In this document: positions 1 through 64,000 of the stretch, one piece after another
Position numbering within the stretch: the stretch's first letter is position 1
How the letters are laid out: each line of letters begins with the position of its first letter
Assembly (NCBI GenBank): GCA_963718575.1
Contig: OY970358.1
Coordinates: 728,108-792,107, forward strand
DNA length: 64,000 nt
Direction: 5' to 3'
DNA from: an uncultured bacterium
GTDB lineage: Bacteria; Patescibacteriota; Minisyncoccia; UBA6257; 2-01-FULL-56-20
The notes under the pieces: model-generated
Told to the model about the DNA's origin: nothing
Database searches by the model: none
Seen by the model: the letters and a program-made list of their open reading frames with translations, nothing else
Translations under genes and position numbers: made by a program

Positions 1-183
1 CGGGGGATGTTCGGGATTCAGGCGGTAATCGAGCTGGCTCACGTAGCCGTAGCCGGCAGGGATGTGTGCGAGCTCGTCGTCGATCGCGGAATCCGTGCGT
101 GCCGCCCACATCATCAGCCCGAACGAAGTGATGCAGATCAGCACGAGTGCGGTCACCGCCCACCACGAAGTGAATTTTCTCAT
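1..183 (-). CDS. Hypothetical membrane protein, N-terminal part only (gene runs off the window start)
   Basis: Minus-strand ATG at 183..181 gives MRKFTSWWAVTALVLICITSFGLMMWAARTDSAIDDELAHIPAGYGYVSQLDYRLNPEHPP with no stop before the window edge. It has a signal/TM segment and coding-like composition. It is absent from the ORF track because it is truncated. Confidence 0.35.
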   Translation of the reverse strand, partial: MRKFTSWWAVTALVLICITSFGLMMWAARTDSAIDDELAHIPAGYGYVSQLDYRLNPEHPP

Positions 184-235
184 CATAGTATATTCATTAT
201 ACAAAATAACATCGAACTCGTGTTAACATATTTCT

Positions 236-2344
236 ATGCCATCTGATAATAAGAAACTCCAGCATGAGCATGCTGCGGACGATATCCGCACCGACGATCT
301 CGTGAAGGCCACGCAGCGCGAAGCGAAGGCCGGTCGTGACCATCTGCGCGATATCCCGGTGAACAATCGCAACTACTGGCGGTTTCATGGCGAGAAAGAA
401 AGGCGTCGCCCTTTGCCGCGCGGCATCAAATGGGGGATCGCGGGGCTCATTGCGCTCTTTGTGGTCGGCTTCGCGGTGTCGTATTATCTCGTAAAGCGCG
501 AAGTGGCGGCGGCGATCTCGTTACGGATCGTGACGTTACAAACGGGCGTTACCGATCTGCAGAATCTGAACCCGCAATCTGCCGCGCAGGAATTTTCCAC
601 GTTGAACGCGTCGCCGTCGCCGTCGGGGATCTTCGGGTCGCTTGTTTCGCTCTTTGAAGGAAGCAGCGGTGCGGTGCGTTCGTTCGGCGATCTTTCGAGC
701 CAGCTTACGGCGCTTTCGGAAAATATGACGGGCCTGGAGAACGATGCATTCGGATTTGTCTCGCAGAACGGGAGCAGTACGTTTGCTGCCGATCTTGCGG
801 GAACACGCGCGACGCTCGCCGCGATCGATGCGGACGCAAAATCCCTTTCCGGCGCGGCAGCATACTTTGGCGCCGCGCCAGGGGTGAGCGGCGGCCAGGG
901 CTATCTTGCGCTCACGACGCAAGTGGAGGGGGCGGAGAATTTTCTGAATGCGTTCGTGCCGTGGCTTTCGGACGCGACGACGACGCACCATATATTGGTG
1001 CTCTTCCAGAACCCGTCGGAGATGCGCCCGGGCGGCGGATTCCTGGGAAGCTACGCGGATGTTTCAATACGGGGCGGCGCGATCACAAACGTTGCGGTGC
1101 ACGACATTGCGGATGTGGATAAGACGTTCGCACCGAAGATCGCGCCGCCCGCGCCGCTTCAACTCGAAGAGACCGCGTTCCGCCCCGCCGATGCAAATTG
1201 GTTCTTTGACTTCCCAACGACGGCATCCGAGACGATCAACATGTTCGAGCGGTCGGGATTGTATGCAGGCGCGGGCGCGTCCGGCACGCCGACCACCTTC
1301 GATGGCGTCGTTGCGGTGACGCCGCAGGTGATGAGCGATCTGCTCTCCGTAACGGGGCCGATCACATTGCCTGGCGCGACGCCGAAGGCCGCGTCCACCA
1401 CATTCACCTCCGGCACCCTCGTCGTGCAGGTGCAAAAGATCGTGCAGGCCGGCCAGGCAAAATCGGGAGGCGGAAATCAAACCTATCCAAAGGAGATCCT
1501 GGCACAGCTCTATCCCGCGATATTGCAACAGCTCGCGTCTTCGAGCGACGCACAGAAGCAGCAGATCTTGCAGCTCGCGCTCAACTGGATCACGAACAAA
1601 GATGTGATGGCCTACTTTACCGATCCCGCCTTCGAGACGTTCGCCAACGCGTACGGCGCGACGGGCGACGTCTATCAGCTTCCGTCGAACTTCAACGGCG
1701 ATTATCTTGCGGTCACGAATGCGGATATCAATAGCGATAAGTCGGAGTTGTATATGGCGCAGGATGTGACGTACGATGCCGAGATCGGCGCGGACGGAAC
1801 GCTCACCGACAATCTGACGATCAGTCGTGTGCACAATGGCAACACGAGCCCGTACTGGTGGTACAAGACGACGAATCAGGACTACATGCAGATCTTCGTG
1901 CCGAACGGCAGCGCGTTGAGCAACGAGAGCGGCGGGATCGCAAAGAGCGTGCCCGCGCCGGTCAACTACGCGCGCGACGGATACAGCACCGACCCGCTCG
2001 TCGCCGCCATCGCATCGACCACGTTGCAGAACTTTAGCTATCCAAAGATCACGACGCATACGGAATCAGGAAAGGAAGTCTTCGCGCTGTGGTCGCGCGC
2101 GTATGCCGGCTCGTCATCAACCGTTTCATTGAACTATTCGCGTGAGCTCTTCGCCGCGCCCGCGCCGGGCGTGCAGTATCAGTTCGTCTTCGAGCGCCAG
2201 TCCGGCGCCGGCGGTGAATATAACATAGAGGTGGATGCGCCGCTCGGCTACGTGTTCGCGGAGAACGATCTTGCGACGTACACGTATATTTCCACCTCCA
2301 CGCCGGGGCGAATGATCATCGATCTGACGTTACAGAAGATATAA
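236..2344 (+). CDS. Membrane-anchored DUF4012-like protein (hypothetical)
   Basis: 702-aa ORF with an N-terminal TM helix (GIAGLIALFVVGFAVSYYLV). The block 'ILVLFQNPSEMRPGGGFLGSYADVSIRGG' resembles the DUF4012 signature (recalled from memory). A weak hairpin terminator follows at ~2381-2405. Confidence 0.55.
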   Translation: MPSDNKKLQHEHAADDIRTDDLVKATQREAKAGRDHLRDIPVNNRNYWRFHGEKERRRPLPRGIKWGIAGLIALFVVGFAVSYYLVKREVAAAISLRIVTLQTGVTDLQNLNPQSAAQEFSTLNASPSPSGIFGSLVSLFEGSSGAVRSFGDLSSQLTALSENMTGLENDAFGFVSQNGSSTFAADLAGTRATLAAIDADAKSLSGAAAYFGAAPGVSGGQGYLALTTQVEGAENFLNAFVPWLSDATTTHHILVLFQNPSEMRPGGGFLGSYADVSIRGGAITNVAVHDIADVDKTFAPKIAPPAPLQLEETAFRPADANWFFDFPTTASETINMFERSGLYAGAGASGTPTTFDGVVAVTPQVMSDLLSVTGPITLPGATPKAASTTFTSGTLVVQVQKIVQAGQAKSGGGNQTYPKEILAQLYPAILQQLASSSDAQKQQILQLALNWITNKDVMAYFTDPAFETFANAYGATGDVYQLPSNFNGDYLAVTNADINSDKSELYMAQDVTYDAEIGADGTLTDNLTISRVHNGNTSPYWWYKTTNQDYMQIFVPNGSALSNESGGIAKSVPAPVNYARDGYSTDPLVAAIASTTLQNFSYPKITTHTESGKEVFALWSRAYAGSSSTVSLNYSRELFAAPAPGVQYQFVFERQSGAGGEYNIEVDAPLGYVFAENDLATYTYISTSTPGRMIIDLTLQKI

Positions 2345-2546
2345 GCATGTTCACGTAAAATAAAGACTCTGCTACAAATGCAGGGTCTGTTGGAACGCAT
2401 CCCAATCGCCCGCGGGGATGCTTCCATAAGGTTGAAGGAATTCCAATATGAGCCGGAGCGGCAATTTATCTCCGGGGGGCTCCGATCATGGTTCCTATCG
2501 CAACGTGCGACGGCATGGCATAAGTGTTATTAAAAAATCATTAAAA

Positions 2547-2574
2547 AGTTTTTGACGTCGCAGAATGAAGGCGT
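2547..2574 (+). promoter_or_regulatory. Sigma70-like promoter (TTGACG-N16-TATGAT) shared with the paralog at 45199
   Basis: The 'aaaagtttttgacgtcgcagaatgaaggcgtatgat' block lies directly upstream of the 2575 start. A near-identical block lies upstream of 45232. Confidence 0.45.
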
Positions 2575-2859
2575 ATGATTTTCGGTATGAATAAAAAAAT
2601 AACTACAATAGATGATTTGGCAGTGATGATTGGAAAAGAGTCGCGCGCAAACGAAAAGCGATTCGATGTGCTGGAAAGAAGATTTGATACGCTGGAGGGA
2701 AAATTCAGTACGATGGAAGGAAGAATGGACGGAATGGCCACGAAGCAAGACTTGTTCAAAATGGAGGCTCGTATAATGGCTAAATTTGATGAGAGGGACC
2801 TCGAAATCAAAAATCATGACTCGCGCATTCTGGCGCTCGAGAACATCGTAAAGCCATAA
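2575..2859 (+). CDS. Small coiled-coil protein (paralog of 45232..45750)
   Basis: 94 aa with repeated R(F/L)DxLE heptad/11-mer units. The segment 'MDGMATKQDL' matches 'MDGLATKEML' in the 172-aa protein at 45232. It is preceded by the same AAAAGTTTTTGAC..TATGAT promoter-like motif. Confidence 0.55.
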   Translation: MIFGMNKKITTIDDLAVMIGKESRANEKRFDVLERRFDTLEGKFSTMEGRMDGMATKQDLFKMEARIMAKFDERDLEIKNHDSRILALENIVKP

Positions 2860-2904
2860 CGGTCTTCCTTGTGATTACGCGTGATTTTCTGTAAAATCAC
2901 CGCA

Positions 2905-4719
2905 ATGGAACATATCCGCAACTTCGTCATCATCGCGCATATCGATAGCGGAAAATCGACGCTCGCCGACCGTCTGCTCGAGATGACGGGCACGGTGCCG
3001 ATGCGCTCGATGCAGGCGCAGTACCTTGACCGGATGCCGCTCGAGCGCGAGCGGGGGATCACGATCAAGATGGCTCCGGTGCGCATGGATTACTTGGCCG
3101 ACGACGGCAAAAAATATGTGATGAACCTGATCGACACGCCGGGACATTCGGATTTTGCATACGAAGTTTCGCGTGCGCTGAACGCCGTCGAAGGCGGTAT
3201 TCTACTGGTGGACGGGACGAAGGGCATCCAGGCGCAGACGCTTTCCAACCTGCGCGGTGCGCAGAAGGCGGGCTTGCGGATCATTCCTGCAGTGAACAAG
3301 ATCGATCTCAGCTTGCCGCACATTGAGAAAGTGGTGGAAGCGACTGCGGAGCTTTTGGGCGTTGAGCCGCACGAAGTATTCCGCGTTTCCGCAAAGACGG
3401 GCGCGGGCGTGAAGGAATTGCTCGAAGCGGTGGTGAAGCTCGTGCCGCCGCCGAAGATGCACGGCGCGCCCGGCGCGCAGGACAACATCTCCAAAGCGCT
3501 CATCTTCGATTCCGCATACGACGACCACAAAGGCATCATCGCGAACGTGCGCGTGTTCGGCGGCGAGTTCGGCACGGAGGATATGCATCTCGTGGCAAGC
3601 GCCGACGGGTTCAAGGCAAAGGAAGTCGGATATTTTTCGCCGGATATGAAGGCGGCCGCAAAATTAAAGACCGGCGAGATCGGCTACATCGCGACCGGCC
3701 TCAAAGAGCCGGAGCTCGTGCACATCGGCGATACGATCCTGGCGAACCGCGATTCCACCGGCATTGGTGCGGGGCGTGCAAAGGAATTGGCGCTCCCCGG
3801 TTATCGCGAGCCCGCGCCGGTCGTGTTCATCTCGTTCTATCCCGACGGCGAAACAAAATTTGATGATCTCAAGCGCGGATTTGAAAAACTGCGTTTGAAC
3901 GACGCGGCGCTCAGCTTCGAACCTGATTCGAACGAAGCGCTCGGCCGCGGATTGAAAGTCGGCTTCCTTGGTCAGCTTCACTTTGAAATTATTTCGAGCC
4001 GTCTTGAACGGGAATATAATCTGCAATTCTTGACGAGTTTTCCGTCCATCGCGTATCGCGTGCAGGACAAGGGCGTCGTGTTCACGATCAAGCAGCCCCA
4101 GGATTTTCCCGATCATCCGGAAAAAGTATGGGAGCCGCTCGTCAATCTCGAAATTCTCACCCCGCAAAGTTATTTGAGCGCCGTGCTCAACATGCAGACC
4201 ATTTTTGATATAGAGATCAGCGAGATAAAAAATATTGGCGAGAATTTATTGATCCAGGCGATCATGCCGCTCCGCGAGTTGATCCGCGATTTTGATGATC
4301 GTATGAAGTCGGTGTCGCAGGGATACGCGTCGTTCACGTACGAGCTGGCGGGGGAGCGCGAGTCGGAGGTGGAGAAGCTGGAGATCGTCGTCGTGGACGA
4401 GGTGGTGCCCGCGCTCACGCGCATCGTTCCCAAAAAAGATCTGGAGCGCGAAGGACGCCAGACGGTGGAGCGGTTAAAAGAATTGCTCCCCAAGATGCAA
4501 TTCTCGCAGGCGTTGCAGGCAAAGTCGCAGGGGCGCATCATCGCGCGCGAGACGATCACCGCCATGAAAAAAGAGCTTGGCAACTTTGGCAAGAACGGCG
4601 GCGACCGCACGCGCAAGATGAAGCTCTGGAAGAAGCAGGAGAAGGGCAAAGAGCGTCTTCAGGCCGGCGCCCGCGTGGACATCTCGCCGGAGGTCTTCCG
4701 CGAAATCCTTAAAAAGTAG
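2905..4719 (+). CDS. lepA: Elongation factor 4 (LepA)
   Basis: N-terminus MEHIRNFVIIAHIDSGKSTLADRLLE with the G-domain motifs DTPGH and NKID. C-terminus is LepA-specific (...KELGNFGKNGGDRTRKMKLWKKQ...). Start set at the internal ATG at 2905 (the ORF opens at a GTG at 2881). Confidence 0.95.
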   Translation: MEHIRNFVIIAHIDSGKSTLADRLLEMTGTVPMRSMQAQYLDRMPLERERGITIKMAPVRMDYLADDGKKYVMNLIDTPGHSDFAYEVSRALNAVEGGILLVDGTKGIQAQTLSNLRGAQKAGLRIIPAVNKIDLSLPHIEKVVEATAELLGVEPHEVFRVSAKTGAGVKELLEAVVKLVPPPKMHGAPGAQDNISKALIFDSAYDDHKGIIANVRVFGGEFGTEDMHLVASADGFKAKEVGYFSPDMKAAAKLKTGEIGYIATGLKEPELVHIGDTILANRDSTGIGAGRAKELALPGYREPAPVVFISFYPDGETKFDDLKRGFEKLRLNDAALSFEPDSNEALGRGLKVGFLGQLHFEIISSRLEREYNLQFLTSFPSIAYRVQDKGVVFTIKQPQDFPDHPEKVWEPLVNLEILTPQSYLSAVLNMQTIFDIEISEIKNIGENLLIQAIMPLRELIRDFDDRMKSVSQGYASFTYELAGERESEVEKLEIVVVDEVVPALTRIVPKKDLEREGRQTVERLKELLPKMQFSQALQAKSQGRIIARETITAMKKELGNFGKNGGDRTRKMKLWKKQEKGKERLQAGARVDISPEVFREILKK

Positions 4720-4731
4720 TAGACTAATTAC

Positions 4732-5022
4732 ATGAAAATCGCCGCCATCGTCGTTCTTTCGCTATTCATTATTATCGTCGGCGTGCAGGTTTTTTCGTTC
4801 GTCCGGCAAGAGTGGTCGTTGGGGAGTGAGCTGGCGGATGTGCAGGCAAACCTTACAAAAGCTCAGGTGCAGGAGACGAGCCTGCAGGAAGAAAATCAAT
4901 ATCTTTCGAATCCCGCAAATTTGGAAAAAGAGCTTCGCGCGCGGTTCAACTATAAGAAGCCTGGCGAGACCATGGTGATCATCGTGCCGGCAACGAGCAC
5001 GAGTGCGAGTTCCACGGATTAA
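4732..5022 (+). CDS. Septum formation initiator family protein (FtsB/DivIC-like)
   Basis: 96 aa with an N-terminal TM helix, a coiled coil, and a C-terminal 'LEKELRARFNYKKPGETMVIIV' motif typical of FtsB/DivIC. Confidence 0.6.
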   Translation: MKIAAIVVLSLFIIIVGVQVFSFVRQEWSLGSELADVQANLTKAQVQETSLQEENQYLSNPANLEKELRARFNYKKPGETMVIIVPATSTSASSTD

Positions 5023-5051
5023 TAAAACGAATTCGGTATTTTTATTTGTAG

Positions 5052-5122
5052 AGCGGGTAACGGGAATCGAACCCGTGTCTCAACCTTGGGAAGGTCGCGT
5101 TCTGCCACTGAACCATACCCGC
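5052..5122 (-). tRNA. tRNA-Gly (anticodon CCC)
   Basis: Reverse complement reads GCGGGTA..TGGTTCAGTGGCAGAACG..CGACC-TTCCCAA-GGTTG..GGGTTCGATTCCCGT..TACCCGC. It has a 7-bp acceptor stem, a T-arm, and CCC in the anticodon loop. No CCA is encoded. Confidence 0.85.
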
Positions 5123-5205
5123 GTGCGCCAGCGTCGGTTACTCCGATCGCCAACAAGAACATAAAAACGATACACGACGCGCGCGCGTTGCGCAAATGGG
5201 GGATA

Positions 5206-5250
5206 ATAAAAAAAAGAGGCCCGCTTCGCTGGTTGGCGAATGCGGGCCTC
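5206..5250 (-). terminator. Rho-independent terminator for the minus-strand gene ending at 5274
   Basis: Stem aggcccgc/gcgggcct. On the minus strand it is followed by a T8 run (the A-run at 5207-5214 on plus). Confidence 0.5.
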
Positions 5251-5273
5251 GGTTGGTTGGAAAGAGCTGCTTC

Positions 5274-6308
5274 TTATTGACTAGGAGCGGTTGCGACCTG
5301 GCTTTGTGATTGGCTGGGGCTTGCGGTCGCTGTCGGACTTGCGACCTGCGACTGACTCTGCGAGGGGTTCCCAACGTCCGTGATTGTGGTTTTGGGGTTG
5401 GCTGTGGAATGGGCTTGCGCATCCGATAGTGACGATGCGCTTGCCCCGGCGGTTGATTGTGCATTTCCGGATCCTATGACGGCCGATGAGCCGCCCTGGG
5501 CATTTATTGTGGGGCTTGACGATGCGCTTGCAGAAGCGCCGCCGCCATTGCCAACATTATTCATCTTGATGTTGCCACCGGTGCCACCTGCGCCACCGGC
5601 CGCGCTTGCAGAAGAATTTCCGCCTGCGCCACCTTTCCCACCCTTACCGCCAGCACCGCCTTGTGCAACGTTGCTGACGCTCGTGTCGACCGTCGCGCCA
5701 CCGCCACCTTGAGCAAGGTTACTACTGCTGTTGGTGAGATTGCCGCCGCTTACACTGCCTTGGTTCATCGTCATGTTGTTTCTTGTTGCACCTACGTCAC
5801 TTGCTACGACGCCAGCGACCTCGTGAAGCACACTGAGGAAGACATAGGACTTCTTCTTTGTTGTTGTGAACGCCGCTTCAGCGTCATTGAGACCTGCCTG
5901 GGATTGAGTGAGGTTTGCTTGGGCATGCATCAGTCGGATGCGCTCATTGGCATATTGCTTTCTCAGATTAGCGGTGGTGTCATTGTCTAACCCCCGCAGA
6001 TTCTCCAGGGTGTTACTCTCTTCCATCTTTGCGTTGGCCAGTGCAGTGAGTGGTCCGACCAGTGGGGTAAGATCTACTCCTGCGTTGACGGTCACCGATG
6101 ATGGTTGAGCCGGAGGCGGAGGTGGAACAGGAGCGGGTGTTGAAGCCGCTACTGTTCCGACCGGAAGTTGGGGTGTTGATGTCGCCACAGGTTTCAGCCT
6201 GTGTGAGGCATTGGGTTTTATTGCCGGGCAGTTCGCGATGGGCTGCTGGCAAAACGCCGTGGATGAAATGCTCAGCGCTAGGGCTGAAACTACAAGAAAC
6301 TTTCTCAT
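5274..6308 (-). CDS. Secreted Gly/Ser/Pro-rich low-complexity protein (hypothetical)
   Basis: Signal peptide MRKFLVVSALALSISSTAFC, GG(A/K)GG tracts, a poly-Pro stretch, and a C-terminal SQSQSQVA(S/T)P repeat. Confidence 0.6.
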   Translation of the reverse strand: MRKFLVVSALALSISSTAFCQQPIANCPAIKPNASHRLKPVATSTPQLPVGTVAASTPAPVPPPPPAQPSSVTVNAGVDLTPLVGPLTALANAKMEESNTLENLRGLDNDTTANLRKQYANERIRLMHAQANLTQSQAGLNDAEAAFTTTKKKSYVFLSVLHEVAGVVASDVGATRNNMTMNQGSVSGGNLTNSSSNLAQGGGGATVDTSVSNVAQGGAGGKGGKGGAGGNSSASAAGGAGGTGGNIKMNNVGNGGGASASASSSPTINAQGGSSAVIGSGNAQSTAGASASSLSDAQAHSTANPKTTITDVGNPSQSQSQVASPTATASPSQSQSQVATAPSQ

Positions 6309-7354
6309 CGGGGGATCTCCTTTGAAAGTAGATTGCTTTCGGTGTTAGCCCGGTAGAGGGCGATTTTTAATTCATCAACGGTCGCTTGTGCCGCCGCCAA
6401 TGTTCGTTCGCGCGCTTTTTCATGTTGCGCGATCACGAAGGTGACGAGGCGAGGAATTCCTACAACCCCTGCGGCGATCAAAGGATTGCCGGTGACGGCA
6501 AATGAAATGCCGCCCTGCGCTCCTATCTTGCCGATGGTTACCAGTGCGTGAAGAAACGGATGCCTCCCGGGAATCTTTCCGCTGTACGGCTGTATCTGCG
6601 TGCTGTCGATGGGATGGTTGATCCCTCCGACAAGCAGTTCGAACGGCTGTGCGGGAAGCTTCTTGAGTCTGACGAAGACGACCGTGTCACCGTCCTTTGC
6701 GGGAACCACGATTGATGGTTTCAGGTCGATCCTGCAGCCTCCACAAGGTAGTCCAAGCTTTTTCTCTTCCTCGTTGTTAAAGAGGATGAGTTGGGTCTGG
6801 AGCGGGCCTTGCAGATCCGGATTGCCGGCCACGAATTGATAGGCGGTAATCTTTGCGATTTTCATCGACTGCATGGCCTTCTCATTAATCGGCGCCTGGG
6901 CAGAGACAGCGGCTACGGTTTGTGCCGATGCCTGCTCGAGCGTTACAGTCGGCACTGGTGCGTTCACGGGATTCGCGAACGCTTTCGGCATGACGACCAT
7001 TTCCGACATCGTGACCGTTTCGAGGACATCGGGCGATGCGACTTCCGTAGTTGGGGAAGTCAGCTTCGCCGTCTCCGCGGGCATGTCCGGAATATTGATC
7101 CGGTCGCCCGCGTAGATTTTGTCTTCGTGGACGATCTTTGGATTCGCATCCTTGATCGCCGGGTAAAGATGCCAATCGCCGTAAACAGCGATCGCATCTT
7201 TGGAAAGTGAATCACCTCCGATGATCTCGCAGCTCGAGATATGTTCACCGGCGGGGACGCACGCGTGCTCCTTTGAAAACGTTGCTTCAAGAGCGAAGCA
7301 GGAGTTTCCACCAAGAAGCAGAAGAAGGGCAACGTGCACAAATCTTTTCATTGC
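6305..7354 (-). CDS. Secreted LysM-domain protein (hypothetical)
   Basis: Start at MKRFVHVALLLLLGG (signal peptide), with an AAGAGGA Shine-Dalgarno 6 nt upstream. LysM-like block 'DSLSKDAIAVYGDWHLYPAIKDANPKIVHEDKIYAGDRINIP'. The C-terminal domain is unknown. Confidence 0.6.
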   Translation of the reverse strand, partial: AMKRFVHVALLLLLGGNSCFALEATFSKEHACVPAGEHISSCEIIGGDSLSKDAIAVYGDWHLYPAIKDANPKIVHEDKIYAGDRINIPDMPAETAKLTSPTTEVASPDVLETVTMSEMVVMPKAFANPVNAPVPTVTLEQASAQTVAAVSAQAPINEKAMQSMKIAKITAYQFVAGNPDLQGPLQTQLILFNNEEEKKLGLPCGGCRIDLKPSIVVPAKDGDTVVFVRLKKLPAQPFELLVGGINHPIDSTQIQPYSGKIPGRHPFLHALVTIGKIGAQGGISFAVTGNPLIAAGVVGIPRLVTFVIAQHEKARERTLAAAQATVDELKIALYRANTESNLLSKEIPR

Positions 7355-7422
7355 GTCCTCTTTCCTTCTTGTTCGGGCATCATGATCTCCGACAATAGAA
7401 CATATCACTGAGCTTTATGCCG

Positions 7423-7462
7423 CCGTTGCGTAACCATCCCTCAAAAGGTGACGATTCGCCCG
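7423..7462. repeat. 40-bp direct repeat, copy 1 (ccgttgcgtaaccatccctcaaaaggtgacgattcgcccg)
   Basis: An exact 40-bp copy recurs at 7511..7550 (period 88 bp, 48-bp spacer). It lies in the promoter region of the LysM gene. Confidence 0.6.
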
Positions 7463-7510
7463 AGCGGTGTTCTCAATGAATGCCATATTGCATTTCCATA
7501 AAGCGATCTT

Positions 7511-7550
7511 CCGTTGCGTAACCATCCCTCAAAAGGTGACGATTCGCCCG
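7511..7550. repeat. 40-bp direct repeat, copy 2
   Basis: Identical to 7423..7462. Confidence 0.6.
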
Positions 7551-7596
7551 CGGATATCTTCATTATGGAACATTCAGATATCTTGAATACACAAAC

Positions 7597-8334
7597 TTAG
7601 CTGGTTTGTTGGATGGAGATAGGAGACGAAGATACTCGGCCGAGCCTGAGTACTTTCGCAGCATGCTGTGGAAGTTTGTCGAGCCGTAGCCCTTTCTCGT
7701 TCCGGAATTCGATCTTCGGGAATGAAGTATCGATCGGAGTGCTGCCGCCTGAATCATCGAACGTTGCGATGTAATCACTGACATCGCCGCCGCTCATGAA
7801 ACCCTTCTCAGGATTTGCGTGGAGGCGGACGATAAATTTGATCGGCCGGCGTTTTTCCTTCCAGAGAGCCCGGAGTGTCATCACGTCCGGGTTCACAAGG
7901 ATCGTTTCCTTTTTGAACGATCGTATCCCAAAAGCAATGCCAATAACGATCGCAAGCACTACAACAAACGTAAGAGCAATCATCACATACGACAGGGTTG
8001 ATGCGCGCCTGTCGTTGTCCGTGGAAGATCTTTGAAGATCGATCACAGCCTTTTGTGTTGTCTCGAGTGCCACCTCTTGGTTGGTGACCTGCTTGTTTGT
8101 GGCGGCGATCTGTCCACCCAGATTTCCTTGTTGGGCTTTTATCTGGGATTTCAGGGCGCTGATCGCGCTCTCCGTGCCGATAATTCTGTGTCCTTGGGCG
8201 TTAACTTTTTGCTGAAGCTCGTGGACCTGGCTCTGCGAAGCGGGGTTGTTATTGCTGTTCTGGGCGTTGGCGAGGGCTGAGCCCATCGTCAAAAGAATAA
8301 TGGTCGAAAGCAGTGTGCCAACGATAGTTCTCAT
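7597..8334 (-). CDS. Membrane protein with extracytoplasmic coiled coil (hypothetical)
   Basis: 245 aa with signal/TM MRTIVGTLLSTIILLTMGSALA, a Q/N-rich coiled coil, and a second TM (MIALTFVVVLAIVIGIAFGI). AGGAGGG Shine-Dalgarno upstream. Confidence 0.55.
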   Translation of the reverse strand: MRTIVGTLLSTIILLTMGSALANAQNSNNNPASQSQVHELQQKVNAQGHRIIGTESAISALKSQIKAQQGNLGGQIAATNKQVTNQEVALETTQKAVIDLQRSSTDNDRRASTLSYVMIALTFVVVLAIVIGIAFGIRSFKKETILVNPDVMTLRALWKEKRRPIKFIVRLHANPEKGFMSGGDVSDYIATFDDSGGSTPIDTSFPKIEFRNEKGLRLDKLPQHAAKVLRLGRVSSSPISIQQTS

Positions 8335-8594
8335 ATCTCAAAACCCTCCTAGTATTTTGATTTGGTAAGGTGCCGCTCGTTTTTTGCGGGGACTTCCGGC
8401 CCCCTGCGGTGCTAGATGTATAGCATAATTTAATACAAAAGTCAACGCGTTTTGTTGCATTTTATCCTGCTTTGTTGTATAACCATGGGAGTTAGTTCCG
8501 TTTATAGCACCTTGTCAAATACATTTTTTTGGCTCTTTTGTTTTTTTTACACCCACTAAAGAGTCGAAAAAATAACATAACATCTAAATATCGA

Positions 8595-11543
8595 ATGAAT
8601 ACATTCATTCATCAGTTTTTCACACCCAGGCGGAGTGTGGCAAAGGGATTTCACTTTATCGTGCTCCTTGCCGCATTTGCTGTGGGCGCTTTTAGTTTTG
8701 TCGCATTCAACGGGGGAATGGTTCCTTCGGTCCCGGTTGCGCATGCGCAAACAAGTTGCTCTCTCTCGGCGAACATCTTGGGTTCGGTAAGTAATGCAAC
8801 TCCTAATGTTGGAGATACGATTACCTATACCTTCGACACCAACACTTTCGGCGGAGCGGGAGTTCCGGCATCAACTTCGGTCACCATTGTTATGGCGAGC
8901 GGTACATTGCCGACAGGACTCACGTTTATTTCCTCGTCGACTTCTGGCGGACCGTATTCTGGTACGTGGTCGGGCGGAGTGATTACTTTCACTGTTACCG
9001 CAACTGTTAATGCCACCGGAACGATCGAATATGCTCCGACCTTCCAGTATAGCGATGGAGGTCAGTGCACGGACAGTATGACTGTCGCTCAGCAACCTTC
9101 TCCGGTGACCATTATTTCAACCACTCCATCAGCCGACCTCTCGATCAGCAAGACCGCTGACGCGACCTCGACGATGGTGGGCGATACGGTGGACTACGCG
9201 ATCACGGTAAAAAATCACAGCGGTTCCACGACGTCCACGGGCGCTGTGGCAACCGATATGTTGCCTTCTCAGCTTACCTTCGAAAATGCAACGGCTTCGG
9301 CCGGCACTTCGTATGCAAGCTCGACGGGTATCTGGACGATCGGCGATCTCTCGCCGAACGCCGCTGTGACGCTCGATGTCGTCGCACTCGTGAACGCGAG
9401 CGCAAGCTCTACGATCACGAATACGGCAACGGTGTCCGCAAGCACGACGGATTCGAACCTTACGAACAACAGTTCGTCAGTGACGATCGTCGTCCTGCAG
9501 GCGCCGACGTCCACGCCGACATCGACCATCCCTTTGGCCGACCTCTCCATTAACAAGACCGTTGATGCGACGTCGACCATGATAGGTGATACGTTGCATT
9601 ACACGGTTGCGGTGACGGACAATGGTCCGGCAACCTCGACCGGCGTCGTGGCGACCGACACGTTGCCGACGAGCCTTACGTTCATGAACGCGACCGCATC
9701 GGTCGGTTCTTACGCGAGCTCGACAGGCACATGGACAATCGGCGATCTCTCGCCTAGCTCGACCGCGACGCTCGACATTGCAGCGCTCGTGAATGCGAAT
9801 GCCTCCGGCACCGTCACGAACACTGCGATCGTCGGTGAAACGGCAAGCACGACGGATAACAACCTTGGGAACAACAGTTCCACGGTGACAATCCCGGTGT
9901 TTACCTCGACCCCGACGTCCACACCGACGTCAACGCCTGTTGCTGACCTCGCGATCGTAAAGACCGCGGACGTCACTTCGACCGTGGCGGGCGGCACGAT
10001 CAACTATACGTTGACCGCGACCGCATACGGCCCTGCGACGTCGACCGGCGTCGTGGCGACGGACGTTTTGCCGAACACATTGACCTTTGTTTCAGCAACC
10101 TCTTCGGAAGGCTCCTACGCGAGCTCGACGGGGATCTGGACGATCGGCGATATGAGCGCAAGCTCGACCGCAACGTTGACCATCGCAACCGTCGTGAACA
10201 GCGGCGTTGCGAGCACGACGATCGCGAATACCGGAACAATAACGGAATCGACGAGTACGGTGAATAACAATCCGAACACGTCATCGACTGTCATCGTATT
10301 GATCCCGCCGGTTGTTTGCACGACGAACTGCGGCGGAGGTGGCGGCAATGATGCCGGCCTTACGATCACGAAGACCGTGGATGCGACGACCACCCTTCCG
10401 GGTAATGTCGTGAATTACACGATCACCGCGACCGCGAACGGCCCTCAGCCTTCGACTGGCGTCGTCGCGACCGACACGTTGCCTTCCGGACTCACGTTCG
10501 TGAATGCGACGACGTCGGCAAGCACGACCTACGCGAGCTCGACAGGCACATGGACGATCGGCACGCTTGCGCCGAACGCCACTGCGACCCTTCAGATCGC
10601 GGCGCTTGTGAACGCGAGCGATACCGCGGGCATGGTCATCACCAATCAGGCGACCATCGGCGAATCGCCGACGCTCACAAACACCAATCCGGTGACGACG
10701 GCAGAAGCGACCACGACGGTTGCGGCTGCTCCATCCACCGGGACGGACCTTCAGATCCTGAAGGCCGTCGATAACGCGAGCCCGGTCACGGGCGGTACGG
10801 TCAACTTCACGATTCTCGTGACGAACGACAGTACCGCGACGACGACGTTCGTTGTGGCGCAAGACCAGTTGCCGATCGGATTGGCATTGATCTCCGCGAC
10901 GACGACGGCGAGCACGACCTACGACATGTCGACCGGCATCTGGAACATCGGAACGCTCTCTCCGGAGGCGACGACGACCTTGACTATCGCGGCAGAAGTT
11001 TCGGCAGCGGCCGGGACTCAGGTCACAAATACCGCGACTGTGACATCGACCCTCTCATCGTTCGTTGATATAGATCCTGCGAACAACAGTTCGTCGGTGA
11101 CGCTCAACGTCCAGGCCGCTCCTTGCACGAGCAATTGCGGCGGAGGCGGTGGCGGTGGCGGCGGCGGTGGTGGAACCCCGAGCGCGCAGATCGGCATTGT
11201 GAAGACGGTGGATAACGCCGACCCGGAAACGGGCGCCATCATCCATTACACATTGACCGTGAACGCGACCGGGCCGAGCGAATCGTTCGGCGTTGTGGCA
11301 TCAGACACGTTGCCTGCGGGAATCGCCTTTGACTCAGCATCCTCTTCGGAAGGTTCCTACGCGAGCTCGACGGGGATCTGGACGATTGGTGATATGGCCG
11401 CGGGGCAAAGCGCGACCTTGGTGATCACCGCAACGGTGACCGCACCTGACGGTACGACGATCACGAACACCGGAACGGTGTCACGAATCACCGACCGTCA
11501 TCAGTCCGCTTACCGGACCCATGACATCAAGTGTAACTATTGA
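8595..11543 (+). CDS. Giant DUF11-repeat surface protein, N-terminal 983 aa (continues in the +1 frame to 11970)
   Basis: Start at MNTFIHQ...TM/signal. About seven ~130-aa repeats fit the DUF11 'conserved repeat domain' (ADLSI.KTAD.TST..GDT..Y..TV.N.G..TSTGVVATD.LP..LTF..AT.S.GSYASSTG.WTIGDLS). Repeats are separated by T/S linkers and CxxNCGGGGG poly-Gly hinges. Confidence 0.7.
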   Translation: MNTFIHQFFTPRRSVAKGFHFIVLLAAFAVGAFSFVAFNGGMVPSVPVAHAQTSCSLSANILGSVSNATPNVGDTITYTFDTNTFGGAGVPASTSVTIVMASGTLPTGLTFISSSTSGGPYSGTWSGGVITFTVTATVNATGTIEYAPTFQYSDGGQCTDSMTVAQQPSPVTIISTTPSADLSISKTADATSTMVGDTVDYAITVKNHSGSTTSTGAVATDMLPSQLTFENATASAGTSYASSTGIWTIGDLSPNAAVTLDVVALVNASASSTITNTATVSASTTDSNLTNNSSSVTIVVLQAPTSTPTSTIPLADLSINKTVDATSTMIGDTLHYTVAVTDNGPATSTGVVATDTLPTSLTFMNATASVGSYASSTGTWTIGDLSPSSTATLDIAALVNANASGTVTNTAIVGETASTTDNNLGNNSSTVTIPVFTSTPTSTPTSTPVADLAIVKTADVTSTVAGGTINYTLTATAYGPATSTGVVATDVLPNTLTFVSATSSEGSYASSTGIWTIGDMSASSTATLTIATVVNSGVASTTIANTGTITESTSTVNNNPNTSSTVIVLIPPVVCTTNCGGGGGNDAGLTITKTVDATTTLPGNVVNYTITATANGPQPSTGVVATDTLPSGLTFVNATTSASTTYASSTGTWTIGTLAPNATATLQIAALVNASDTAGMVITNQATIGESPTLTNTNPVTTAEATTTVAAAPSTGTDLQILKAVDNASPVTGGTVNFTILVTNDSTATTTFVVAQDQLPIGLALISATTTASTTYDMSTGIWNIGTLSPEATTTLTIAAEVSAAAGTQVTNTATVTSTLSSFVDIDPANNSSSVTLNVQAAPCTSNCGGGGGGGGGGGGTPSAQIGIVKTVDNADPETGAIIHYTLTVNATGPSESFGVVASDTLPAGIAFDSASSSEGSYASSTGIWTIGDMAAGQSATLVITATVTAPDGTTITNTGTVSRITDRHQSAYRTHDIKCNY

Positions 11544-11970
11544 TGTTGGTGGATCGGGTGGCGGCGGGGGAGGCGGTGGCGGTGGTGGCCAGGTACTCGG
11601 CGCAAGCACGAGTACGGGCCAGGTTCTCGGCGCAAGCTGCGGACTTTACCTTGACCAGTACATCCATCCCATCCGCAAGAACCTGAACGATCCGACGGAA
11701 GTTGATAAGCTTCAGACATTCCTCAATCAGGAATTGGGCATCAACTTGCCGATCACGGGTTACTATGGCGACTCTACGATCGCCGCAGTGAATCAATTCC
11801 AGGTAAAGTACTATAACGAAGTGCTTAAACCATGGCTTCCGCTCGGACTTCCGACGGAGTTCACTCCGACGAGCTATGTTTATCAAACGACACAGCGGTG
11901 GATCAACCTCATCATGTGCCCTCCGCTCAACATCCCGATGCCGACGCTTCATGTCGACAACGGAGAATAG
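11485..11970 (+). CDS. C-terminal portion of the DUF11 surface protein in the +1 frame: poly-Gly hinge plus peptidoglycan-binding-like domain
   Basis: Frame B reads ...ESPTVISPLTGPMTSSVTIDVGGSGGGGGGGGGGGQVLGAS..., continuing the repeat/hinge pattern. The C-terminal 'GYYGDSTIAAVNQFQ' resembles a PG_binding_1 motif. The frame switch is at ~11484 (one extra nucleotide). Confidence 0.55.
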   Translation, partial: ESPTVISPLTGPMTSSVTIDVGGSGGGGGGGGGGGQVLGASTSTGQVLGASCGLYLDQYIHPIRKNLNDPTEVDKLQTFLNQELGINLPITGYYGDSTIAAVNQFQVKYYNEVLKPWLPLGLPTEFTPTSYVYQTTQRWINLIMCPPLNIPMPTLHVDNGE

Positions 11971-12017
11971 CTGATTATTCCGGAAAGGGCTTCGCCCTCG
12001 GCAGTGATCTTCTCTTG

Positions 12018-12060
12018 GATAACACAACACCCCGCGCATTGCGCGGGGTGTTGTGTTATC
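12018..12060. repeat. Perfect 20-bp inverted repeat (stem-loop) between the DUF11 gene and the CAP gene
   Basis: gataacacaacaccccgcgc-att-gcgcggggtgttgtgttatc. No U-tract follows. A TATAAT-like box and the CAP gene start lie just downstream. Confidence 0.6.
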
Positions 12061-12085
12061 GGGATAGTTATGATATAATATTTCC

Positions 12086-12749
12086 ATGATGACACGTGCG
12101 AGGGAGGCTTTCAGAAATTATTTTGTCCCGCATGAGGGCAATGACAACCGGCCGCATATCCTGCGTCCGCGCACGATCGCGTTCGTGGTGGCGATCGCGC
12201 TCGTGGCGGAATCGGCGTTCGTGTTCGGCGTAAAATATATCGTTCCGCAATCGAAATTGTTCGGCATTATTGATGCGAACGTGCTCGTGGATGAGACCAA
12301 CCAGCAGCGCGTGGCGAACGGTTTGCCGGATCTTCAGGTGAGCCCGTTGCTTACAGCGGCGGCACAGGACAAGGCGAATGACGAAGCGAGCAAGGGATAT
12401 TTTGCGCATACGAGTCCGCAGGGGCTCACGCCGTGGTATTGGTTCCAGCAGGTCGGTTACAGCTTTGATTATGCCGGTGAAAATCTTGCCGTGAATTTTT
12501 CCGATTCACAGGATGTGACGGCCGCGTGGATGAACTCGCCGGAACACCGCGCGAATATTTTAAGCGCCGATTTTACGCAGATCGGCATGGCCACTGCGCA
12601 AGGCGTCTATGAAGGCCAGGAGACCACGTTCGTGGTGGAGGAATTCGGCACGCCCGCGCCGGCGGCGGCTCCCACGCCGTTCGTGGATACGGCGAGCGCG
12701 GCGACGGCGCCCGTGACAGCGCCGGCTCCTATACGCGACGCCTCCGGTG
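12086..12749 (+). CDS. CAP/SCP (YkwD-like) domain protein, N-terminal part (frame A)
   Basis: The CAP-domain block 'GYFAHTSPQGLTPWYWFQQVGYSFDYAGENLAVNF...AAWMNSPEHRANILSADFTQIGMA' follows an N-terminal TM helix. Frame A becomes Arg-rich nonsense after ~12750. Confidence 0.7.
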
Positions 12750-13163
12750 AAAAAGCCGGTGGCAAAACCGGCGCCGGTTTCCGTCACGCCCGTGCCGGTC
12801 ATCGTCGCGATGCAAAGTTCATCCGCGCCCGGAGCGCAGCAGACATTCATCGCCGTGCAGAATGGCACGGCAACGCAGACCGTTCCGACGGCCGCGAGCG
12901 TCGGCGTCACCGCCGCCGACACGCCGCTTCCCGCGCAGAGCAATGTCATCCAGCAGATCCTCTCCGATCCGAAAGCGCTCGCCAATGATTTCTATATTTT
13001 TGTGATGGTGTTGTTCTTCATCGCCCTCACGCTGAACATCTTTGTGAACATCCGCGTGCAATATCCGCGGCTCATCGCCGGAGGGTTGCTCGTCATTGTG
13101 GTGGCGGGACTCTGCGTTGTGCTGAATCAGAATATCGGGTTCTTGCACGTGATAGTGCTGTAA
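12750..13163 (+). CDS. C-terminal part of the CAP-domain protein in the +1 frame (Pro/Ala linker plus C-terminal TM helices)
   Basis: Frame B reads KKPVAKPAPVSVTPVPV...NDFYIFVMVLFFIALTLNIFVNI...LLVIVVAGLCVVL. The frame switch is next to the 'gtgaaaaagcc' A5 run. Confidence 0.5.
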   Translation, partial: KKPVAKPAPVSVTPVPVIVAMQSSSAPGAQQTFIAVQNGTATQTVPTAASVGVTAADTPLPAQSNVIQQILSDPKALANDFYIFVMVLFFIALTLNIFVNIRVQYPRLIAGGLLVIVVAGLCVVLNQNIGFLHVIVL

Positions 13164-13201
13164 ATAAAAAAAGGACGCGTTCGATGGTTTGAAAGCGTCC
13201 T
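13163..13201 (-). terminator. Rho-independent terminator (minus strand) after the small ORF 13216..13419
   Basis: Hairpin aggacgc...gcgtcct, followed on the minus strand by T7-8 (plus-strand A-run 13163-13172). Confidence 0.55.
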
Positions 13202-13215
13202 GCGGGTTTGCGGTA

Positions 13216-13419
13216 TTAGGAGCACTCGTCTGCGGCGGGAAGATGTCCCTCCTTCATATCCTCGGCGGAAAACGATGGGGCGAGCACGCTGCTGGGTGGG
13301 GGTTTGTAATAGGTCGAAGGCCGAGGACCCGTTCTCTTCAACTTATCCAGAAAGATTCTCGTATCCTCCTCGGATCCAAATGAAGGCGCGACGGGGGCGA
13401 GGTTGTTTGTCAGTGACAT
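13216..13419 (-). CDS. Small Pro-rich protein (67 aa, hypothetical)
   Basis: Strong AGGAGG Shine-Dalgarno 7 nt upstream of the ATG (caggaggacaatgtATG) and a terminator immediately downstream. Internal repeat APVAPSFGSEED / APSFSAEDMKE. Confidence 0.4.
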   Translation of the reverse strand: MSLTNNLAPVAPSFGSEEDTRIFLDKLKRTGPRPSTYYKPPPSSVLAPSFSAEDMKEGHLPAADECS

Positions 13420-13563
13420 ACATTGTCCTCCTGAGCAATCTAAGAACCGAACTTATGTTAACCGAATAAAAAGGATTTGTGAATACTTTCCCGCCGGTTG
13501 CGGCTCCATTTTTTTTGCCGTAAGATTCAGACAACCATCCTCGCGCGGTCAGCTTTCCCCACC

Positions 13564-15354
13564 ATGCCATCCACCACCACCGAACTCATCAAAAGCAGGC
13601 TCGACATCGTGGATTTTCTGCGCGGCTATTTGACGCTCACGCCGGCGGGCAAAAACTTCAAGGCGCTCTGCCCGTTTCACAGCGAGAAGTCGCCGTCGTT
13701 CAGCATCTCGCCGGAGCGGCAGCGATTTCATTGCTTTGGGTGCGGCGCGGACGGCGACATCTTTGGCTTTGTGATGAAGTACGAGAACATGGAGTTCGGC
13801 GAGGCGCTCCGCATGCTTGCGGAAAAAGCGGGCGTGGAGCTGCGGCACGAGAATCCCGCAGAGTATCGCTTTACCGGATTGCTCTATGATCTGAACGATC
13901 GTGCCAAGGATTTTTATAAGCGCTCGCTTGCGTCGGCGCCGATCGTCAAGCAATACTTGGCGGAGCGGGGGCTCGCGCCGACGACTATCGAAGAGTTCGA
14001 GCTCGGCTGGGCGCCGAACGAACCGGAGGCGCTGTCCATGCATCTATTAAATGGCGGCGCCGCGCCGCAAGATCTTTTGCAGGCCGGGCTCTCTATAAAG
14101 ACGGAGCGCGGGATGATGCTCGACCGGTTCCGCGGCCGCGTCATGTTCCCGATTCATAATCATCTTGGCAAAGTGGTCGGCTTCACCGGCCGCATCCTTC
14201 CGCAGTTCGACACATCGAATGATCCGAAGGCAACGTACGTCACTGCAAAATATGTGAACAGCCCGGAGACGCCGATCTTCCAGAAATCAAAATTGCTCTA
14301 CGGGTTTTGGAAAAGCAAGGACGCGATCCGCGAGGCGAAAGCCGCGGTGCTCGTAGAGGGCCAGATGGATTTTTTGATGAGCTACCAGAGCGGCGTGCGC
14401 AACGTGATCGCGTCGTCGGGCACGGCGCTCACCGCCGACCACTTGCGCTCCGTGCGGCGCTTGGCTGACGAAATTATTTTATGTTTCGACTCCGACGTTG
14501 CCGGTTCCGACGCCGCCGAGCGCGCGATCGATCTTGCGGAAGCGAATGACTTTTCCGTAAAGGTGGCAACGTATCGCGGCTTCAAGGACGCGGCTGAGGC
14601 GGCGAAGGCTGATCCCTTGAATGTTCAGCGCACGGTTGCCGCCGCAGTGTCCGCGCCGTTATTTTATTTTGAAAAGTTTTTGCCGCCGGTGCCCGCGGGT
14701 GCGACGTCATCCGATCCTGCGGCGGTGACCACTCGCGATGGATTGAACAAGCTGCGCACGGTGCTGTTAAAACTGCGCAACATCGCGAGCCCGGTGGAGC
14801 GTGATTTTTGGCTGAAGGAATTGGCGAAGCGCACGGGCGTGAATGAAGCGACGCTTAAGGACGAGGCGGAGAAATCCGCGACGACACAGTATGCAACGCC
14901 GAACAATTTCGCAAACAATGGGACTACAAATGGCGGCGGCCAAGATGATCAAGCGCCCAAGCGCCAAGTCTCGCGGCAGGAACTCATCGCGGAAGATCTT
15001 CTCGCGCTCGCGCTCGCGCGCAATGATTTTGCATTTATCGAAGACTGTGTGATCTTTTTCGCGCCCGCGCAAAAAGAAATTTTTACATTACTAAAGAGTG
15101 GCAAGCGAAAGAGCGATGACGCCGCGCTCGATGCGATCGTAAACCTCATCGTGCTCCGCGATCCCACCGCGATCGGCGAACTTTCCGACGACGACATCGC
15201 CGTATTAAAAGAGGGCCTCGCCAAAGAATATTATAAAGAGCGGCGTCACATCCTCTCGCTCGCCGTGCGCAACGCCGAAGCCCGTGGCAACCAAGCCGAG
15301 GTCGACGCCGCACTCGCGGAGCTCAGTAAATTGCCGGGAGGAGGGGAGGGGTAA
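13564..15354 (+). CDS. dnaG: DNA primase DnaG
   Basis: CHC2 zinc finger (CPFHSEKSPSFSISPERQRFHCFGCGADGD) and a TOPRIM core (VLVEGQMDFL...CFDSDVAGSDAAERA). Start set at MPSTTTELIKSRLDIVDF. Confidence 0.9.
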   Translation: MPSTTTELIKSRLDIVDFLRGYLTLTPAGKNFKALCPFHSEKSPSFSISPERQRFHCFGCGADGDIFGFVMKYENMEFGEALRMLAEKAGVELRHENPAEYRFTGLLYDLNDRAKDFYKRSLASAPIVKQYLAERGLAPTTIEEFELGWAPNEPEALSMHLLNGGAAPQDLLQAGLSIKTERGMMLDRFRGRVMFPIHNHLGKVVGFTGRILPQFDTSNDPKATYVTAKYVNSPETPIFQKSKLLYGFWKSKDAIREAKAAVLVEGQMDFLMSYQSGVRNVIASSGTALTADHLRSVRRLADEIILCFDSDVAGSDAAERAIDLAEANDFSVKVATYRGFKDAAEAAKADPLNVQRTVAAAVSAPLFYFEKFLPPVPAGATSSDPAAVTTRDGLNKLRTVLLKLRNIASPVERDFWLKELAKRTGVNEATLKDEAEKSATTQYATPNNFANNGTTNGGGQDDQAPKRQVSRQELIAEDLLALALARNDFAFIEDCVIFFAPAQKEIFTLLKSGKRKSDDAALDAIVNLIVLRDPTAIGELSDDDIAVLKEGLAKEYYKERRHILSLAVRNAEARGNQAEVDAALAELSKLPGGGEG

Positions 15355-15390
15355 AAAAATAGCCCCGGGTCTCGGAGCTATTTTATTCTT
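15353..15390. terminator. Bidirectional intrinsic terminator between dnaG (+) and the STAS gene (-)
   Basis: Hairpin atagccccgggtctcggagctat with a T-run on plus (ttttattcttt) and an A7 run upstream, which gives a T7 run on the minus strand. Confidence 0.55.
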
Positions 15391-15403
15391 TGGGTGTTAC
15401 TGG

Positions 15404-15748
15404 TTACAAAAACGATCTGACGGCATCAGCTTCTTCGAAGTACATACTAAATACCGCATGGAGGTGTGTGACCTGAAGGAGATCCCGGAATGTTTTGGTG
15501 ATGGCTAAAAGTTTTAGATTCCCTCCACGCTCTTTGATTGTTGTGAATCCAGCGAAGAGTTCTCCAAGACCAGAAGAATCCACATATCCCACGTTTGCCA
15601 TGTTGAGAACGACTTTCGTCTTTCCACGTGCGATCAAATCAACAAAGGCATTACGGAGAACGATCGCGCCATCGTTTAACGTGATGCGTCCACGGCAATC
15701 CACGATAACAACATCGCCTATTTCTCGAAGCGTAAGATCCAGTGACAT
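15404..15748 (-). CDS. STAS-domain anti-sigma factor antagonist (SpoIIAA-like)
   Basis: 114 aa with 'DVVIVDCRGRITLNDGAIVLRNAF...VVLNMANVGYVDSSGLGELF...GGNLKLLAI', a typical STAS anti-anti-sigma fold sequence. Confidence 0.7.
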   Translation of the reverse strand: MSLDLTLREIGDVVIVDCRGRITLNDGAIVLRNAFVDLIARGKTKVVLNMANVGYVDSSGLGELFAGFTTIKERGGNLKLLAITKTFRDLLQVTHLHAVFSMYFEEADAVRSFL

Positions 15749-15910
15749 AGAGCCTCCTTTGTTTTGTTATGCCTTGCCAAATAATGACTCCACGCATCGC
15801 AATTGTCAATGTATATACAAGTGGCCGTGATTTGGGCTTCCATCGCTTTTCACTATATAATAGAGGGAACGGTCACCCCAACATAAATTTTAACTATTTT
15901 TAATAAACCC

Positions 15911-16942
15911 ATGGCAAATGTGCGCGTTGCGATAAACGGTTTCGGCAGGATCGGTCGGTTGTTCTTTAAGGCGGCATACGAATTGCCGAACATTGATATT
16001 GTGGCGATTAACGACTTGGGCGACGTGGAAAACCTTGCGTATCTTTTGAAGTACGACACGGTGTATGGTCGGTTTGAGAAAGAGATCAAGGCGGATTTGC
16101 CGAACGGCAAGTTGACGGTTGCGGGAAAGGAAATAAATTTCCTTCAGGTGAAGGACCCAACGCAGCTTCCGTGGAAAGCGTTGAACATTGATCTTGTGAT
16201 CGAGTCGACGGGATTGTTTGATGAATATGAAAAGGCAAAGGTGCACTTGGCGGCGGGCGCAAAGCGCGTCGTGATCACGGCGCCGGCGAAGGATGAGGAC
16301 GGTGCGGCCGGGCAGACGGTTTTGGTGGGTGTGAATGAAGACAACTTTAAGATCGCGCCGATCACGTCGAACGGTTCGTGCACGACGAATTCCGCGTCGC
16401 CGGTGATTCAAGTGTTGAGCGAAAATCCCGGCATCGTGAAAGCATCGCTCTCGACCGTGCACGCATACACCGCCACGCAGGCGCTCGTTGATGGCCCGAT
16501 CCGCGGCGGCCACGATTTCCGCAAGGGCCGCGCCGCGGCGATGAACACCGTTCCCGAAACGACCGGTGCCGCGATCAGCGTCGCGCGCGCGATTCCGGAG
16601 CTGAAGGGCAAGTTCGACGGGCTTTCGTTCCGCGTGCCGAACATCACCGGTTCCATCTCCGACATCACCTTCATCGCGAAGCGCGCGACGACCGTCGAAG
16701 AGATCGTGCAGATCCTTACCGACGCGGCGAACTCGCCGCGCTGGCAGGGCATCTTGCAGGTGACGCGCGACCAGCTCGTCTCGTCCGACATCATCGGCCA
16801 GCCGTTCGGCGCGACCGTTCCGCTCGACCTCATTAAAGTGATCGACGGCGATATGGTGAAGGTGTTGAGCTGGTACGACAACGAGGCCGGCTACGTTTCA
16901 ACGCTCATCAAGCACGTGGAGAAAGTGGCAGCGCTGCTGTAA
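15911..16942 (+). CDS. gap: Glyceraldehyde-3-phosphate dehydrogenase (type I)
   Basis: INGFGRIGR NAD-binding motif and the catalytic SCTTN block (SNGSCTTNSASPVIQVL). Full length. Confidence 0.95.
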   Translation: MANVRVAINGFGRIGRLFFKAAYELPNIDIVAINDLGDVENLAYLLKYDTVYGRFEKEIKADLPNGKLTVAGKEINFLQVKDPTQLPWKALNIDLVIESTGLFDEYEKAKVHLAAGAKRVVITAPAKDEDGAAGQTVLVGVNEDNFKIAPITSNGSCTTNSASPVIQVLSENPGIVKASLSTVHAYTATQALVDGPIRGGHDFRKGRAAAMNTVPETTGAAISVARAIPELKGKFDGLSFRVPNITGSISDITFIAKRATTVEEIVQILTDAANSPRWQGILQVTRDQLVSSDIIGQPFGATVPLDLIKVIDGDMVKVLSWYDNEAGYVSTLIKHVEKVAALL

Positions 16943-16989
16943 GTTTTCAATGCATGAAAAAAGGAGCCGCGATGTGCGGCTCCTTTTGA

Positions 16990-17268
16990 TTAGTGGATAT
17001 TCATCACGAGTTTGCGATGACGGTATCCGAGATACCACGTCGTGAGAATAATGGGTAGTGATATGAGCAAGATCCAGACACTTATTGCATCAAGTGTTCG
17101 GACGTACACCAGGATGATGGTGACCAGAGTTAAGGCGACCCGAGAACTCATGTCCGTCTTACTAGCATAGCGAAGTCTCAGTTGGGGATCGCCCCATACT
17201 CCGAGGAGGGATGCTATTGAAATCCCAAGCCAGAAAAAGGAAAGTATCCGCCACAACATATCAAACAT
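16990..17268 (-). CDS. Small integral membrane protein (hypothetical)
   Basis: 92 aa with three hydrophobic helices and lower GC than its neighbours. Confidence 0.4.
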   Translation of the reverse strand: MFDMLWRILSFFWLGISIASLLGVWGDPQLRLRYASKTDMSSRVALTLVTIILVYVRTLDAISVWILLISLPIILTTWYLGYRHRKLVMNIH

Positions 17269-17354
17269 ATTCGTCTCCTGTCGTGAATTCTATGCATTCG
17301 CGCACAGTCTGTCAATAAATATATTCGCGCTATCAAAAATGCTATCCTTATACT

Positions 17355-17807
17355 ATGACCATTTATATTGGTGCGGATCACAGGGGATTCAACTTGAAAG
17401 CGATCATCGAAGCGGAGCTTGGCGGTAGTGGTAATGATGTCGTGGACGTCGGTGCGACCACGCTCGATCCGGCGGATGACTATCCGGAGTTTGCGCGCGC
17501 GGTCGGGGAAAAGGTGTCCGCCGTTGGCGGGGACACGCGCGGGATCGTGATCTGCGGATCGGGGTTCGGTGTGGATGTTGTCGCCAACAAGTTCAAAGGG
17601 GTCCGGTCTGCGCTCGCGATGTCGCCGGAACATATCCGCGTCGGTCGTCACGACGATGACGTAAACGTGCTCGCGATCGCCGCAGACTTTATGAATCCCA
17701 CGCTCGCGCTCGAGATCGTCCGCGTGTTCCTCGAAACCCCGTTCGAGGCGGGCGAGGAACGTTACACGCGCCGGTTGAACATGATCTCCGAGATTGAAAA
17801 AGCATGA
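17355..17807 (+). CDS. rpiB: Ribose-5-phosphate isomerase B
   Basis: RpiB/LacAB family sequence: MTIYIGADHRGFNLK...GIVICGSGFGVDVVANKFKGVRSAL. Confidence 0.9.
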   Translation: MTIYIGADHRGFNLKAIIEAELGGSGNDVVDVGATTLDPADDYPEFARAVGEKVSAVGGDTRGIVICGSGFGVDVVANKFKGVRSALAMSPEHIRVGRHDDDVNVLAIAADFMNPTLALEIVRVFLETPFEAGEERYTRRLNMISEIEKA

Positions 17808-18445
17808 AAGTGATCCCCGTGCTCAACTGTCGGGACCTTGAATGCGTCCGCGAAAAGATCGAAGTCGCGAAAACGTTTTTGCCGGAAGGAAGCCTGTTGC
17901 ACCTTGACGTCACCGATGGTTTGTTCGCCACGCACAAGACGTGGGCCGATCCGATGGAGTGGACGGCGCTCAGGTCGCCGTTCGCGCTCGAAGTGCACCT
18001 CATGGTGGAACAGCCGGAAGCATATGCGGACAACTGGCTTGCCGCCGGTGCGAAGCGGTTGATTGTTCATATTGAAACGATCGGGGCGCAGTCGTTGCAT
18101 GAGATCCTCGATACCGCAAAGCGATATCATGCGGAGATCATGCTTTCATCCGAGCCGGAGTCCGCGCTTGAAGAAATGAACCCCTACCTGAAGCACTCCC
18201 GTCTCTTCCAAGTGCTCGCCGTTCAGCCCGGTCCTTCGGGACAACCGTTCCTTTCGTCCGTTCTGGAGAAGATCCGTTTTTTGAGGGAAGAACATCCGGA
18301 TGCTACAATTGAGGTTGACGGTGGTATCAATCTGGAGACGGCAAAGCTGGTGAAGGAATTCGGCGCGGACACGATCGTCTCGTCGAGCTATATTTTTAAC
18401 AGCCCCGATCCAAAAAGGGCGTACCAGGAACTCTCGGCCGTTTAG
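17804..18445 (+). CDS. rpe: Ribulose-phosphate 3-epimerase
   Basis: The RPE metal-ligand/aldolase-type TIM-barrel pattern: LHLDVTDG, HLMVEQP, VQPGPSGQPF, EVDGGIN. Overlaps the rpiB stop (ATGA). Confidence 0.9.
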   Translation: MKVIPVLNCRDLECVREKIEVAKTFLPEGSLLHLDVTDGLFATHKTWADPMEWTALRSPFALEVHLMVEQPEAYADNWLAAGAKRLIVHIETIGAQSLHEILDTAKRYHAEIMLSSEPESALEEMNPYLKHSRLFQVLAVQPGPSGQPFLSSVLEKIRFLREEHPDATIEVDGGINLETAKLVKEFGADTIVSSSYIFNSPDPKRAYQELSAV

Positions 18446-18468
18446 AAGAATAACATTTTACTATTTTT

Positions 18469-19329
18469 ATGGAATCGCTCACTGAAAAAAAACTGAAGGA
18501 GATGGAGTTGATGGCCAATCGCTTGCGCGAGGACGTCATCAAGATGGTCTCGCACGCGGGTTCCGGCCATATCGGAGGGCCGCTCGGCATGGCGGAGATC
18601 TTCACCGCGTTCTATTTTCATATTTTGAACCACGATCCAAAGAGGCCGGAGTGGCCGGATCGCGATCGGCTGGTGCTTTCGAATGGACACATCTGCCCGA
18701 TCCAGTACGCGGCGCTCGCGCACGCGGGATACTTCCCGGTGGAGGAATTGAAAACGCTGCGCCAGCTGGGCACGCGCCTGCAGGGTCACCCGCACCGCAC
18801 GGTGTTGCCCGGCATCGAGACCACATCCGGGCCGCTCGGCTCCGGCATTTCGCAGGCGAGCGGCATCGCGCTTGCGGCCCGCCTCGACGCAAAGAAATAT
18901 CAGGTGTACTGCCTGACCTCCGACGGCGAGCACCAGGAAGGCAACACGTGGGAGGCGGTGATGTTCGCCGGAAAGAATCGGCTGAGCAACCTGACGGTCG
19001 TCGTCGATCGCAACAACATCCAGATCGACGGATGTACCGAGAAAATCATGCCGCTCGAACCGTTCGCGGATAAATATCGCGCGTTCAACTGGCACGTGCT
19101 TGAGATCGACGGACACAACTTTGAGGAGATCGTCGCCGCCGCGGCGGAGGCGCGCGCGATCCACGAGCAGCCGACGGTGATCATCGCGCACACGATCCCG
19201 GGAAAAGACGTGGACTTTATGGAGAATGATTATCTCTGGCACTCGAAGCCGTTCAAGCCCGGCGAGGCGGAGAAGGCGCTCGAGGAATTGCGGACATTGC
19301 GCGGAAAGATCGAAAGCAACCATCAATAA
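18469..19329 (+). CDS. tkt: Transketolase, N-terminal (thiamine-PP-binding) subunit
   Basis: Carries HAGSGHIGGPLGMAEI and GHPH...GIETTSGPLGSGISQASGIALA motifs. The protein ends after the PP domain, i.e. the split-transketolase arrangement. Confidence 0.9.
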   Translation: MESLTEKKLKEMELMANRLREDVIKMVSHAGSGHIGGPLGMAEIFTAFYFHILNHDPKRPEWPDRDRLVLSNGHICPIQYAALAHAGYFPVEELKTLRQLGTRLQGHPHRTVLPGIETTSGPLGSGISQASGIALAARLDAKKYQVYCLTSDGEHQEGNTWEAVMFAGKNRLSNLTVVVDRNNIQIDGCTEKIMPLEPFADKYRAFNWHVLEIDGHNFEEIVAAAAEARAIHEQPTVIIAHTIPGKDVDFMENDYLWHSKPFKPGEAEKALEELRTLRGKIESNHQ

Positions 19330-19347
19330 TTATTTTTTAAAAAATCC

Positions 19348-19875
19348 ATGAAAGTCGTAAATTTCGTACTTGGGCTTGCAACGGCGGTGATCCTCGCGGC
19401 GCTCATTGCGCTCGGCATTGCGGCATTCTATCCGGCGCCGGTCGCGCCGAGCTATCCCGACAATGGGGTGACCCCTGTCGTGCCGTGCGCATCCGCCGAC
19501 ACCGCGTGCATGCAGAACAACGCCCGGATCGAAGCCCAACAGCAGGCGGCGCAGGATCAGTACAACATTGCGGAAACAGCGTACGGGAGCGCGATAAGCG
19601 TCTATGACAGGAACCTCTTCATCGTCGCGAACGTCATTGGCATCATGTTCTTCGCGCTCGGATTCTGGCTGGTCTTCGGCATTGCGCTCGCGTCGAACGC
19701 GGTGCCCGTCGGGATCATGCTCGCGGGACTGTGGAGCATCATCTACGGCTATGTGCGCGGATGGGGGAGCGTCGGTGATCAATCGAAGTTCTTCATCGGT
19801 CTTGTGATCGCGGTGATCATGATCGGCGGGAGCATGTGGCTGATCCAGCGGCGCCAGAGACTCGGCACAAAATAA
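19348..19875 (+). CDS. Integral membrane protein (4 TM, hypothetical) inserted between the transketolase halves
   Basis: 175 aa with four hydrophobic helices; no recognisable domain. Confidence 0.5.
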   Translation: MKVVNFVLGLATAVILAALIALGIAAFYPAPVAPSYPDNGVTPVVPCASADTACMQNNARIEAQQQAAQDQYNIAETAYGSAISVYDRNLFIVANVIGIMFFALGFWLVFGIALASNAVPVGIMLAGLWSIIYGYVRGWGSVGDQSKFFIGLVIAVIMIGGSMWLIQRRQRLGTK

Positions 19876-19886
19876 TCTATCACGCA

Positions 19887-20879
19887 ATGTTGAACCCCGA
19901 AGCAAAACTGAATCCGAAGATGTTCAATGACGACATCGAGATGGCGCCGACGCGCGATGGCTACGGCACGGGGCTTGTCGCCGCGGGCGAGGCGAATCGC
20001 AACGTCGTCGCGTTGTGTGCGGACCTTACGGAATCCACGCGCGTGGAAGCGTTCGCAAAGAAATTCCCCGAGCGGTTCTTTGAGGTGGGCGTCGCCGAAC
20101 AGAACATGGCGACGGTCGCCGCCGGGCTTGGCGTCACCGGAAAGATCGCGTTCATCGCGTCGTATGCCACGTTCTCCCCGGGCCGCAACTGGGAGCAGAT
20201 CCGCACGACGATCGCGTACAACGACGCGAACGTGAAGATCGCGGGACACCATGCGGGCATCTCCGTCGGGCCGGACGGTGCGACGCACCAGGCGACGGAA
20301 GACATTGCGATCATGCGCGCGATGCCGAACATGAAAGTGTTCGTGCCGTGCGACGCCGTGGAGGCGCGCAAGGCGACGCTCGCCGCGGCGCACGTGTGGG
20401 GCCCGGTCTATCTGCGCTTCCAGCGCGAGAAAACGCCGATCATGACGACCGAAGAGACGCCGTACATTCCTGGGAAAGCGGAGATATTCTGGCAATCCAA
20501 AAAACCCGAGGCGCTCATCATCGGCTGTGGCGGCCTGCTCTATAACGCGCTTCTCGCCGCGCGCGAGCTGGAGAAAGAAAAGATCGGCACGGTCGTTTTG
20601 AATTGCTCCACGATAAAGCCGATCGATGACAAGAAGATCGTCGAGCTGGCAAAGAAGATCGGCGCGGTGGTGACGGTAGAGGAGCATCAGGTGGATGGCG
20701 GCCTGGGCGGCGCGGTCGCCGAAGTGCTTGCGAAGTACGCGCCGGCGCCGATCGAGTTCATCGGCATGCAGGACATGTTCGGCGAGTCCGGCGCGCCGGC
20801 TCAATTGCTCCAAAAGTACGGCATGATGCCGAAGGATATCGTTGCGGCGGCAAAGCGGGCGTTGCGGAGGAAAAAATGA
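19887..20879 (+). CDS. tkt: Transketolase, C-terminal (Pyr and C-terminal domain) subunit
   Basis: EVGVAEQNMATVAAGL, GPDGATHQATEDIAIMRAMPNMKVFVPCD and the C-terminal domain. Start placed at MLNPEAK downstream of the upstream stop; the ORF opens at 19836. Confidence 0.9.
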   Translation: MLNPEAKLNPKMFNDDIEMAPTRDGYGTGLVAAGEANRNVVALCADLTESTRVEAFAKKFPERFFEVGVAEQNMATVAAGLGVTGKIAFIASYATFSPGRNWEQIRTTIAYNDANVKIAGHHAGISVGPDGATHQATEDIAIMRAMPNMKVFVPCDAVEARKATLAAAHVWGPVYLRFQREKTPIMTTEETPYIPGKAEIFWQSKKPEALIIGCGGLLYNALLAARELEKEKIGTVVLNCSTIKPIDDKKIVELAKKIGAVVTVEEHQVDGGLGGAVAEVLAKYAPAPIEFIGMQDMFGESGAPAQLLQKYGMMPKDIVAAAKRALRRKK

Positions 20880-20950
20880 GCGCAAAAATAGGATTAAAAA
20901 AATCTAAAAAGAAACTTGTGTTGCGCGTTGAAAAACGTAAGGTTAAACGT

Positions 20951-21115
20951 ATGAAAAAGATAGAATTGGTAAGCGCGGTGTGGCGTGAGGGCAAGTAGTA
21001 TATTGCTCAGTGTTTGAATGTGGATATTTCAAGCTTTGGAAAGACAAAATCAATTGCCCTTGCAGACTTAAAGGAAGCTTTGGAGCTCTACCTGAAGGAC
21101 GCTCCGGCATCTTAA
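20951..21115 (+). pseudogene. hicB: HicB-like (UPF0150) antitoxin remnant with an in-frame TAG stop at 20996-20998
   Basis: MKKIELVSAVWREGK*YIAQCLNVDISSFGKTKSIALADLKEALELYLKDAPAS matches the HicB N-domain pattern (..YxAxCPxLPGCxSQGDTxEEALxNxKEAIELYLE). It is split by an amber codon, and its GC is lower than the flanks. Confidence 0.5.
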
Positions 21116-21255
21116 ATTGCCAAAATTCGGCAACCGGGTATTCAAACCCAAGAATTAATGACGTGCCTATGGGCAAAAAAGAGATACCGCTCGGCACGGT
21201 GCGGTCCATTATCCGGCAATCCGAGCTGCCAAAGGAGAGATTTATGATACAATAA
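21112..21255 (+). pseudogene. hicA: HicA-like toxin C-terminal fragment
   Basis: ...ATGYSNPRINDVPMGKKEIPLGTVRSIIRQSELPKERFM matches the HicA C-terminus (GSH..hp...vtvP.Hg.KdlppGTlrsIlkQagl..eeF). The N-terminal half is missing or frameshifted. Confidence 0.4.
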
Positions 21256-21259
21256 TCTC

Positions 21260-22264
21260 ATGAAACAGAAATACGACGTGGTGTGCATCGGTGACGTGGT
21301 GATGGATGCGTTCATCACGCTGGAGGAAAAAGAGGCGCGCGTGGATTGGGACGCGTCGCATGAGCACCCGCGGCTCTCGATGTCGTTTGCGGACAAGATC
21401 CCGTATAAGGATCTCACCGTGGCGCCCGCGGTGGGGAACGCCTCGAACGTGGCCGTCGGCGCTGCCCGGCTCGGGCTGAACACGGCGATCATCACCTCGA
21501 TCGGCGGCGATCATTACGGCACCGAGATCATCGACCGCTATCACAAAGAGGGCGTGAGTACGGAATACGTAAAGATCAATAAGAACAAACCTACCAATTA
21601 TCACTTTGTTTTAAGTTACAAAGCCGAGCGGACGATCCTTATCAAACATCAGGAGTATGAATATTACGATCCGCGCAAAGTGGATTCGGAGACCGACTGG
21701 ATCTATTTCTCGTCCATCGCGGAACATACGCTTCCGTTCCATAAAAAAGTGGGGGAGTATCTTAAAAAACATCCGGAGATCAAGATGGGATTCAATCCTG
21801 GCACATTCCAGCTTCGCTTCGGTGCAAAAAAACTGCGCGAGATCTATAGACACACCTATGTATTGTTCGTGAATCGCGAGGAAGCCGCGTATATCCTTCA
21901 TACAAAAAATGAAGATATCAAATTCCTTTTTAAGGGGCTCCACAAACTGGGACCTAAGGTCGTTGTGATCACGGACGGGCCGGCCGGCGCCTATGCGTCT
22001 GACGGAATAAATCAATATTTCATGCCGCCGTATCCGGATCCGAAGCCGCCGATCTCGCGCACGGGCGCGGGCGATGCATTCTCAACGGGATTTTTCTGCG
22101 GCCTGGTCTATGGGCTCTCCGTATATGATGCTTTGCGCTGGGCGCCGATCGAATCCATGCATGTCGTGCAGTTCTTCGGTGCGCAGACGGGATTGCTGTC
22201 AAAGTCCGCGCTCATCAAGCTTTTAAAGAGGTCGCCGAAAGGATATTCGCCGAAAAGGATTTAG
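21260..22264 (+). CDS. PfkB-family carbohydrate kinase (ribokinase-like; candidate phosphofructokinase)
   Basis: N-terminal VVCIGDVVMD motif and a C-terminal TGAGDAF anion-hole motif; ribokinase fold. It sits between tkt and fba. Confidence 0.8.
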   Translation: MKQKYDVVCIGDVVMDAFITLEEKEARVDWDASHEHPRLSMSFADKIPYKDLTVAPAVGNASNVAVGAARLGLNTAIITSIGGDHYGTEIIDRYHKEGVSTEYVKINKNKPTNYHFVLSYKAERTILIKHQEYEYYDPRKVDSETDWIYFSSIAEHTLPFHKKVGEYLKKHPEIKMGFNPGTFQLRFGAKKLREIYRHTYVLFVNREEAAYILHTKNEDIKFLFKGLHKLGPKVVVITDGPAGAYASDGINQYFMPPYPDPKPPISRTGAGDAFSTGFFCGLVYGLSVYDALRWAPIESMHVVQFFGAQTGLLSKSALIKLLKRSPKGYSPKRI

Positions 22265-22281
22265 CCGGAACATTAAAAAAT

Positions 22282-23157
22282 ATGAAAACCCTCCGCGAAG
22301 TCCTTGCCGATGCCGATGCGCGCCATGTTGCCGTGGGCCACTTTAATATCTCCGATCTCGGTGCGTTGAAGGCGATTTTTGCCGCTGCGCGTGAAATGCA
22401 CCTGCCGGTGTTGATCGGCGTTTCGGAAGGGGAGCGCGAGTTCATCGGCGTGAAGACCGCCGCCGCGCTCGTGAAAAGCCTGCGCGACGCGTACGATTAT
22501 CCGATCTTCTTGAATGCGGACCACACGCACTCGCTCGATAAGGCGAAGGAAGCGGCGGAAGCGGGGTTCGACGAGATCATTTTTGATAGTTCGTCACTGC
22601 CGATGGATCAGAATATCGCGAATACAAAAGAGGCGGTTGCCGCGATCCGCGCGATCAATCCGAACATCGTGATCGAAGGCGAGATCGGCTACATCGGTTC
22701 GAACTCGGAGATCATCGCCGCCGCGCCCGCGAACCTAGCGCTCTCCACGCCGGAAGAGGCGTTGAAGTTCGTGACGGAGACCGGCGTCGACGTGCTCGCG
22801 CCGGCGGTGGGGAACATGCACGGACTTCTCGCCAGCATGGCGAGCGGCGCAGTGCACAAACATTTGCATATTGAAACGATCGCCGCGCTCAAAGCCGCGC
22901 TTGCGTCCACGAGCTGCAAGTTCATGACGTTGCACGGCGGTTCCGGCACGGAGGACGCCGACTTCATCGCCGCGGCAAAAGCTGGGATGACGATCATCCA
23001 CGTTTCGAGCGAACTGCGTCTTGCCTGGCGCCGCGGCGTGGAGGAGGGCTTGAAAGATCCGAACGAGATCGCGCCGTACAAGCTCGTCGCGCCGTCGGTC
23101 GTCGCCATCCAGAAGATCGTCACTGATCGCTTGAAGCTGTTCAACGGGCTGGCGTAG
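22282..23157 (+). CDS. fba: Class II fructose-bisphosphate aldolase
   Basis: HVAVGHFNISDL, LNADHTHSLD, and an FbaA/TBP-aldolase family C-terminus with EIGYIGS and LHGGSGT. Confidence 0.9.
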   Translation: MKTLREVLADADARHVAVGHFNISDLGALKAIFAAAREMHLPVLIGVSEGEREFIGVKTAAALVKSLRDAYDYPIFLNADHTHSLDKAKEAAEAGFDEIIFDSSSLPMDQNIANTKEAVAAIRAINPNIVIEGEIGYIGSNSEIIAAAPANLALSTPEEALKFVTETGVDVLAPAVGNMHGLLASMASGAVHKHLHIETIAALKAALASTSCKFMTLHGGSGTEDADFIAAAKAGMTIIHVSSELRLAWRRGVEEGLKDPNEIAPYKLVAPSVVAIQKIVTDRLKLFNGLA

Positions 23158-23227
23158 ATCGCTTCTCAAAATAGAGCGGATGTGTTACGGTATTTCGGTT
23201 AGCACGGCTCTTTGACTTGGAGGATTT

Positions 23228-23623
23228 ATGGCAGCATGTCAGTCTGTTCCGGAGTCTTTGGTAAGAGGGATCCCTTTCTATCAGGCCCTTTTTGCCTTCT
23301 TCTACGTTTGTCACATCAATAACGTGAAGAGTCTGCCGCTCCTTAATGATGAGGCGTGGCATATTCTTTTTTACGACGCGTACAATGTATTTGGACGTGA
23401 GCTATTGCTGATATTTGATCGCGGGTGTCTACCGCCGAGATTACAAGTCGATTCCGAGGCGGAACTCGCAATCATGGTTCTCGGCGAAACCGAAGTCTCG
23501 GAGACCCGGATATGGATATGGCGTTGGCAAGATCTTGGCAAAGAGATTGCGGACGCGCATCCCCGGCTGTTTGAATATCTGTTGATTGCGGCAAAACAAA
23601 TTCCCGGATTTCTTGGACGGTGA
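23228..23623 (+). CDS. Hypothetical protein
   Basis: 131-aa ORF with lower GC and no recognisable domain; weak support. Confidence 0.3.
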   Translation: MAACQSVPESLVRGIPFYQALFAFFYVCHINNVKSLPLLNDEAWHILFYDAYNVFGRELLLIFDRGCLPPRLQVDSEAELAIMVLGETEVSETRIWIWRWQDLGKEIADAHPRLFEYLLIAAKQIPGFLGR

Positions 23624-23706
23624 AACATGGGCCGCTTGCTGTACAGCAAGCGGCCCATTTCTTTATCAGACTTGCTCTTTTTATATTATTTGTTATACTT
23701 TCCCCT

Positions 23707-24360
23707 ATGGATTTAGCAGTCAAAACGCGCGACGTATTGGGCAAAAAGGTGAAGGCGCTCCGCAAGGAGGGTCTTATTCCTGCAGAGCTCTACGGCCACG
23801 GGTTCGAGAACATCCATCTCGCGCTTCCGGCGAAGGAATTCAATAAGGTGCTGAAGGCGGCCGGTTCCACGACGGTCGTGACGCTCCTGCTCGGCAAGGA
23901 ATCGAAGTCCGCGATGATCCACGAAGTGGCGCGTGATTCGGTCACGAGCGAGGTCATCCACGTCGATCTGCATCAGGTGCGCATGGACGAGCTTGTCAAA
24001 GCCGATGTGCCTTTGGAATTTGTCGGCGAAGCGCCGGCCGTGAAGGCGTTCAGCGCCGTCATCAACAAGTCCATGTCCACCATCGAAGTCGAGGCGTTCC
24101 CGCAGGATCTTCCGCACAGCCTCGTCATCGATCTTTCTGTTTTGGATGAGCTTGATAAGACGATCTATGTGAAGGACATCAAGCGTCCGAAAGGCGTCAC
24201 GTTCCTGATTGACGCCGAGACCGCGATCGCTACCGCGACCCCGCCCGCCGCCGAAGAAGTGGCCGCGCCAGCCGAGACCGTAGACGTCTCCGCCATCAAG
24301 ACCGAAGGCGAAGAGAAGAAAGCCGAGAGAGACGCGGAGAAAGCGACGAAAGAGGAATAG
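23707..24360 (+). CDS. rplY: Ribosomal protein L25 / general stress protein Ctc (long form)
   Basis: MDLAVKTRDVLGKKVKALRKEGLIPAELYGHG matches the L25 N-domain. Acidic/Lys-rich C-terminal extension. A terminator follows. Confidence 0.85.
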   Translation: MDLAVKTRDVLGKKVKALRKEGLIPAELYGHGFENIHLALPAKEFNKVLKAAGSTTVVTLLLGKESKSAMIHEVARDSVTSEVIHVDLHQVRMDELVKADVPLEFVGEAPAVKAFSAVINKSMSTIEVEAFPQDLPHSLVIDLSVLDELDKTIYVKDIKRPKGVTFLIDAETAIATATPPAAEEVAAPAETVDVSAIKTEGEEKKAERDAEKATKEE

Positions 24361-24372
24361 CAGTGAAAAATA

Positions 24373-24392
24373 CCCCGCGCGGGGTGTTTTTT
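24373..24392 (+). terminator. Rho-independent terminator after rplY
   Basis: ccccgcgcgggg stem followed by tgtttttt. Confidence 0.7.
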
Positions 24393-24555
24393 AATTTAAC
24401 GCCCCTTGTGGATCCGTCCGGAGTCGCCCCGGAATCTGTCGATTGTCAAAAACGATTGTTCTACTGTTGAACTGCGGATCCGGATCTTTGGGGGCGTAGC
24501 CATTTCCCCGAGAGGGCTGACTCTGCCTATCTTTTTACGTTATACTAAAAGAGCA

Positions 24556-26049
24556 ATGAAAAGGCTCTTGAAACCTCGCGTGTTAGGGGATGTTTCCGTC
24601 CAAAAGGCAAACGGTCGGAGCTGGAGCTCGTTCGGTCCGCTCGCGGCGCGCGTCAATTTGGTGGAGGAACGGATCATCCGCATCCCGCTCACGAAGACGT
24701 TGCGGTTTGCAATCATCGCCACGGCGGCGATTTTTTTGGTGTTCGGTTCCGCACTCGCGCCGACGCTTTTTAGTAAAGCTTCCGGCGATGCGTCGTCGAG
24801 CACGACGCCCACGAGCACCGATCCCACCGCCGAGCGCAGCCAGCTGGAAGGCCAGCTTGCCCAGCTTGAGATGCAGATCAATCAATATCAGGGGCAGATC
24901 CAAAGCTATCAGACGCAGGGAAAATCTTTGAACGGTGAAATTGATATTTTGAATGACAAGATCGCATCGCTCAATCTGCAGATCCAGGCGACAGGTCTTA
25001 CGCTCACGCAACTGAACACGCAGATCGCCGATAATCAGACTGAGATCACAAACCTCCAGGCGGAGATCGTCGATAAGCAGACCGCGATGACGGCGTTGAT
25101 GCAAGATCTTTATAAGAATGATCAGACGAGTCTTATTCAAGCGGTTTTGCAAAACCCCCAACTTTCTGATTTTTGGGACGATACGCAGGATCTGACCCTG
25201 CTCCAGAGCAGTCTGCGACTGACGGTCCAGCAGATCACGAGCCTTCAGACGCAGTTGCAAGATCAAGAGCAGGAATTCATAGCGTCAAAATCCGATGCGG
25301 CGAGCGTGGCGGCATATCAGGCGGCGCAGACGCAGGAGGTGGCGAGCACGGTGACGCAAAAGACCCAGCTCCTCGCCGCGACACAAGGACAGGAATCGAA
25401 GTATCAGGCGTTGCTCGTTTCGACGCAGGCGTCCGCCGCGCAGATCCGCGACCGCATCTTCCAATTGCTCGGCGGCGGCCAGCTCTCCTTTGGCGATGCG
25501 TATCAATATGCGCAGCTCGCGTCGAATGCGACCGGTATCGATCCGGCATTCATCCTTGCGATCCTCGACCGCGAATCGGCGCTCGGGCAGAATGTCGGCC
25601 AGTGCGATTATCAGACCGCGATGAACCCGGCCGACCAGCCGCTCTTTTTGAACATCGTGCAATCGCTCAATCTCAATCCAAGCACGATGACGGTTTCATG
25701 CCCGAACGCGGATGGTGCGTATGGCGGCGCGATGGGTCCCGCGCAGTTCGAGCCGTCGACGTGGGACGAATATTCGACGGCGGTTGCGGCGATCACAAAG
25801 GACAATCCGCCTTCGCCGTGGAACAATTCCGATGCGTTTGTGGCGACGGCGTTGTATTTGAAGGATAATATGACGGGATGCCAGGCGGTCTATAGCGCGG
25901 TATTGAGTCAGGAACGGTGTACGGCGGCAAAGTACTATGCGGGCGGTGATTGGAAGAATTACCTTTGGACGTACGGCGAGGCGGTTGTGGAGCAGACGCA
26001 GGGCTTCTCATCCGACATCCAGACGATCACAAACGGCAGTAATACATAA
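24556..26049 (+). CDS. Membrane-anchored coiled-coil protein with C-terminal lytic-transglycosylase-like (SLT-type) domain
   Basis: TM helix, a long Q-rich coiled coil (CwlO/PcsB-like architecture), then 'ILAILDRESALGQNVGQC...AYGGAMGPAQFEPSTW', which resembles an SLT catalytic E-S...Q...P(S/A)T block. Confidence 0.55.
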   Translation: MKRLLKPRVLGDVSVQKANGRSWSSFGPLAARVNLVEERIIRIPLTKTLRFAIIATAAIFLVFGSALAPTLFSKASGDASSSTTPTSTDPTAERSQLEGQLAQLEMQINQYQGQIQSYQTQGKSLNGEIDILNDKIASLNLQIQATGLTLTQLNTQIADNQTEITNLQAEIVDKQTAMTALMQDLYKNDQTSLIQAVLQNPQLSDFWDDTQDLTLLQSSLRLTVQQITSLQTQLQDQEQEFIASKSDAASVAAYQAAQTQEVASTVTQKTQLLAATQGQESKYQALLVSTQASAAQIRDRIFQLLGGGQLSFGDAYQYAQLASNATGIDPAFILAILDRESALGQNVGQCDYQTAMNPADQPLFLNIVQSLNLNPSTMTVSCPNADGAYGGAMGPAQFEPSTWDEYSTAVAAITKDNPPSPWNNSDAFVATALYLKDNMTGCQAVYSAVLSQERCTAAKYYAGGDWKNYLWTYGEAVVEQTQGFSSDIQTITNGSNT

Positions 26050-26059
26050 TTAAAAGATC

Positions 26060-27337
26060 ATGAAAAAAATTATCTTAAAAAACGGGTTGCGCATATTGCT
26101 CGTTCCCCAGCCGGCGAATCTTGCCGCCACGGTCCTTATTTTAGTGAAGGCGGGATCGGAATATGAATTGAAGGCTCAGAACGGCGTTTCGCATTTTTTG
26201 GAACACATGATGTTCAAAGGCACGACCGACCGACCCGAACCGGGGATGATCGCGCATGAGCTGACCGCGCTTGGCGCGCAGTTCAACGCGTTTACCGGCG
26301 AGGAATATACCGGCTATTACGCAAAGGTGCAGGCGGAAAAACTGTCGAAGATTTTAGAGATCGTTTCCGACCTGTACCTCAATCCGTTGTTTGATGAGGC
26401 CGAGATCGAAAAGGAGCGCGGCGTGATCATCCAGGAGATCAATATGTACGAGGATGATCTTCCGGCGCGCGCGGCGCGGGACTTCTCGCGGCTCGTGTAC
26501 GGCGATCAGCCCGCGGGATGGGACGTCGGCGGCGAGATCCCGATCATCAAGCGGCTCACTCGCGCCGAATTCGTTGCGTACCGCGCGCGCCGGTATGTGA
26601 TGCCGGGGACGGTCGTCGTCGTTGCGGGAAAGTTCGGCACCGCAAGCGCGAGCGCGCAGATCAAAAAGTATTTCGGCAAACTCCCACGCCGCACGGCGCC
26701 GGCAAAGAAGAAGACAACCGAACAGCAATCGTCGCCGAAGATCTCACTGCACTTCAAGGAGTCCGATCAGGCGCATCTGGTGCTCGGATTTCGCGCGTTC
26801 AACATGTTCGATAAGCGGCGCTATGCGGCGCGAGTGCTCGCCGATATGCTCGGCGGGGGAATGAGCTCAAGGCTCTTCACGCGCATCCGCGAGAAGATGG
26901 GCGCGGCGTATTATATCGGCGCCGGCACGGACCTCTCACTCGATCATGGGCTACTTTCGATTTCCGCGGGCGTCGACCGGTCAAAGATCGAACCGGTGAT
27001 CACCGCCATCCTCGAGGAGTGCGCAGCGCTTCGCGATGAAGCAGTCACAGAAAAGGAATTGCAAAAGACGAAGGATCACATGATCGGCGGCCTGGTGCTT
27101 GGGCTTGAGACATCCGATGACCTCGCGAGCTTTCATGGCAGTCAGGAAGTGCTGACCGGAGGCACCACGCCGCCGGCGGTGCTCGCCGCGCGGATAAAAA
27201 AAGTGACCGCGCGCGATGTGCAGGCCGTGGCGAAGGCGATCTTCAAGGACGCTGGACTGAATCTTGCTATTGTCGGTCCGTATAAAGAGCAAGCGCGATT
27301 TAAGAAGATTCTCCGGTTGCCAAAGCGCGGTAAATAA
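26060..27337 (+). CDS. Peptidase M16 family (insulinase-like) protein
   Basis: Inverted zinc motif HFLEHMMFKGT and a downstream EE...E block. Confidence 0.8.
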   Translation: MKKIILKNGLRILLVPQPANLAATVLILVKAGSEYELKAQNGVSHFLEHMMFKGTTDRPEPGMIAHELTALGAQFNAFTGEEYTGYYAKVQAEKLSKILEIVSDLYLNPLFDEAEIEKERGVIIQEINMYEDDLPARAARDFSRLVYGDQPAGWDVGGEIPIIKRLTRAEFVAYRARRYVMPGTVVVVAGKFGTASASAQIKKYFGKLPRRTAPAKKKTTEQQSSPKISLHFKESDQAHLVLGFRAFNMFDKRRYAARVLADMLGGGMSSRLFTRIREKMGAAYYIGAGTDLSLDHGLLSISAGVDRSKIEPVITAILEECAALRDEAVTEKELQKTKDHMIGGLVLGLETSDDLASFHGSQEVLTGGTTPPAVLAARIKKVTARDVQAVAKAIFKDAGLNLAIVGPYKEQARFKKILRLPKRGK

Positions 27338-27352
27338 TAGTAGGCTATTGCA

Positions 27353-28798
27353 ATGGACTCACGAGACGAATTCTACATCACGACCCCGATCTATTATGTG
27401 AACGACAAGCCGCATATCGGCCATGCGTATTCGACGATCGTCGCCGACACGCTCGCGCGATGGCGCGAGGCGCGCGGGGAACACGTGGTGTTCTCGACGG
27501 GCGTCGATGAGAACTCGCAGAAGACGGTGGACGCCGCAAAGAAGAACGACGAAGAAATTCACGCGTACGTGGACCGGCTCGCCGACGTCTGGGCAACGAC
27601 GTGGTCAAAGCTTGGCATCTCAAACACGGATTTTATCCGCACCACCGAAGAGCGGCACATCGAAGTCGTTAAAGACATCTGGGGCCGCATGGAAGCCGCT
27701 GGCGATATTTATAAAGGCGAATATCAGGGATTGTATTGCAAGGGGCACGAGGCGTTCATGAAGGAAGACGAGCTGACGCCCGACGGCCTTTGCCCGGACC
27801 ACAAAGTGGCGCCGGAGCTCGTCACCGAGGAAAATTATTTCTTCCGGCTTTCTAACTATCAACAGAAGCTTTTGGATTTTTACGAAACGCACGACGAGTT
27901 TGTGGCACCCGCGCATCGGTTCAACGAAGTGCGCGCGTTCGTGGAGAATGGTCTAGAAGACATCAGCTTCTCGCGCGAAAAAAAGGAGTGGGGAATCCCG
28001 GTGCCAAATGATCCGAATCAGGTGATCTACGTATGGGCGGATGCGCTCGTCAACTATATTTCCGTCGTCGGCGTTGAGGGATGGGAAGAGCATCCGGCGG
28101 ATGTGCACGCAGTGGGCAAGGATATTTTGCGCTTCCACGCCGTGATCTGGCCGGCGATGTTGATGTCTGCCGGTTTGCCACTGCCCGGACAGGTGATCGC
28201 GAACGGATTCTTTACGATCGATGGCACGAAGATCTCGAAATCGCTTGGCAATGCAATTGATCCGCTTGAACTCACCGCGCGCTATGGCAATGACGGCCTG
28301 CGCTATTTCTTGCTTCGCGAAATTTCCTACGGTGAAGACGGTGATTTTTCGGAGGAGAAAATGAAGGAACGGTACAACGCGGACTTAGCGAACGGGCTTG
28401 GCAACTTTGCCGCCCGGGTGCTCACGCTTGCAGAGAAGGAGACATTATCCACGTCGGGCGCCGTGCTCGACGGCGATTTCGATATCACGATCGAAACGAT
28501 GAAACGCTTGGTCTACGCAAAGTTAAAAGAATATAAATTCCCCGAGGCGCTCGGCGCAATCTGGGCTACAATCTCGTTTGGCGATCGCTATGTGAACGAC
28601 CGCAAGGTGTGGGAGATAAAAGACGGCGCGACGCGTGCGGTTGCGCTGTTCAACCTGGTGTCACTACTCAATGCCGTTGCGACCGAGCTTGTGCCGTTCT
28701 TGCCGGAGACATCGCGCAAGATCAAAGCAGCGATCGTGCACGAAGACGGCGCGTTGAAGACGAAGAAGCCGGAGATTCTTTTCCCGAGGATAAAATAA
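27353..28798 (+). CDS. metG: Methionyl-tRNA synthetase (short form, no C-terminal tRNA-binding domain)
   Basis: HIGH motif (PHIGHAYS) and KMSKS motif (KISKSLGN); the anticodon-binding domain follows. Confidence 0.95.
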   Translation: MDSRDEFYITTPIYYVNDKPHIGHAYSTIVADTLARWREARGEHVVFSTGVDENSQKTVDAAKKNDEEIHAYVDRLADVWATTWSKLGISNTDFIRTTEERHIEVVKDIWGRMEAAGDIYKGEYQGLYCKGHEAFMKEDELTPDGLCPDHKVAPELVTEENYFFRLSNYQQKLLDFYETHDEFVAPAHRFNEVRAFVENGLEDISFSREKKEWGIPVPNDPNQVIYVWADALVNYISVVGVEGWEEHPADVHAVGKDILRFHAVIWPAMLMSAGLPLPGQVIANGFFTIDGTKISKSLGNAIDPLELTARYGNDGLRYFLLREISYGEDGDFSEEKMKERYNADLANGLGNFAARVLTLAEKETLSTSGAVLDGDFDITIETMKRLVYAKLKEYKFPEALGAIWATISFGDRYVNDRKVWEIKDGATRAVALFNLVSLLNAVATELVPFLPETSRKIKAAIVHEDGALKTKKPEILFPRIK

Positions 28799-28806
28799 TT
28801 TATCAA

Positions 28807-29463
28807 ATGGACAAGCACCAAATTATTAATAAAACGAAGGTTCATCTCAAAGCCGAATTTGGCAAAGAGGGAACTGGTCATGATTGGTGGCATATTGAGA
28901 GAGTGTTAAATAATGCGATTACTATCGCCAAGAAAGAAAAAAGTGCAGATATTTTTATTGTTCAGCTTGGTGCGCTTTTGCATGATGTCGCGGATTTTAA
29001 ATTCCATGGCGGTGACGATACTATCGGTGGCAAAGTTGCGGCGCAATGGCTCAAAAAAATTAGTACAGATGCAGTCACAATTCAGAAGGTAGTCCATATC
29101 GTGGACAATGTTTCTTTTAAAGGGCTCGGTGTGAAGTCGAAAATGGAAAGTCTCGAAGGAAAAATAGTGCAGGATGCCGACAGACTTGATGCTATCGGCG
29201 CGCTAGGCATTGCCCGGGCATTTGCATATGGTGGTTATAAAGAGAGGCCGATTTATAATCCTGAGGTGGCTCCGAAAATGCATAATAATTTCTCCTCCTA
29301 TAAGAAAGGATCCGATTCGACTATCAATCACTTCTATGAAAAAATTCTTTATGTAAAGAATTTGATGAATACAAAAGCCGGGAAGAAAATGGCCCTACAG
29401 AGGCATAAGTTTATTGAAGTTTATCTCAAGGAATTCTATGCAGAGTGGGAGGGATTAAAATAA
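28807..29463 (+). CDS. HD-domain phosphohydrolase
   Basis: 'WHIERVL...LHDVADFK...QDADRLDAIGALGIAR' is the HD motif set. Starts 9 nt after the metG stop. Confidence 0.8.
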   Translation: MDKHQIINKTKVHLKAEFGKEGTGHDWWHIERVLNNAITIAKKEKSADIFIVQLGALLHDVADFKFHGGDDTIGGKVAAQWLKKISTDAVTIQKVVHIVDNVSFKGLGVKSKMESLEGKIVQDADRLDAIGALGIARAFAYGGYKERPIYNPEVAPKMHNNFSSYKKGSDSTINHFYEKILYVKNLMNTKAGKKMALQRHKFIEVYLKEFYAEWEGLK

Positions 29464-29480
29464 AGATGTAGCGTATTTAT

Positions 29481-30077
29481 CTACCTTCCCGCCTGATCAA
29501 ATAGATTCTCGTAGACGCGGTTGATGTCGCGCTTAAAGTGTTCGATGTCGTCATAGTTATTCTCGAGCGTGATCTCGGCGCGGGAGCCGATGTCGGGAAT
29601 ATCCACTTCGGTGCGCACTTTTTCCTGCCGGGAAAAATCTTCCCATGTGGTTGCGGCTTCGCCCACGCGGTTACGCGAGATAAGCCGCGCGTAGCGCACC
29701 TTCGGGTCGGCGGTGAGGTACACGAAGACGGATTTGATGCCGTCGTCGTTCAAGCCGCGGATCATCTTCTCGTCGCCAAGCCAGCGGACGCCGTCGAGGA
29801 TCGCCACGTCGGCGTCGTCGCTCATCAGCCGCCGCCGCATCGCCCGCGAGAGCGCTCCGTCGTGGAAGCCCGTCTCTGCGTTCATCACGATCGCCATTTT
29901 TTGCAGATTGTCGCGCGTGTGCGGGATGTCCCACAGGGTGAGCGTGTCCCGGAGGATATCCGAGAACGTGTGGCGGCTCACGCGATAGCCGTCCTCGACG
30001 AGCAGCTGGTCAAGCACATTCGCGCAGGTTTCCTTCCCGGCGAGCGGAGCCCCGATGATACCGATGACGAGTTTCAT
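29481..30077 (-). CDS. P-loop nucleotide/nucleoside kinase-like protein
   Basis: Walker A motif IGIIGAPLAGKET at the N-terminus. Similar in size to the dephospho-CoA-kinase / adenylate-kinase fold. The exact substrate is unknown. Confidence 0.5.
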   Translation of the reverse strand: MKLVIGIIGAPLAGKETCANVLDQLLVEDGYRVSRHTFSDILRDTLTLWDIPHTRDNLQKMAIVMNAETGFHDGALSRAMRRRLMSDDADVAILDGVRWLGDEKMIRGLNDDGIKSVFVYLTADPKVRYARLISRNRVGEAATTWEDFSRQEKVRTEVDIPDIGSRAEITLENNYDDIEHFKRDINRVYENLFDQAGR

Positions 30078-30094
30078 GGTGAATGGTGACGGGG

Positions 30095-30490
30095 TTATTT
30101 TCCTTTTTGCCGATAGATTTTCTTGATCTTCCAATAAAGCGGATCGCGGCCGGAGCCCGCTCCCGTCGTCGCATTCTTTTTCATGAGCTTTGCGGGATAC
30201 TTCTTTTCCGCGCGAGCAAGTTTTTCAAAAATGATTTTTTCTGTGCCCAGGCCAAGGAGGACGGCAATTTCCAGCGCATAAATAAGCACGTCGGCGAGCT
30301 CCTTTTCTATCTCCGCAAGTTTTTCCTTATCTTTCTTGACTTCCTCAAGCGAAAGATTTTCCCACTGGAAAAGTTCCAAAAGCTCTCCGCCTTCAATCAT
30401 GACCGACTTTGCGAGATCCGCCGGACGGAGCTGGTCCCAGCCGCGATCTTTAAGGAATTTGTGGACCCTCTTTTCGGCGCGTGAGTTCAT
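30095..30490 (-). CDS. MazG-like nucleotide pyrophosphohydrolase
   Basis: EGGELLE...EE...EKELADVLIY pattern of the all-alpha NTP-PPase (MazG) fold. Confidence 0.65.
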   Translation of the reverse strand: MNSRAEKRVHKFLKDRGWDQLRPADLAKSVMIEGGELLELFQWENLSLEEVKKDKEKLAEIEKELADVLIYALEIAVLLGLGTEKIIFEKLARAEKKYPAKLMKKNATTGAGSGRDPLYWKIKKIYRQKGK

Positions 30491-30549
30491 ACATTGGTAT
30501 TGTAACAAAAAAGTGCCGCATCCGGATAATTTCGGATGCGGCATGGTGG

Positions 30550-31194
30550 CTAATTGCGGCTGGTGCGGTAGATGCGCATAGTGTCCGTGAGCAAGCTGAT
30601 CACATGATTAGGCTTTGCTGCGTGGATGTACTCCGGAGAGCTTGTACCCTCCGTGAATCCCATGGTAAAGACCCCCGTCTTTTGCGCTTCCATAATTCCG
30701 CTTGCCGAATCATCCACGTAGAACGCGTTACGCGGCGGTACCTTATATCGCTCGAGGAATTCGAGGATCGCTAGCCCTTTATTGTTGGCTCCAAAGCGCA
30801 CATCGTTGAAAAGATGAAGGATATCGAATTTTCTCAGGAGTTCGATTGTGCTTTCCGGCGCGGCGCTGAGCATCACCATGAGAAGACCCTGTTCGCAGAA
30901 GTAGTTCAGGGTTTGTGCAGCTCCTCTGTGGAGGTGCATATCTCCACGGATCTTATTGTAGTGGATTTCCCATGCTGCGTAGATAGCTTCCCTGGTATAT
31001 TGCCTTGGAACGCCATGCGCGTAGTAGAACTCGGCCATGGTTTCCGCAGAGCATCCCTCCCGATACTCGCGGAGCGTGGGAATGCGAGGATTGGGTGCGA
31101 GTTCTTTGATAGTCTCAACGGTGGCGGTGTATGTCGCCTCCAGGTCGTTGAAAACCGTCCCATTCCAGTCAAAAAAACCCAGTTTGTATCGCAT
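30550..31194 (-). CDS. HAD-superfamily hydrolase
   Basis: Motif I FDWNGTV (DxDGT-like), a conserved S/T motif, and a C-terminal DD motif. Confidence 0.7.
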   Translation of the reverse strand: MRYKLGFFDWNGTVFNDLEATYTATVETIKELAPNPRIPTLREYREGCSAETMAEFYYAHGVPRQYTREAIYAAWEIHYNKIRGDMHLHRGAAQTLNYFCEQGLLMVMLSAAPESTIELLRKFDILHLFNDVRFGANNKGLAILEFLERYKVPPRNAFYVDDSASGIMEAQKTGVFTMGFTEGTSSPEYIHAAKPNHVISLLTDTMRIYRTSRN

Positions 31195-31256
31195 TAGCCC
31201 TCCTCTGGCAAGCGAAAAGTGAAAACAGCTGCCCGTATGATAAGATAGTTCTATCC

Positions 31257-32150
31257 ATGAAACAAGACCTTGCCGGTAATCTGCATTTCTTCGACGCTCA
31301 TACGCATGTGCAGTTTTCCGGCTTCGCCGCCGACCGCGACGCGGTCATTCAACGCGCACGCGAAGCAAATGTGTGGATGATCAACGTCGGCACGCAAAAG
31401 GACACCTCGCGCGCGGCGGTGGAACTTGCGCGAAAATATTCCGGGGCCGGCGGCGGTATGTATGCGGCGGTCGGACTTCATCCGGTGCACACGAGCGCGT
31501 CGTTCCACGATGCGCAGGAGCTCGGCGGCGGGGAAGCGGCAACGGCGTTCACCTCGCGCGGCGAGGCGTTCGACGCGGATTATTATCGCTCGCTCGCGCT
31601 CGATCCGCTCACGGTCGCGATCGGCGAATGCGGCCTCGACTATTTCCATTTCAATGATGATGAGGCGCGCGAGGTGCAGGTAGAAAAACAGAAAGCGGCA
31701 TTTTTGGCGCAGATCGAGCTTTCGAAAGATGTTAAAAAACCATTAATGATCCATTGTCGGAACGCATTTGCGGACCTTATCGAATTTTTGCGGCCACACG
31801 CGCATGAGCTTCCGCCGAGCGTCGTCCACTTCTTTACCGGCACGCCTGATGATGCGCGGGCATTGCTCGAGCTTGGATTCTCGTTTACCTTTGGCGGCGC
31901 GATCACGTTCCCGCCGCGGAAGGGGATGGCGCAGGGCGCATATGATGAAGTGATCTCACGTATCCCGCTCGACCGGATACTGTCCGAGACCGATGCGCCG
32001 TACGTGGCGCCCGCAGCGTTTCGCGGAAAGCGCAACGAGCCGGCGTATGTTGTGTACGCCGTGTCGCGGCTTGCTGAACTTAAACACGTTTCGCCGGACG
32101 AGATGAAGGCGCAGATTTGGGCGAACGCAAAGCGGATTTTTAGCATCTAG
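31257..32150 (+). CDS. TatD-family metal-dependent hydrolase
   Basis: FDAHTH..., GLHPV, IGECGLDYF, and a C-terminal ETDAPY block typical of TatD. Confidence 0.8.
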   Translation: MKQDLAGNLHFFDAHTHVQFSGFAADRDAVIQRAREANVWMINVGTQKDTSRAAVELARKYSGAGGGMYAAVGLHPVHTSASFHDAQELGGGEAATAFTSRGEAFDADYYRSLALDPLTVAIGECGLDYFHFNDDEAREVQVEKQKAAFLAQIELSKDVKKPLMIHCRNAFADLIEFLRPHAHELPPSVVHFFTGTPDDARALLELGFSFTFGGAITFPPRKGMAQGAYDEVISRIPLDRILSETDAPYVAPAAFRGKRNEPAYVVYAVSRLAELKHVSPDEMKAQIWANAKRIFSI

Positions 32151-32276
32151 AAGTATATTAAAAAAGCATTAAATTTTATTTGACGAAAATATCGAATCAA
32201 TTACTATCGAACTATGTCCGTGGGGCGTCGGCAATTCCTGCCCCGGCTCGGCTTTCAGGCTGACAGCGGGCATGAT

Positions 32277-32307
32277 CAAAAGACCCATTCGTTGAATGGG
32301 TCTTTTG
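32277..32307. terminator. Hairpin (caaaagaccca-ttcgttgaa-tgggtcttttg) downstream of the minus-strand small ORF
   Basis: 11-bp stem with an embedded T-run; could terminate the 32311..32577 (-) transcript. Confidence 0.4.
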
Positions 32308-32310
32308 CGG

Positions 32311-32577
32311 CTAATACACACTAAAGAAATACTTTTTCCCGTTAATTTCTTTCGACAATCTCCAAAATTCAGCATTATTTGACGGATCCTCGATAATCTC
32401 TTTCACAAAAGGCAGCGGTGCAAAATGCCGTTCCTTTTCTGCTTTGGTGCGCGGGATGCCTCGTTTTCTAAGAAGATGTTGAAATCCGAGACGGTTGAAA
32501 GTGATACATTCTTTTAGTACCTGACACCATGTTTCTCCGATGTTTTCATATAATTTCTTTGGGTTTTCATTTTCCAT
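32311..32577 (-). CDS. Hypothetical small protein (AT-rich)
   Basis: 88-aa ORF in a lower-GC patch upstream of leuS; no confident family. Confidence 0.35.
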   Translation of the reverse strand: MENENPKKLYENIGETWCQVLKECITFNRLGFQHLLRKRGIPRTKAEKERHFAPLPFVKEIIEDPSNNAEFWRLSKEINGKKYFFSVY

Positions 32578-32657
32578 CCAGCCGCCATAACAAGTGGGTC
32601 ATTAAATCTATTTAAAATGGACTATTTCCTTGCTGCGCCGTAGAATAAGTATTATCT

Positions 32658-35116
32658 ATGACTTCCTACGACCCCAAGAGCATCGAAGAAAAGTGGAATA
32701 AAAAATGGCTGGCCGACAAGGTTTTCAAGGCCGCCGACGATTCCGCGAAGCCGAAATATTATCAGCTCGAGACGTTCCCGTATCCGTCCGCGGCGGGATT
32801 GCATATGGGTCATCCAAAAGGCTATACCGCCGAGGATATCCACGCGCGCTACATGCGCATGCGCGGCCGCGAAGTGCTTTACACGATGGGTTGGGATGCC
32901 TTCGGACTCCCGACGGAGAATTATGCCATCAAGGTAGGGAAGCCGCCGAAGGAAGTTGCGCTCGCGAATACGGATAACTTCCGTCGTCAGGTGCAGATGT
33001 TCGGGTTCTCGTACGACTGGGATCGGGAGATCGACACATCCTCGCCGGAATATTATAAGTGGACGCAGTGGCTGTTCCTCCAGCTTCTATAAAAAAGGGT
33101 TGGCGTATCGCAAGGAAGCAAAAGTGAACTGGTGTCCGAAGGATCAGACCGTGCTTGCGAACGAGCAGGTGGTTGACGGTAAGTGCGAGCGGTGCGGCAG
33201 TGAGATCGAGGAGCGCATGATGGAGCAGTGGTTCTTGAAGATCACCGATTATGCGGATCGTTTGCTCGCCGACCTGAAAGGCCTCGACTGGCCCTCGGCG
33301 ACGGTCAAACGCCAGGAGGATTGGATCGGAAAGAGCGAAGGGGCGGAAATTTCGTTCCTTCTCGATTTCAAAAAAAATCCGGCGGACAACGATCGTCGCG
33401 GACCGGATGGCGAGCGCGCCGCGCTGACCGTATTCACGACGCGTCCGGATACGCTCTTCGGCGCCACGTATTTGGTGCTCGCGCCGGAGCATCCGTGGGT
33501 CACGCTCGCGCTCGATGACCAGCACGACGTGTTATTAAATAAAGATGAAGTGAAGGCATATGCAGAAGCGACATCGCACAAGACCGACCGCATGCGTCAG
33601 GAGGATGTAAAAGACAAGACCGGCGTCGAGCTGAAGGGCGTGATGGCGATCAACCCGGCAACGAAGGAGGAAATTCCGATCTGGGTTGCGGACTACGTAC
33701 TCGGCTCGTATGGCACCGGCGCGATCATGGCGGTGCCCGCACACGACGAGCGCGATTTTGATTTTGCGAAGAAGTTCGGATTGCCGATAAAAAGAGTGAT
33801 TGCCGGCGAAGGTGAATTTTCAACCGGCTATGGCGTGTTGATCGATTCCGGAACGTTTACCGGTATGGATTCCGAAAAGGCAAAAGCGGAAATCACAAAG
33901 TTTGCCGGCGGGAAATTAAAGACACAATACAAGATCCGCGACTGGTCCGTGTCGCGCCAGCGGTATTGGGGAGTGCCGATCCCGATGATTCACTGTCTAA
34001 AGGATGGCATCGTGCCGGTGCCGGAAAAGGATCTGCCCGTGGTCCTGCCCGACCTCGAGAACTATCGTCCGCAGGGGATGCCGCCGCTCGCGAGTTCGCC
34101 GGCCTTCATCAACGTAAAGTGCCCTCAGTGCGGCGGCGATGCCAAGCGCGATGCGGAGACGCTCGATACATTCGTGGATTCATCGTGGTACTTCTTACGC
34201 TATCCGGATCCGCACAACGCGGCGGAAATTTTTGGCAAGGAAAAAGTGGAGCACTGGATGCCGGTGGATATCTATGTGATCGGCGCGGAGCACACCGTTC
34301 TCCACTTACTCTACTCGCGCTTTGTCACAAAATTCCTGCATGACGAAGGATATTTCTCATTTACCGAACCGTTCGCGAAGCTTCGGCATCAAGGACTCAT
34401 CATGCGGCACCGACGGCGCGAAGATGTCCAAGAGCCGCGGCAACGTGGTGAACCCGGATGAGATCGTCGCCGAGTTCGGCACCGATGCGACCCGCATGTA
34501 TTTGATGTTCATGGGGCCGTTCGAGGACGGCGCGCCGTGGGATGTAAAAGGAATTTTGGGGGTGGAGCGTTTTTTGAAGCGATTTTGGAAATATTGCGGT
34601 GGTGCTTTGGAAAAATCGTCCGACGCACCCGAACAATCTTCCGCGCGCGCTACTCTCCATCGCACCATCAAAAAGGTGGGGGAGGACATCGAGGCGTTCA
34701 AATTCAACACCGCGATCTCGGCGCTTATGATACTCTTAAATGAGCTGGAGGCGTCCGCGCCGCTCGCGAAGGAAGATGCCGTGGCGTTGGTGAAGATCAT
34801 CCATCCGTTTGCGCCGCACATGGCACAGGAATTGTGGTCGCTCATGGGCAACGCGAATTATCTGGATTTCGAGCCGTGGCCGGCGTATGATCCGGCGCTC
34901 ATTGCGCAAGAGAAGATCACGATCGTGTTTCAGGTGAACGGAAAGACAAAAGACAATGTGGCGGTGGATGCTACGATAGAAGAGGCTGATGCAAAGGAAA
35001 TGGCGCTCGCGAATGAAAAAGTGAAGGCGGCGCTCGCGGCAGGCGGCCTGGCAGCGGGTGCGCCGCCGAAGCGCATTATCTACGTGGATAAAAAACTAGT
35101 GAACATCGTCATTTAA
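32658..35116 (+). CDS. leuS: Leucyl-tRNA synthetase, interrupted by two apparent +1 frameshifts (~33087 and ~34407)
   Basis: Three consecutive ORFs (32658..33092, 32956..34461, 34322..35116) together give an uninterrupted LeuS. The first junction is ...WTQWLFLQL|YKKGLAYRKEAKVNWCP.... The second is ...FAKLRHQGLIM|GTDGAKMSKSRGNVVNPDE... (the KMSKS motif). Each junction shows one extra C. Confidence 0.85.
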
Positions 35117-36049
35117 ATGGGAGCAAGGATCTGGCTTATCATCATTATCATCATCGGGCTCGGACTCGGGCTGTATCTCTATAGTTCCGGTGCGTTTGTA
35201 AATGGGGTAAAAGGATTCGATTCGCTGATCGATACGAGCTCTACCTTCTCGCTCTTTAATCTTGGTTCTTCCACGATCGCGCGCGGACCGTCGGCGCCCA
35301 TCGGGCCGCCCCCGCCCCAGGGAACGACGATCGCGCCGCCGCCAGCCTCCGTCACGACGACCACCATTAACCCCGCCGACATTCCGGCCGGGTACACTGC
35401 CGCAGAGCTTTCGCCATACTTCCATCAAATACTCTTGGGGAGCGTTTCCGCCGGCACGTCGTACTATTACGGCACGATCACGCTGAACTCATATTTCAAT
35501 ACCACCGGCACGATCGATATCACGGGATGGCAGATAAAGACGATGGACAGCGGCGAATACATCCCGCAGGCGATCGACGTATATGACCCGTCCGGACTCA
35601 CCCCGGCGAGCGATATCCTCGTAAAGAACGGGGATACGGTGTATCTCTATTCGTCATCCGCACCGTTCAATGTGCGATTGAACGAGTGTATCGGATATAT
35701 CGCGCAGGTCGCGAACTTCGATCCGCCGTTGCCGGATTCGTGCCCTTATATTGACCCGTCGCAAATTCAGAACTTTACCGGCCAGTGCCAGAATTATATC
35801 GAGACGCTCGGCCAGTGCCAATCGCCGAACATGTCGAGCCCGCAGATCCCGCGCACCGATTATGCATGCCAGGATTATCTGGAGAATAATTTCACTTACA
35901 AATCATGCTTTGATGAGCACGACAGCGATCCGAATTTCCTGAGCAATCAGGTATGGGTGTGGACCGGCAGCAATGTCGTTGACCAGTATCACGATACCGT
36001 AAAACTGCTCGATCGGAACGGACTGCTGGTAGATTTGTACACCTATTAA
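35117..36049 (+). CDS. Secreted/membrane-anchored protein with lamin-tail-like (LTD) beta domain (hypothetical)
   Basis: N-terminal TM, a Pro-rich linker, then 'IDITGWQIKTMDSGEYIPQAIDVYDPSG...GDTVYLYSS', which resembles an LTD; Cys-rich C-terminus. Confidence 0.45.
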   Translation: MGARIWLIIIIIIGLGLGLYLYSSGAFVNGVKGFDSLIDTSSTFSLFNLGSSTIARGPSAPIGPPPPQGTTIAPPPASVTTTTINPADIPAGYTAAELSPYFHQILLGSVSAGTSYYYGTITLNSYFNTTGTIDITGWQIKTMDSGEYIPQAIDVYDPSGLTPASDILVKNGDTVYLYSSSAPFNVRLNECIGYIAQVANFDPPLPDSCPYIDPSQIQNFTGQCQNYIETLGQCQSPNMSSPQIPRTDYACQDYLENNFTYKSCFDEHDSDPNFLSNQVWVWTGSNVVDQYHDTVKLLDRNGLLVDLYTY

Positions 36050-36123
36050 CTAACAGCAAATAAGAAGCCCACACCGTTTCGCTCCAGCGTAAGAACGCCC
36101 ACTCGCTCAACGGTGTGGGCTTC

Positions 36124-37140
36124 TTATTTGCGCTCGGTCAAGGAGGCCTTTGCGGGGAATTGTTTACCGTCGCGAAGGACAAGTAATTCCACCTCGTCGC
36201 CGACATTCGAATTTTCGAGGAAATCCTGAATGGGATGGTCGTGATCGAGCTTCTTCCCGTTTATCTCCAAAACAATATCCTTTTCCTTGATCCCTGCCTT
36301 TTCTGCCGGACTGTCGGGGACGACCGCCGCGTCGCGTTCACTCTCGTTCGTGACGAGCGCGCCGTAATTCACGGATAAATTCATCTTTTTCTTGAGCGTA
36401 TCATCGATCATCACGTAGCGAAGTCCGAGGAGCGGCCGGCGGATGCGGCCGTATTTCTTGATGTCGTCGATGTCGCGCCGCGCGGCGTTCACCGGGATCG
36501 CGAAGCCGATGCTCTGCGCGCCGGAAACGATCGCGGCGTTCACGCCGACGACGCATCCGTCGCGGTCCACGATCGGGCCGCCGGAGTTGCCGGGATTGAT
36601 CGCGGCGTCGGTCTGGATGAGGCCGCGCATTTCCTGTGGCGGCGCGTTCCGCTCGGCTTGCGCCGTGATCGAGCGTGAGAGTCCGGAGACGATGCCGACG
36701 GAAACGGTGTTGCGGAAGATGCCGAGCGCGTTGCCGATCGCGATGAGCGACTGGCCAAGTTCGAGCTTTGTGGCGTCGCCGAGGCGCACGCAGGGGAGTC
36801 TATCCACCGGGATCTTCAATATAGCGACGTCATTGATCGGGTCGCGGCTTAAGATGGTGGCGGGGAATGCGCGGCCGTCGCTCAAAATAACGGTGTACTC
36901 GGCTTTGCGCTCGCTCACTACGTGCTTGTTCGTGAGGATCAAGCCATTCGATGCCACAATGAATCCCGATCCGCCGCCGGTCTGCACCATGCCGCGATCG
37001 TCCACTGTGCCGTCCGGGATCGTCGGATTGAATCCCTTTGGGAACTGCTTTTGCAGGTCCTCGAACTTCTCCGCGATGGCAATTGAAACCACCGAAGGCA
37101 TGACTTTCTTGATGACCTTAATGACGCGTTTATCGTCCAT
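36124..37140 (-). CDS. htrA: HtrA/DegP-family serine protease (trypsin-like plus PDZ)
   Basis: GSGFIV...NKHVV, D..ILKI, GNSGGPIV catalytic triad context, and a C-terminal PDZ domain. Confidence 0.9.
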   Translation of the reverse strand: MDDKRVIKVIKKVMPSVVSIAIAEKFEDLQKQFPKGFNPTIPDGTVDDRGMVQTGGGSGFIVASNGLILTNKHVVSERKAEYTVILSDGRAFPATILSRDPINDVAILKIPVDRLPCVRLGDATKLELGQSLIAIGNALGIFRNTVSVGIVSGLSRSITAQAERNAPPQEMRGLIQTDAAINPGNSGGPIVDRDGCVVGVNAAIVSGAQSIGFAIPVNAARRDIDDIKKYGRIRRPLLGLRYVMIDDTLKKKMNLSVNYGALVTNESERDAAVVPDSPAEKAGIKEKDIVLEINGKKLDHDHPIQDFLENSNVGDEVELLVLRDGKQFPAKASLTERK

Positions 37141-37167
37141 GGGATTATTCTAACATGAAAACATGGA

Positions 37168-38058
37168 TTATCTCACAAACCTCACGTAGATTCCGGACGG
37201 CACTACGCGGTCGGAACCTTTCTCGCTTACTCGCAGTTCCCCGAAATCGCCGCTCTCAATAGTGTCGAACGAACTCTCCACGGCTTGCACGAGCGATTGC
37301 GGCGCATAGCCTGCGGCATAGCCGTTCAATAAAAAGAACGAGCCGGGCTTTTGTGAAAAGATTTTTTTGACGGCGTCGAGCAGGGGACCAATATCTTCCT
37401 CGATTTTCCACACTTCGCCATCCGGTCCGCGGCCGAATGCGGGAGGATCGAGGATGATGCCATCATACATGGAGCCGCGCCGGGCTTCGCGTTCCACAAA
37501 TTTGAGCGCGTCATCGGTGATGTAGCGTAGTGAGTCGGGCGGCACTTGCGAGAGCGTGGCGTTCTCTTTTGCCCACGTGTTGCTTTGTTTGGATGCGTCC
37601 AGGTGCGTCACCATTGCGCCGTGCTTTGCGGCTACGATACTCGCGATGCCGGTGTAGCCGAAGAGGTTTAATACCTTTGGCTTATCTTCATCGCCGCCAC
37701 GCTTTGCGAGCGTGCCCGCTTTTTCGCCGATCCATTTCCAGTTTGGCGCCTGTTCCGGAAAAACGCCGGTATGCTTGAACGACGTCAAGCGTAACGTGAA
37801 TCGCGCATCACTGTTCCAGGTGATATCCCACGTTTCCGCGCCGCCTTCGTTTTTAGAATGCCATGATCCCTTTCCGCCATCAAAGATGAACTCCGCATGT
37901 GCGGTTTTCCATGATTCCGGATGAAGCGGTTTCCATATCGCCTGCGTTTCCGGGCGGATCAAAACGAACGGCCCAAACCGCTCAAGTTTTTTATTATTGC
38001 CCGAGTCGAGGAGTTCGTAATCCGGCCAGCCGTCCGTTGCGAGATCGATGTGATTCAT
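37168..38058 (-). CDS. Class I SAM-dependent rRNA methyltransferase (RlmI/RlmK-like)
   Basis: VLNLFGYTGIASI... and DGIILDPPAFGRG motifs. Confidence 0.7.
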   Translation of the reverse strand: MNHIDLATDGWPDYELLDSGNNKKLERFGPFVLIRPETQAIWKPLHPESWKTAHAEFIFDGGKGSWHSKNEGGAETWDITWNSDARFTLRLTSFKHTGVFPEQAPNWKWIGEKAGTLAKRGGDEDKPKVLNLFGYTGIASIVAAKHGAMVTHLDASKQSNTWAKENATLSQVPPDSLRYITDDALKFVEREARRGSMYDGIILDPPAFGRGPDGEVWKIEEDIGPLLDAVKKIFSQKPGSFFLLNGYAAGYAPQSLVQAVESSFDTIESGDFGELRVSEKGSDRVVPSGIYVRFVR

Positions 38059-38067
38059 ATATGTGGA

Positions 38068-45817: not shown

Positions 45818-46501
45818 GTGATTGTTTTTCAAGGAGTTTCCAAGCATTACACGGGCCATGGGGTCGCACTCGAGGACGTAAACTTTCAAATTGATCCGGG
45901 GGAATTCGTTTCTCTCGCTGGCCGTTCGGGCGCTGGAAAGTCCACTATTATAAAACTGCTGATCGGTGAAGAAAAACCCTCGAAGGGGCGCGTTTTTTTT
46001 GGACAGTACGAGGTGAATAAATTGCAGGATAACGAATTGCCTGCATTCCGCCGCCATATCGGCGTCGTGTTCCAGGATTTCCGTTTATTGCCGACGAAGA
46101 CCGCGTACGAGAACGTTGCGTTTGCGCTTGAAGTTGCCGGTCGTCCCCAGCGCGAGATCGCGGAACTCGTGCCGCAGGTGCTCGATATGGTGGGACTCGG
46201 TGACAAGACGAAGAACTTTCCGCACGAGCTTTCCGGCGGCGAGCGCCAGCGCGTCGCGATCGCGCGTGCGATGATCCATCGCCCGGAGGTCGTGATCGCC
46301 GACGAGCCAACCGGCAATCTCGACCCGTTTCACACCTTCGAGATCATCAAGCTGTTAGAAAAGATCAATCAGCTGGGGACTACGGTGGTGCTTGCCACGC
46401 ATGATAAGGAGGTCATCAACAATCTGGAGAAAAGGGTGATAACATTGGATAAGGGCCGCCTCATTCGCGATGAAAAGAAGGGGAAATACATCCTGGTGTA
46501 A
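45818..46501 (+). CDS. ftsE: Cell division ATP-binding protein FtsE
   Basis: Walker A GRSGAGKST, the ABC signature LSGGERQRVAIARA, and Walker B VVIADEPTGNLD. Confidence 0.9.
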   Translation: MIVFQGVSKHYTGHGVALEDVNFQIDPGEFVSLAGRSGAGKSTIIKLLIGEEKPSKGRVFFGQYEVNKLQDNELPAFRRHIGVVFQDFRLLPTKTAYENVAFALEVAGRPQREIAELVPQVLDMVGLGDKTKNFPHELSGGERQRVAIARAMIHRPEVVIADEPTGNLDPFHTFEIIKLLEKINQLGTTVVLATHDKEVINNLEKRVITLDKGRLIRDEKKGKYILV

Positions 46502-46513
46502 ACTATCTATATA

Positions 46514-47422
46514 ATGTTCACTATTATTTCGCGCATATTCCATTTTGGCTTCAAAAACTTCTGGCGGAACGGCTGGCTTTCGACCGCGACGATCGCGATC
46601 ATGACGCTTGCGTCCGTCGGATTCCTCGGCCTCATCATTTTCGGTGTCGTCACGAACGCGGCGGCGAACGCCATTCAGAGCAAGATCGATATCAGCGTCT
46701 ATTTCAATACGAATACATCGGAGGATGAGATCCTGAACATCCAGCAGTCGCTCGAAGGATTGTCGCAGGTGGCGAGCGTGAATTATATCTCCCAGGACCA
46801 GGCGCTCGCGACGTTCCAGCAGAATCACGCGAACGATCCGACGGTCAGCCAGGCGGTGAACGAGCTCGATACGAATCCGCTCGAAGCGTCGCTGAACATC
46901 ACCGCGAAGGATCCGAGCGAGTACGGCGCGATCAACGACTATCTCACCTCTCCCGATCTTGCCTCGTATATCGACACGATCAGCTATTCGCAGAATCAGG
47001 ATGTGATCAACCGGCTTGCGGCGATCGTGCGCGACGTTTCGATCGGCGGATGGATCGTCACGATCTTCCTTGCGCTCGTCGCGGGGCTCGTCATCTTCAA
47101 TACGATCCGTCTTGCGATCTATTCCAACCGCGAGGAGATCGGCGTGATGCGCGTGGTGGGCGCTTCGAACAGCCTGGTGCGCGGGCCGTTCGTGGTGGAG
47201 GGGATGCTATGGGGATTGATCGCTGCGGTCATCAGCCTCATTCTGTTCGCGCCTGCGCTCTATTTTGTCTCGCCCTACCTCAGTGAATTCGGCATTGGCA
47301 TGAATGTGTTCCAGTATTTTTATACCCATATCATCCAGCTGTTTGTCTATGAACTTCTGTTCGGCGTGGTCATCGGGGGACTCTCTAGCTTCTGGGCGGT
47401 CCGCCGCTATTTGAAGAACTAG
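46514..47422 (+). CDS. ftsX: Cell division permease-like protein FtsX
   Basis: N-terminal TM, a large extracytoplasmic domain, three C-terminal TM helices, and the conserved 'IYSNREEIGVMRVVGAS' block. Confidence 0.85.
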   Translation: MFTIISRIFHFGFKNFWRNGWLSTATIAIMTLASVGFLGLIIFGVVTNAAANAIQSKIDISVYFNTNTSEDEILNIQQSLEGLSQVASVNYISQDQALATFQQNHANDPTVSQAVNELDTNPLEASLNITAKDPSEYGAINDYLTSPDLASYIDTISYSQNQDVINRLAAIVRDVSIGGWIVTIFLALVAGLVIFNTIRLAIYSNREEIGVMRVVGASNSLVRGPFVVEGMLWGLIAAVISLILFAPALYFVSPYLSEFGIGMNVFQYFYTHIIQLFVYELLFGVVIGGLSSFWAVRRYLKN

Positions 47423-47424
47423 CC

Positions 47425-48405
47425 TTGAACGAAAACCCCTCACAAGATATGCCGCCCGTGCCGCCGGCGGAGGAATCCAGTCAGCCGCCCTCGCATCACG
47501 ACGCGCCGGCGGCGTCGCGCAAAAAGAAAGCGCGCCGGCGTCTGGTCATCATTGCTGTCGTCGTGGTGCTCGCCGGCGGCATACTCTGGTATTTTCAAAA
47601 ATCGTTCTCATTGCCGTTGAGGAATATTGCCGCATTCGGGAACTCCGTCGAGACATCGATGAACAGTCAGCTCGCGCAGAACTTTTCCGCACCGTCACCG
47701 TTACAGCAGATCTCGAAGACCGCGCCGAAAAGAGCGAATACGCTCACCGATGCCGGGATCGTCATGCAGACAAACCTTCAGCGAGCGCAAAACGGCGATC
47801 TTCCGCCGCTCACCGAGAATGCCACGCTCGACGACATCGCCACGCTTCGCATCGATGACATGTTCGCCGGGCAATACTTTGCCCACGTCAATTCCTCGAC
47901 GGGGGAAAGCGCGATCACGGTTGCGAGCAGTGTGGGATATTCTTATCTTGCGCTGGGGGAGAATCTTGCGCTGGGAAATTATGCCGGCGACGCCGGGGTG
48001 GTTGCCGCGTGGATGGCGAGTCCCGGCCACCGCGCGAACATTTTGAATACGCATTATTCGGAGATCGGCGTCGCCGTGCGCGAGGGGATGTTCCAGGGAT
48101 CCGAAGCGTGGATTGCCGTGCAGGTATTCGGCCGGCCCGCCTCTGCGTGCACCGTTCCCGACCCGAATTTAAAGACCACCATAGACCTTTCCGAAAATCA
48201 AATCACCGCGATGGCGACACAGCTTCAGTCCGACAAGGCTGTCATCGACGCCATGTCCCCGCAATCCGGGCCTGCCTATAATGCCCAGGTGGAGGATTAC
48301 AACAATCTCGCGGCGGAGTACAACGATCTCGCGGCGCAGACCCAGACGGCGATCGGGGGATATGACGCGGAGGTGGCTGCATTCAATGCCTGTCTTTCCG
48401 AATAG
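47425..48405 (+). CDS. Membrane-anchored CAP/SCP (YkwD-like) domain protein with C-terminal coiled-coil-like tail, directly downstream of ftsEX
   Basis: TM helix, then 'GQYFAHVNSSTGESA...LGENLALGNY...AAWMASPGHRANILNTHYSEIGVAV', the CAP domain, paralogous to 12086. The tail is AEYNDLAAQTQTAIGGYDAEVAAFNA. Confidence 0.7.
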   Translation: MNENPSQDMPPVPPAEESSQPPSHHDAPAASRKKKARRRLVIIAVVVVLAGGILWYFQKSFSLPLRNIAAFGNSVETSMNSQLAQNFSAPSPLQQISKTAPKRANTLTDAGIVMQTNLQRAQNGDLPPLTENATLDDIATLRIDDMFAGQYFAHVNSSTGESAITVASSVGYSYLALGENLALGNYAGDAGVVAAWMASPGHRANILNTHYSEIGVAVREGMFQGSEAWIAVQVFGRPASACTVPDPNLKTTIDLSENQITAMATQLQSDKAVIDAMSPQSGPAYNAQVEDYNNLAAEYNDLAAQTQTAIGGYDAEVAAFNACLSE

Positions 48406-48544
48406 ACAATCGGTGTTTTGCGCCTCCGGGCGGATGATCATTCGGCGCAAAACACCGATTTTTTAATTTGTTATACTAAATGAGGAAAGTTCCGTCCGAA
48501 TCCGGATTTTTCCGCGTACCTTTTTTATTATTGATAGTTATGTC

Positions 48545-50161
48545 ATGAAACATCTTCGACTGGTCATAAAATGTATTGCCATTGGGTTTTTTGCGTTGCT
48601 CATATTTTTCGCCCTTTCACCATTGGGGAAGATCGGCGTTCCCAAAAAGGCCGATGCCGATTCGCTGGATGCGTATCCGAGCGTCTGTCTCGGAGGATGG
48701 CAGAATCCCAGCAATGCTTCCGGCCCGCCGGACGTGCCGCCGGGAGACGATTCTTTTACGGGTGATAATTCCGCCGTGCTCGATCAGGCACAAGCGCAGA
48801 TATTTTGCGGGTCCTTCCAGGCGAGCGATGAATCCCAGACGCCGACCGCGGTCACTCTGCATTTTTCCTGGAATGTGATCTTTTCGAGCCAGGTATCGAA
48901 TGCAACAAGCAATGACCCCGGTGATCCCGAATGGAGCAGCGTACTTGATGCGACGAGCACTGCCACCTCCACGACCACGACTCCTGCACCGACACCGTTG
49001 ACGACAGCATCATCGTCGGACGATCAGAGTCAAAGCATCGATCCGTCCGCAACGAGTGCCGATACTTCTTCGGACAACTCCGGCGGTTCGCAGGACGGCT
49101 CGGTGGCGACCTCCACGCCTCCGCCGGCGACGGTGTCTCCGCCCGCGCCCGATTCATCGGATTCCGATACGAGCTCCACGTCATTCCTGCAAACCATTCT
49201 CAGCGACCCGCTCGGCCTTTTAATCCAAAAGACCTTTGCTCAATCGGTTGATAATGATTCCACTACGGTCGACACCTCCGCTGCCGACGATAGCTCCACT
49301 GTCACCATGGATGCTTCCACGACCACTGACGATTCTTCCGTCGATACCGCAGACGATTTCATTGATGTGAGCTACTCGCTCGACGGGACGACATGGATCG
49401 ATCTCGGACCGGTAAGCGAGTCCGACTGGCAGAACTATTCGGTGACGATCCCGATAAGTTCGTGGAGCGATATCAACAACCTGCAAGTTCAGCTGAGCCC
49501 GCTCATCACTTCCGATGCCCCCACTATATATTTGGATGGCATGTGGCTGGAGGTGGATTACAATAATTCCATCCTGAACGATATTGAGAATGTGATATCG
49601 GACATCTTGCCGACGGATACGCTCTCCACTTCCACCGCGCCCACGAATTCCCTCACGCCGCAGGATGCCACCGATCAGAATCCCGCGCCTGCGCCGCTTC
49701 CGCCTCCACCCCCGCCGATTCCTCAGCATCAGTACACATTCACCCTTCAGGGTCCGCAGTCCATAAAGGTGGGGACGCTTGCGTGGTATCCGCACAACGA
49801 TGCTTCGGGCAGCGCGCCGGTGGGACGGGCAGGGCTTGCCCCTACCGTGAGCCTTCCTGCCACCAATACGATCGAAGTGTCGGGATCATGTTCTGCGGCG
49901 TACTACACCATCCTTATATTTCCGGACGAGAATGATTACGAAAGCAATCCGTCGCTTGCGTTATATAACAACGCCAACAAGTGCGTGAACGGGAGCTTTA
50001 CGCAAATGATCACCGACCTCGATCTTCCGCCGCAACTCGCGAGCGGCATCTACTATCTCGTGGTGGCAAATCAGGGAGTGAAAGGACCATGGGTCCCTTA
50101 TCCGGAAACCTATCCGATCCAACTGAGCGGCGTGTCCAATAGTGCCTCATCATCGCAATGA
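48545..50161 (+). CDS. Membrane-anchored Ser/Thr/Asp-rich surface protein with C-terminal 2-Cys domain (hypothetical)
   Basis: TM helix, long S/T/D low-complexity regions, a poly-Pro stretch, and a C-terminal ~90-aa block (SGSCSAAYYTILIFPDENDY...NANKCVNG...GIYYLVVANQ) shared with 54736..55245. Confidence 0.6.
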   Translation: MKHLRLVIKCIAIGFFALLIFFALSPLGKIGVPKKADADSLDAYPSVCLGGWQNPSNASGPPDVPPGDDSFTGDNSAVLDQAQAQIFCGSFQASDESQTPTAVTLHFSWNVIFSSQVSNATSNDPGDPEWSSVLDATSTATSTTTTPAPTPLTTASSSDDQSQSIDPSATSADTSSDNSGGSQDGSVATSTPPPATVSPPAPDSSDSDTSSTSFLQTILSDPLGLLIQKTFAQSVDNDSTTVDTSAADDSSTVTMDASTTTDDSSVDTADDFIDVSYSLDGTTWIDLGPVSESDWQNYSVTIPISSWSDINNLQVQLSPLITSDAPTIYLDGMWLEVDYNNSILNDIENVISDILPTDTLSTSTAPTNSLTPQDATDQNPAPAPLPPPPPPIPQHQYTFTLQGPQSIKVGTLAWYPHNDASGSAPVGRAGLAPTVSLPATNTIEVSGSCSAAYYTILIFPDENDYESNPSLALYNNANKCVNGSFTQMITDLDLPPQLASGIYYLVVANQGVKGPWVPYPETYPIQLSGVSNSASSSQ

Positions 50162-50790
50162 TAAAATCCCACTCGCTTCACAAAAGCAACATCGTTTTCG
50201 TCTTCAGAGAACACAATGTTCAGCCGCCGGAAAACCATGAGATCGTCGGACTTTATGCCGGCGCGGCCGCGAAGGGGGCGCAACTCGTGGATGATCCGAT
50301 GGTGCGGATGAAAGTGCTTGATGTCCCTGCGCGCGGCCTGCAGGTGGCGTGGGAGTCACGGCGTTTGCGCATCGAGGATATGCGCGCCGTCGAACCCGAG
50401 AGCTCGACGCTCGTCGAGGACGCGGTGATGGTCTACGAAACGCTCGTTGCCCCGCGAAAGATATTCCTGGATTCGTTCGGATTCAACTTTGAGGTCTATT
50501 ATCAGACGGCCGACGTCATCCGCATCAACGATCATTACAACGAGATCGCGGGGACATTCCTCGATCTCGGCACCGGACTTATGGATTTCGGATGGCAATG
50601 GACGGTCGCCGAAAAGAACGGGAAGATGATGAATGGGTATTTTCTGAAAGTGACGGCACCGCTCGAGTTCACGATGCATCACAATACGCATATCGCCGCA
50701 AAAGAGTTGCCGTCAAAGAAGGATCTGCAGGAAATGTTTCAAGACGCTTATGAGGCCACCAACCGCACTGCGGCGAAATTAAAATTATAG
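50158..50790 (+). CDS. Hypothetical cytoplasmic protein
   Basis: 210-aa ORF overlapping the upstream stop (ATGA); no signal peptide and no recognisable domain. Confidence 0.45.
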   Translation: MIKSHSLHKSNIVFVFREHNVQPPENHEIVGLYAGAAAKGAQLVDDPMVRMKVLDVPARGLQVAWESRRLRIEDMRAVEPESSTLVEDAVMVYETLVAPRKIFLDSFGFNFEVYYQTADVIRINDHYNEIAGTFLDLGTGLMDFGWQWTVAEKNGKMMNGYFLKVTAPLEFTMHHNTHIAAKELPSKKDLQEMFQDAYEATNRTAAKLKL

Positions 50791-50806
50791 CGACGCCAAG
50801 TATTTC

Positions 50807-52474
50807 ATGAGCATATCGATCGATCCAAAGAATGGCGTACGGCTGAGGCCGGCCCGTAAAACCGGCCGGGGGATTGCGGCGCTCATCATCGTACTCGAGG
50901 CGGTATTCTCCGTTTTTCTCTATATGTCGCTTGCGGAGAAGGTGTTTGTGGTGATCCCCGCCGCCGCCGCGCCGGGAGTCCCTGGTCTCATCGCGTATCA
51001 AGGCATGCTCACCGACACGTCGGGAAATCCGCTCGGCGGCGCGGGATCGGCCTACTGTTTCCGTTATTCCATTTGGGATTCGCAAACGAGCGGCAGCCAG
51101 CTGTGGCCTCAGCCCGCGCTCGGCGATGCATCGACCACGCCGTCGAATTCCACGACGACGGTGACCGACGGCGTGTTCAGCGATGAACTTGGCCGCACGG
51201 ACACGTTCGGCAGTCTCGACTTTGGCGCGGACACCACGGGGAGTTCGACATATTTTTTGCAGGTGCAGGTGAGCACCTCTTCGCTCACGTGCGCAACGGG
51301 GCTCGAGACGCTTTCTCCCCGCCAGCAGATCACGGCCGACGCATGGTCGCAGACTTCGCAATCGGTGTACGGCAATCAACTTCGCACTCTTGTCTCGAAT
51401 AACACCGTACAGCTTGGCACCGGCGCGGGCGTCGTTTCGGGATGGACCTTGCTTTCCCTCGACGTGGCGCATGGTTCCAGTGAGGCCGTCGGTGGGAGTT
51501 GCACGCAGAACGGCACGTTGTGGTACGACTCGACGCTCAACAAGGCGCTCGTGTGCGCGAACGATATCATCCAGCCGTTCTCGAACGGCACATCGAGCGT
51601 GACGAGCATCGGCACGAGCGGCACGAGCACGATACTCCTCAATAACGTATTTCTCTCCGCATACGCGAACCTTACGCTGAGCCAGAACGGGCAGACGATC
51701 AACTTCTCCGCGGCGGCGCCGGGAGGCGACGCGACGCTGTCGCGATGGGAGGATTATCTGTTGGGTACCAACACGACGGCAATAAGTCTTGCTCCTGCGG
51801 ATGCCTACTTCCAGCCATTTATTCTTCCCACTCCGGTCGCAGTGAGTAATATAAATCTTTTGAAGAGTTTCAGTTTTGGAATGCCGACCGCAACAAGCCA
51901 GGCATCGTCAGGATCGCAACGGTATTCTTATTCTCAGGGAATATCGCTCTTTAGTAGAGTGACGGCTGGCGGCGCCACTTCCCAGATGAGCGTAGTTACC
52001 ACGGCGAGTATGGGATTCACGATGCTCTTTTCCTATACTTCAACGTCCGAAATGCTAAGTGCGACATGGGTAACTAATAGCACCGGTGGAACGACGAGCT
52101 GGGGGACCACATCAAACTCCAATAACTTATCGAGCTATTGGATGTCCGCAAAATATTTTCCCGTACCGCTGGCGACAACTCTTACCGCCGGCGAATACTG
52201 GATGGGGTATGGAATGTCGAGTACGACTGCGAATGCAAACGTCAATGTAACCATCTTATCCATAAACCAGATCGGTTCCAGTATCGGGGCGAATACATTC
52301 GGGGTGCTTGGCAATACATCGGCGGGTTCACGCGCAAGCCTTTTCAACGGCGGTCAAGGTTATGGCTCTGTCCTTGTTGGAGGCGTTGTTACTAACAACA
52401 CAATGCCAATCAGTACCATCAGCGCCTCTAACGCCACCATGCAGCTTCAATACTTCAACTTCGCCGACTACTAA
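50807..52474 (+). CDS. Membrane-anchored Ser/Thr-rich surface protein with GWTL (WxL-like) motif
   Basis: TM helix LIIVLEAVFSVFLYMSLA, extensive S/T/G-rich sequence, and 'VVSGWTLLSLDVAHGS'. Confidence 0.5.
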   Translation: MSISIDPKNGVRLRPARKTGRGIAALIIVLEAVFSVFLYMSLAEKVFVVIPAAAAPGVPGLIAYQGMLTDTSGNPLGGAGSAYCFRYSIWDSQTSGSQLWPQPALGDASTTPSNSTTTVTDGVFSDELGRTDTFGSLDFGADTTGSSTYFLQVQVSTSSLTCATGLETLSPRQQITADAWSQTSQSVYGNQLRTLVSNNTVQLGTGAGVVSGWTLLSLDVAHGSSEAVGGSCTQNGTLWYDSTLNKALVCANDIIQPFSNGTSSVTSIGTSGTSTILLNNVFLSAYANLTLSQNGQTINFSAAAPGGDATLSRWEDYLLGTNTTAISLAPADAYFQPFILPTPVAVSNINLLKSFSFGMPTATSQASSGSQRYSYSQGISLFSRVTAGGATSQMSVVTTASMGFTMLFSYTSTSEMLSATWVTNSTGGTTSWGTTSNSNNLSSYWMSAKYFPVPLATTLTAGEYWMGYGMSSTTANANVNVTILSINQIGSSIGANTFGVLGNTSAGSRASLFNGGQGYGSVLVGGVVTNNTMPISTISASNATMQLQYFNFADY

Positions 52475-52479
52475 ATTCC

Positions 52480-53205
52480 ATGCAACCACAGATCATCGTC
52501 CCTGATTACAAAGGGAGACACAACCAGGACATCGGGAAATCGCAAGAGCGGCTATTACAGTCCAAGGCATATCAAGATCTCTCCACGATCATCATCTGCC
52601 CCACGCGCGGGCAGGTGTCGGCCAAGGTGGTGCAGAGCTGGATGGGACTCATGAAGCCGATGAACCAAAAAGTGATCGGGCCGTTGTTTGCGATCGCCAT
52701 GGAAGTGGGGGAGGCATACAATTCCATGATCGAAATGATACTCGGGAATCCGGAGCTCTCCACTTGGAAATATATCCTGACGATCGAAGAGGACAATATG
52801 CCGCCGCCGGACGGACTTCTTAAGCTATACGAAGACATGGATCAGTACGACGTGGTCGGCGGATTGTATTGGACGAAAGGAGAGGGCGGCCAGCCGATGA
52901 TCTATGGCGATCCCGCCGTGGAACCGATCAACTTTATTCCGCAGATCCCCGAGACCGAAGGGCTTCAGCCGGCGAACGGCCTCGGTATGGGATTCAATCT
53001 TTTTAAGATGGAACTATTCAAAGACCCTAAATTGCCGCGCCCGTGGTTCCGCACTGTACAGGAATTCATTCCGGGGCAGGGCGCGCGGGCTTACACGCAG
53101 GATTTATACTTCTACGAGAATGCCGGAAAGCTTGGCTATAAATTTGCCTGCGACACGCGCGTGAAGGTCGGCCACTATGATGCGGCGATGGACGTCGTAT
53201 GGTGA
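52480..53205 (+). CDS. Putative GT-A-fold glycosyltransferase
   Basis: 'STIIICPTRGQVSAKVVQSW' (Rossmann start), 'YILTIEEDNMPPPDGLLKL' (DxD-like EED), and a C-terminal 'QDLYFYENAGKLGYKFACDTRVKVGHYD'. Moderate pattern-level match only. Confidence 0.4.
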   Translation: MQPQIIVPDYKGRHNQDIGKSQERLLQSKAYQDLSTIIICPTRGQVSAKVVQSWMGLMKPMNQKVIGPLFAIAMEVGEAYNSMIEMILGNPELSTWKYILTIEEDNMPPPDGLLKLYEDMDQYDVVGGLYWTKGEGGQPMIYGDPAVEPINFIPQIPETEGLQPANGLGMGFNLFKMELFKDPKLPRPWFRTVQEFIPGQGARAYTQDLYFYENAGKLGYKFACDTRVKVGHYDAAMDVVW

Positions 53206-53217
53206 TACAATAAATCA

Positions 53218-54228
53218 ATGAAAAAAAATCTTCGCGTCATCCTGATCGTCATTCTCGCGCTTGTCGTCGGCGTCGCGGTGGGATACTTTGTGAACGGGCT
53301 CGTCGCCCCGCCATCGCCGGTCGTCGCGGTGCCTCAAGAACCTTCTCCAGTGCCGATGGTTCAGCCGCTCTCCACCTCCACGACGGGCTACGGGTTGTTG
53401 AATGGCGACGTCGCCTGGCAGAGCGGTCAGCACTTCATTGTCAACTTCGAACCGCTTCGTGCCCAGATCGCTTCCATCACCCAGGAGTATCCCCAGAACA
53501 CCTATATCTATTTTGATTATCTGAACAGCTCGGCCAACTTTGGCACCAACGCGCGAATGCTCTTTACGGCGGCCAGCACCGTCAAGGTTCCGCTCGCAAT
53601 GGCGGTCTATAAAATGGCGGAAGAAGGAAAATTGGACATGAACTCCAATTACACCCTTCAACAATCCGACCTTGACAGCAATTTTGGCACGCTCTACAAG
53701 GCCGGTGCCGGAGCGACGTACACTATCCAGCAGCTCGTTTCCATCATGCTTGAACAATCGGACAATACCGCCATGAATGCGCTTCTTTCCGCGCTGAACA
53801 ATATCGGGGTAGCCGATCCGTTCGCGGACGTCTATCAGCAGATGGGGTGGAATAATTTTCCCACAATCGGTCAGTCCACCAACTATGCGGATTACATAAA
53901 CATCGACGTCCATACGCTTTCCAACATGTTCCTTGCTCTTTATAATGCGAGCTACGACAGTCCTGTCGATTCGCAGGCGATCCTTTCATATCTTACGCAG
54001 ACGCCATTTAGCGATGAGATCGTCGCGGGCGTGCCTTCAAGCACTATCGTGGCCCATAAGATCGGCACCTCGGCCGACAATAACACCTATTCCGATTGTG
54101 GTATCGTGTATGCTCCGTCGCGTCCATACATCCTGTGCGTGGGATCGAGCGGCGCGAGCGAACAATCGGCAGATCAGTTCATTTCGCAGGTATCCAAAGC
54201 CACCTACCAATACGTCATTAATAACTAA
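53218..54228 (+). CDS. Membrane-anchored class-A beta-lactamase-fold serine hydrolase (PBP/beta-lactamase-like)
   Basis: TM helix, then the SxxK motif (AASTVKVP), the SDN motif (EQSDNTAMN) and a KTG-like motif (HKIGTS). Confidence 0.65.
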   Translation: MKKNLRVILIVILALVVGVAVGYFVNGLVAPPSPVVAVPQEPSPVPMVQPLSTSTTGYGLLNGDVAWQSGQHFIVNFEPLRAQIASITQEYPQNTYIYFDYLNSSANFGTNARMLFTAASTVKVPLAMAVYKMAEEGKLDMNSNYTLQQSDLDSNFGTLYKAGAGATYTIQQLVSIMLEQSDNTAMNALLSALNNIGVADPFADVYQQMGWNNFPTIGQSTNYADYINIDVHTLSNMFLALYNASYDSPVDSQAILSYLTQTPFSDEIVAGVPSSTIVAHKIGTSADNNTYSDCGIVYAPSRPYILCVGSSGASEQSADQFISQVSKATYQYVINN

Positions 54229-54229
54229 C

Positions 54230-54739
54230 ATGAAACTCGACATTGCCTGCGGGCAGAACAAGCAGAAAGGATTCAAAGGGGTCGACATCGCGCCGGGGGA
54301 GAGCGTGGATTTTGTGTGGGACCTCGAGAAATATCCGTGGGAGCCGTTCAAGGATAATTCCTTCGACGAGATCTATGTGAGCCATTATGCCGAGCATACG
54401 AAAGACCTGATGAAGTTCATGAACGAGGTTTGGCGTATTTGCGAGAACGATGCCAAGGTGACGATCGTCGGGCCGTACTACACGTCCATCCGCGCATGGC
54501 AGGATCCGACACATACCCGCGTGCTTTCGGAAGCGACATGGCTTTATTACAACAAGGATTGGCGGAAAATGAACAAGCTCGATCATTATCCGATCACGTG
54601 CGATTTCGGCGTTCAGCAGATGACCGTGTTCTTTGCACCGCCGTGGGATAAAAAAACGGAAGAGGCGCGGCAGTTCGCGCAGCAGCATTATTGGAACGTG
54701 GTCTCCGACATCTGCGTCGAACTCAAAGTCATTAAATGA
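54230..54739 (+). CDS. Class I SAM-dependent methyltransferase (Methyltransf_11-like)
   Basis: Motif I 'LDIACGQNKQKGFKGVDI'; 169 aa. The ORF opens far upstream but the ATG at 54230 directly follows the hydrolase stop. Confidence 0.65.
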   Translation: MKLDIACGQNKQKGFKGVDIAPGESVDFVWDLEKYPWEPFKDNSFDEIYVSHYAEHTKDLMKFMNEVWRICENDAKVTIVGPYYTSIRAWQDPTHTRVLSEATWLYYNKDWRKMNKLDHYPITCDFGVQQMTVFFAPPWDKKTEEARQFAQQHYWNVVSDICVELKVIK

Positions 54740-55245
54740 AGCTTTCTGATCGCACCAATAGGGAATACCGCATCCTTGCGATCGCGATCGTTTTCTTCAT
54801 CGCCGGCGCAATATTTTTCTGGCATGACGCATCGTTGCCAACCTCACATTCTTCGCCGTCCGCCGGCGCGCCCGCACCGGCCGTTTCTGTCCAGTCCGCG
54901 AACGTCGCGCCGGGCCAGCAGATCGATCCCGATTTTGCAAAATTTCCTCCGCCTGCACAGTTCAGAACATTTGTGTACAATCAGAACGGGTTTAACAAGC
55001 TGTCGACGCTTTCGATCTCCTCAATGTGCAATGCGGCATACATGGCGATCCTGATCTTCCCCGTTGCCGTCGATTACCGGAGCGATATCAATGCCGCTGT
55101 CTACAACGATGCGTTTCCGTGCACCGCCGGCCAGACATTCACGCTCGCGATCACGACAAGCGACATCGCAACCGCGCCGTTCGGAACGTATTACTTTATT
55201 GTTGCGGATCAGGAGAAAAGCGGTGCGTGGTATAATCCAAGATAA
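54736..55245 (+). CDS. Membrane-anchored protein carrying the shared 2-Cys C-terminal domain (hypothetical)
   Basis: TM helix ILAIAIVFFIAGAIFFW. The C-terminal block 'SMCNAAYMAILIFPVAVDY...FPCTAGQ...GTYYFIVADQ' is homologous to the C-terminus of 48545..50161. Confidence 0.5.
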   Translation: MKLSDRTNREYRILAIAIVFFIAGAIFFWHDASLPTSHSSPSAGAPAPAVSVQSANVAPGQQIDPDFAKFPPPAQFRTFVYNQNGFNKLSTLSISSMCNAAYMAILIFPVAVDYRSDINAAVYNDAFPCTAGQTFTLAITTSDIATAPFGTYYFIVADQEKSGAWYNPR

Positions 55246-55247
55246 GC

Positions 55248-55679
55248 ATGAAGCGTGAAAGTATTTTCTTGTGGAAGGTCGCATGGGGTACGGCGGCGGC
55301 GATCGTCGTGGCGGGTCTGCTGTTTTTTAATTTCAACGATCTTGTGATGTGGGCAACGCTGAACAACCCGTTTCAGGGGCAGTGGTCGGTGGTGCAGCTT
55401 TCGGATGGAGAGATCCTCTACGGGCATCTTTCCGGCGTGACCGGAACGACGATTGGCTTGAGCGATGTCTATCTTTTGGACAAGATATCGCCGGAGCCCG
55501 CGACGCCCGCCATCTCAAGTTCGACCGGCATCACGATGGGGGCGGCGGCAGGAGCGCCTGCCGCTCAGCCGTTGCTTGTGCCCATAAGTGACACCCCTCA
55601 GCTTTTCATCAATCGCGCCGCCGTCCTTTATTTCAAATTCGTGACGCCGGACGATCCCGCGCTCCCGTATCTCCATTAA
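55248..55679 (+). CDS. Membrane-anchored hypothetical protein
   Basis: 143 aa with an N-terminal TM helix and a Pro/Ala-rich linker. Confidence 0.45.
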   Translation: MKRESIFLWKVAWGTAAAIVVAGLLFFNFNDLVMWATLNNPFQGQWSVVQLSDGEILYGHLSGVTGTTIGLSDVYLLDKISPEPATPAISSSTGITMGAAAGAPAAQPLLVPISDTPQLFINRAAVLYFKFVTPDDPALPYLH

Positions 55680-55715
55680 TAATTCCAAACGCATCGTCGA
55701 GCGGGTGGATCGTCA

Positions 55716-57065
55716 TTGTCTGCGGCTGTGAAAAAACGAATATTTTTTTTCATATTGATAGCGGTTGGACTGCTCTCCGGCGTTTCTCATGCGCAGGTGG
55801 TCCTTATCAACTCCTCTTCCACGGATTTTTTCCTCAGGGCGGAGACTGAAAGCATCGTTGGAAATTCGCAGTCGACGGACTTCGGTCTTTTTAACAGCGG
55901 GCAGACGCTTTCACTCCCGCTCATGTCATCGGCCGATTTTCAGATCTTTTCCGGGATCATCAAGCCGATCTTCCAGCCGGTGAAGCCGATCTATGCGCAG
56001 ATCCACTATCAATGGCGAAACGATAATGGCAGCGAAACCTCCGCCACTTCCGCGACGGGAGGAAGTGAAGATACTGTGCTCACCGGCCTCGCACAGAATT
56101 CCAGTATCCGCGTCCGGATGGAAATAACGAATTCCGGCGGTACGATCCTTTCCTATTCGTCGCAGTCGTTTCAGTTGCAATACGGTCAGTTGAGCACTAC
56201 CTGTTCCGCCATCTCGTCATGGACGGGGGTCGGCACCGCGAGCGCGGTATGGGCGATGTATAACTCGGGCAATCTGACCGACGGGCAGAATACCACAAAC
56301 ATTGCCACTTCCACCGGCGGCGTGGTAGACGCGAATCACACCTTTATCGTAGCGAACGCCGGAGTGAAGACCACGACGAGCACGGTGAGCGCGATCTCCG
56401 TGCCAAGCGATTCGTTCATCGAGATGGAGTTCGATATCCAGGCGCTTTCCAGTTCCACGGCGGGTGCCACCTATTGTTTCCGGCTTACCAACGCCGGTTC
56501 GGCAACCAACTTTTCATATTCGCAATATCCGCAGGCGACGCTTTCCAGTCAGTCGATAACGCTCACGCTCAATACTGCGACCGTGAACTTGCCGGCGCTC
56601 GCTCCGGGGGTCGCCGGTTCCGCGACGACCACGGCGACCGTGAGCGTGACCGGGGCCTCGAGTGGATATACGCTATCCATCAACCGCAATTCCGCAACCT
56701 CGACGCTTACTTCGGGCACGATCCAATTCCCCGACGCTTCCGCATGGAACCCTTCGGGATCGAGCTGTGCATCCGGACAGGGGAATGGCACGACGACGCC
56801 CGGCAATACATTTTCGTTCCGCGTGGCGTCTTCCGGTACCACCGCAAACTATTGCTCGTTCTGGTGGGGTGCGAGTGACACCGGTGGAACGGCATTATAT
56901 GCGGGCGTGCCCACTTCCTCCAAGATCATCGTCAACTCCACATCGTCGGCGTCGCAAAACGGTACCACTGCGGTAACGATCATATATAGCGCGAATGCGC
57001 CATTGAGCCAGGAAGCGACAAGCTATACGGGAAGCGTTACCATCACTGCGATTGCGAACCCGTAG
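55716..57065 (+). CDS. Secreted Ser/Thr-rich WxL-like surface protein (long paralog)
   Basis: Signal peptide (TTG/GTG start ambiguity). C-terminal ~190 aa are homologous to 57119..57778 (LPALAPG...SINRNSATSTLTSGTIQFPDA...YTGSVTITAIANP). Confidence 0.55.
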   Translation: MSAAVKKRIFFFILIAVGLLSGVSHAQVVLINSSSTDFFLRAETESIVGNSQSTDFGLFNSGQTLSLPLMSSADFQIFSGIIKPIFQPVKPIYAQIHYQWRNDNGSETSATSATGGSEDTVLTGLAQNSSIRVRMEITNSGGTILSYSSQSFQLQYGQLSTTCSAISSWTGVGTASAVWAMYNSGNLTDGQNTTNIATSTGGVVDANHTFIVANAGVKTTTSTVSAISVPSDSFIEMEFDIQALSSSTAGATYCFRLTNAGSATNFSYSQYPQATLSSQSITLTLNTATVNLPALAPGVAGSATTTATVSVTGASSGYTLSINRNSATSTLTSGTIQFPDASAWNPSGSSCASGQGNGTTTPGNTFSFRVASSGTTANYCSFWWGASDTGGTALYAGVPTSSKIIVNSTSSASQNGTTAVTIIYSANAPLSQEATSYTGSVTITAIANP

Positions 57066-57118
57066 TTATCCACAGGTATGATAGTTTGAAGGATTGAGAA
57101 TATGCTATTATCTAAGTA

Positions 57119-57778
57119 ATGGAAAAATCACTGGTCGGGCCTTCTTTGAAAGTGTTCTCGTTCGTCGTATCTATAGCGGTGTTGGTCGGTGTCATTGCAA
57201 ATTTTGGAGGAAAAATTTTCACGCCGACGGCGCATGCATTGACATCCACTTCGACCACGCAAACGATCAATGTGACGGTCAATCAAGTCATCACGCTTTC
57301 GCTTGGTACCTCCACGTTAAGCCTGCCGGCTCTTACGCCGGGCGCTCCGGTCACCGCAACGACGAGCGCGACGGTCACCACAAACGCATCTGCGGGATGG
57401 CAGTTGGATTTCAACCGCAACAGTGCCACATCGACGATCGCATCCGGCACCATAACCTTCCCTGATGCAACTCCCTTCAACGGTTCCAACGCAACGACAA
57501 CAGCGAACCTTACGAATAGCGGACAGGTGCTCGCATTCCGCGCCTATCAGACGGGTACGAGCGCGGGTATCTACAATGCGACAACCTGGGGAGCAAACGA
57601 TGCAGCAAGCGCCATGTGGGCCGGTTTTCCCACCTCGACCGTTGTTGCGGTGAGCACAAGCACATATATCGGTAGCGCACAGACCGTTGTATACGGGGTC
57701 TATGCCAACGCACCGGCCACACAGGTTGCCACCAACTATACCGGAACGATCACTGTCACAGCGATAGCGCTTCCGTAA
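57119..57778 (+). CDS. Secreted WxL-like domain protein
   Basis: Signal/TM, then 'ASAGWQLDFNRNSATSTIASGTITFPDA', the first WxL-like motif in its usual context. C-terminal 'YTGTITVTAIALP'; T/S-rich. Confidence 0.55.
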   Translation: MEKSLVGPSLKVFSFVVSIAVLVGVIANFGGKIFTPTAHALTSTSTTQTINVTVNQVITLSLGTSTLSLPALTPGAPVTATTSATVTTNASAGWQLDFNRNSATSTIASGTITFPDATPFNGSNATTTANLTNSGQVLAFRAYQTGTSAGIYNATTWGANDAASAMWAGFPTSTVVAVSTSTYIGSAQTVVYGVYANAPATQVATNYTGTITVTAIALP

Positions 57779-57808
57779 GGCGGGTGTGGTGTGGTATCCT
57801 TATCCAAT

Positions 57809-58714
57809 ATGAAAAAGAACGCAGGGGTTCTGTCTCTCACCTTCGCCGCGGTTTTAAGCTTATTTTTTTTGTTCCCCAATCAAAGTCACGCGCAAGTAGG
57901 AATATCCCTGTTTCCGATAAAATTCGATGTCACTGTTGCGCCGGGTCAGACCTATTCCGATACGGTCACCGTCATCAATCCGAACAATTTCCCGATCGGC
58001 GTCCAGCCGGAGGTGGAGAACATCGCAGGCGGCAACCAGGGTTCGATCGATCTGACCGACACCGACATCCCGCACGGACTTTCCGCGTGGATCAACCTCA
58101 ATGAGGCGGAATTCACGCTTGCTCCGCAACAACAGCTGCAGATACCATTCACAATCACGGTGCCGGCTGACGGCGAGCCGGGCGGCCATTATGGCGCGAT
58201 CCTTTTCCGCGGACTTTCTGCGGGATCTTCGACCAATGCCGGGGTCGGTATCTCCGGCAGGGTGGGGACGGTCATTCTTTTGAATGTGCCGGGCGCATCC
58301 TATGCCACCGGAAATGTGGCGAGTTTCGCTGGCCCTGCCGCGTATGTCTCCCACGGTCCGTTCCCGTTCACATTCACGGTGAACAACACCGGTAACACGC
58401 ACTTTACTCCACAGGGACAGATCGCGTTGAGCGGTCCGTTCTTTGGCAATGCCGTGGTGCCATTCACCTCCGGAATCGTTTTCCCCGGTTATGATCGGAC
58501 GTTCACCGCAAGCTGGCCGGGGCGCTACGCGTTCGGCCCCATCACGGCGACGCTTTCGCTTACCATACCCGACAACACGAGCACGGTGGTCGAGACCATC
58601 ACATTCTTTGCCTTTCCATGGCAGGAGACGCTGATCGTGCTCGTCATTCTTCTTGTCCTTTTCTTTATCTTTAAGACCTGGAAGAAGAATTTCAAGATTG
58701 TGCGGGTAAAGTGA
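57809..58714 (+). CDS. DUF916 (CscA)-like cell-surface protein with C-terminal TM anchor
   Basis: Signal peptide, then 'ISLFPIKFDVTVAPGQTYSDTVTVINPNNFPIGVQ...ITVPADGEPGGHYGAILF' matching the DUF916 pattern (YFDL..PG..QTL.V.L.N.S...I ... GG.Y). C-terminal helix LIVLVILLVLFFIF followed by basic residues. Confidence 0.55.
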   Translation: MKKNAGVLSLTFAAVLSLFFLFPNQSHAQVGISLFPIKFDVTVAPGQTYSDTVTVINPNNFPIGVQPEVENIAGGNQGSIDLTDTDIPHGLSAWINLNEAEFTLAPQQQLQIPFTITVPADGEPGGHYGAILFRGLSAGSSTNAGVGISGRVGTVILLNVPGASYATGNVASFAGPAAYVSHGPFPFTFTVNNTGNTHFTPQGQIALSGPFFGNAVVPFTSGIVFPGYDRTFTASWPGRYAFGPITATLSLTIPDNTSTVVETITFFAFPWQETLIVLVILLVLFFIFKTWKKNFKIVRVK

Positions 58715-58726
58715 TACAGTAAGAAG

Positions 58727-59941
58727 GTGAAGAAGGTAATATGCAGCGCCATATTCTTCGGGGCATTGTTTCCGGTTCTCATTGCGAGCGCCCAGATTTA
58801 TAATGCGGCGAATTCTATGCAGTTGACGGTCACGGTGGTATATCCTCCGGTCGCTCCCGCTGACCTTAATGCCACGACAACATCGAGTTCGGAGATCGAT
58901 CTTTCTTGGGTGACTACCAGTACGAATCAGGCCGGATTTTCCATAGAAGAGTCGGTGGGGAACGATGCTCTTTTTACACCGATCGACACGGTCGGGCCGG
59001 CGGCCAGGAGTTATTCACGCACCGGACTTTTGCCGAGCACGACCTATTTCTATCGGGTGAGGGCGTATAATGGCGCGGGTTCAAGTGCGCCGTCCAACGA
59101 AGCCGCCGCAACGACATCCGCTGCTCCTTCGGGCAATACCGGCGGCGGATCGGGTGCCGGCGGTTCTTCCGGTGGCGGTGGAGGAGGAGGCGGATCGTCA
59201 TATGTGCCGCCGGTCTTCCAGACGTCGGCGATGTTCAGCGGTATCGCATATCCATTGAGCACGGTCACGCTCCTTGAAAATGGCCAGGTTGCCGCCGTGA
59301 CGCAATCGGGGCCTGATGCAACATTCCAAATAAACCTTGCGAATCTTCCGGCCGGAACATATAACTTTGGGGTCTCTGCAAAGGATCCGCAGGGAAACCA
59401 TTCGGCCATCCAGACGTTTTCAAGCACCCTCACTCCCGGCGCGGAGACGGTGATCAGCGGGATATTTTTCCCGCCTACCATCACCGCAGATAAAGTGCAG
59501 GTGAAGCGGGGGGATGTGCTTACATTATTCGGATACGCCGCGCCACAAGGGCAGGTTGCCGTGATGGTCAATTCCCTGAATGAGATCTCGGCGACCGTGA
59601 CATCGACCGCGTCGGGGCTATGGACCTATCCGGTGAGCACCGACCAGCTGGAGATGGGAGGGCACACGGCGCATGTGTGGGAAGCAGCCGACGGCAACGT
59701 GACGCCGGATTCGGAAATATTCTCATTCACGGTCGGCAATACCGACGTTGCTGCGCCGCCGGTATCGGCGGGTCCGTCGAAAGGCGATGTGAACGGAGAC
59801 GGGAAAGTAAACCTCCTTGATTTTTCGATCATGGCCTATTGGTGGGGAAAGTCGAATCCGCCGGCGACGTTGCGGCTCGACGGCAAACCGGAGATCGACC
59901 TTGCCGATTTCAGCATCATGGCATATTACTGGACCGGCTGA
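58727..59941 (+). CDS. Secreted FN3-domain protein with C-terminal type-I-like dockerin
   Basis: GTG start and signal peptide. FN3 region (PADLNATTTSSSEIDLSWV...STTYFYRVRAYNGAGSSAPS). Poly-Gly linker, Ig-like region, and C-terminal 'GDVNGDGKVNLLDFSIMAYWW...LDGKPEIDLADFSIMAYYW', two dockerin Ca-binding repeats. Confidence 0.7.
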   Translation: MKKVICSAIFFGALFPVLIASAQIYNAANSMQLTVTVVYPPVAPADLNATTTSSSEIDLSWVTTSTNQAGFSIEESVGNDALFTPIDTVGPAARSYSRTGLLPSTTYFYRVRAYNGAGSSAPSNEAAATTSAAPSGNTGGGSGAGGSSGGGGGGGGSSYVPPVFQTSAMFSGIAYPLSTVTLLENGQVAAVTQSGPDATFQINLANLPAGTYNFGVSAKDPQGNHSAIQTFSSTLTPGAETVISGIFFPPTITADKVQVKRGDVLTLFGYAAPQGQVAVMVNSLNEISATVTSTASGLWTYPVSTDQLEMGGHTAHVWEAADGNVTPDSEIFSFTVGNTDVAAPPVSAGPSKGDVNGDGKVNLLDFSIMAYWWGKSNPPATLRLDGKPEIDLADFSIMAYYWTG

Positions 59942-59942
59942 C

Positions 59943-60845
59943 ATGAAAAAAACATTCCCGGTGATAGTGTTTGCGATCGCGCTCATGTTTCCCTGGCGTT
60001 CATTCGCGTCCGTGATGACCATCGCGCCATCGCCCACGAACTCCGATATGATCGTGGTCAGCCTTGATACGCAGGGGGATTCCATCAATGCGATACAGGG
60101 ACATTTTACATTTGATACAAACGCATTTTTTGTGAATGAGGTGAGTGACGGAAATTCCATCGTCAATTTCTGGGTCGAGGCGCCGGCGTTTTCAAACACC
60201 TCCGGCACGTTGGATTTTGCGGGGATCATTCCCGGAGGGGAAGTGACAGCTGATGGAGTCATTGCCACGATCGGCATCACCCCGCGGGGATCGGTTGCGA
60301 CGTCGGGCTTTGCGCTCGTTTCCGCGCAGGCACTTTTGAATGACGGGAACGCGACGCCGTCGGACCTTTCCGTGGCAAGCAAGCCATTTCCGCTCGTGGC
60401 CGGAAGTGTTCCGCTGATAGGCCAGAACTCACTCGCGCCCGATCCGTTCACGCCACAGGTCGGCCGGGATCCGGGCATTTTCAACGGACAGTATTTCGTC
60501 GCCTTTACCGCCACGGACCAGGGATCCGGTATCGACCACTACAATGTGCTCGAGGTGCCGGCAGGGACGAAGATATCGACATCATCCGACTGGCAATGGG
60601 CGACCTCCCCTTATCTTCTCCGCGATCAGACGCTTTCAAGCGATATTTATGTGCGTGCGTTCGACGAGTCGGGAAATTTCCGCACGGAAGAGATCCCCGC
60701 AAAACATAAAAAGCCGGGGGGGTCGCTCCCGTGGGGGGATATCGGAATGTCCGCCGTAGCCATAGTGTTACTATTATTAGTGATAGGACTTATCCGCAAG
60801 CGTCGAACATGGAAAAGGAAACGATCCGCAGGAAATTTTGCGTAG
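59943..60845 (+). CDS. Membrane-anchored cohesin-domain protein 1
   Basis: Signal peptide MKKTFPVIVFAIALMF. Cohesin-like block 'DSINAIQGHFTFDTNAFFVNEVSDGNSIVNFWVEAP...GTLDFAGII...DGVIATIGITP'. A second beta domain contains 'SGIDHY'. C-terminal TM AVAIVLLLLVIGLI + RKRR. Starts 2 nt after the dockerin gene stop. Confidence 0.6.
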   Translation: MKKTFPVIVFAIALMFPWRSFASVMTIAPSPTNSDMIVVSLDTQGDSINAIQGHFTFDTNAFFVNEVSDGNSIVNFWVEAPAFSNTSGTLDFAGIIPGGEVTADGVIATIGITPRGSVATSGFALVSAQALLNDGNATPSDLSVASKPFPLVAGSVPLIGQNSLAPDPFTPQVGRDPGIFNGQYFVAFTATDQGSGIDHYNVLEVPAGTKISTSSDWQWATSPYLLRDQTLSSDIYVRAFDESGNFRTEEIPAKHKKPGGSLPWGDIGMSAVAIVLLLLVIGLIRKRRTWKRKRSAGNFA

Positions 60846-62233
60846 CACTTGGGGCCGTCGCGCTGTGTGTGGTTCTTTGGGGTGCCCATGACGCCCACGC
60901 GGCGATGCTTTCCCTCTCTCCGCAATCGGGAACCTATTTTACCGGGAGAAGCTTCAGCGTCTCCGTGGAAGTTTCCTCGCCCGGAGAGGCGATCAATGCG
61001 GTACAGGGCGAGGTCACTTTCCCGAAGAATGATCTCGAAGTGCTTTCGGTCTCTAAAGCGAATTCCGTTCTGAATCTCTGGGTGCAGGATCCGACATTTT
61101 CAAACCAGGATGGTACGGTTGATTTTGCGGGAGTCGTCCTGAGTCCCGGGTTTCAAGGCGCCGCCGGAAATGTAATTACGATCACCTTCGAAGCGAAGAG
61201 TGCCGGCGTCGCTCCGCTCTCGATCGATCCGGCGTCGGTGCTTGCGAATGACGGAAGCGGAACGGATATCTTGACCGCCACGCAGGGCGCTTCGTTCACG
61301 ATGGCTCCGCTTTCTACGGTGCCGGGTCCCCCGGCCACGGGAAACGTGAATATGGATATGGCATCGAGTACGGTGTCACCGTCGACCGTCATTACCTCGA
61401 GCCCGCTCATCACAAACGGAGCATGGTACAACATCAACCAGGTCACCTTTAACTGGAATGTTCCGGCGGGCGCCGACGGCATCAATTACATGATATCGAC
61501 CGACCCCAACCTCCACCTCCCGGACGTGAATCAAGGATTGGTCTCGCAGACCTCGTATGATCTTTCGAACTTTGCCGACGGCGTCTGGTACTTTTTTGTG
61601 AGCTTCGAAAATGGCAGTGTATGGTCGCCGCCGGCGGTGGAGAAGCTGATGCTTGATCGCACCCCGCCCGATTCATTTGTCATCACGCGGGAAGATACCG
61701 ACCTAACGGATCCCCAGCCGGTGTTCTCGTGGCTCGCGACCGACGGGATGTCTGGCATCGACCACTACGAAGCGAAGATCGGCGACGGTGACTGGTTCAA
61801 TCCTGCGAACTTTCAGAGTGGAAATTCATTGTATGCGTTGCCGGTTCAGTCACCGACGGCCGGCCGCTGGCTCACGGTGCGGGCGTTCGACAAGGCAGGG
61901 AATTATACCGATGCCTCGATCAGTTTCCGCGTGCTCGCGCCGGAGGCATCATGTGCGGGAGCCGCGACGTTATGCGCACTTTCCGAATTCTTCGTGCAGT
62001 GGAGCTGGTTGATGGTGTTCATGCTGATCATCCTTCTTATCGTGGCATACGGTTTTATCTATCATCTTCTACGGTGGAAGAAGCGTTCGTCGAAAGTATT
62101 GAAAAAATTCGAAGATATATTGAGCGGGGATCTCGGCGGACCTCACCTTTTAGCCGAACAGCCCGAACTCGAAAAAATCGTTCAGCCCGTTGTTGACGAT
62201 GTGAGGGAAGGGGGAGAAGGACCGAAGGAATAG
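60809..62233 (+). CDS. Membrane-anchored cohesin-domain protein 2
   Basis: Signal peptide. Cohesin-like block 'EAINAVQGEVTFPKNDLEVLSVSKANSVLNLWVQDP...GTVDFAGVV...NVITITFEAKSAG'. 'SGIDHY' beta domain shared with protein 1. C-terminal TM LMVFMLIILLIVAYGFIY + RWKKR. Overlaps the upstream gene by 37 nt. Confidence 0.6.
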   Translation: MEKETIRRKFCVALGAVALCVVLWGAHDAHAAMLSLSPQSGTYFTGRSFSVSVEVSSPGEAINAVQGEVTFPKNDLEVLSVSKANSVLNLWVQDPTFSNQDGTVDFAGVVLSPGFQGAAGNVITITFEAKSAGVAPLSIDPASVLANDGSGTDILTATQGASFTMAPLSTVPGPPATGNVNMDMASSTVSPSTVITSSPLITNGAWYNINQVTFNWNVPAGADGINYMISTDPNLHLPDVNQGLVSQTSYDLSNFADGVWYFFVSFENGSVWSPPAVEKLMLDRTPPDSFVITREDTDLTDPQPVFSWLATDGMSGIDHYEAKIGDGDWFNPANFQSGNSLYALPVQSPTAGRWLTVRAFDKAGNYTDASISFRVLAPEASCAGAATLCALSEFFVQWSWLMVFMLIILLIVAYGFIYHLLRWKKRSSKVLKKFEDILSGDLGGPHLLAEQPELEKIVQPVVDDVREGGEGPKE

Positions 62234-62279
62234 CGGCGCAGCTGGCAATACGGGCTTATTTTTGTTACTATTCCGATAT

Positions 62280-63026
62280 ATGTTGAGCATTTCCCTTCGT
62301 GCCGAAGACATTTTCCACATTGGCTCATGGCCGGTGACGAATGCGGTACTCCTGGCATTTTTCGTTCTTGTATTGCTTACCATGCTCGCGGTTATTTTAA
62401 AGAGCAGGCTTAAGACAATTCCGGGGATGCTCCAGAACATCGTTGAAGCGATCATAGAGGGTGCACTGGATTTGATGGATTCGGTATTGGGAAGTCGTAA
62501 GCAATCAGAAAAATATCTACCGCTTGTTCTCACCATTTTCCTTTTTGTGCTTTTTTCAAACTGGTTCGGACTTGTGCCGGGCGTCGGGTCGATCGTGATT
62601 GGCCACGGCGCGAGCGCGGTACCCCTGCTCCGATCGCCTGCAAGCGATCTCAACTTTACGCTCGCACTCGCATTGATCGCTGTCACGATGGTGAATATCT
62701 TTGGTATTGCGGCGATGGGGATGAAAGAGCGCGTCTCGGTTTTTTTCAATTTCAGCAGTCCGCTCAAGTTTTTCGTGGGCATACTTGAGCTTATCTCAGA
62801 ATTTGCTAGAATTATCTCGTTCACGTTCCGTCTCTTCGGCAACGTGTTCGCCGGCGAGGTGCTGCTCGCGATCATGGCGCTCCTTGTGCCATATCTCGTT
62901 CCGTTGCCGTTCATGTTTTTGGAAATATTCGTCGGATTCATACAAGCATTCATTTTCGGAATGCTTACCCTCGTATTCGTTGCGTTGGCGGTCACCCCTC
63001 ACGAAGGTGAGGAGGCGGGTCACTGA
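62280..63026 (+). CDS. atpB: F0F1 ATP synthase subunit a
   Basis: Multi-TM protein with conserved 'FRLFGN' and 'GEVLLAIM' (Arg-containing TM4) motifs. The ORF opens at 62262; the ATG at 62280 (MLSISL...) is equally possible. Confidence 0.85.
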   Translation: MLSISLRAEDIFHIGSWPVTNAVLLAFFVLVLLTMLAVILKSRLKTIPGMLQNIVEAIIEGALDLMDSVLGSRKQSEKYLPLVLTIFLFVLFSNWFGLVPGVGSIVIGHGASAVPLLRSPASDLNFTLALALIAVTMVNIFGIAAMGMKERVSVFFNFSSPLKFFVGILELISEFARIISFTFRLFGNVFAGEVLLAIMALLVPYLVPLPFMFLEIFVGFIQAFIFGMLTLVFVALAVTPHEGEEAGH

Positions 63027-63335
<309 letters not shown>

Positions 63336-63356
63336 TCGCTCGTGCAGTAAACTCAT

Positions 63357-63860
63357 ATGCAACAATTATTGGATCAATTAGGCATCAATTGGCAGCTCCT
63401 GCTCAGTCAGGCGGTCAATTTTATTCTGCTTTTGATCGTGCTGCGCATTTTTGTGTATAAGCCGTTGTTGAAATTGCTGCACGACCGGCGGGCGAAGATC
63501 GAAGAGGGGCTTACGAAGGCCGAAGAGGCCGAACGCCGGCTCCGCGAGGTGGACGAGATCGGCAAGGGAAAGATCAAAGATGCTGAGCATCAGGCAATCG
63601 CTATCTTGAAGCGGACGGAATCCGATGCGAAGACGCTCGAAGAGAAGCTTCTTGCGGAGGCGAAGCGCCACGAAGAGGAGGCGATGAAGAGCGCCGCCAC
63701 TCGGCTGCGCTCGCAGGAGGAAGAGTCGCGCCGGGCGCTCGATAAGGAGGCGGCGGCGCTCGTGCGCCTTGCCATCACGAAGACAGTCGAGCTCTCGCCG
63801 GAAAAGATCGATGACGCATTAATCGCAAAAGCCGTAAGCGAGGCCAAACACGCCGCATGA
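63357..63860 (+). CDS. atpF: F0F1 ATP synthase subunit b
   Basis: One N-terminal TM helix then a long charged coiled coil, in the atpB-E-F order. Confidence 0.85.
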   Translation: MQQLLDQLGINWQLLLSQAVNFILLLIVLRIFVYKPLLKLLHDRRAKIEEGLTKAEEAERRLREVDEIGKGKIKDAEHQAIAILKRTESDAKTLEEKLLAEAKRHEEEAMKSAATRLRSQEEESRRALDKEAAALVRLAITKTVELSPEKIDDALIAKAVSEAKHAA

Positions 63861-64000
63861 AGTACGCTCCGCACATTTATGCAAAGGCGCTCGTGGAGGT
63901 ATTGAGCGATACAAAGCGAACGAGTGGGAAAGACGATGCCGTGATCGCAAAGAATTTTCTCGCGCTCGTGCGGAGGAACAACGACGAAGCCCATTTAAAA
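63857..64000 (+). CDS. atpH: F0F1 ATP synthase subunit delta (5' part; gene runs off the window end)
   Basis: MKYAPHIYAKALVEVLSD... is a typical OSCP/delta N-terminus. The ATG overlaps the atpF stop (ATGA). Confidence 0.65.
   Translation, partial: MKYAPHIYAKALVEVLSDTKRTSGKDDAVIAKNFLALVRRNNDEAHLK

Follow-up and report, generated by a model that had tools for sequence, protein, structure and literature searches.

The region described here spans positions 8595–11970 of the window, that is, of the whole 64-kb stretch of DNA that was analyzed, and all of its features lie on the + strand. Two reading frames cover it, ORF 8529/8595–11543 in frame 2 and ORF 11521–11970 in frame 0. Removal of one base at 11481–11484 fuses both ORFs into a single protein of 1124 aa. 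A preliminary description of this locus had rightly foreseen one long protein after one-base repair, although its estimate of ~1150 aa was slightly too high; the features which it listed are present roughly where it had placed them, and only small corrections are needed. The repaired protein has the layout of a fibrillar adhesin, with signal peptide, tandem stalk domains and terminal anchoring domain all present.

The first 51 residues (8595–8747) form a signal peptide consisting of a basic n-region, the hydrophobic core FHFIVLLAAFAVGAFSFVAF and the motif AHA|Q, at which cleavage would take place. This assignment rests on inspection and on the conservation of AHA in the orthologues, where the start MNTFI..FTP(K/R)R is found again together with this motif. 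A Tat signal is unlikely, with KR replacing RR in one close orthologue. The signal peptide is followed by a divergent DUF11/CLIPPER-like domain (aa 53–179; 8751–9131), identified by alignment and by Pfam DUF11, which on its own scores 30.8 bits against a cut-off of 24.6. This domain has no isopeptide Lys, contains the pair Cys55/Cys158 and gives a weak match to He_PIG (E 0.007). Domain searches detected no known adhesive (ligand-binding) domain in the N-terminal region or elsewhere in the protein, and the N-terminal CLIPPER-like domain is a candidate for the distal tip.

Six canonical CLIPPER (DUF11) repeats, defined by Pfam, alignment and fold, occupy aa 180–984 (9132–11547): R1 (9132–9536), R2 (9537–9941), R3 (9942–10352), R4 (10353–10742), R5 (10743–11183) and R6 (11184–11547). 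They are joined by PTSTPTST linkers or by polyGly hinges. As the preliminary description had anticipated, Pfam DUF11 (PF01345) matches the repaired protein strongly (539 bits, E 6e-165); the seven repeats of ~130 aa that it counted correspond to the seven stretches reported by Pfam, but one of these is divergent and six are canonical (~121–147 aa). NCBIfam gives seven matches for TIGR01451, and 93 bits over six stretches for TIGR04226. Tandem Repeats Finder found only the (GGN)n tracts and missed the ~400-nt domain repeats because their DNA is too diverged.

A Lys/Asp/Asn triad is invariant in 6/6 canonical repeats, with a spacing of 34–35 residues between Lys and Asp and of 88–91 between Lys and Asn. 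The same residues can be placed on PDB 9IFR, a CLIPPER (formerly DUF11, PF01345) structure of Acinetobacter silvestris B9T28_05395 (Costa et al., 2025, PMC12617251). A phmmer search of PDB sequences with the whole 1124-aa protein returned no match, so that a repeat profile was needed to reach this entry: the profile of the six repeats matches 9IFR with an E of 7.6e-4, and the Lys and Asn of the triad fall on K715 and N806. The aligned catalytic Asp is residue 749 of 9IFR by our own count, vs. Asp-748 in PMC12617251. The AF2 model of repeat 1 (pLDDT 87.8) contains ten strands, and a Foldseek comparison with the PDB assigns it a CnaA-like Ig beta-sandwich fold with 9IFR as top match (E 1.7e-6, TM 0.65/0.70). 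Each canonical repeat is predicted to lock itself by a Lys-Asn isopeptide bond.

Three glycine-rich hinges interrupt or follow the stalk. Hinge 1 (10317–10346) reads CTTNC then Gly5, hinge 2 (11124–11174) CTSNC then Gly12, and hinge 3 (11548–11589) GGS then Gly11. The underlying (GGN)n tracts, earlier placed at 10305–10345, 11135–11175 and 11555–11585, do exist, while their exact limits are 10332–10346 for (GGN)5, 11139–11174 for (GGN)12 and 11557–11589 for (GGN)11; they come in multiples of three. A CxxNC motif had been proposed to precede every polyGly hinge. It does so at the first two tracts, but not at the third, which has no Cys motif (GGSG11). The C(T/S)xNC-Gn motif is kept in 11 of 15 orthologues, with a CGSSC variant in a twelfth, and its Gly runs vary from 2 to 15. 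At the counterpart of hinge 3 in the 15 closest orthologues, the longest Gly run measures 4–18 residues.

Directly N-terminal to the C-terminal domain stand two QVLGAS motifs (QVLGASTSTGQVLGAS; 11590–11637), with a GxVLG lead-in immediately before the domain. Its G, V, L and G are nearly invariant in an alignment of 47 family members, and 79 of the 84 loci matches have a [VIL]LG motif ahead of the domain. The domain itself (aa 1015–1124, with the stop codon 11638–11970) is of the PG_binding_1 type and is flanked by the invariant Cys1015 and Cys1108. The PG_binding_1-like C-terminus claimed earlier was recovered when the C-terminal 126 aa were searched alone (26.1 bits vs. a cut-off of 23), whereas the full-length repaired protein is borderline, just below the cut-off at 22.5 bits. 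Among the family members, 41 of 47 match PG_binding_1 (PF01471), with a best E of 1.9e-13, and the fold is a helical bundle like that of known peptidoglycan-binding domains. Neither Pfam nor NCBIfam holds a dedicated model for this variant of the module. The domain is predicted to bind peptidoglycan non-covalently. An LPITG look-alike (aa 1051–1055; 11746–11760) was rejected as a sortase signal: it falls within the folded domain, where PG_binding_1 has its V-D-G motif, and no hydrophobic stretch, membrane helix or basic/charged tail follows it.

The two frames meet within R6. The preliminary description had proposed a one-base insertion at about 11484 and a single wall-anchored adhesin-like protein, and both proposals are borne out. 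DNA alignment with 10 orthologues reveals exactly one surplus base, located within the TCAC at 11481–11484, which shifts the frame by +1; it sits 3′ of the codon for the isopeptide Asn958 and 5′ of the last beta-strand of R6. In tblastn searches with orthologue ORFs, the match leaves frame 3 at nt 11486 and resumes in frame 1 at 11482–11485 with the next query residue. The extra letter within TCAC is ambiguous, any deletion leaving Ser, His or Tyr, of which Ser and His are found at this position in orthologues. The stretch 'NTGTVSESP' is kept across the break in the orthologues. Over the junction the repaired protein reads ...TGTVSESPTVISPL..., while the unrepaired upstream product has 982 aa (~100 kDa) and ends in ...VSRITDRHQSAYRTHDIKCNY. 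The Pfam match to repeat 6 stops at profile position 98–99 with or without the repair; Pfam therefore cannot judge the repair, and the orthologue alignments decide.

The 15 closest orthologous loci, all from other Patescibacteria MAGs, run uninterrupted in one frame from the last repeat into the C-terminal domain. Fourteen of them are full-length ORFs of 975–1680 aa and one (L011) is truncated by the contig end; the full-length orthologues (n = 14) share the order signal peptide, DUF11 repeats, polyGly, QVLGAS and C-terminal domain. The junction is also read in one frame by four short JGI metagenome contigs. An exact-pattern scan of JGI metagenome contigs returned no junction of the same strain, with or without the extra base. 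Very probably, 8595–11970 is one gene encoding one protein of a member of the Patescibacteria (CPR; Parcubacteria/Paceibacteria-type).

The frameshift at 11481–11484 is most likely a consensus error of long-read assembly rather than biology, because one-base frameshifts occur at four or more other places in the window, and the essential genes leuS and prfB account for three of them. The leuS gene occupies three frames, shifting at ~33085 and ~34408. The prfB gene carries the canonical programmed site CTT TGA C at 44191–44197 plus a second, non-canonical shift near 44350. A shift between 12697 and 12735 affects the neighboring CAP-domain gene, whose orthologues are uninterrupted wherever the locus spans the whole gene (360–393 aa in the six inspected). 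All five non-programmed shifts of the window are insertions, and related nanopore contigs show the same bias of direction contig by contig. On contigs named in the Flye style and bearing the orthologous locus, some derived from MFD MAGs, dnaG, the CAP gene and the adhesin gene are broken at other, non-conserved positions. The MFD long-read MAGs were assembled with Flye and polished with one round of Medaka, and residual indels are acknowledged (PMC12313526). Judged from these relatives and from its length of 881,652 bp, the present contig is probably a nanopore-only assembly as well. The error density of the window is roughly one indel per 10 kb, and the public annotation consequently splits the adhesin gene, the CAP-domain gene, leuS and prfB. 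Until the contig has been polished, its pseudogene or frameshift signals should be discounted. If the break is a consensus error, the organism would make the full-length protein.

Two observations sit less easily with an artefact: the extra base lies outside any homopolymer, the classic context of nanopore errors, and the insertion-only bias of the five shifts has no explanation from first principles. In four of the five insertion sites, the surplus letter may be taken as a C immediately 5′ of a G; this pattern was not relied on, since placement is ambiguous over 3–4 nt and the genome has 55% GC.

Alternatively, the surplus base could be a genuine mutation of the strain or population, producing a recent pseudogene or a truncated secreted stalk of 982 aa. 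Such a stalk would stop short of the last beta-strand of R6 and have neither the hinge nor the wall anchor. The base does stand in the deposited sequence, outside any homopolymer or repeat tract (the nearest (GGN)n tract begins 73 nt downstream), the 149-aa downstream ORF is present as a database protein, and surface proteins are commonly dispensable and variable. We nevertheless consider a genuine mutation unlikely. At least three frameshifts of the window lie in leuS and prfB, which are single-copy, and they cannot all be real; with roughly one error in every 10 kb, a gene of 3.4 kb would be hit about 1/4 of the time. Nor is there any sign of further decay, the downstream frame being open and 67–85% identical to the orthologues.

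Much less probable still is the arrangement of the public annotation, namely one gene for a DUF11 repeat protein and a separate one for an independent peptidoglycan-binding protein of 149 aa. The downstream frame does have an ATG to start from, at 11521, and several database relatives are entered as proteins of 130–150 aa. However, three of these short relatives, P0007, P0011 and P0019, were traced to their contigs, which are frameshift-ridden and have nanopore-style names, and further short relatives show out-of-frame stretches (P0011, P0019, P0025) or stem from contigs <2.5 kb. The preliminary description had held that a lack of similarity between the downstream ORF and the repeats would count against its reading, but the ORF is not dissimilar to them: its first 23 residues are the last beta-strand of repeat 6 plus the hinge. 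Moreover, the 149-aa ORF has no signal peptide, so that a wall-binding domain made alone would not be exported. A promoter and ribosome-binding site of the downstream ORF's own would, according to the preliminary description, likewise have counted against one protein. A scan of the + strand between 8250 and 12200 found no sigma-70-like site ahead of ORF 11521–11970; the sole promoter-like site is TTTACA-16-AAAAAT at 8546–8573, upstream of the gene; it matches the consensus and no more, and shuffled sequences contain at least as many sites. No Shine-Dalgarno sequence precedes 11521, which is uninformative because the start at 8595 is without one too. At the other end, a perfect 20-bp hairpin, the longest perfect one of the window, lies at 12018–12060, 48 nt past the stop codon. 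The region 11965–12085 folds with -59.6 kcal/mol (z -7.3). Although it is not followed by a T-run, this hairpin likely marks the end of the transcription unit and may act as a terminator.

Programmed +1 ribosomal frameshifting, genome-wide +1 recoding, or a phase-variation switch of stalk anchoring is the least credible reading and is largely refuted by the orthologues, as the shift occurs in none of the 15. What could be said for it is the common (+1) direction of the five non-programmed shifts and the presence nearby of long (GGN)n tracts whose length differs between species. The CTT TGA C site of prfB is conserved across bacteria. The site at 11484 shares with it the +1 direction, but not the CTT TGA C, and unlike the prfB site it is absent from all orthologues. 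It offers no slippery codon combined with a stop or hungry codon, and the zero frame stays open for 19 codons. The five insertion sites have no convincing motif in common, and related nanopore contigs are shifted by +1 or -1 at unrelated positions in dnaG and CAP. The window's only genuine programmed site, that of prfB, shows the textbook CTT TGA C, which implies that any programmed shifting in this organism follows the standard mechanism. A phase-variable contingency gene was rejected, as the frame changes not in a simple-sequence repeat but in TCAC, 73 nt upstream of (GGN)11. Equally far-fetched is the idea that the five insertions are real and are read through by an unrecognized, motif-independent +1 recoding, whose efficiency would set the ratio of anchored to unanchored adhesin.

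Taking the break as a consensus error and the locus as one gene, we can propose how the protein might work. A Sec signal peptide would direct export and be cut at AHA|Q, and the PG_binding_1-type domain at the C-terminus would hold on to peptidoglycan non-covalently. The six CLIPPER (DUF11) Ig-like domains would form a rigid stalk, each locked by an autocatalytic Lys-Asn isopeptide bond with Asp as the catalyst, while the Thr/Pro linkers and the Cys-loop/polyGly hinges could make this stalk flexible at three points. The divergent N-terminal CLIPPER-like domain, placed in this orientation at the distal tip, may provide the contact in an adhesive role. Attachment to host cells is central to the episymbiotic lifestyle of Patescibacteria.

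The gene product is probably a fibrillar adhesin with a CLIPPER stalk, a known kind of protein. As in the CLIPPER adhesins represented by 9IFR, its best match by both profile and fold, a tandem CnaA-like Ig stalk is combined with a signal peptide and a terminal anchoring domain, and a small Cys loop ends some of the domains. In the present protein this loop is CxxxC followed by polyGly, whereas the CLIPPER reference has a CTTC tetrapeptide inside the last strand. Further differences are the anchor, which is of the PG_binding_1 type and not an OmpA-like domain or sorting signal, the lack of any recognized adhesive head domain, and the host, Patescibacteria (CPR) being a group absent from the text of PMC12617251. 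With this probable adhesin, Patescibacteria join the hosts of CLIPPER-stalk fibrillar adhesins.

PG_binding_1 (PF01471) is found in the N-terminal domain of SleB (6TCI), the Streptomyces DD-peptidase (1LBU), phiKZ gp144 (3BKH) and L,D-transpeptidases. In contrast to these domains of cell-wall enzymes, the one described here is carried by a non-enzymatic adhesin stalk, shows an insertion after helix 2 and before the last helix, and possesses the invariant bracketing Cys pair and the conserved GxVLG lead-in. Its place is the very C-terminal end of various adhesin-type proteins, and it is common to many different surface proteins of Patescibacteria, a mildly new point. Whether the GxVLG-Cys...Cys variant is a phylum-wide wall anchor, replacing sortase signals in dozens of Patescibacteria adhesin types, we regard as evenly balanced. 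For Paceibacteria, highly expressed extracellular proteins with peptidoglycan-binding and Ig-like domains have been proposed to serve in host attachment; they were defined by expression and predicted structure, and the authors favor the host, not the wall of the producing cell, as the binding target (Kuroda et al., 2024, PMC10936435). Compared by description, our protein resembles them in phylum/class, in its predicted secretion and in combining Ig-like with peptidoglycan-binding domains. The presence of a conserved, predicted peptidoglycan-binding module at the C-terminus of many surface proteins of episymbiotic Patescibacteria is of use for annotation and for picking candidates for attachment studies, and will not surprise a specialist.

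Finally, the protein recalls the pilins and MSCRAMM adhesins of Gram-positive bacteria (RrgB, BcpA, SpaD, EbpB; TIGR04226), with which it shares an Ig-like stalk and Lys-Asn isopeptide bonds, predicted in our case. It differs from the pilins in being a single polypeptide and not a polymerized pilus, and in having no sortase signal, its anchoring being predicted as non-covalent. In the fold search, the Gram-positive isopeptide pilins rank after 9IFR.

The adhesin gene (8595–11970, + strand) is divided between two overlapping open reading frames: an upstream ORF in frame 2 (8529–11543, + strand), with a conserved ATG at 8595, and a downstream ORF in frame 0 (11521–11970). When one base is taken out at 11484, both ORFs fuse and encode a protein of 1124 aa, not the ~1150 aa estimated in the preliminary description. 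At the break, the frame-2 translation runs as ...TITNTGTVS before 19 codons that are out of frame; the frame-0 product resumes with ESPTVISPLTGPMTSSVTIDVGGSG11. The equivalent stretch is unbroken in four short JGI metagenome contigs (e.g., ...ITNTGTVSESPSV...), and a single open frame crosses the region in all 15 closest loci, whose contig names are of both short-read (k141_, NODE_) and long-read style. Fourteen of these loci are full-length ORFs of 975–1680 aa with their parts in the same order, and the remaining one (L011) ends at a contig edge. By tblastn, orthologue ORFs match the window in frame 3 (to nt 11486) and then in frame 1 (from 11482–11485), with consecutive query residues, and DNA alignment with ten orthologues leaves exactly one surplus base within TCAC, at 11481–11484. 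Any of these four bases may be the extra one, because removal gives Ser, His or Tyr, the first two of which are found there in orthologues. The break lies in repeat 6, past the isopeptide Asn958 and ahead of the last β-strand; the site contains no homopolymer, and the nearest (GGN)n tract is 73 nt downstream. Both the one-base insertion at ~11484 and the single continuous protein proposed earlier are thus borne out.

Besides the adhesin break, four further frame breaks and one genuine programmed site were found in the window. The leuS gene (32649–35113, + strand) is spread over three reading frames by single-base insertions at ~33085 and ~34408: positions 2–150 of tRNA-synt_1 are in frame 2 (32649–33089), the editing domain and tRNA-synt_1 positions 227–370 in frame 0 (32938–34458), and positions 371–403 with the anticodon domain in frame 1 (34280–35113). 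Since leuS is essential, these insertions are almost certainly assembly errors. The prfB gene (RF2; 44122–45176, + strand) carries the canonical programmed +1 site CTT TGA C at 44191–44197, and a second, non-canonical +1 shift around 44345–44355 that splits the PCRF domain between its positions 45 and 72; this second shift, near 44350, is a probable error. Five tRNA genes (Ser-tga, Ala-ggc, Arg-cct, Ser-cga and Thr-cgt) are loosely grouped just upstream of prfB, at 40801–43782. Finally, the CAP/SCP-domain gene that follows the adhesin (12086–13163, + strand) changes frame between 12697 and 12735, where the extra base is plausibly the C in ATA[C]GCG. Its orthologues are unbroken wherever the locus spans the whole gene (360–393 aa in six inspected) and terminate in membrane helices; a paralogue is located at 47389–48402.

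Altogether, five non-programmed shifts (11484, ~12715, ~33085, ~34408 and ~44350) occur in 64 kb, each a single extra base outside homopolymers and three of them in essential single-copy genes; at four of the five sites the extra base can be read as a C before G. In three contigs with the orthologous locus (ENA assemblies with Flye-style or 'np1212' names), dnaG, the CAP gene and the adhesin are broken elsewhere. In nine loci of long-read style, the direction of the shifts depends on the contig: +1 on some (mostly or all in L001, L004, L006 and L012) and -1 on others (all in L002 and L003). Such a bias may reflect systematic basecalling errors specific to the organism, conceivably connected with methylation. 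'MFD' MAGs, which are nanopore-only Flye assemblies, polished once with Medaka and checked for residual indel errors (PMC12313526), make up many of the closest relatives.

With an indel roughly every 10 kb, a gene of 3.4 kb would be struck about a quarter of the time, far more often than a real, newly arisen frameshift could be expected beforehand. On this ground we regard the adhesin break as most likely an assembly error, of a kind that recurs throughout the contig, and a genuine strain-level mutation as rather improbable. That the two ORFs represent independent genes is very unlikely, considering that the final strand of repeat 6 stands at the start of the downstream ORF, which lacks a signal peptide, and that no promoter-like site lies ahead of 11521. 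Programmed recoding or phase variation is highly unlikely, as no orthologue carries the shift site, its surroundings offer neither a slippery sequence nor a stop, and no repeat tract covers it.

Pfam analysis of the repaired protein detected DUF11 (PF01345) in seven stretches (E 6e-165), together with PG_binding_1, for which the C-terminal 126 aa searched by themselves give 26.1 bits and the full protein gives 22.5 bits (Pfam cut-off, 23 bits); both matches had been anticipated. In NCBIfam, TIGR01451 (DUF11-type repeat) is matched seven times and TIGR04226 (isopeptide-forming fimbrial domain) with 93 bits. The seven tandem repeats previously described are confirmed in number, but by self-alignment only six are canonical (aa 180–314, 315–449, 450–586, 587–716, 717–863 and 864–984), the other being a divergent N-terminal copy (aa 53–179), which by itself exceeds the DUF11 threshold (30.8 bits). 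Likewise, the three (GGN)n tracts exist, at 10332–10346, 11139–11174 and 11557–11589, the first two being preceded by CTTNC and CTSNC, respectively, but the third, in GGSG11, lacks the Cys motif, so that the CxxNC hinge holds for two of them. Across the 15 closest orthologues, the hinge that leads into the C-terminal domain has a longest Gly run of 4 to 18, and internal runs are of up to 24; C(T/S)xNC before the Gly run is kept in 11, and a twelfth has the variant CGSSC. Judging from its sequence, this motif probably forms a small disulfide loop. The eight Cys of the adhesin make four local pairs (55/158, 575/579, 844/848 and 1015/1108). Between the adhesin stop codon and the CAP gene lies a perfect hairpin (12018–12060; 20-bp stem, 3-nt loop). 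No other perfect hairpin of the window is as long; it has no T-run and likely marks the end of the adhesin transcription unit.

DUF11 has been given the name CLIPPER by Costa et al. (2025; PMC12617251), and in the crystal structure 9IFR Lys715 and Asn806 are joined by an isopeptide bond, whose formation a nearby Asp catalyses and which confers resistance to heat and protease (PMC12617251). Our six-repeat profile matches 9IFR (E 7.6e-4), its invariant Lys and Asn aligning exactly with K715 and N806 and its invariant Asp with the neighbouring Asp of 9IFR (749 by our own count, 748 in PMC12617251). For the AlphaFold model of repeat 1 (pLDDT 87.8), too, 9IFR is the top PDB hit (E 1.7e-6, TM 0.65/0.70), ahead of integrin alpha-chain domains and Gram-positive isopeptide pilins. 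The adhesin repeats resemble 9IFR in both fold and Lys/Asp/Asn triad, and the protein is best read as a CLIPPER-stalk fibrillar adhesin in Patescibacteria with a predicted anchor of PG_binding_1 type.

When a single genome of each GTDB species was scanned, 232 loci with the C-terminal domain emerged, and the kept loci with a taxon in their title are almost all of Patescibacteria type (Parcubacteria, Paceibacterota, Minisyncoccia, Saccharibacteria and relatives). Two invariant Cys flank the domain, the lead-in is GxVLG, and a [VIL]LG motif precedes the module in 79 of 84 matches. The module nearly always forms the extreme C-terminus (tail ≤17 aa in 69/84); the remaining 15 have tails of 54–155 aa, and in two long-tailed database relatives, P0020 and P0023, the tail finishes with an acidic linker followed by a membrane helix. 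PG_binding_1 is matched in 41 of 47 full-length relatives (best E 1.9e-13), whose N-terminal parts contain DUF11 (15 cases) and also SpaA-type, InlB B-repeat, VWA, PA14, cadherin-like and Big_9 domains. In view of these varied adhesin-type N-termini, the GxVLG-Cys...Cys variant of PG_binding_1 is a portable C-terminal module of many otherwise unrelated Patescibacteria surface proteins (L004–L083). Neither Pfam nor NCBIfam has a dedicated model for it, and this phylum-wide, presumably anchoring module is the only mildly new point of the analysis. An LPITG sequence was rejected as a sortase motif, being a look-alike at the V-D-G position of PG_binding_1 with no membrane helix or basic tail after it. 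Highly expressed extracellular proteins of Paceibacteria, similar in their described domain content, combine peptidoglycan-binding and Ig-like domains and have a proposed role in host attachment (Kuroda et al., 2024; PMC10936435).

Based on its sequence and on motif conservation in orthologues, the adhesin would be exported by Sec and cut between AHA and Q. The C-terminal domain shares its fold with peptidoglycan-binding domains and may hold peptidoglycan non-covalently, either in the cell's own wall or in that of a host, and the triad and fold of the six CLIPPER domains are consistent with a self-cross-linking stalk. From their composition, the PTSTPTST linkers and the three polyGly hinges could allow bending. 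The divergent N-terminal domain might then be the distal tip and contact surface; no known ligand-binding domain was recognised.

A second large surface-protein region (58715–62230, + strand) includes fn3 and Big domains and a (GGN)8 tract at 59171–59194, with a weak cohesin match and a dockerin match that breaks off at position 19 of 57. The region is distributed across three overlapping frames and could likewise contain frameshifts. In addition, a tRNA-Gly (ccc) gene is found at 5051–5122.

What the first reader, a model, noticed from the sequence alone, without database searches (positions are those of the whole stretch)
32658..35116. leuS split into three ORFs by two +1 frameshifts
An essential aminoacyl-tRNA synthetase needs two +1 shifts to be read: at ~33087 ('cag ctt [c]ta taa' versus expected ...LQL|YKKGLAYRKEA...) and at ~34407 ('atc atg [c]ggc acc' versus ...GLIM|GTDGAKMSKSRGN...). 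Each junction shows a single extra C outside a homopolymer. This is either an assembly/consensus insertion error or genuine pseudogenisation, and the latter is unlikely for leuS.
Basis: seen in the sequence. Interest (0 to 1): 0.5.

Follow-up and report, generated by a model that had tools for sequence, protein, structure and literature searches.

The report
leuS frameshifts are assembly insertion errors
The leucyl-tRNA synthetase gene of this uncultured Paceibacterota (CPR) bacterium is broken into three pieces only in this one long-contig assembly; independent assemblies of the same species read straight through, so the breaks are almost certainly consensus errors and the finding is ordinary.

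Summary
leuS (32658-35116, + strand) is read in three successive frames, and removing one base at each junction restores an 818-aa LeuRS that aligns without gaps to 45 homologs.

- Seven independent contigs of the same species (98.0-99.95% identical, most of them short-read assemblies from several projects) cross one or both junctions. None has the extra base, and one carries an uninterrupted 818-aa leuS.
- The frameshifted fragments are on record from a single 881,652-bp contig, the window's source.
- Across 52.9 kb of window covered by conspecific contigs there are exactly four window-private indels. All four are +1 insertions inside genes and outside homopolymers. Two are in leuS and two break unrelated genes (~11481, ~12734).
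- At both leuS junctions the window looks like a merge of two intact alleles seen in related populations: CTC/TTC gives CTTC, and ATG/CGC gives ATGC. This is what a consensus collapsed over mixed strains produces.

No feature of programmed frameshifting or of a naturally split LeuRS is present. Interest is low: this is a data-quality flag for the assembly.

The parts
32658..33092 (+). leuS fragment 1 (aa 1-142 of LeuRS, including the HIGH-type motif HMGH, then one wrong residue and TAA)
   Evidence: ORF. TIGR00396 profile positions 1-139, E=2e-60. On record as P0124 from the 881,652-bp contig only.
33084..33087 (+). Junction 1: window CTTC where conspecific contigs have TTC (Phe) and the more distant L081 has CTC (Leu); one extra base
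   Evidence: This is the only gap in 3.6-8.2 kb alignments with L082, L083 and L084, and one of two gaps in the 8.5 kb alignment with L085. Homologs have Leu at this position in 44 of 45 sequences.
33088..34461 (+). leuS fragment 2 (frame +1; CP1 editing domain and most of the catalytic core), ending in an 18-codon out-of-frame tail after 34404
   Evidence: TIGR00396 profile positions 140-576, E=7e-169. The gene call on record, P0122 (445 aa, starting at GTG 33124), carries the same out-of-frame tail MRHRRREDVQEPRQRGEPG.
34402..34405 (+). Junction 2: window ATGC where conspecific contigs have CGC (Arg) and L081 has ATG (Met); one extra base
   Evidence: L085, L086 and L087 all read ATC CGC GGC; L081 reads ATC ATG GGC. 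Homologs have M in 23, R in 12 and L in 10 of 45 sequences.
34406..35116 (+). leuS fragment 3 (frame +2; KMSKS loop, anticodon-binding and C-terminal domains)
   Evidence: TIGR00396 profile positions 604-842, E=9e-56. The gene call on record, P0123 (230 aa), starts at the M of KMSKS.
11481..11481 (+). Same class of defect elsewhere: extra T (GGTG[T]CACG) splits a 1124-aa gene into ORFs 8529-11543 and 11521-11970
   Evidence: L092 lacks the base and has one 1124-aa ORF. The 149-aa piece is on record only from the 881,652-bp contig.
12734..12734 (+). Same class of defect elsewhere: extra C (CTATA[C]GCGAC) splits a 358-aa CAP-domain gene into ORFs 12086-12988 and 12747-13163
   Evidence: L092 lacks the base and has one 358-aa ORF. 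The intact 358-aa form, P0129, is on record from 2 contigs.

Best explanation
The two extra bases in leuS are consensus (assembly or polishing) insertion errors in one long-contig metagenome assembly. They are not features of the organism, whose leuS is a normal single 818-aa gene. The most likely cause (inferred, not shown) is that the sample held two closely related haplotypes differing at exactly these codons: CTC or TTC at codon 143, and ATG or CGC at codon 582. Reads of the second haplotype aligned with small shifts, and the consensus step kept bases from both, giving CTTC and ATGC. The same assembly carries at least two more isolated +1 insertions in other genes.
For: 1. Independent assemblies lack the insertions. 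L082, L083 and L084 are 99.89-99.95% identical to the window over 3.6-8.2 kb, and their only gap is the junction 1 base. L085, L086 and L087 lack the junction 2 base, and L085 also lacks the junction 1 base and encodes an uninterrupted 818-aa LeuRS. These contigs come from at least five different samples in JGI, ENA and Logan.
2. The frameshifted fragments P0124, P0122 and P0123 are each on record from one contig only, of 881,652 bp. One search found no other contig encoding the 144-aa fragment.
3. The defect is assembly-wide. In 52.9 kb covered by conspecific contigs there are exactly four window-private indels, all +1 insertions in coding sequence with no deletions. Two of them break unrelated genes.
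4. Both leuS junctions coincide with codons that differ between related lineages, and the window's 4-base string is a superposition of the two intact alleles. Junction 2 lies in a tract with 5 substitutions in 300 nt, against about 0.06% window-private substitutions overall.
5. Purifying selection acts on all three segments, each in its own LeuRS frame. Substitutions against L081 fall on codon position 3 in 13/16, 46/66 and 30/44 cases.
6. This is the only leuS copy in the window, and leuS is essential (established knowledge).
7. The mechanism is documented. Nearby allelic variants shift read alignments and introduce indel errors in collapsed assemblies (PMC8445201). The closest catalogued relatives are Nanopore-only Flye plus one round of Medaka MAGs (PMC12313526). 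Residual indels in such assemblies cause frameshifted gene calls (PMC9262707).
Against: No reads were available, so the extra bases were not shown directly to lack read support. The errors are not the classic homopolymer type: all 228 homopolymer runs of 5 nt or more in the covered 52.9 kb agree with the short-read contigs, so plain platform noise is not a sufficient explanation. The haplotype-merge mechanism rests on allele comparison for the two leuS sites only. The other two sites are covered by a single contig (L092), and no second allele is known there. None of the four possible repaired 818-aa versions of the window haplotype is on record, so the intact form of exactly this haplotype has not been seen. 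L081, the source of the CTC and ATG alleles, is itself a noisy assembly with 117 indels in 12.9 kb, though Leu143 and Met582 are also the commonest residues in 45 homologs.
Confidence: 0.88

Rival explanations
1. The insertions are genuine mutations of the sequenced strain, so leuS and two other genes are real, very recent pseudogenes in a decaying or non-viable lineage.
For: The assembly is otherwise accurate: it has no homopolymer discrepancies and is 99.9% identical to short-read contigs, so the four insertions are not obviously noise. The window haplotype is distinct, with 30 private substitution sites. No intact copy of exactly this haplotype is on record.
Against: leuS is single-copy in the window and essential, so two frameshifts in the majority genotype of a population abundant enough to assemble into an 881-kb contig would be lethal. 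There are four frameshifts against only about 30 substitutions relative to intact conspecifics, all insertions and none deletions, which is an unlikely natural spectrum. Both leuS events sit exactly on strain-variable codons and reproduce bases of the alternative allele, which real random insertions would not do. No other assembly has them.
Confidence: 0.08
2. The gene is expressed despite the frameshifts, either by two programmed +1 ribosomal frameshifts (or quadruplet decoding) or as a three-piece split LeuRS that reassembles, in the way the two-subunit LeuRS of Aquifex aeolicus does.
For: Junction 1 has a stop codon two codons downstream (CTT CTA TAA). Junction 2 lies just upstream of KMSKS, roughly where, from memory, the Aquifex enzyme is split. 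All four insertions in the window can be placed at codon boundaries, which would happen by chance about once in 81 times.
Against: Recoding sites are conserved among orthologs, yet conspecifics at 99.9% identity and 45 homologs have no shift. The four sites share no slippery motif, and junction 2 has no stop or obvious pause codon for 18 codons. The six tRNAs in the window are ordinary. Fragments 2 and 3 have no in-frame start at the junctions: the recorded gene calls start at GTG 33124, losing 12 conserved residues, and at the M inside KMSKS. The other two affected genes are unrelated surface or secreted-type proteins.
Confidence: 0.02

Closest known systems
Indel errors in collapsed (mixed-haplotype) long-read consensus assemblies, giving apparent frameshifts
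   Same: These are isolated indels that truncate ORFs. They lie at or next to sites where co-assembled alleles differ, and they disappear in haplotype-resolved or independent assemblies (PMC8445201). Here both leuS junctions lie on allele-variable codons and the window string merges both alleles.
   Different: The documented case is a diploid eukaryote assembled from PacBio reads. Here the setting is a strain mixture in a metagenome. The mixture itself was inferred from other assemblies, not seen in reads of the source sample.
Residual indels in Nanopore-only metagenome-assembled genomes (Flye plus Medaka)
   Same: A near-complete CPR genome in a single 881-kb contig. Its closest catalogued relatives are MFD Nanopore-only MAGs (PMC12313526). 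Frameshifted gene calls are the known consequence of such indels (PMC9262707).
   Different: The classic errors are homopolymer-length errors. Here all 228 homopolymer runs of 5 nt or more that were checked are correct, and all four errors are non-homopolymer insertions. The sequencing platform of the source was not established.
Bacterial-type leucyl-tRNA synthetase (LeuS, TIGR00396)
   Same: The repaired protein is a full-length LeuRS with HMGH and KMSKS motifs, a CP1 editing domain and an anticodon-binding domain, 75-82% identical to Paceibacterota LeuRS.
   Different: As deposited it is in three frames. Like its close relatives, it lacks the segment matching profile positions 577-603, between the catalytic core and KMSKS.
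Programmed +1 frameshifting (prfB type) and the naturally split two-subunit LeuRS of Aquifex aeolicus
   Same: Only superficial likeness: a +1 shift near a stop codon at junction 1, and a break just before KMSKS at junction 2.
   Different: There is no conservation in orthologs or conspecifics, no slippery or Shine-Dalgarno-like context, and no start codons for separate subunits.

Membership tests
Bacterial LeuRS (TIGR00396 leuS_bact) | Full-length match to the equivalog model above its cut-off (548.4 bits) | tested here: met
   The three fragments match profile positions 1-139, 140-576 and 604-842 with 204.7, 563.7 and 189.5 bits. Fragment 2 alone exceeds the cut-off.
Bacterial LeuRS (TIGR00396 leuS_bact) | Class I signature motifs HIGH and KMSKS present and in register with homologs | tested here: met
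   HMGH is in fragment 1 and KMSKS in fragment 3. The repaired protein aligns without gaps to 45 homologs around both junctions.
Assembly/consensus indel artefact | The indel is absent from independent assemblies of the same population | tested here: met
   The junction 1 base is absent in L082-L085 and the junction 2 base is absent in L085-L087. The frameshifted products are on record from one contig only.
Assembly/consensus indel artefact | The same error class occurs elsewhere in the same assembly | tested here: met
   Two further window-private +1 insertions at ~11481 and ~12734 break other genes. In total there are 4 insertions and 0 deletions in 52.9 kb.
Assembly/consensus indel artefact | Raw reads do not support the extra base | not testable with these tools
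   No read data were available.
Programmed +1 ribosomal frameshift | The shift site is conserved in orthologs or close relatives | tested here: not met
   Conspecific contigs at 99.3-99.95% identity and 45 homologs are in a single frame.
Programmed +1 ribosomal frameshift | A slippery P-site codon with a stop or rare codon in the A site at the shift point | tested here: not met
   At junction 1 the stop is two codons after the required shift point. At junction 2 there is no stop for 18 codons. The four sites share no motif.
Naturally split LeuRS (Aquifex type) | Separate subunit genes, each with its own start codon and together retaining all conserved residues | tested here: not met
   There is no in-frame start at either junction. 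The recorded gene calls start at GTG 33124, losing YKKGLAYRKEAK, and at the M inside KMSKS.
Genuine pseudogene | Relaxed constraint or further lesions in the gene | tested here: inconclusive
   Apart from the two extra bases, the window carries the family-consensus or ancestral residues at the variable sites. The third-position bias against L081 reflects long-term constraint and cannot date a very recent inactivation.

The most novel reading that the evidence does not exclude
The extra bases are genuine in the dominant genotype of this CPR bacterium, and LeuRS, along with two other proteins, is still made. This would happen either through efficient +1 recoding at non-canonical sites where the extra nucleotide sits at a codon boundary, or as a three-fragment enzyme.
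Probability: 0.02. Interest if true: 0.75.

Novelty: not a real feature. Interest (0 to 1): 0.06.

Why it matters
It matters mainly for data quality. This 881-kb single-contig CPR genome carries about one spurious +1 insertion per 13 kb in the region checked, so gene-loss or pseudogene calls from it should not be trusted without read-level checks or re-polishing. That includes an apparent loss of an essential aminoacyl-tRNA synthetase, which could be misread as symbiont genome reduction. The case also shows that in otherwise accurate long-read MAGs, the residual frameshifts may concentrate at strain-variable codons rather than in homopolymers.

Tried and rejected
1. Other overlapping same-strand ORF pairs were tested with Pfam as possible split genes (27353/28609, 53218/53933, 57094/57119, 58727/59817/60731, 41970/42239/42597, 39806/40336, 29538/30083, 17355/17804). 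They are separate genes or spurious ORFs, not frameshifts.
2. A genome-contig scan with the repaired LeuRS did not return the source genome. The best species representatives are 75-82% identical.
3. Exact look-ups of leuS fragment 1, the HtrA-like neighbour and the FtsX-like gene in the contig index found nothing.
4. A metagenome scan with a pattern accepting 3- or 4-base versions of junction 2 returned only the already known L086. It gave no independent copy of the frameshifted form and no intact ATG-allele conspecific.
5. An exact look-up of the four possible repaired 818-aa haplotypes found none on record.
6. I tested whether the domain insertions seen in relatives' LeuRS (NUDIX, Ham1, alpha/beta-hydrolase) coincide with the frameshift sites. 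They do not: they sit at about aa 243-255 and 383-390, against 143 and 582.
7. I looked for unusual tRNAs that could decode quadruplets and found none in the window.
8. I looked for a common sequence or methylation-type motif at the four insertion sites and found none (by eye).

Full report
**Observation**

On the + strand, three ORFs occupy successive frames: 32658-33092, 32956-34461 and 34322-35116. They match the bacterial LeuRS equivalog model TIGR00396 over profile positions 1-139, 140-576 and 604-842. Removing one base at each junction gives a continuous 818-aa protein. That protein is 75-82% identical over its full length to intact LeuRS of Paceibacterota/Parcubacteria (CPR) bacteria and aligns without gaps to 45 homologs across both junctions. 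tblastn finds no second leuS in the window. The only corrections concern the exact base: the junction 1 extra base lies within 33084-33087, and the junction 2 extra base within 34402-34405.

**Independent assemblies of the same organism**

The exact products of intact neighbouring genes were looked up in public assemblies. This returned 27 contigs from JGI, ENA and Logan samples that are 98.0-100% identical to the window (most above 99.8%). It also returned L081, a noisier long-read contig that is 96% identical and has 117 indels in 12.9 kb.

- L082, L083 and L084 are 99.89-99.95% identical to the window over 3.6-8.2 kb. Their single gap is the junction 1 base.
- L085, L086 and L087 cross junction 2 and lack the extra base there.
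- L085 crosses both junctions and carries an uninterrupted 818-aa leuS with six amino-acid differences from the repaired window protein.
- An exact-sequence look-up shows that the frameshifted fragments (144, 445 and 230 aa) are each on record from one contig only, an 881,652-bp NCBI/ENA contig. The 445-aa product carries the same out-of-frame tail as the window, so this contig is the window's source.

**The defect is not specific to leuS**

Conspecific contigs cover 52.9 kb of the window (5919-25062, 25257-40022, 44983-64000). Counting only indels on which every covering contig disagrees with the window leaves exactly four. All four are single-base insertions in the window, inside coding sequence and outside homopolymers:

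- ~11481 (GGTG[T]CACG), which splits a 1124-aa gene into 1004 + 149 aa;
- ~12734 (CTATA[C]GCGAC), which splits a 358-aa CAP-domain gene into 300 + 138 aa;
- the two leuS junctions.

There are no window-private deletions. All 228 homopolymer runs of 5-8 nt in the covered sequence agree with the short-read contigs. The assembly is thus accurate in general but carries a particular class of isolated insertion.

**What the junctions look like**

| Junction | Window | Nearest conspecifics | L081 |
|---|---|---|---|
| 1 | CAG CTTC TAT | CAG TTC TAT (Q-F-Y) | CAG CTC TAT (Q-L-Y) |
| 2 | ATC ATGC GGC | ATC CGC GGC (I-R-G) | ATC ATG GGC (I-M-G) |

In both cases the window's four bases are a superposition of two intact alleles that exist in related populations. 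Leu143 and Met582 are also the commonest residues among 45 homologs.

Junction 2 lies in a 300-nt tract (34144-34439) with five substitutions between the window and L085-L087. The window-private substitution density overall is about 0.06% (30 sites in 52.9 kb). A random insertion has roughly a 0.3% chance of landing within 2 nt of one of those sites (my arithmetic). The coincidence therefore points to a link between strain variation and the insertions.

The simplest link is a consensus built over a mixture of haplotypes. This artefact has been described for collapsed assemblies: nearby allelic variants shift read alignments and introduce indel errors that truncate ORFs (PMC8445201). The closest catalogued relatives of this genome are Microflora Danica MAGs, which were assembled from Nanopore reads only with Flye and one round of Medaka (PMC12313526). 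Residual indels in such assemblies are a known cause of frameshifted gene calls (PMC9262707). That the window's source was produced in this way is an inference from its single 881-kb contig and its relatives; it was not shown.

**Is the gene under selection?**

Substitutions between the window and L081 fall mainly on the third codon position in each segment's own LeuRS frame: 13/16, 46/66 and 30/44. At the sites where the window differs from L085, the window carries the residues shared with L081 and with most homologs. Apart from the two extra bases, nothing suggests decay.

**Rivals**

- **Genuine pseudogenisation.** This would require the majority genotype of an abundant population to carry two frameshifts in a single-copy essential gene. 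It also requires four frameshifts, all insertions, against about 30 substitutions, with two of them placed exactly on variable codons. I give it about 8%.
- **Programmed +1 frameshifting or a three-piece LeuRS.** This is contradicted by the absence of the shifts in conspecifics and homologs, and by the lack of any shared slippery context. It is also contradicted by ordinary tRNAs and by the lack of start codons at the junctions. I give it about 2%. The one oddity in its favour is that all four insertions can be placed at codon boundaries (about 1 in 81 by chance). The merge model also predicts an excess at codon boundaries, because most strain variants lie at third or first codon positions.

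**What could not be done**

No reads were available, so the decisive test (read support at the four sites) remains open. The intact form of exactly the window's haplotype was not found. The two non-leuS sites are covered by a single contig, so a second allele there is unknown.

**Verdict**

The feature is real in the deposited sequence but almost certainly not in the organism. It is an assembly-quality flag with low scientific interest.

Noticed in passing
window ~11481 and ~12734: Two further genes are broken by isolated +1 insertions of the same kind. They are a 1124-aa protein with a poly-Gly run and a 358-aa CAP-domain protein. Both are intact in L092.
   Followed up: yes
window 34144-34439 (leuS codons 496-594) compared with L085, L086 and L087: Five nonsynonymous and no synonymous differences occur within 300 nt between the window haplotype and the L085-type haplotype (K496E, E531K, H561Y, M582R, G594S). 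G594S sits next to KMSKS at a position that is Gly in 45 of 45 homologs. Three of the five (H561Y, M582R, G594S) are seen in all three independent contigs; K496E and E531K are covered by L085 only. The L085 type appears to be the derived one. This could be a recombined tract or selection on the KMSKS loop.
   Followed up: partly
relatives' proteins P0001, P0006, P0009-P0011, P0019, P0021, P0036, P0093 (not in the window): Many Paceibacterota LeuRS carry extra domains inserted inside the enzyme. A NUDIX domain sits at about aa 383-390 of the window numbering, and a Ham1/ITPase or alpha/beta-hydrolase domain at about aa 243-255, flanking the CP1 editing domain. Some proteins have two insertions and reach about 1130-1180 aa. 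The window's LeuRS has none.
   Followed up: partly
L081 (ENA ERZ25039484 contig_71755) and L100 (JGI 3300077762 Ga0645788_1680): These other long contigs of this lineage are much noisier. L081 has 117 indels in 12.9 kb, with leuS and the HtrA-like gene shattered into many ORFs. L100 has a patch of 8 gap openings (9 gapped positions) in 1.9 kb. Frameshift artefacts seem common in long-read assemblies of this population.
   Followed up: partly
window 40801-43782: This is a loose cluster of five tRNA genes (Ser-TGA, Ala-GGC, Arg-CCT, Ser-CGA, Thr-CGT). The long ORFs 41970-42335 and 42239-42682 on the minus strand overlap tRNA-Ser (42246-42333) and have no Pfam hit, so they are probably spurious.
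   Followed up: partly
window 32311-32577 (minus strand): An 88-aa ORF between tatD and leuS is called as a gene in conspecific contigs (L083, L085). No domain hit is recorded for that gene in the conspecific contigs, and I did not scan it myself. Its function is unknown.
   Followed up: no
window 34390-34425 (leuS): This LeuRS and its close relatives lack the segment between the catalytic core and KMSKS (TIGR00396 profile positions 577-603 are unmatched). From memory, this region corresponds to the leucine-specific domain of E. coli-type enzymes.
   Followed up: no

Follow-up and report, generated by a model that had tools for sequence, protein, structure and literature searches.

In mycobacteriophages, glycosyltransferase (GT) and methyltransferase (MT) genes are found among virion structural genes, as in cluster O, with an O-methyltransferase and three GTs, and in cluster J, with Thibault gp11-gp19; these cassettes hold several GTs and modify HK97-type capsid and tail-tube subunits. 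In the serine-rich-repeat adhesin loci of Gram-positive bacteria, a Ser/Thr-rich surface adhesin gene stands beside dedicated cytoplasmic GTs, of which GtfA/GtfB are GT-B enzymes, and export proceeds via SecA2/SecY2 and Asp proteins. The WxL/Csc clusters of Firmicutes encode WxL proteins and a DUF916 WxL-interacting protein (WxLIP), and to our knowledge these loci contain no GT-MT pair. PBP-A (Tll2115) of Thermosynechococcus is a DD-peptidase resembling class A beta-lactamases. The archaeal virus STIV encodes A197, which is essential to the virus and 'possibly glycosylates' its glycosylated capsid protein, and whose D151E mutant shows delayed replication (PMC10551542).

The locus described here lies in a 64,000-nucleotide stretch of DNA (the window), and its conserved unit, the triad, comprises a protein whose C-terminal domain we call G3C, then a GT and then an MT. 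As the preliminary description had it, all ORFs are on the plus strand with abutting or overlapping ends. The 538-aa protein G1 (48545-50161) overlaps G2 (50158-50790) by 4 nt; the 555-aa protein G3 (50807-52474) is separated by 5 nt from the GT, G4 (52480-53205), which is followed after 12 nt by the hydrolase G5 (53218-54228) and after a further 1 nt by the MT, G6 (54230-54739); G6 overlaps G7 (54736-55245) by 4 nt, and a gap of 2 nt precedes G8 (55248-55679). Promoter-like and terminator-like sites occur at chance level across the region. These genes belong to a longer surface-protein locus, in the order ftsEX, a CAP protein, G1-G8, WxL-like and WxLIP proteins, and cohesin/dockerin-like proteins, which ends at the atp operon (ATP-synt_A at 62262). 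Even relatives with an FtsE identity of just 54-59% have the locus at this chromosomal place, between ftsEX and the atp operon.

Extreme Ser/Thr content had been claimed for four anchored proteins, and this was confirmed for two of them. Against a window median of 11.3% Ser plus Thr (sd 6.4%), G1 (25.1%, with 9% Asp) and G3 (26.5%) each lie about 2 sd above the median, whereas G7 (15.4%) and G8 (14.0%) are within 0.5 sd of it and therefore not extreme. The richest neighbours, G9 (55716-57065, plus strand, 30%) and G10 (57119-57778, plus strand, 29%), begin just beyond the range covered at first.

G1 is anchored at its N-terminus (TM 1-33), gives no match in Pfam, PHROG or NCBIfam, and occurs in 30 of 80 genome loci. 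Its C-terminal two-Cys domain of about 75 aa (residues 442-516) is paralogous to residues 91-165 of G7 (43% identity, E=1e-14). G7 (169 aa, TM 9-34) is present in 28 of the 80 loci, and G8 (143 aa, TM 6-36), which is small, anchored and poorly conserved, in eight. The gene for G2, a 210-aa protein with no predicted TM segment and thus cytoplasmic, had been overlooked; it matches nothing in Pfam, PHROGs, NCBIfam or PDB. G2 occurs in 28 of the 80 loci, always directly 5' of a G3 homologue, and is also found in all 24 other loci where G3 has an N-terminal TM segment. Downstream, the secreted paralogues G9 and G10 (residues 279-449 and 56-219, respectively; 47% identity, E=3e-31) stand directly upstream of G11 (57791-58714, plus strand), a surface protein of WxLIP type that has both a signal peptide and a TM segment at the C-terminus (TM 9-31 and 269-301) and scores 34.9 bits against Pfam WxLIP_PGBD (PF06030; cut-off 27.3). 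G9 and G10 are possibly WxL-like, their sole resemblance, read from the sequence, being one W-Q-L and a Y-T-G-x-[IV]-T-[IV]-T-A-I-A tail; neither matches any Pfam family, WxL included, at E up to 0.1. G11 is present in 47 of the 80 loci; in Saccharimonadia its homologue directly follows the GT-MT pair, lying 1.3-1.5 kb downstream of the GT in most loci. The final genes, G12-G14 (58727-62233, plus strand), encode a protein with fn3/Big/dockerin-like domains (fn3, 5e-10) and two cohesin-like anchored proteins, the Dockerin_1 (1.4e-4) and Cohesin (7e-4 and 1e-3) matches being below cut-off, and this downstream part is syntenic in about 12 loci.

The assignment of G4 (241 aa) as a GT-A glycosyltransferase holds as a fold call: the protein has a single Rossmann-like alpha/beta/alpha GT-A fold, so that the proposed refutation by a non-GT fold fails. 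Its closest solved relative is STIV A197 (PDB 2c0n), matched at E=1.2e-6 by a profile built on 69 relatives of 28-60% identity, on which conservation was also measured. The window protein itself has no match in Pfam or NCBIfam at E up to 0.1 and so falls in no curated GT family there; Glycos_transf_2 (PF00535) is matched by only 16 of the 69 more distant relatives, and among the 120 homologues listed of 4786 found, none has a Pfam domain. A DxD-type motif, I-E103-E104-D105-N, aligns with L-D-E-D of A197, although it reads xED and is not a strict DxD; Q-D208-L-Y-F aligns with E-D151-V-Y-F, making D208 the candidate catalytic base. E103, D105 and D208 are each at least 90% conserved, and a G231-H232 motif lies near the C-terminus. 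The closest GT-A structures include the polysaccharide and teichoic-acid GTs GlfT2, BcsA and TarP. From fold and motifs, G4 is predicted to transfer sugar from a nucleotide sugar. Neither a signal peptide nor a TM segment is predicted in G4 or G6, and both appear soluble.

The call of G6 (169 aa) as a small SAM-dependent methyltransferase likewise stands. It matches Methyltransf_11 (2e-6; 28.8 bits, cut-off 21.2), over profile positions 55-93 only, and the profile of its family matches PDB 3dli, a structural-genomics entry named just 'methyltransferase', at E=1.8e-6 over a region including the DPTH stretch. Motif I of class I enzymes can be read from the sequence at the N-terminus (L3-D-I-A-C7-G8). 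Across 38 homologues G17 and D19 do not vary, nor does D92-P-T-H95, part of a conserved W-x-D-P-T-H motif.

The gene set was then sought in 80 genome loci, from MAGs labelled Paceibacteria, Saccharimonadia, Daviesbacteria and Falkowbacteria. G2, G3, the GT, the hydrolase, the MT and G7 occur together in 20 of them and in identical order in 17, contrary to the possibility that no relative conserves the set. Sequence constraint on the GT and MT is unusually strong: over these 20 loci the GT reaches a median identity of 68% and the MT one of 74%, with 27-40% for the neighbouring surface proteins, 55% for FtsE and 53% for RF2. The MT adjoins the GT in 74 of the 80 loci. The third member of the triad is G3C, the C-terminal domain of about 250 aa (51704-52471, plus strand) of G3, itself a signal-anchored, Ser/Thr-rich, fibre-like protein of beta-sandwich type. 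Jackhmmer recovered G3C in 74 of 82 sources, where it invariably forms the C-terminal end of an ORF that lies on the strand of the GT and stops just 5' of it; in at least three of the eight misses (L025, L066 and L073), the GT is within 1 kb of a contig end. G3C gives no match to Pfam, PHROG or PDB sequences and, on sequence comparison, belongs to no described family and would be a new domain. The signal anchor of G3 is positive-inside, and the bulk of the protein should therefore be extracellular.

The triad also occurs in viruses. The GT was found at 51-74% identity on 269 IMG/VR contigs; in the 80 viral loci kept from these, the MT lies beside the GT in 78-79 and G3C is present in 46, and none contains the cellular neighbour genes. 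Three of the triad-bearing contigs were verified as phages. In the complete phage ctKR88, the major capsid gene and three further GTs precede a G3C protein-MT-GT-MT series; L105 encodes both a portal and a major head protein, and its GT is closely followed by a nucleotide-sugar epimerase; and in L083 the GT-MT pair sits among tail-fibre and minor-tail genes. In the cluster J mycobacteriophage Thibault, a G4-like GT comes directly after the major head gene, with a kinase, an MT and another four GTs behind it. GT and MT thus lie within a phage structural block in these four phages, and not in the window. In a neighbour-joining tree of the GT, viral and cellular sequences interleave in 12 blocks, and the clade of the window is sister to a viral block. 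The G3C proteins of phages belong to no PHROG family and carry no export signal, nor do cellular ones outside the Paceibacteria type. In some cellular loci the N-terminal domains of G3C proteins match tail-fibre PHROGs (phrog_8469, 9e-14), and in Saccharimonadia a separate 235-aa ORF just 5' of the G3C protein matches a baseplate PHROG. Phage structural-gene cassettes are the nearest relatives of the module.

The recurrence of the triad in relatives and phages suggests that the enzymes decorate the Ser/Thr-rich, fibre-like protein. We therefore favour, with about even confidence, a phage-type module for glycosylation and methylation of a structural protein that became fixed in a surface-protein locus of Patescibacteria. 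With the folds, motifs, conserved triad, its presence in phages and the strong constraint on GT and MT observed, we infer acceptor, chemistry and surface role as follows. The GT would transfer sugar from a nucleotide sugar to the G3-family protein, probably at Ser/Thr, and the MT would then methylate that glycan or, less likely, the protein itself. Such a scheme would mirror phage cassettes, where GT and O-methyltransferase genes lie among virion structural genes. The sugar-chemistry genes of the variant loci L032 and L027, described below, count in favour of this reading too. In the Paceibacteria type, to which the lineage of the window belongs, the fibre protein has gained an N-terminal membrane anchor. 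Given that the module forms part of a syntenic surface-protein locus on the chromosome, its product is most likely a decorated cell-surface fibre or adhesin. The idea of dedicated modification of neighbouring surface proteins is thereby upheld in part: it gains real support for the GT-MT pair, which travels with the C-terminal domain of G3 in cells and phages, but the beta-lactamase-fold protein is outside the conserved core, and G7 and G8 are not Ser/Thr-rich. That GT and MT are dedicated to G3 is suggested by gene adjacency, which is correlative. A real difficulty is mechanistic: it is awkward for enzymes of the cytoplasm to act on a protein that is signal-anchored and exported, because co-translational export would keep G3 away from them; neither an accessory Sec system nor a flippase or GT-C transferase was found in the cluster.

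More tentatively, the triad may be an undescribed, self-contained cytoplasmic system for glycosylation and methylation that carries its own acceptor domain and has been exchanged repeatedly between Patescibacteria and phages, G3 being a domesticated phage fibre. If so, Patescibacteria would have domesticated the fibre together with its decorating enzymes, the lineage of the window would have added the membrane anchor and the cytoplasmic helper G2, and the surface fibre would help the cells attach to their hosts or would protect them from phages as a decoy or shield.

Less probable than the favoured reading is that the two enzymes act not on G3 but on a methylated glycan, lipid-linked, on a wall polymer or free, which they would build or decorate; the jelly-roll of G3C and other surface proteins would bind this glycan in the manner of a lectin or CBM. 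On this view the phage-borne pair would change the surface of the host, for receptor masking or superinfection exclusion, like the seroconversion genes found beside tailspike genes. The topology problem would disappear, GlfT2, BcsA and TarP are among the closest structures, and the adjacent WxLIP domain is of a peptidoglycan-binding type. Variant loci also have content typical of glycan clusters just 5' of G3C paralogues: five TylF-like (sugar) O-methyltransferases and two GT2s in L032, and a GT2-UDP-glucose dehydrogenase fusion in L027. However, no priming transferase, flippase, polymerase, ABC exporter or membrane segment for such a pathway was found among G1-G10 with Pfam, where G2, G7 and G8 have no assignment. 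Gtr-type seroconversion systems use membrane proteins, which are absent here, and the strict G3C-GT-MT order is kept in structural modules of lytic-looking phages, whose virions assemble in the cytoplasm.

It is unlikely that the triad is a decaying or selfish tail-fibre remnant without a cellular function, its linkage reflecting common descent from phage insertions. The interleaved GT tree with its viral sister block, the tail-fibre and baseplate matches at or near cellular G3C proteins, and the phage-like lack of export signals beyond the Paceibacteria type would all agree with such an origin. Yet the cluster genes of the window match no portal, capsid, terminase or other phage family in PHROGs, and their GC content (0.52-0.57, against 0.55 for the window) is unremarkable. 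Every ORF is intact, the GT and MT are under the strong constraint noted above, the chromosomal place is constant in distant relatives, and the lineage-specific gain of an anchor together with G2 points to adaptation.

The hydrolase G5 is, as had been proposed, a membrane-anchored serine enzyme of class A beta-lactamase fold (Pfam Beta-lactamase2, 2.3e-39), with an N-terminal TM segment predicted here and in 27 of 28 homologues and the catalytic domain placed outside the membrane. Its motifs are S120-T-V-K123, S181-D-N183 and K281-I-G283, and all 28 homologues retain the S, K, S, D, K and G of these. It reaches 90 bits against the NCBIfam equivalog bla_class_A, below the cut-off of 200. Its best PDB match is PBP-A Tll2115 (E=1.3e-16, residues 80-331). 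In the HMMER alignment with PBP-A, where the loop is placed to within a residue or two, Ser220, preceded by Gln219, falls at Leu158, the equivalent of Glu166, so that G5 lacks the omega-loop Glu of class A enzymes. PBP-A entry 2j9o (L158E) has Glu at this position, and 12 of the 28 G5 homologues have Glu at position 219. G5 is missing from the two closest relatives, L001 and L008, which retain the rest of the set, and is therefore accessory and not part of the conserved core; moreover, it is upstream of the GT in L004, L029, L042 and L050, and no Saccharimonadia-type, Daviesbacteria-type or viral locus examined has it. As its closest characterised relative is a cyanobacterial DD-peptidase, peptidoglycan is indicated as the substrate, and G5 is probably a peptidoglycan DD-peptidase; within the favoured explanation it would be a separate, accessory, PBP-A-like enzyme. 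The earlier idea that GT, MT and hydrolase form one pathway, with the hydrolase as maturation enzyme of the neighbouring surface proteins, is quite improbable given this loss and mobility, although the three genes adjoin one another both in the window and in the 17 identically ordered loci, and the hydrolase would act on the same side as those proteins.

Compared with described systems, G5 has the SxxK, SDN and K-T/I-G motifs in common with PBP-A, which likewise lacks a Glu where class A enzymes have Glu166, and differs in its N-terminal membrane anchor, a linker of about 80 residues, and KIG in place of KTG. The surrounding locus resembles the WxL/Csc clusters in the WxLIP domain and C-terminal TM segment of G11 and in the secreted paralogues just 5' of it, but G9 and G10 have no Pfam WxL domain and no LPXTG protein was seen; in Saccharimonadia, WxLIP-type genes stand on both sides of the triad. 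Unlike the serine-rich-repeat adhesin loci, the cluster contains none of SecA2/SecY2/Asp and no LPXTG anchor, and those loci in turn are not known to have a methyltransferase. A197, an archaeal virus protein, is only about 16% identical to G4; both have a putative acceptor, but A197 lacks both a neighbouring methyltransferase and a partner of G3C type. In the mycobacteriophage cassettes, Thibault gp11 is a detectable G4 homologue (24% identity, E about 1e-4), and the further likeness lies in gene content, GT and methyltransferase genes standing among structural genes. The cassettes act on proteins other than a G3C-domain protein, whereas the module of the window is chromosomal in a bacterium and its partner protein is membrane-anchored.

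The conserved unit at this locus is an unannotated gene triad common to Patescibacteria and phages, made up of a protein carrying the C-terminal domain of gene G3 (G3C, ~250 aa, 51704..52471), the glycosyltransferase (GT) G4 and the methyltransferase (MT) G6. From the dedicated surface-protein modification cluster proposed in the preliminary description, a GT and an MT conserved beside a Ser/Thr-rich protein are retained, and the unit narrows to the triad, with the hydrolase outside its core. The window comes from a genome of the Paceibacteria type, within Patescibacteria, and the closest loci are found in an 829-kb chromosome labelled 'uncultured bacterium' and in a Candidatus Paceibacterota MAG (FtsE identity 96-97%). 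All genes from 44.3 to 62.2 kb are on the + strand: prfB, a coiled-coil protein gene, ftsE, ftsX and a CAP-domain protein gene are followed by G1 (48545), G2 (50158), G3 (50807), G4 (52480), the hydrolase G5 (53218), G6 (54230), G7 (54736) and G8 (55248), and then by G9 (55716-57065), G10 (57119-57778), the WxLIP-domain G11 (57791-58714), a fn3/Big/dockerin-like protein, two cohesin-like proteins and the atp operon. ORF coordinates agree with the abutting or overlapping gene ends described previously, in an inventory that had left out G2. Promoter and terminator structure was dropped as operon evidence, its matches in the region being at chance level. In prfB (RF2, 44128-45179), the +1 programmed frameshift site is canonical (CTT TGA C, 44189-44195). 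At ~44340-44377 the frame shifts a second time, from that of the 44060 ORF to that of the 44310 ORF; RF2 recoding is not known at such a site, and either an assembly error of one base or a genuine disruption of the gene may be responsible.

The median Ser+Thr content of window ORFs is 11.3% (sd 6.4%). The extreme Ser/Thr richness previously ascribed to four proteins applies to G1 (25.1%, plus 9% Asp) and G3 (26.5%) and does not extend to G7 (15.4%) or G8 (14.0%); the richest neighbours, G9 and G10 (29-30%), lie just beyond the range then considered. N-terminal hydrophobic anchors are present in G1, G3, G5, G7 and G8, and absent from G2, G4 and G6. G1 and G7 have a two-Cys C-terminal domain in common (43% identical, 1e-14), as G9 and G10 do a 170-aa domain (47% identical, 3e-31). 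None of G1, G2, G3, G7, G8, G9 and G10 matched a family in Pfam, PHROGs or NCBIfam, and a PDB sequence search with G2 gave no meaningful match. At 31.9%, a 1004-aa ORF far from the cluster (8529-11543, +) exceeds all other window ORFs in Ser+Thr content, which makes it a candidate for another surface protein. At 58727-62233, the fn3/Big protein has a dockerin-like segment, and the two membrane-anchored proteins after it each match cohesin weakly (all of these matches being below the Pfam cut-off), which suggests a cohesin-dockerin-type surface assembly; the block is syntenic in ~12 Paceibacteria-type loci. Since the ORFs listed for this block run into each other by 125 and 115 nt, translation of 59817 and 60731 probably begins downstream of the listed starts.

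G4 has no match in Pfam or NCBIfam, and in PHROGs it matches phrog_1574 (function unknown, 1.5e-13) and, weakly, one GT family. An exhaustive search collected its relatives in 1287 clusters at 50% identity, and a family profile built from 69 of them (28-60% identical) matched A197, the glycosyltransferase of STIV (PDB 2c0n), at E=1.2e-6; 16 of the 69 reach Pfam Glycos_transf_2. The D-E-D motif of A197 aligns with E103-E104-D105 of G4, and its D151 with D208; replication of STIV is delayed by the D151E substitution in A197 (PMC10551542). Conservation among the 69 relatives reaches at least 90% at E103, D105, D208, G231 and H232. The GT-A assignment is thus borne out by profile and catalytic motifs, and a non-GT fold is set aside. 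None of the 4786 G4 homologues has a name, and no Pfam domain occurs in the 120 listed. The methyltransferase call for 54230 is likewise upheld: G6 begins with motif I itself (L-D-I-A-C-G), passes the Methyltransf_11 cut-off and, through its family profile, matches the methyltransferase 3dli at 1.8e-6; an invariant motif, D-P-T-H, lies within that match. These features identify a predicted SAM-dependent methyltransferase whose substrate class is not readable from sequence.

A locus scan with one genome per species yielded 122 loci with a G4 homologue, of which 80 were fetched; G6 follows G4 in 74 of these. G2-G3-G4-G5-G6-G7 occur together in 20 loci, 17 of them in the window order, and three further loci are short of G5 only. 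The gene set is therefore kept together in relatives, and a lack of conservation, which would have counted against the preliminary description, is set aside. Across the 20 full-set loci, G4 and G6 have median identities to the window of 68% and 74%, compared with 27-40% for the surface proteins, 55% for FtsE and 53% for RF2; across classes, the GT and MT exceed FtsE and RF2 in sequence conservation.

G5 is a Beta-lactamase2 protein (2.3e-39) with active-site motifs (S120xxK123, S181-D-N183, K281-I-G283) that are invariant across 28 homologues, all but one of them (27) with a membrane anchor. The earlier view of 53218 as an anchored protein of class A beta-lactamase fold therefore holds for fold, anchor and motifs, and fails for its core membership. 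G5 is accessory because it is absent from L001 and L008, the two closest relatives, which keep all else, varies in position (preceding the GT in four loci) and is missing from all viral loci and all loci not of Paceibacteria type; its median identity to the window in the 20 full-set loci is 48%. A true beta-lactamase or resistance role was rejected, since Ser220, preceded by Gln219, aligns with the Glu166 equivalent, the curated class A model, whose cut-off is 200 bits, scores it at 90, and the best solved relative is PBP-A, a cyanobacterial DD-peptidase (1.3e-16). G5 is probably not a beta-lactamase and reads as a predicted peptidoglycan peptidase.

Iterative searching of 82 sources with the last 256 residues of G3 detected G3C in 74, and wherever found it forms the C-terminus of a same-strand ORF ending just before the GT. 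In at least three of the eight sources without it (L025, L066, L073), the GT lies <1 kb from a contig end. G3C has no sequence match in Pfam, PHROGs or PDB, and nine viral G3C proteins have none in PHROGs. Conserved Ser/Thr positions include an almost invariant Ser in a T-L-S-L-x-x-S motif. A word-indexed homologue search returned six proteins with G3C alone and 41 with its profile; therefore, the G3 structure model rests on a shallow alignment, and in it fold matches are weak and G3C is given no fold family. The N-terminal parts of G3C proteins differ by lineage. Anchors occur in 25 Paceibacteria-type sources only, where they are combined with beta domains, and in none of 49 viral G3C proteins or of other cellular types; the cytoplasmic G2 is present in every locus with an anchored G3C protein. 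Saccharimonadia proteins carry 'GGNNITLSQS' repeats without a signal peptide, and their loci run WxL-like, WxLIP, a tail-fibre/baseplate-like 235-aa protein, G3C protein, GT, MT and WxLIP, so that WxL-like/WxLIP genes stand on either side of the GT-MT module. Daviesbacteria-type proteins have a phage tail-fibre N-domain (phrog_8469, 9e-14) and form three tandem paralogues, with either a GT2-UDP-glucose dehydrogenase fusion or five TylF-like O-methyltransferases and two GT2s just upstream. In L032 (11-6541; L033 is alike), five tandem Methyltransf_24/TylF-like genes and the two GT2s directly precede the three G3C paralogues, and the G6 homologue lies 10 kb from the GT, not adjoining it; both bins are labelled Gammaproteobacteria (GC 34-37%), and mis-binning is possible. 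In a Daviesbacteria MAG (L027), the MT is followed at 11607-16802 by a gene for a 1731-aa protein in which ~1100 residues are near-perfect S-P-S-V-S-T/S-S-P-S repeats, an extreme candidate for an O-glycosylation substrate. L040 and L041 hold an identical 20.7-kb locus labelled 'Patescibacteria group bacterium' and 'Acidobacteria bacterium' (499-kb contig), which means either a wrong taxonomic label or a shared element.

The triad also occurs in phages. ctKR88, a complete circular phage genome of 42.6 kb, carries a G3C protein (matching a Saccharimonadia one at 1e-22), an MT, a G4 homologue (46% identical) and a G6 homologue (42%), all lying downstream of the major capsid gene and of three further GTs. 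In IMG/VR, G4 relatives (51-74% identity) occur on 269 contigs; in the 80 fetched, an MT accompanies the G4 relative in 78-79 and a G3C ORF is present in 46, and WxLIP, G1, G2, G5, G7 and ftsEX occur in none. The two contigs checked for phage identity, L105 and L083, are both phages. L105 has portal, major head protein, amidase and tail fibre genes; a nucleotide-sugar epimerase (11117-12103; phrog_540, 1e-94) lies just downstream of its G4 homologue and precedes an ORF that by its position is a candidate for the G6-type MT, and this phage would thereby provide or modify the sugar donor itself. In L083, the GT-MT pair lies among central-tail-fibre, minor-tail and virion structural genes. In a neighbour-joining tree of 157 G4 sequences, viral and cellular members interleave in 12 blocks and the window's clade adjoins a viral block; the tree has no support values, so repeated phage-cell exchange is only suggested.

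From the observed folds, motifs, linkage, phage homology and sequence constraint, we infer an acceptor, a chemistry and a role for the triad. The GT would glycosylate the G3-family protein, the MT would methylate the glycan and, in the window lineage, the anchored product would be exposed on the surface as a fibre, in the setting of a WxLIP/cohesin-rich surface locus. This three-step mechanism is the best supported reading, and we give it an even chance of being right. Its main difficulty is topology: GT and MT are soluble, whereas G3 is signal-anchored with its bulk expected outside the cell, and the cluster contains no accessory export system or flippase; G2 as a bridge across this gap is speculation. 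The chief rival avoids the problem by having the GT-MT pair make a methylated glycan that the G3C jelly-roll would bind, but the cluster has no membrane machinery for it, and it accounts less well than glycosylation of the G3-family protein for the strict order that the three genes keep in lytic-type phage structural modules. The window locus itself is not a prophage, since it lacks phage hallmark matches, keeps a syntenic chromosomal position in distant relatives and has unremarkable GC content.

Patescibacteria (CPR) live attached to other microbes, which gives surface proteins a central place in their biology. To our knowledge, CPR surface proteins are almost all unannotated, and we know of nothing on their glycosylation. 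Such processes are termed 'unexplored' in a preprint of 2024 about the pili of Saccharibacteria, and no account of the triad was found in literature searches on Patescibacteria WxL proteins, Southlakia glycosyltransferases, CPR S-layer glycosylation or Patescibacteria phage tail fibres with glycosyltransferases. The present analysis picks out a small testable module among 'hypothetical proteins' and defines two families without a Pfam model, G4 and G3C. Moreover, the link to phage structural modules offers a concrete hypothesis, fibre decoration, together with a story of phage-host exchange or domestication, and the triad sequences provide handles for spotting likely CPR-infecting phages in metagenomes.

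Among known systems, Firmicutes WxL clusters resemble the present arrangement of a WxLIP (DUF916) protein with secreted, Ser/Thr-rich paralogues whose C-termini read Y-T-x-[ST]-[IV]-T-[IVY] (window 55716-58714; L064 4914-7185 and 11337-12835), although no Pfam WxL domain was detected. The triad is classed with phage structural-protein glycosylation. In cluster J mycobacteriophages, a detectable G4 homologue directly follows the major head gene and precedes a kinase, an MT and further GTs, and according to PMC11600133 and PMC12619734, Freeman et al. (2023) described glycans at the C-termini of mycobacteriophage capsid and tail-tube subunits.

Follow-up and report, generated by a model that had tools for sequence, protein, structure and literature searches.

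The gene cluster described here probably encodes the Pam pilus of CPR bacteria in a distant, Paceibacteria-type variant: a chaperone-dependent, usher-less filament that would be formed by donor-strand exchange on a single-membrane cell. The cluster lies in the window, i. e. the whole stretch of 64,000 nucleotides that was analysed, and the three open reading frames reported in the initial annotation are indeed present on its plus strand at 55716-57065 (P1, 449 amino acids), 57119-57778 (P2, 219 amino acids) and 57791-58714 (P3, 307 amino acids). The closest homologues belong to Candidatus Paceibacterota, i. e. to the CPR, in agreement with the CPR-like genome assumed before. CPR bacteria are thought to be attached to host cells, and surface appendages are their likely contact organs. 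The Pam pilus itself was recognized as late as 2026, in Ca. Mycosynbacter amalyticus (preprint by Troman et al. 2026, doi 10.64898/2026.03.03.709456), and it has been reported mainly from the Saccharimonadia and the Microgenomatia (doi 10.64898/2026.03.03.709456). The system in the window had been regarded as undescribed; its closest relatives are, however, covered by this preprint and by NCBIfam models.

The paralogs P1 and P2

P1 and P2 are exported proteins, and they share a C-terminal domain whose homologue in the Pam pilins is the truncated Ig-like C-terminal domain (CTD). The two copies are identical in 80 of 172 positions (47%, BLASTP E 3e-31), which bears out the common domain proposed earlier. 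In P1, the alignment to P2 covers aa 279-449 (56550..57062, plus strand) and stops exactly at the C-terminus, '...YTGSVTITAIANP'. This strictly terminal position is a family trait: the domain extends to the last residue of the protein in 184 of the 192 family members, of which 101 are small and 91 are large forms. The pilin-like family comprises 379 clusters at 50% identity, and every organism-named member or locus belongs to the CPR; the 32 homologues of P2 are unannotated CPR proteins.

The large paralog P1 (55716..57065) consists of a signal peptide, N-terminal repeats, a middle region and the Pam-pilin-like domain. Three PamT-like repeats of the S-S-T-D-F type are located at aa 34-75, and the triple S-S-x-[D/N]-[F/Y] repeat is also found in genuine PamT and in one paralog per cluster elsewhere. 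The middle region of about 190 aa is without a family match. P1 matches no Pfam or NCBIfam model; the A3 HMM of the family matches its aa 262-449 (E 9.6e-46).

The small paralog P2 (57119..57778) begins with a signal peptide, in which A-x-A at aa 38-40 is conserved; this is followed by a pre-domain strand and by the truncated Ig-like domain. In Foldseek searches with its AF2 model (pLDDT 77), the best folds were chaperone-usher pilins, TasA and archaeal donor-strand filaments, at modest scores. Directly N-terminal to the domain core lies a candidate donor strand, TQTINVTVNQVITLSL (aa 47-62, 57257..57304, plus strand). Its pattern is alternating: positions 50, 54, 58, 60 and 62 are hydrophobic in 90-98% of 53 diverse members. 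The monomer model leaves aa 44-57 unstructured, at low confidence, and the candidate strand takes the same position as the donated linker strand of the Pam pilins. We infer from this pattern that aa 47-62 act as a donor strand. P1 has Q, T or S at the hydrophobic positions and thus is without the donor-strand pattern. We propose that P2 is the polymerising pilin and that P1 is a tip or adhesin subunit that solely accepts a strand.

It is conceivable that P1 and P2 are unrelated Ig-like surface adhesins that are neighbours of a DUF916 gene by chance and have no specific physical partnership with its product. Ig-like beta-sandwiches are common among secreted proteins, and the modest fold-search scores of P2 would be compatible with such an origin. 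We consider this extremely improbable: in all seven CPR loci examined (the window, L001, L002, L003, L017, L018 and L019), at least two pilin-like genes are found beside at least one P3-like gene, the intergenic gaps in the window cluster are tight (12-53 nt), and the shared domain is strictly C-terminal.

Relation to Pam pilins and to WxL proteins

The relationship of P1 and P2 to the Pam pilins becomes visible when profiles of the whole family are used. The alignment of the 192 CTDs matches the three Pam pilin CTDs of L002 with an hhalign probability of 96% (E 4.6e-9, 132 columns), and the A3 alignment does so with 95.5%, as compared to just 40% for the A2 alignment, which contains close relatives only. 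The A3 HMM matches two Pam-pilin-C proteins of the L002 pam operon (E 4.7e-6 and 2.7e-5). L002 is a genuine Saccharibacteria operon: it encodes a PamT protein (301.7 bits with the NCBIfam model NF058579, cut-off 240 bits), two further Pam pilin C proteins, a PamR-like protein and a fibre-like protein, and its chaperone slot is occupied by P0104, a homologue of P3 (E 8e-30) that bears the NCBI name DUF916. Of 53 family members, 28 match NF058581 (CPR_Pam_pilin_C, cut-off 55 bits) at E<=1, the best one at 1e-8, and five match PamT. The close family member from L003 aligns with positions 3-146 of the 148 of NF058581 (17.4 bits, E 0.0036). P1, its C-terminal fragment and P2 do not match NF058581 at E<=10, and the curated cut-off is not reached; likewise, neither P1 nor P2 matches NF058579. 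Because there is no NCBIfam Pam match for P1 and P2 at E<=10, their assignment to the Pam system draws on profile-profile and transitive evidence and is probable. Among the other proteins of the cassette, P3 to P6 have no match in NCBIfam, including NF058578 (PamR), and a phmmer search with the PamR-like protein of L002 found no PamR-like gene in the window.

The window cluster resembles the Pam system in several respects: it encodes a homologous truncated Ig-like pilin CTD and a PapD/FimC-like chaperone with a C-terminal TM helix, an usher is absent, P3 occupies the slot of PamC/PamD, one subunit has PamT-type N-terminal repeats, ATP synthase genes are adjacent, and the host belongs to the CPR. 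On the other hand, the proteins score below every NCBIfam Pam cut-off, and the lineage is Paceibacteria. Moreover, the apparent major pilin consists of an N-terminal strand and a single domain, whereas that of Pam has a two-domain NTD-linker-CTD structure; there is one chaperone gene in the window as compared to two in M. amalyticus, no PamR is recognizable by sequence, and the chaperone gene is followed by genes for a conserved Fn3/Big/dockerin protein and for two cohesin-like TM proteins. A related cassette is thus present in Paceibacteria and Magasanikbacteria, where it is invisible to the current curated models. Its parts list differs from that of Pam in that the pilin is minimal and has a single domain, PamR is lacking, and a dockerin/cohesin-like trio is conserved.

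The initial annotation interpreted P1 and P2 as WxL-like paralogs that share a GW(Q/T)L motif. By definition, WxL proteins contain the Trp-x-Leu motif in two conserved copies, the first of which is preceded by a D-x-R and GTxAG turn (PMC9772566). P2 contains AGWQLDFNRNSATSTIASGTITFPDA, but P1 reads GYTL at this position, and in the family the first motif is G-[Y/W/F]-x-L after T-N, with the glycine alone being invariant. At the position of the second motif the family has Y/I/V/F-T-A (V in P2, I in P1); the second Trp is absent, and the D-x-R/GTxAG turn was not seen in the family. PF13731 (WxL) was not detected at E<=10 in P1, P2, the 30 A1 relatives or the other family proteins scanned singly, nor was it among the precomputed matches of the family proteins from the A3 search, which amounts to about 80 members without a match; a genuine Enterococcus WxL protein, used as positive control, scores 121-244 bits. 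The hhalign probability of the P1/P2 family against genuine WxL proteins is 3-4%, and the solved WxL chain 9i25_A is not among the best 50-60 fold matches of P2. Thus, Pfam, profile-profile comparison, motif definition and fold search all fail to support P1 and P2 as WxL-family proteins.

These results bear on the possibility that the cluster encodes a true Csc/WxL complex, with P1 and P2 carrying divergent domains for non-covalent peptidoglycan binding and with P3 as CscA. Some observations would fit: P3 scores above the threshold of PF06030 (DUF916), and the client C-terminal motif is in the register of WxL motif 2 (Y at P-12, hydrophobic at P-8, T at P-7, aromatic at P-6, terminal Pro). In addition, actinobacterial proteins encoded next to DUF916 genes are homologous to WxL (hhalign 95%, E 1.7e-8), and at the C-terminus they are weakly connected with the CPR family (E 4e-4, 28 columns). 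The negative PF13731, hhalign and fold-search results, the missing second Trp, the poorly conserved first one, the lack of the D-x-R/GTxAG turn and of an LPXTG protein all speak against this reading, which at the family level is largely refuted and which we regard as very unlikely. An LPXTG protein or a sortase is a frequent, non-essential component of Csc/WxL clusters. In the window, the motif scan found no LP.[TSA]G motif in P1 to P6. Unlike in the WxL clusters (PF13731, PF06030, PF11797; PDB 9i25, 9i1y), the client domain is not detectably WxL, W-x-L motifs and an LPXTG or sortase component are missing, and PF11797 is not among the families listed for P3. Moreover, the small and large WxL domains of Firmicutes reportedly differ in topology, whereas the corresponding pair in the window is closely similar (47% identity). 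What does hold is the Csc-like layout noticed before: as in Csc/WxL clusters, a small domain-only protein and a large protein with the domain at its C-terminus are accompanied by an anchored DUF916 partner.

The anchored protein P3 and the proposed assembly

P3 (57791..58714, plus strand) is a member of the DUF916/WxLIP family with two Ig-like domains, a PapD/FimC-like fold and a C-terminal membrane anchor. Its 307 codons include those for a signal peptide, and the real start is probably the ATG at 57809, which would give a protein of 301 aa as in the homologues. The DUF916-type protein with a TM anchor (CscA architecture) recognized in the initial annotation is therefore upheld: P3 matches PF06030 (DUF916/WxLIP_PGBD) with E 1.8e-8 and 34.9 bits at a gathering score of 27.3, the model is found in 42 of 46 relatives, and the AF2 model (pLDDT 90.8) contains a TM helix at aa 277-300 (LIVLVILLVLFFIFKTWKKNFKIVRVK, 58619..58690, plus strand) that is followed by a Lys/Arg-rich cytoplasmic tail. 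A conserved hairpin at about aa 141-160 is modelled with lower confidence. Of the profiles suggested for verification, PF06030 was thus positive and PF13731 was negative; DUF3324 (PF11797) is neither among the matches of P3 itself nor among the 25 most frequently matched of 36 families found in the 46 relatives at E<=1. The structure predictions were divided in the same way, with WxLIP being the best fold for P3 and P2 resembling donor-strand pilins rather than WxL. For P3, the top Foldseek matches were the WxLIP structures 9i25_C and 9i1y (E 1.7e-10; 262 columns for 9i25_C), followed by the chaperones CfaA, CsuC, DraB, FimC, Caf1M and SafB (E 1e-8 to 1e-7). The profile of the P3 family matches 9i25_C, the solved Enterococcus WxLIP, with E 4.4e-8, and the A5 HMM aligns to the E. 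faecium WxLIP (positions 41-259). P3 thus has the hallmarks of the WxL/WxLIP partner proteins: PF06030, a second Ig-like domain, a TM helix and WxLIP as the best PDB match.

The relatives of P3 in the database are overwhelmingly unnamed or labelled as CPR. Since they diverge from one another to as little as about 23% identity and the family shares only about 22-26% identity with the Enterococcus proteins, a recent transfer from Firmicutes seems unlikely. The view that DUF916 clusters are a speciality of the Lactobacillales and Listeria is outdated: tblastn detected DUF916 genes on plasmids of Actinobacteria, where they are annotated, and homologues on plasmids of Deinococcus, where they are not, and CPR proteins have already been labelled DUF916 by NCBI.

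We propose the following model for the assembly of the filament. After Sec export, P3 would sit on the outer face of the cytoplasmic membrane, where it would capture subunits: a beta-strand of the conserved hairpin (about aa 141-160) would enter the groove that is open in the subunit CTD. The N-terminal strand of an incoming P2 (aa 48-56) would then displace the chaperone strand in the preceding subunit, and the fibre would grow from its base. P1 would be incorporated first and would thus become the distal, adhesive subunit; we place it at the tip because of its PamT-type N-terminal repeats, its extra middle domain and the lack of a donor-strand pattern.

The same set of genes could also serve a display function of the WxL/WxLIP type without any filament: P3 would permanently hold P1 and P2 by strand complementation as in 9i25, and the N-terminal domains of P1 would simply face outward. 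The closest relative of P3 in both sequence and structure is indeed a WxLIP bound to WxL, and the combination of a small, a large and an anchored partner protein is typical of WxL clusters; furthermore, the cluster has a single chaperone-like gene and no terminator, and polymerisation is a prediction. However, the client domain is homologous to the CTDs of Pam pilins, which do polymerise, the conserved amphipathic pre-domain strand of P2 would have no obvious job in a static complex, and PamT-like and strand-bearing family members occur in the same cluster. We therefore regard permanent display as unlikely and prefer the polymerising, Pam-like filament.

Such a filament would have much in common with the chaperone-usher pili (Fim, Pap, Csu, CFA/I, Caf1). 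These provide the best or near-best folds for both the subunit P2 and the chaperone P3, and donor-strand complementation followed by exchange would be the shared principle; moreover, the combination of an N-terminal domain with a C-terminal pilin domain in P1 corresponds to the logic of the adhesin FimH. In contrast to these pili, the window system is without an outer membrane or usher, and its chaperone is membrane-anchored rather than soluble. An outer membrane is absent from CPR cells (doi 10.64898/2026.03.03.709456), no usher match was found among the scanned cassette and upstream proteins with Pfam and NCBIfam, nor was significant sequence similarity to chaperone-usher pili detected. TasA, TasA-like filaments, archaeal bundling pili, threads and cannulae are chaperone-free donor-strand filaments; unlike the window cluster, they have no PapD-like chaperone. 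A sequence link to the TasA-type and archaeal filaments was not found, and the SipW signal-peptidase context is absent.

The Pam-type chaperone scores above the DUF916 threshold, and no structure matches it better than the solved Enterococcus WxLIP-WxL complex, which suggests that the Pam and the WxL/Csc systems share a mechanism based on strand complementation. It is tempting to speculate, if only tentatively, that a single family unites the membrane-anchored PamC/PamD-type chaperones of CPR bacteria with the DUF916/WxLIP (CscA) proteins found in Firmicutes, Actinobacteria and Deinococcus. Pam pili and Csc/WxL clusters would then have diverged from one ancient system of single-membrane bacteria that combined an anchored chaperone with strand-deficient subunits. 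On this view, WxL proteins would not be simple modules for peptidoglycan binding but pilin-like subunits that donor-strand complementation keeps in place and possibly also polymerises. The link between the Pam and WxL systems through the chaperone appears to be unreported, as the main text of the preprint contains neither DUF916 nor WxL (doi 10.64898/2026.03.03.709456). The P3-type chaperone provides a testable bridge from the CPR pilus to the WxL/Csc clusters, which have long been enigmatic in lactic acid bacteria, enterococci and Listeria, and to their unannotated actinobacterial relatives.

The downstream genes

Three further genes follow on the plus strand. P4 (404 aa, 58727..59941) is a secreted protein with an Fn3 domain (E 5.1e-10), a bacterial Ig-like domain (Big_13 and Big_6 near threshold) and a C-terminal dockerin-like Ca-binding repeat, DVNGDGKVNLLDF, that reaches 22.4 bits with Dockerin_1 (PF00404), at a threshold of 22.9. 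Orthologues of P4 are encoded at the same place, directly 3' of the chaperone gene, in L001, L003 and L019, and the L003 orthologue covers positions 1-53 of the 57 of the dockerin profile. P5 (300 aa from the ATG at 59943, 59943..60845) combines a cohesin-like beta-sandwich (PF00963, 20.2 bits as compared to 24.1), a weak OmpL47-type domain and a C-terminal TM anchor, i. e. a hydrophobic segment followed by a basic tail. P6 (474 aa from the ATG at 60809, 60809..62233, in a reading frame that opens with the GTG at 60731) is the second cohesin-like protein (19.7 bits as compared to 24.1); it has an OmpL47-type domain (E 7.9e-5) and a hydrophobic segment near the C-terminus. P5 and P6 are paralogous (E ~1e-20), and orthologues of both are conserved. 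Of the cohesin-dockerin operon postulated immediately downstream, the conserved dockerin/cohesin-like trio is thus real, with dockerin and cohesin scores that are all below the Pfam thresholds.

The dockerin-like end of P4 and the cohesin matches of the membrane-anchored P5 and P6 are reminiscent of the cellulosome-type scaffolds; in contrast to these, the three matches are sub-threshold, and the cassette encodes no carbohydrate-active enzyme. The linkage of a pilus cassette to cohesin-dockerin proteins has not been described before. One may speculate that P4, together with the TM-anchored P5 and P6, stands in for PamR as a base anchor or accessory. The tentative one-family reading of the chaperones would also predict that in Paceibacteria and Magasanikbacteria a cohesin-dockerin anchor takes the place of PamR and is mechanically coupled to the pilus cassette.

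The cluster adjoins ATP synthase genes, as do the pam operons, which consistently co-localise with them (doi 10.64898/2026.03.03.709456). A reading frame for an a-subunit-like protein of 254 aa, the putative first gene of the ATP synthase operon (62262..63026, plus strand), opens 29 nt past P6. Its identity is assigned by synteny with L001, where a PF00119 gene at the equivalent place is followed by the genes for the c, b, delta, alpha, gamma and beta subunits.

Relationship of the gene cluster to the Pam pilus

A distant Paceibacteria form of the CPR Pam pilus is the best explanation for the gene cluster. The observation made in the initial annotation is real, and the cluster is not categorically new since the Pam system has recently been described. 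It widens the range and the parts list of this system, and it exposes a link from the chaperones of Pam pili to the WxLIP proteins that Gram-positive WxL clusters encode. We found no report of this link in the searchable literature: a search with DUF916 and CPR terms retrieved no paper containing DUF916, and the combination of WxL with donor-strand terms yielded only a 2013 review that mentions WxL once.

As had been proposed, three closely packed ORFs are present on the + strand: P1 (55716-57065, 449 aa), P2 (57119-57778, 219 aa), and P3 (57791-58714, 307 aa), with gaps of 53 nt between P1 and P2 and of 12 nt between P2 and P3. Since the homologues of P3 have 300-302 aa, the true start of P3 is probably the ATG at 57809. 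The closest homologues are found in Candidatus Paceibacterota MAGs, thus assigning the organism to the CPR; its GC content is about 0.55. The suggested paralogy of P1 and P2 is borne out by the roughly 170-aa domain that they have in common at the C-terminus (47% identity, E 3e-31). Only P2 contains the GW(Q/T)L motif that had been reported for both proteins, whereas P1 reads GYTL; across the family, the glycine alone is fixed and is followed by Y, W or F.

This domain defines a family of 379 clusters at 50% identity in an exhaustive profile search. It ends at the last residue in 184 of 192 members, which are either small (101 proteins of up to 300 aa) or large (91 proteins reaching about 2,500 aa), some of the latter with N-terminal LamG/DUF2341 domains. 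In all CPR loci examined (the window, L001, L002, L003/4, L017, L018, and L019), at least two family members adjoin at least one P3-like gene. Pfam and NCBIfam scans at E<=10 gave nothing useful for P1 and P2, and the Pfam scan of 30 relatives resulted in scattered chance matches with no WxL, SCPU or TasA domain. Sequence searches with P2 and a diverse family alignment, in a PDB copy that lacks PamA and PamB, yielded chance matches only; a third homologue search with a diverse alignment recovered no more than 57 proteins, without any annotated family; and a profile of close relatives detected only seven loci in genome contigs, all of them close CPR loci. A regular expression for the C-terminal signature, written with the sequences already known and hence descriptive only, selected 24 of 830 ORFs, each of which lies beside a WxLIP-like gene.

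The link to the Pam pilus comes from release 20 of NCBIfam, which holds the models NF058581 (Pam pilus system pilin subunit), NF058579 (CPR-type pilus protein PamT), and NF058578 (PamR). Among 53 diverse family members, 28 match NF058581 at E<=1, the strongest of them at 1e-8, and five match the PamT model; P1 and P2 of the window match none of the three. A 2026 preprint (doi 10.64898/2026.03.03.709456) reports cryo-EM structures of thin filaments from Ca. Mycosynbacter amalyticus, a Saccharibacterium: PamT is a single-domain tip pilin, PamR is an RbmA-like anchor, and PamC and PamD are FimC/PapD-like chaperones that, unlike their Gram-negative counterparts, have a C-terminal TM helix. The Saccharibacteria locus L002, which was reached through P0104, a homologue of P3 (E 8e-30) that NCBI names DUF916, is a genuine pam operon: it encodes PamT (301.7 bits vs 240) and a pair of Pam pilin C proteins (165-176 bits vs 55), as well as PamR-like and fibre-like proteins, and its chaperone slot is filled by P0104. 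The C-terminal domains of the three Pam proteins of this locus align to the CPR family with 96% probability (hhalign, E 4.6e-9, 132 columns). Moreover, ATP synthase genes are reported to be consistent neighbours of the pam operon (doi 10.64898/2026.03.03.709456), and an ATP synthase operon is located 3' of the window cluster, with an a-subunit-like ORF from 62262 and the full operon seen in the syntenic locus L001.

In contrast to the two chaperone genes of the described Pam system, the cluster has one, and here three further conserved genes directly follow it. A PamR-like gene was not detectable in the window by sequence searches. The position of the trio P4-P6 directly 3' of the chaperone gene is shared by three lineages, two of which are Paceibacterota and Magasanikbacteria. 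P4 contains Fn3, one bacterial Ig-like domain, and a dockerin-like repeat that scores below threshold (22.4 vs 22.9 bits), whereas P5 and P6 are paralogous, TM-anchored and cohesin-like, again below threshold (about 20 vs 24.1 bits). The main text of the preprint (doi 10.64898/2026.03.03.709456) contains neither cohesin nor dockerin, Paceibacteria, DUF916 or WxL.

Large proteins are encoded next to the cassettes in L003 (1-4114, - strand), L018 (9563-11485), and L002 (8154-10700): those of L003 and L018 are similar to the "phage head spike fibre domain" protein of L002 (E ~1e-8), and the three agree with the "tail fibre-like protein" described as conserved next to pam operons (doi 10.64898/2026.03.03.709456). 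Directly adjoining the cassette of the window, no fibre-like gene was observed. The cassettes of L017 (the whole locus) and L018 (3651-8696) are enlarged to three genes each of the pilin-like and chaperone-like types; that of L017 adjoins an IS110 transposase as well as a DUF2341/LamG-repeat protein of 1,898 aa. One complete CPR chromosome (OY970354.1, 829,201 bp) carries two separate family-member loci, L021 near 166 kb and L026 near 422 kb.

P3 and the WxLIP proteins

The initial call of P3 as a DUF916/CscA-like protein was correct: PF06030 (DUF916, now WxLIP_PGBD) matches with 34.9 bits, above the gathering score of 27.3, and the C-terminal TM anchor is there as well, a hydrophobic helix that leads into a Lys/Arg tail. 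In the AF2 model (pLDDT 90.8), P3 consists of two Ig-like domains and a TM helix (aa 277-300), with a conserved hairpin of lower confidence at about aa 141-160. The top Foldseek matches are WxLIP bound to a long WxL protein (9i25_C, E 1.7e-10) and WxLIP alone (9i1y); next come chaperones with two domains from chaperone-usher pili (CfaA, CsuC, DraB, FimC, Caf1M, and SafB). At the sequence level, the P3 family profile also matches 9i25_C (E 4.4e-8), and the family HMM aligns to Enterococcus WxLIPs (E 3.4e-20 and 2.4e-11), spanning both Ig-like domains of the E. faecium protein, as well as to plasmid-borne DUF916-like genes of Actinobacteria and Deinococcus. Thus, separate fold searches of the subunit P2, the best folds of which are donor-strand pilins, and of P3 lead to two partners of one type of machine, a strand-deficient subunit and a strand-donating chaperone. 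WxLIP binds WxL (PMC10599100; also the entry title of 9i25), and AF2 predicts that a hairpin strand of WxLIP is inserted into WxL and completes its sandwich (PMC10599100). This predicted insertion is the principle of chaperone-subunit complementation.

WxL domains and the question of common ancestry

The assignment of P1 and P2 to the WxL proteins is not supported. PF13731 found no match at E<=10 in P1, P2, 30 close relatives, and the other family proteins scanned singly, and the precomputed domain is absent from all proteins of the third homologue search. As positive controls, tblastn of P3 against plasmids identified Enterococcus "DUF916 and DUF3324 domain-containing protein" genes flanked by "WxL domain-containing protein" genes; the five WxL proteins obtained score 121-244 bits with PF13731. 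The comparison of the CPR family with genuine WxL proteins gave probabilities of only 3-4% (hhalign), and a profile of 192 sequences performed no better. WxL domains are defined by two W-x-L motifs and a D-x-R/GTxAG turn, and they are always C-terminal (PMC9772566); the CPR family shares only the C-terminal position. Both groups have a common C-terminal register: Y at P-12, a hydrophobic residue at P-8, T at P-7, an aromatic residue at P-6, and a terminal Pro.

The link from WxL to unannotated genes beside actinobacterial DUF916 genes is strong: by hhalign, their products are WxL homologues (95%, E 1.7e-8), and an Arthrobacter protein matches Pfam WxL at E 5.5e-4. These genes are located directly upstream of the DUF916 genes (L005:5181-5837, L007:4302-4811, L011:4101-4727, L013:3067-3711, and L015:3055-3564, and, as the C-termini of proteins, L008:2777-4807, L014:1867-3807, and L016:1267-3630). 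Motif 1 (V.VTD.R...GW) is present and the second Trp is absent, and their C-termini, e.g. GTYSATLTVTAI in Embleya, resemble the CPR family ending NYTGTITVTAIALP. However, the step to the CPR family is weak (E 4e-4 to 1e-3, last 28 columns), as is that to Pam (E 1.3e-3). Since these links between the Pam/CPR and WxL/actinobacterial client domains (E 4e-4 to 1.3e-3) are confined to the last strands, common ancestry of the subunits is only suggestive, whereas that of the chaperone/WxLIP component is well supported. A recent lateral transfer from Firmicutes was rejected on the basis of the divergence and the breadth within the CPR.

The actinobacterial hosts are Agromyces, Arthrobacter, Clavibacter, Cellulosimicrobium, Streptomyces, and Embleya. 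Their WxL homologues are missed by the current Pfam WxL model and are annotated as "hypothetical" or "RICIN domain", with no annotation listed for L008 and L016. Deinococcus plasmids carry DUF916-like genes annotated as "hypothetical" (L009:3941-6397 and L012:3978-6424; P3 family HMM E ~1e-35), flanked by unannotated genes for proteins of about 290 and 190 aa and by a gene for a protein of about 1,010 aa. The 290-aa proteins contain the motifs GGFKLQVQRDN and ATLTYTL, reminiscent of the CPR family, and have no significant profile match.

Proposed subunit roles and organization of the cassette

The 16 residues that precede the domain core of P2 (aa 47-62, TQTINVTVNQVITLSL) show a strictly alternating hydrophobic pattern, and positions 50, 54, 58, 60, and 62 are hydrophobic in 90-98% of the 53 diverse members. 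In the AF2 monomer, aa 44-57 are unstructured with low confidence. The donor linker of Pam occupies the same position (doi 10.64898/2026.03.03.709456). P1 has Q, T or S at the corresponding positions; it carries just past the signal peptide a triple repeat (55815-55940, + strand, P1 aa 34-75; S-S-T-D-F / S-T-D-F / S-S-A-D-F) that resembles the threefold S-S-S-N-Y of genuine PamT at its N-terminus, and in L017, L018, and L003 one paralog of each cluster also has such repeats. From the strand pattern of P2 and the PamT-like repeats of P1, which lacks this pattern, we infer that P2 would be the polymerising pilin and P1 the tip subunit. P2 may then be a minimal subunit of Nte and CTD, built like the classical Fim/Pap pilins, and P1 a PamT-type protein with its inserted, unannotated domain of about 190 aa as a putative adhesin.

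The longest ORFs of P5 (59817-60845) and P6 (60731-62233) overlap their upstream neighbours. P5 likely starts at the ATG at 59943, 1 nt past the stop codon of P4, and P6 at the ATG at 60809, overlapping the end of P5 by 37 nt. The same overlap is present in L001, and this arrangement suggests translational coupling along the cassette.

An upstream block (50807-55679) is also kept in L001. It encodes a Ser/Thr-rich protein of 555 aa, which has a TM segment at its N-terminus, and two small TM proteins of 169 and 143 aa; none of the three had a match in the Pfam scan. A region paralogous to the 169-aa protein lies within 48545-50158, and ORFs of 241, 336, and about 170 aa are interspersed in the block.
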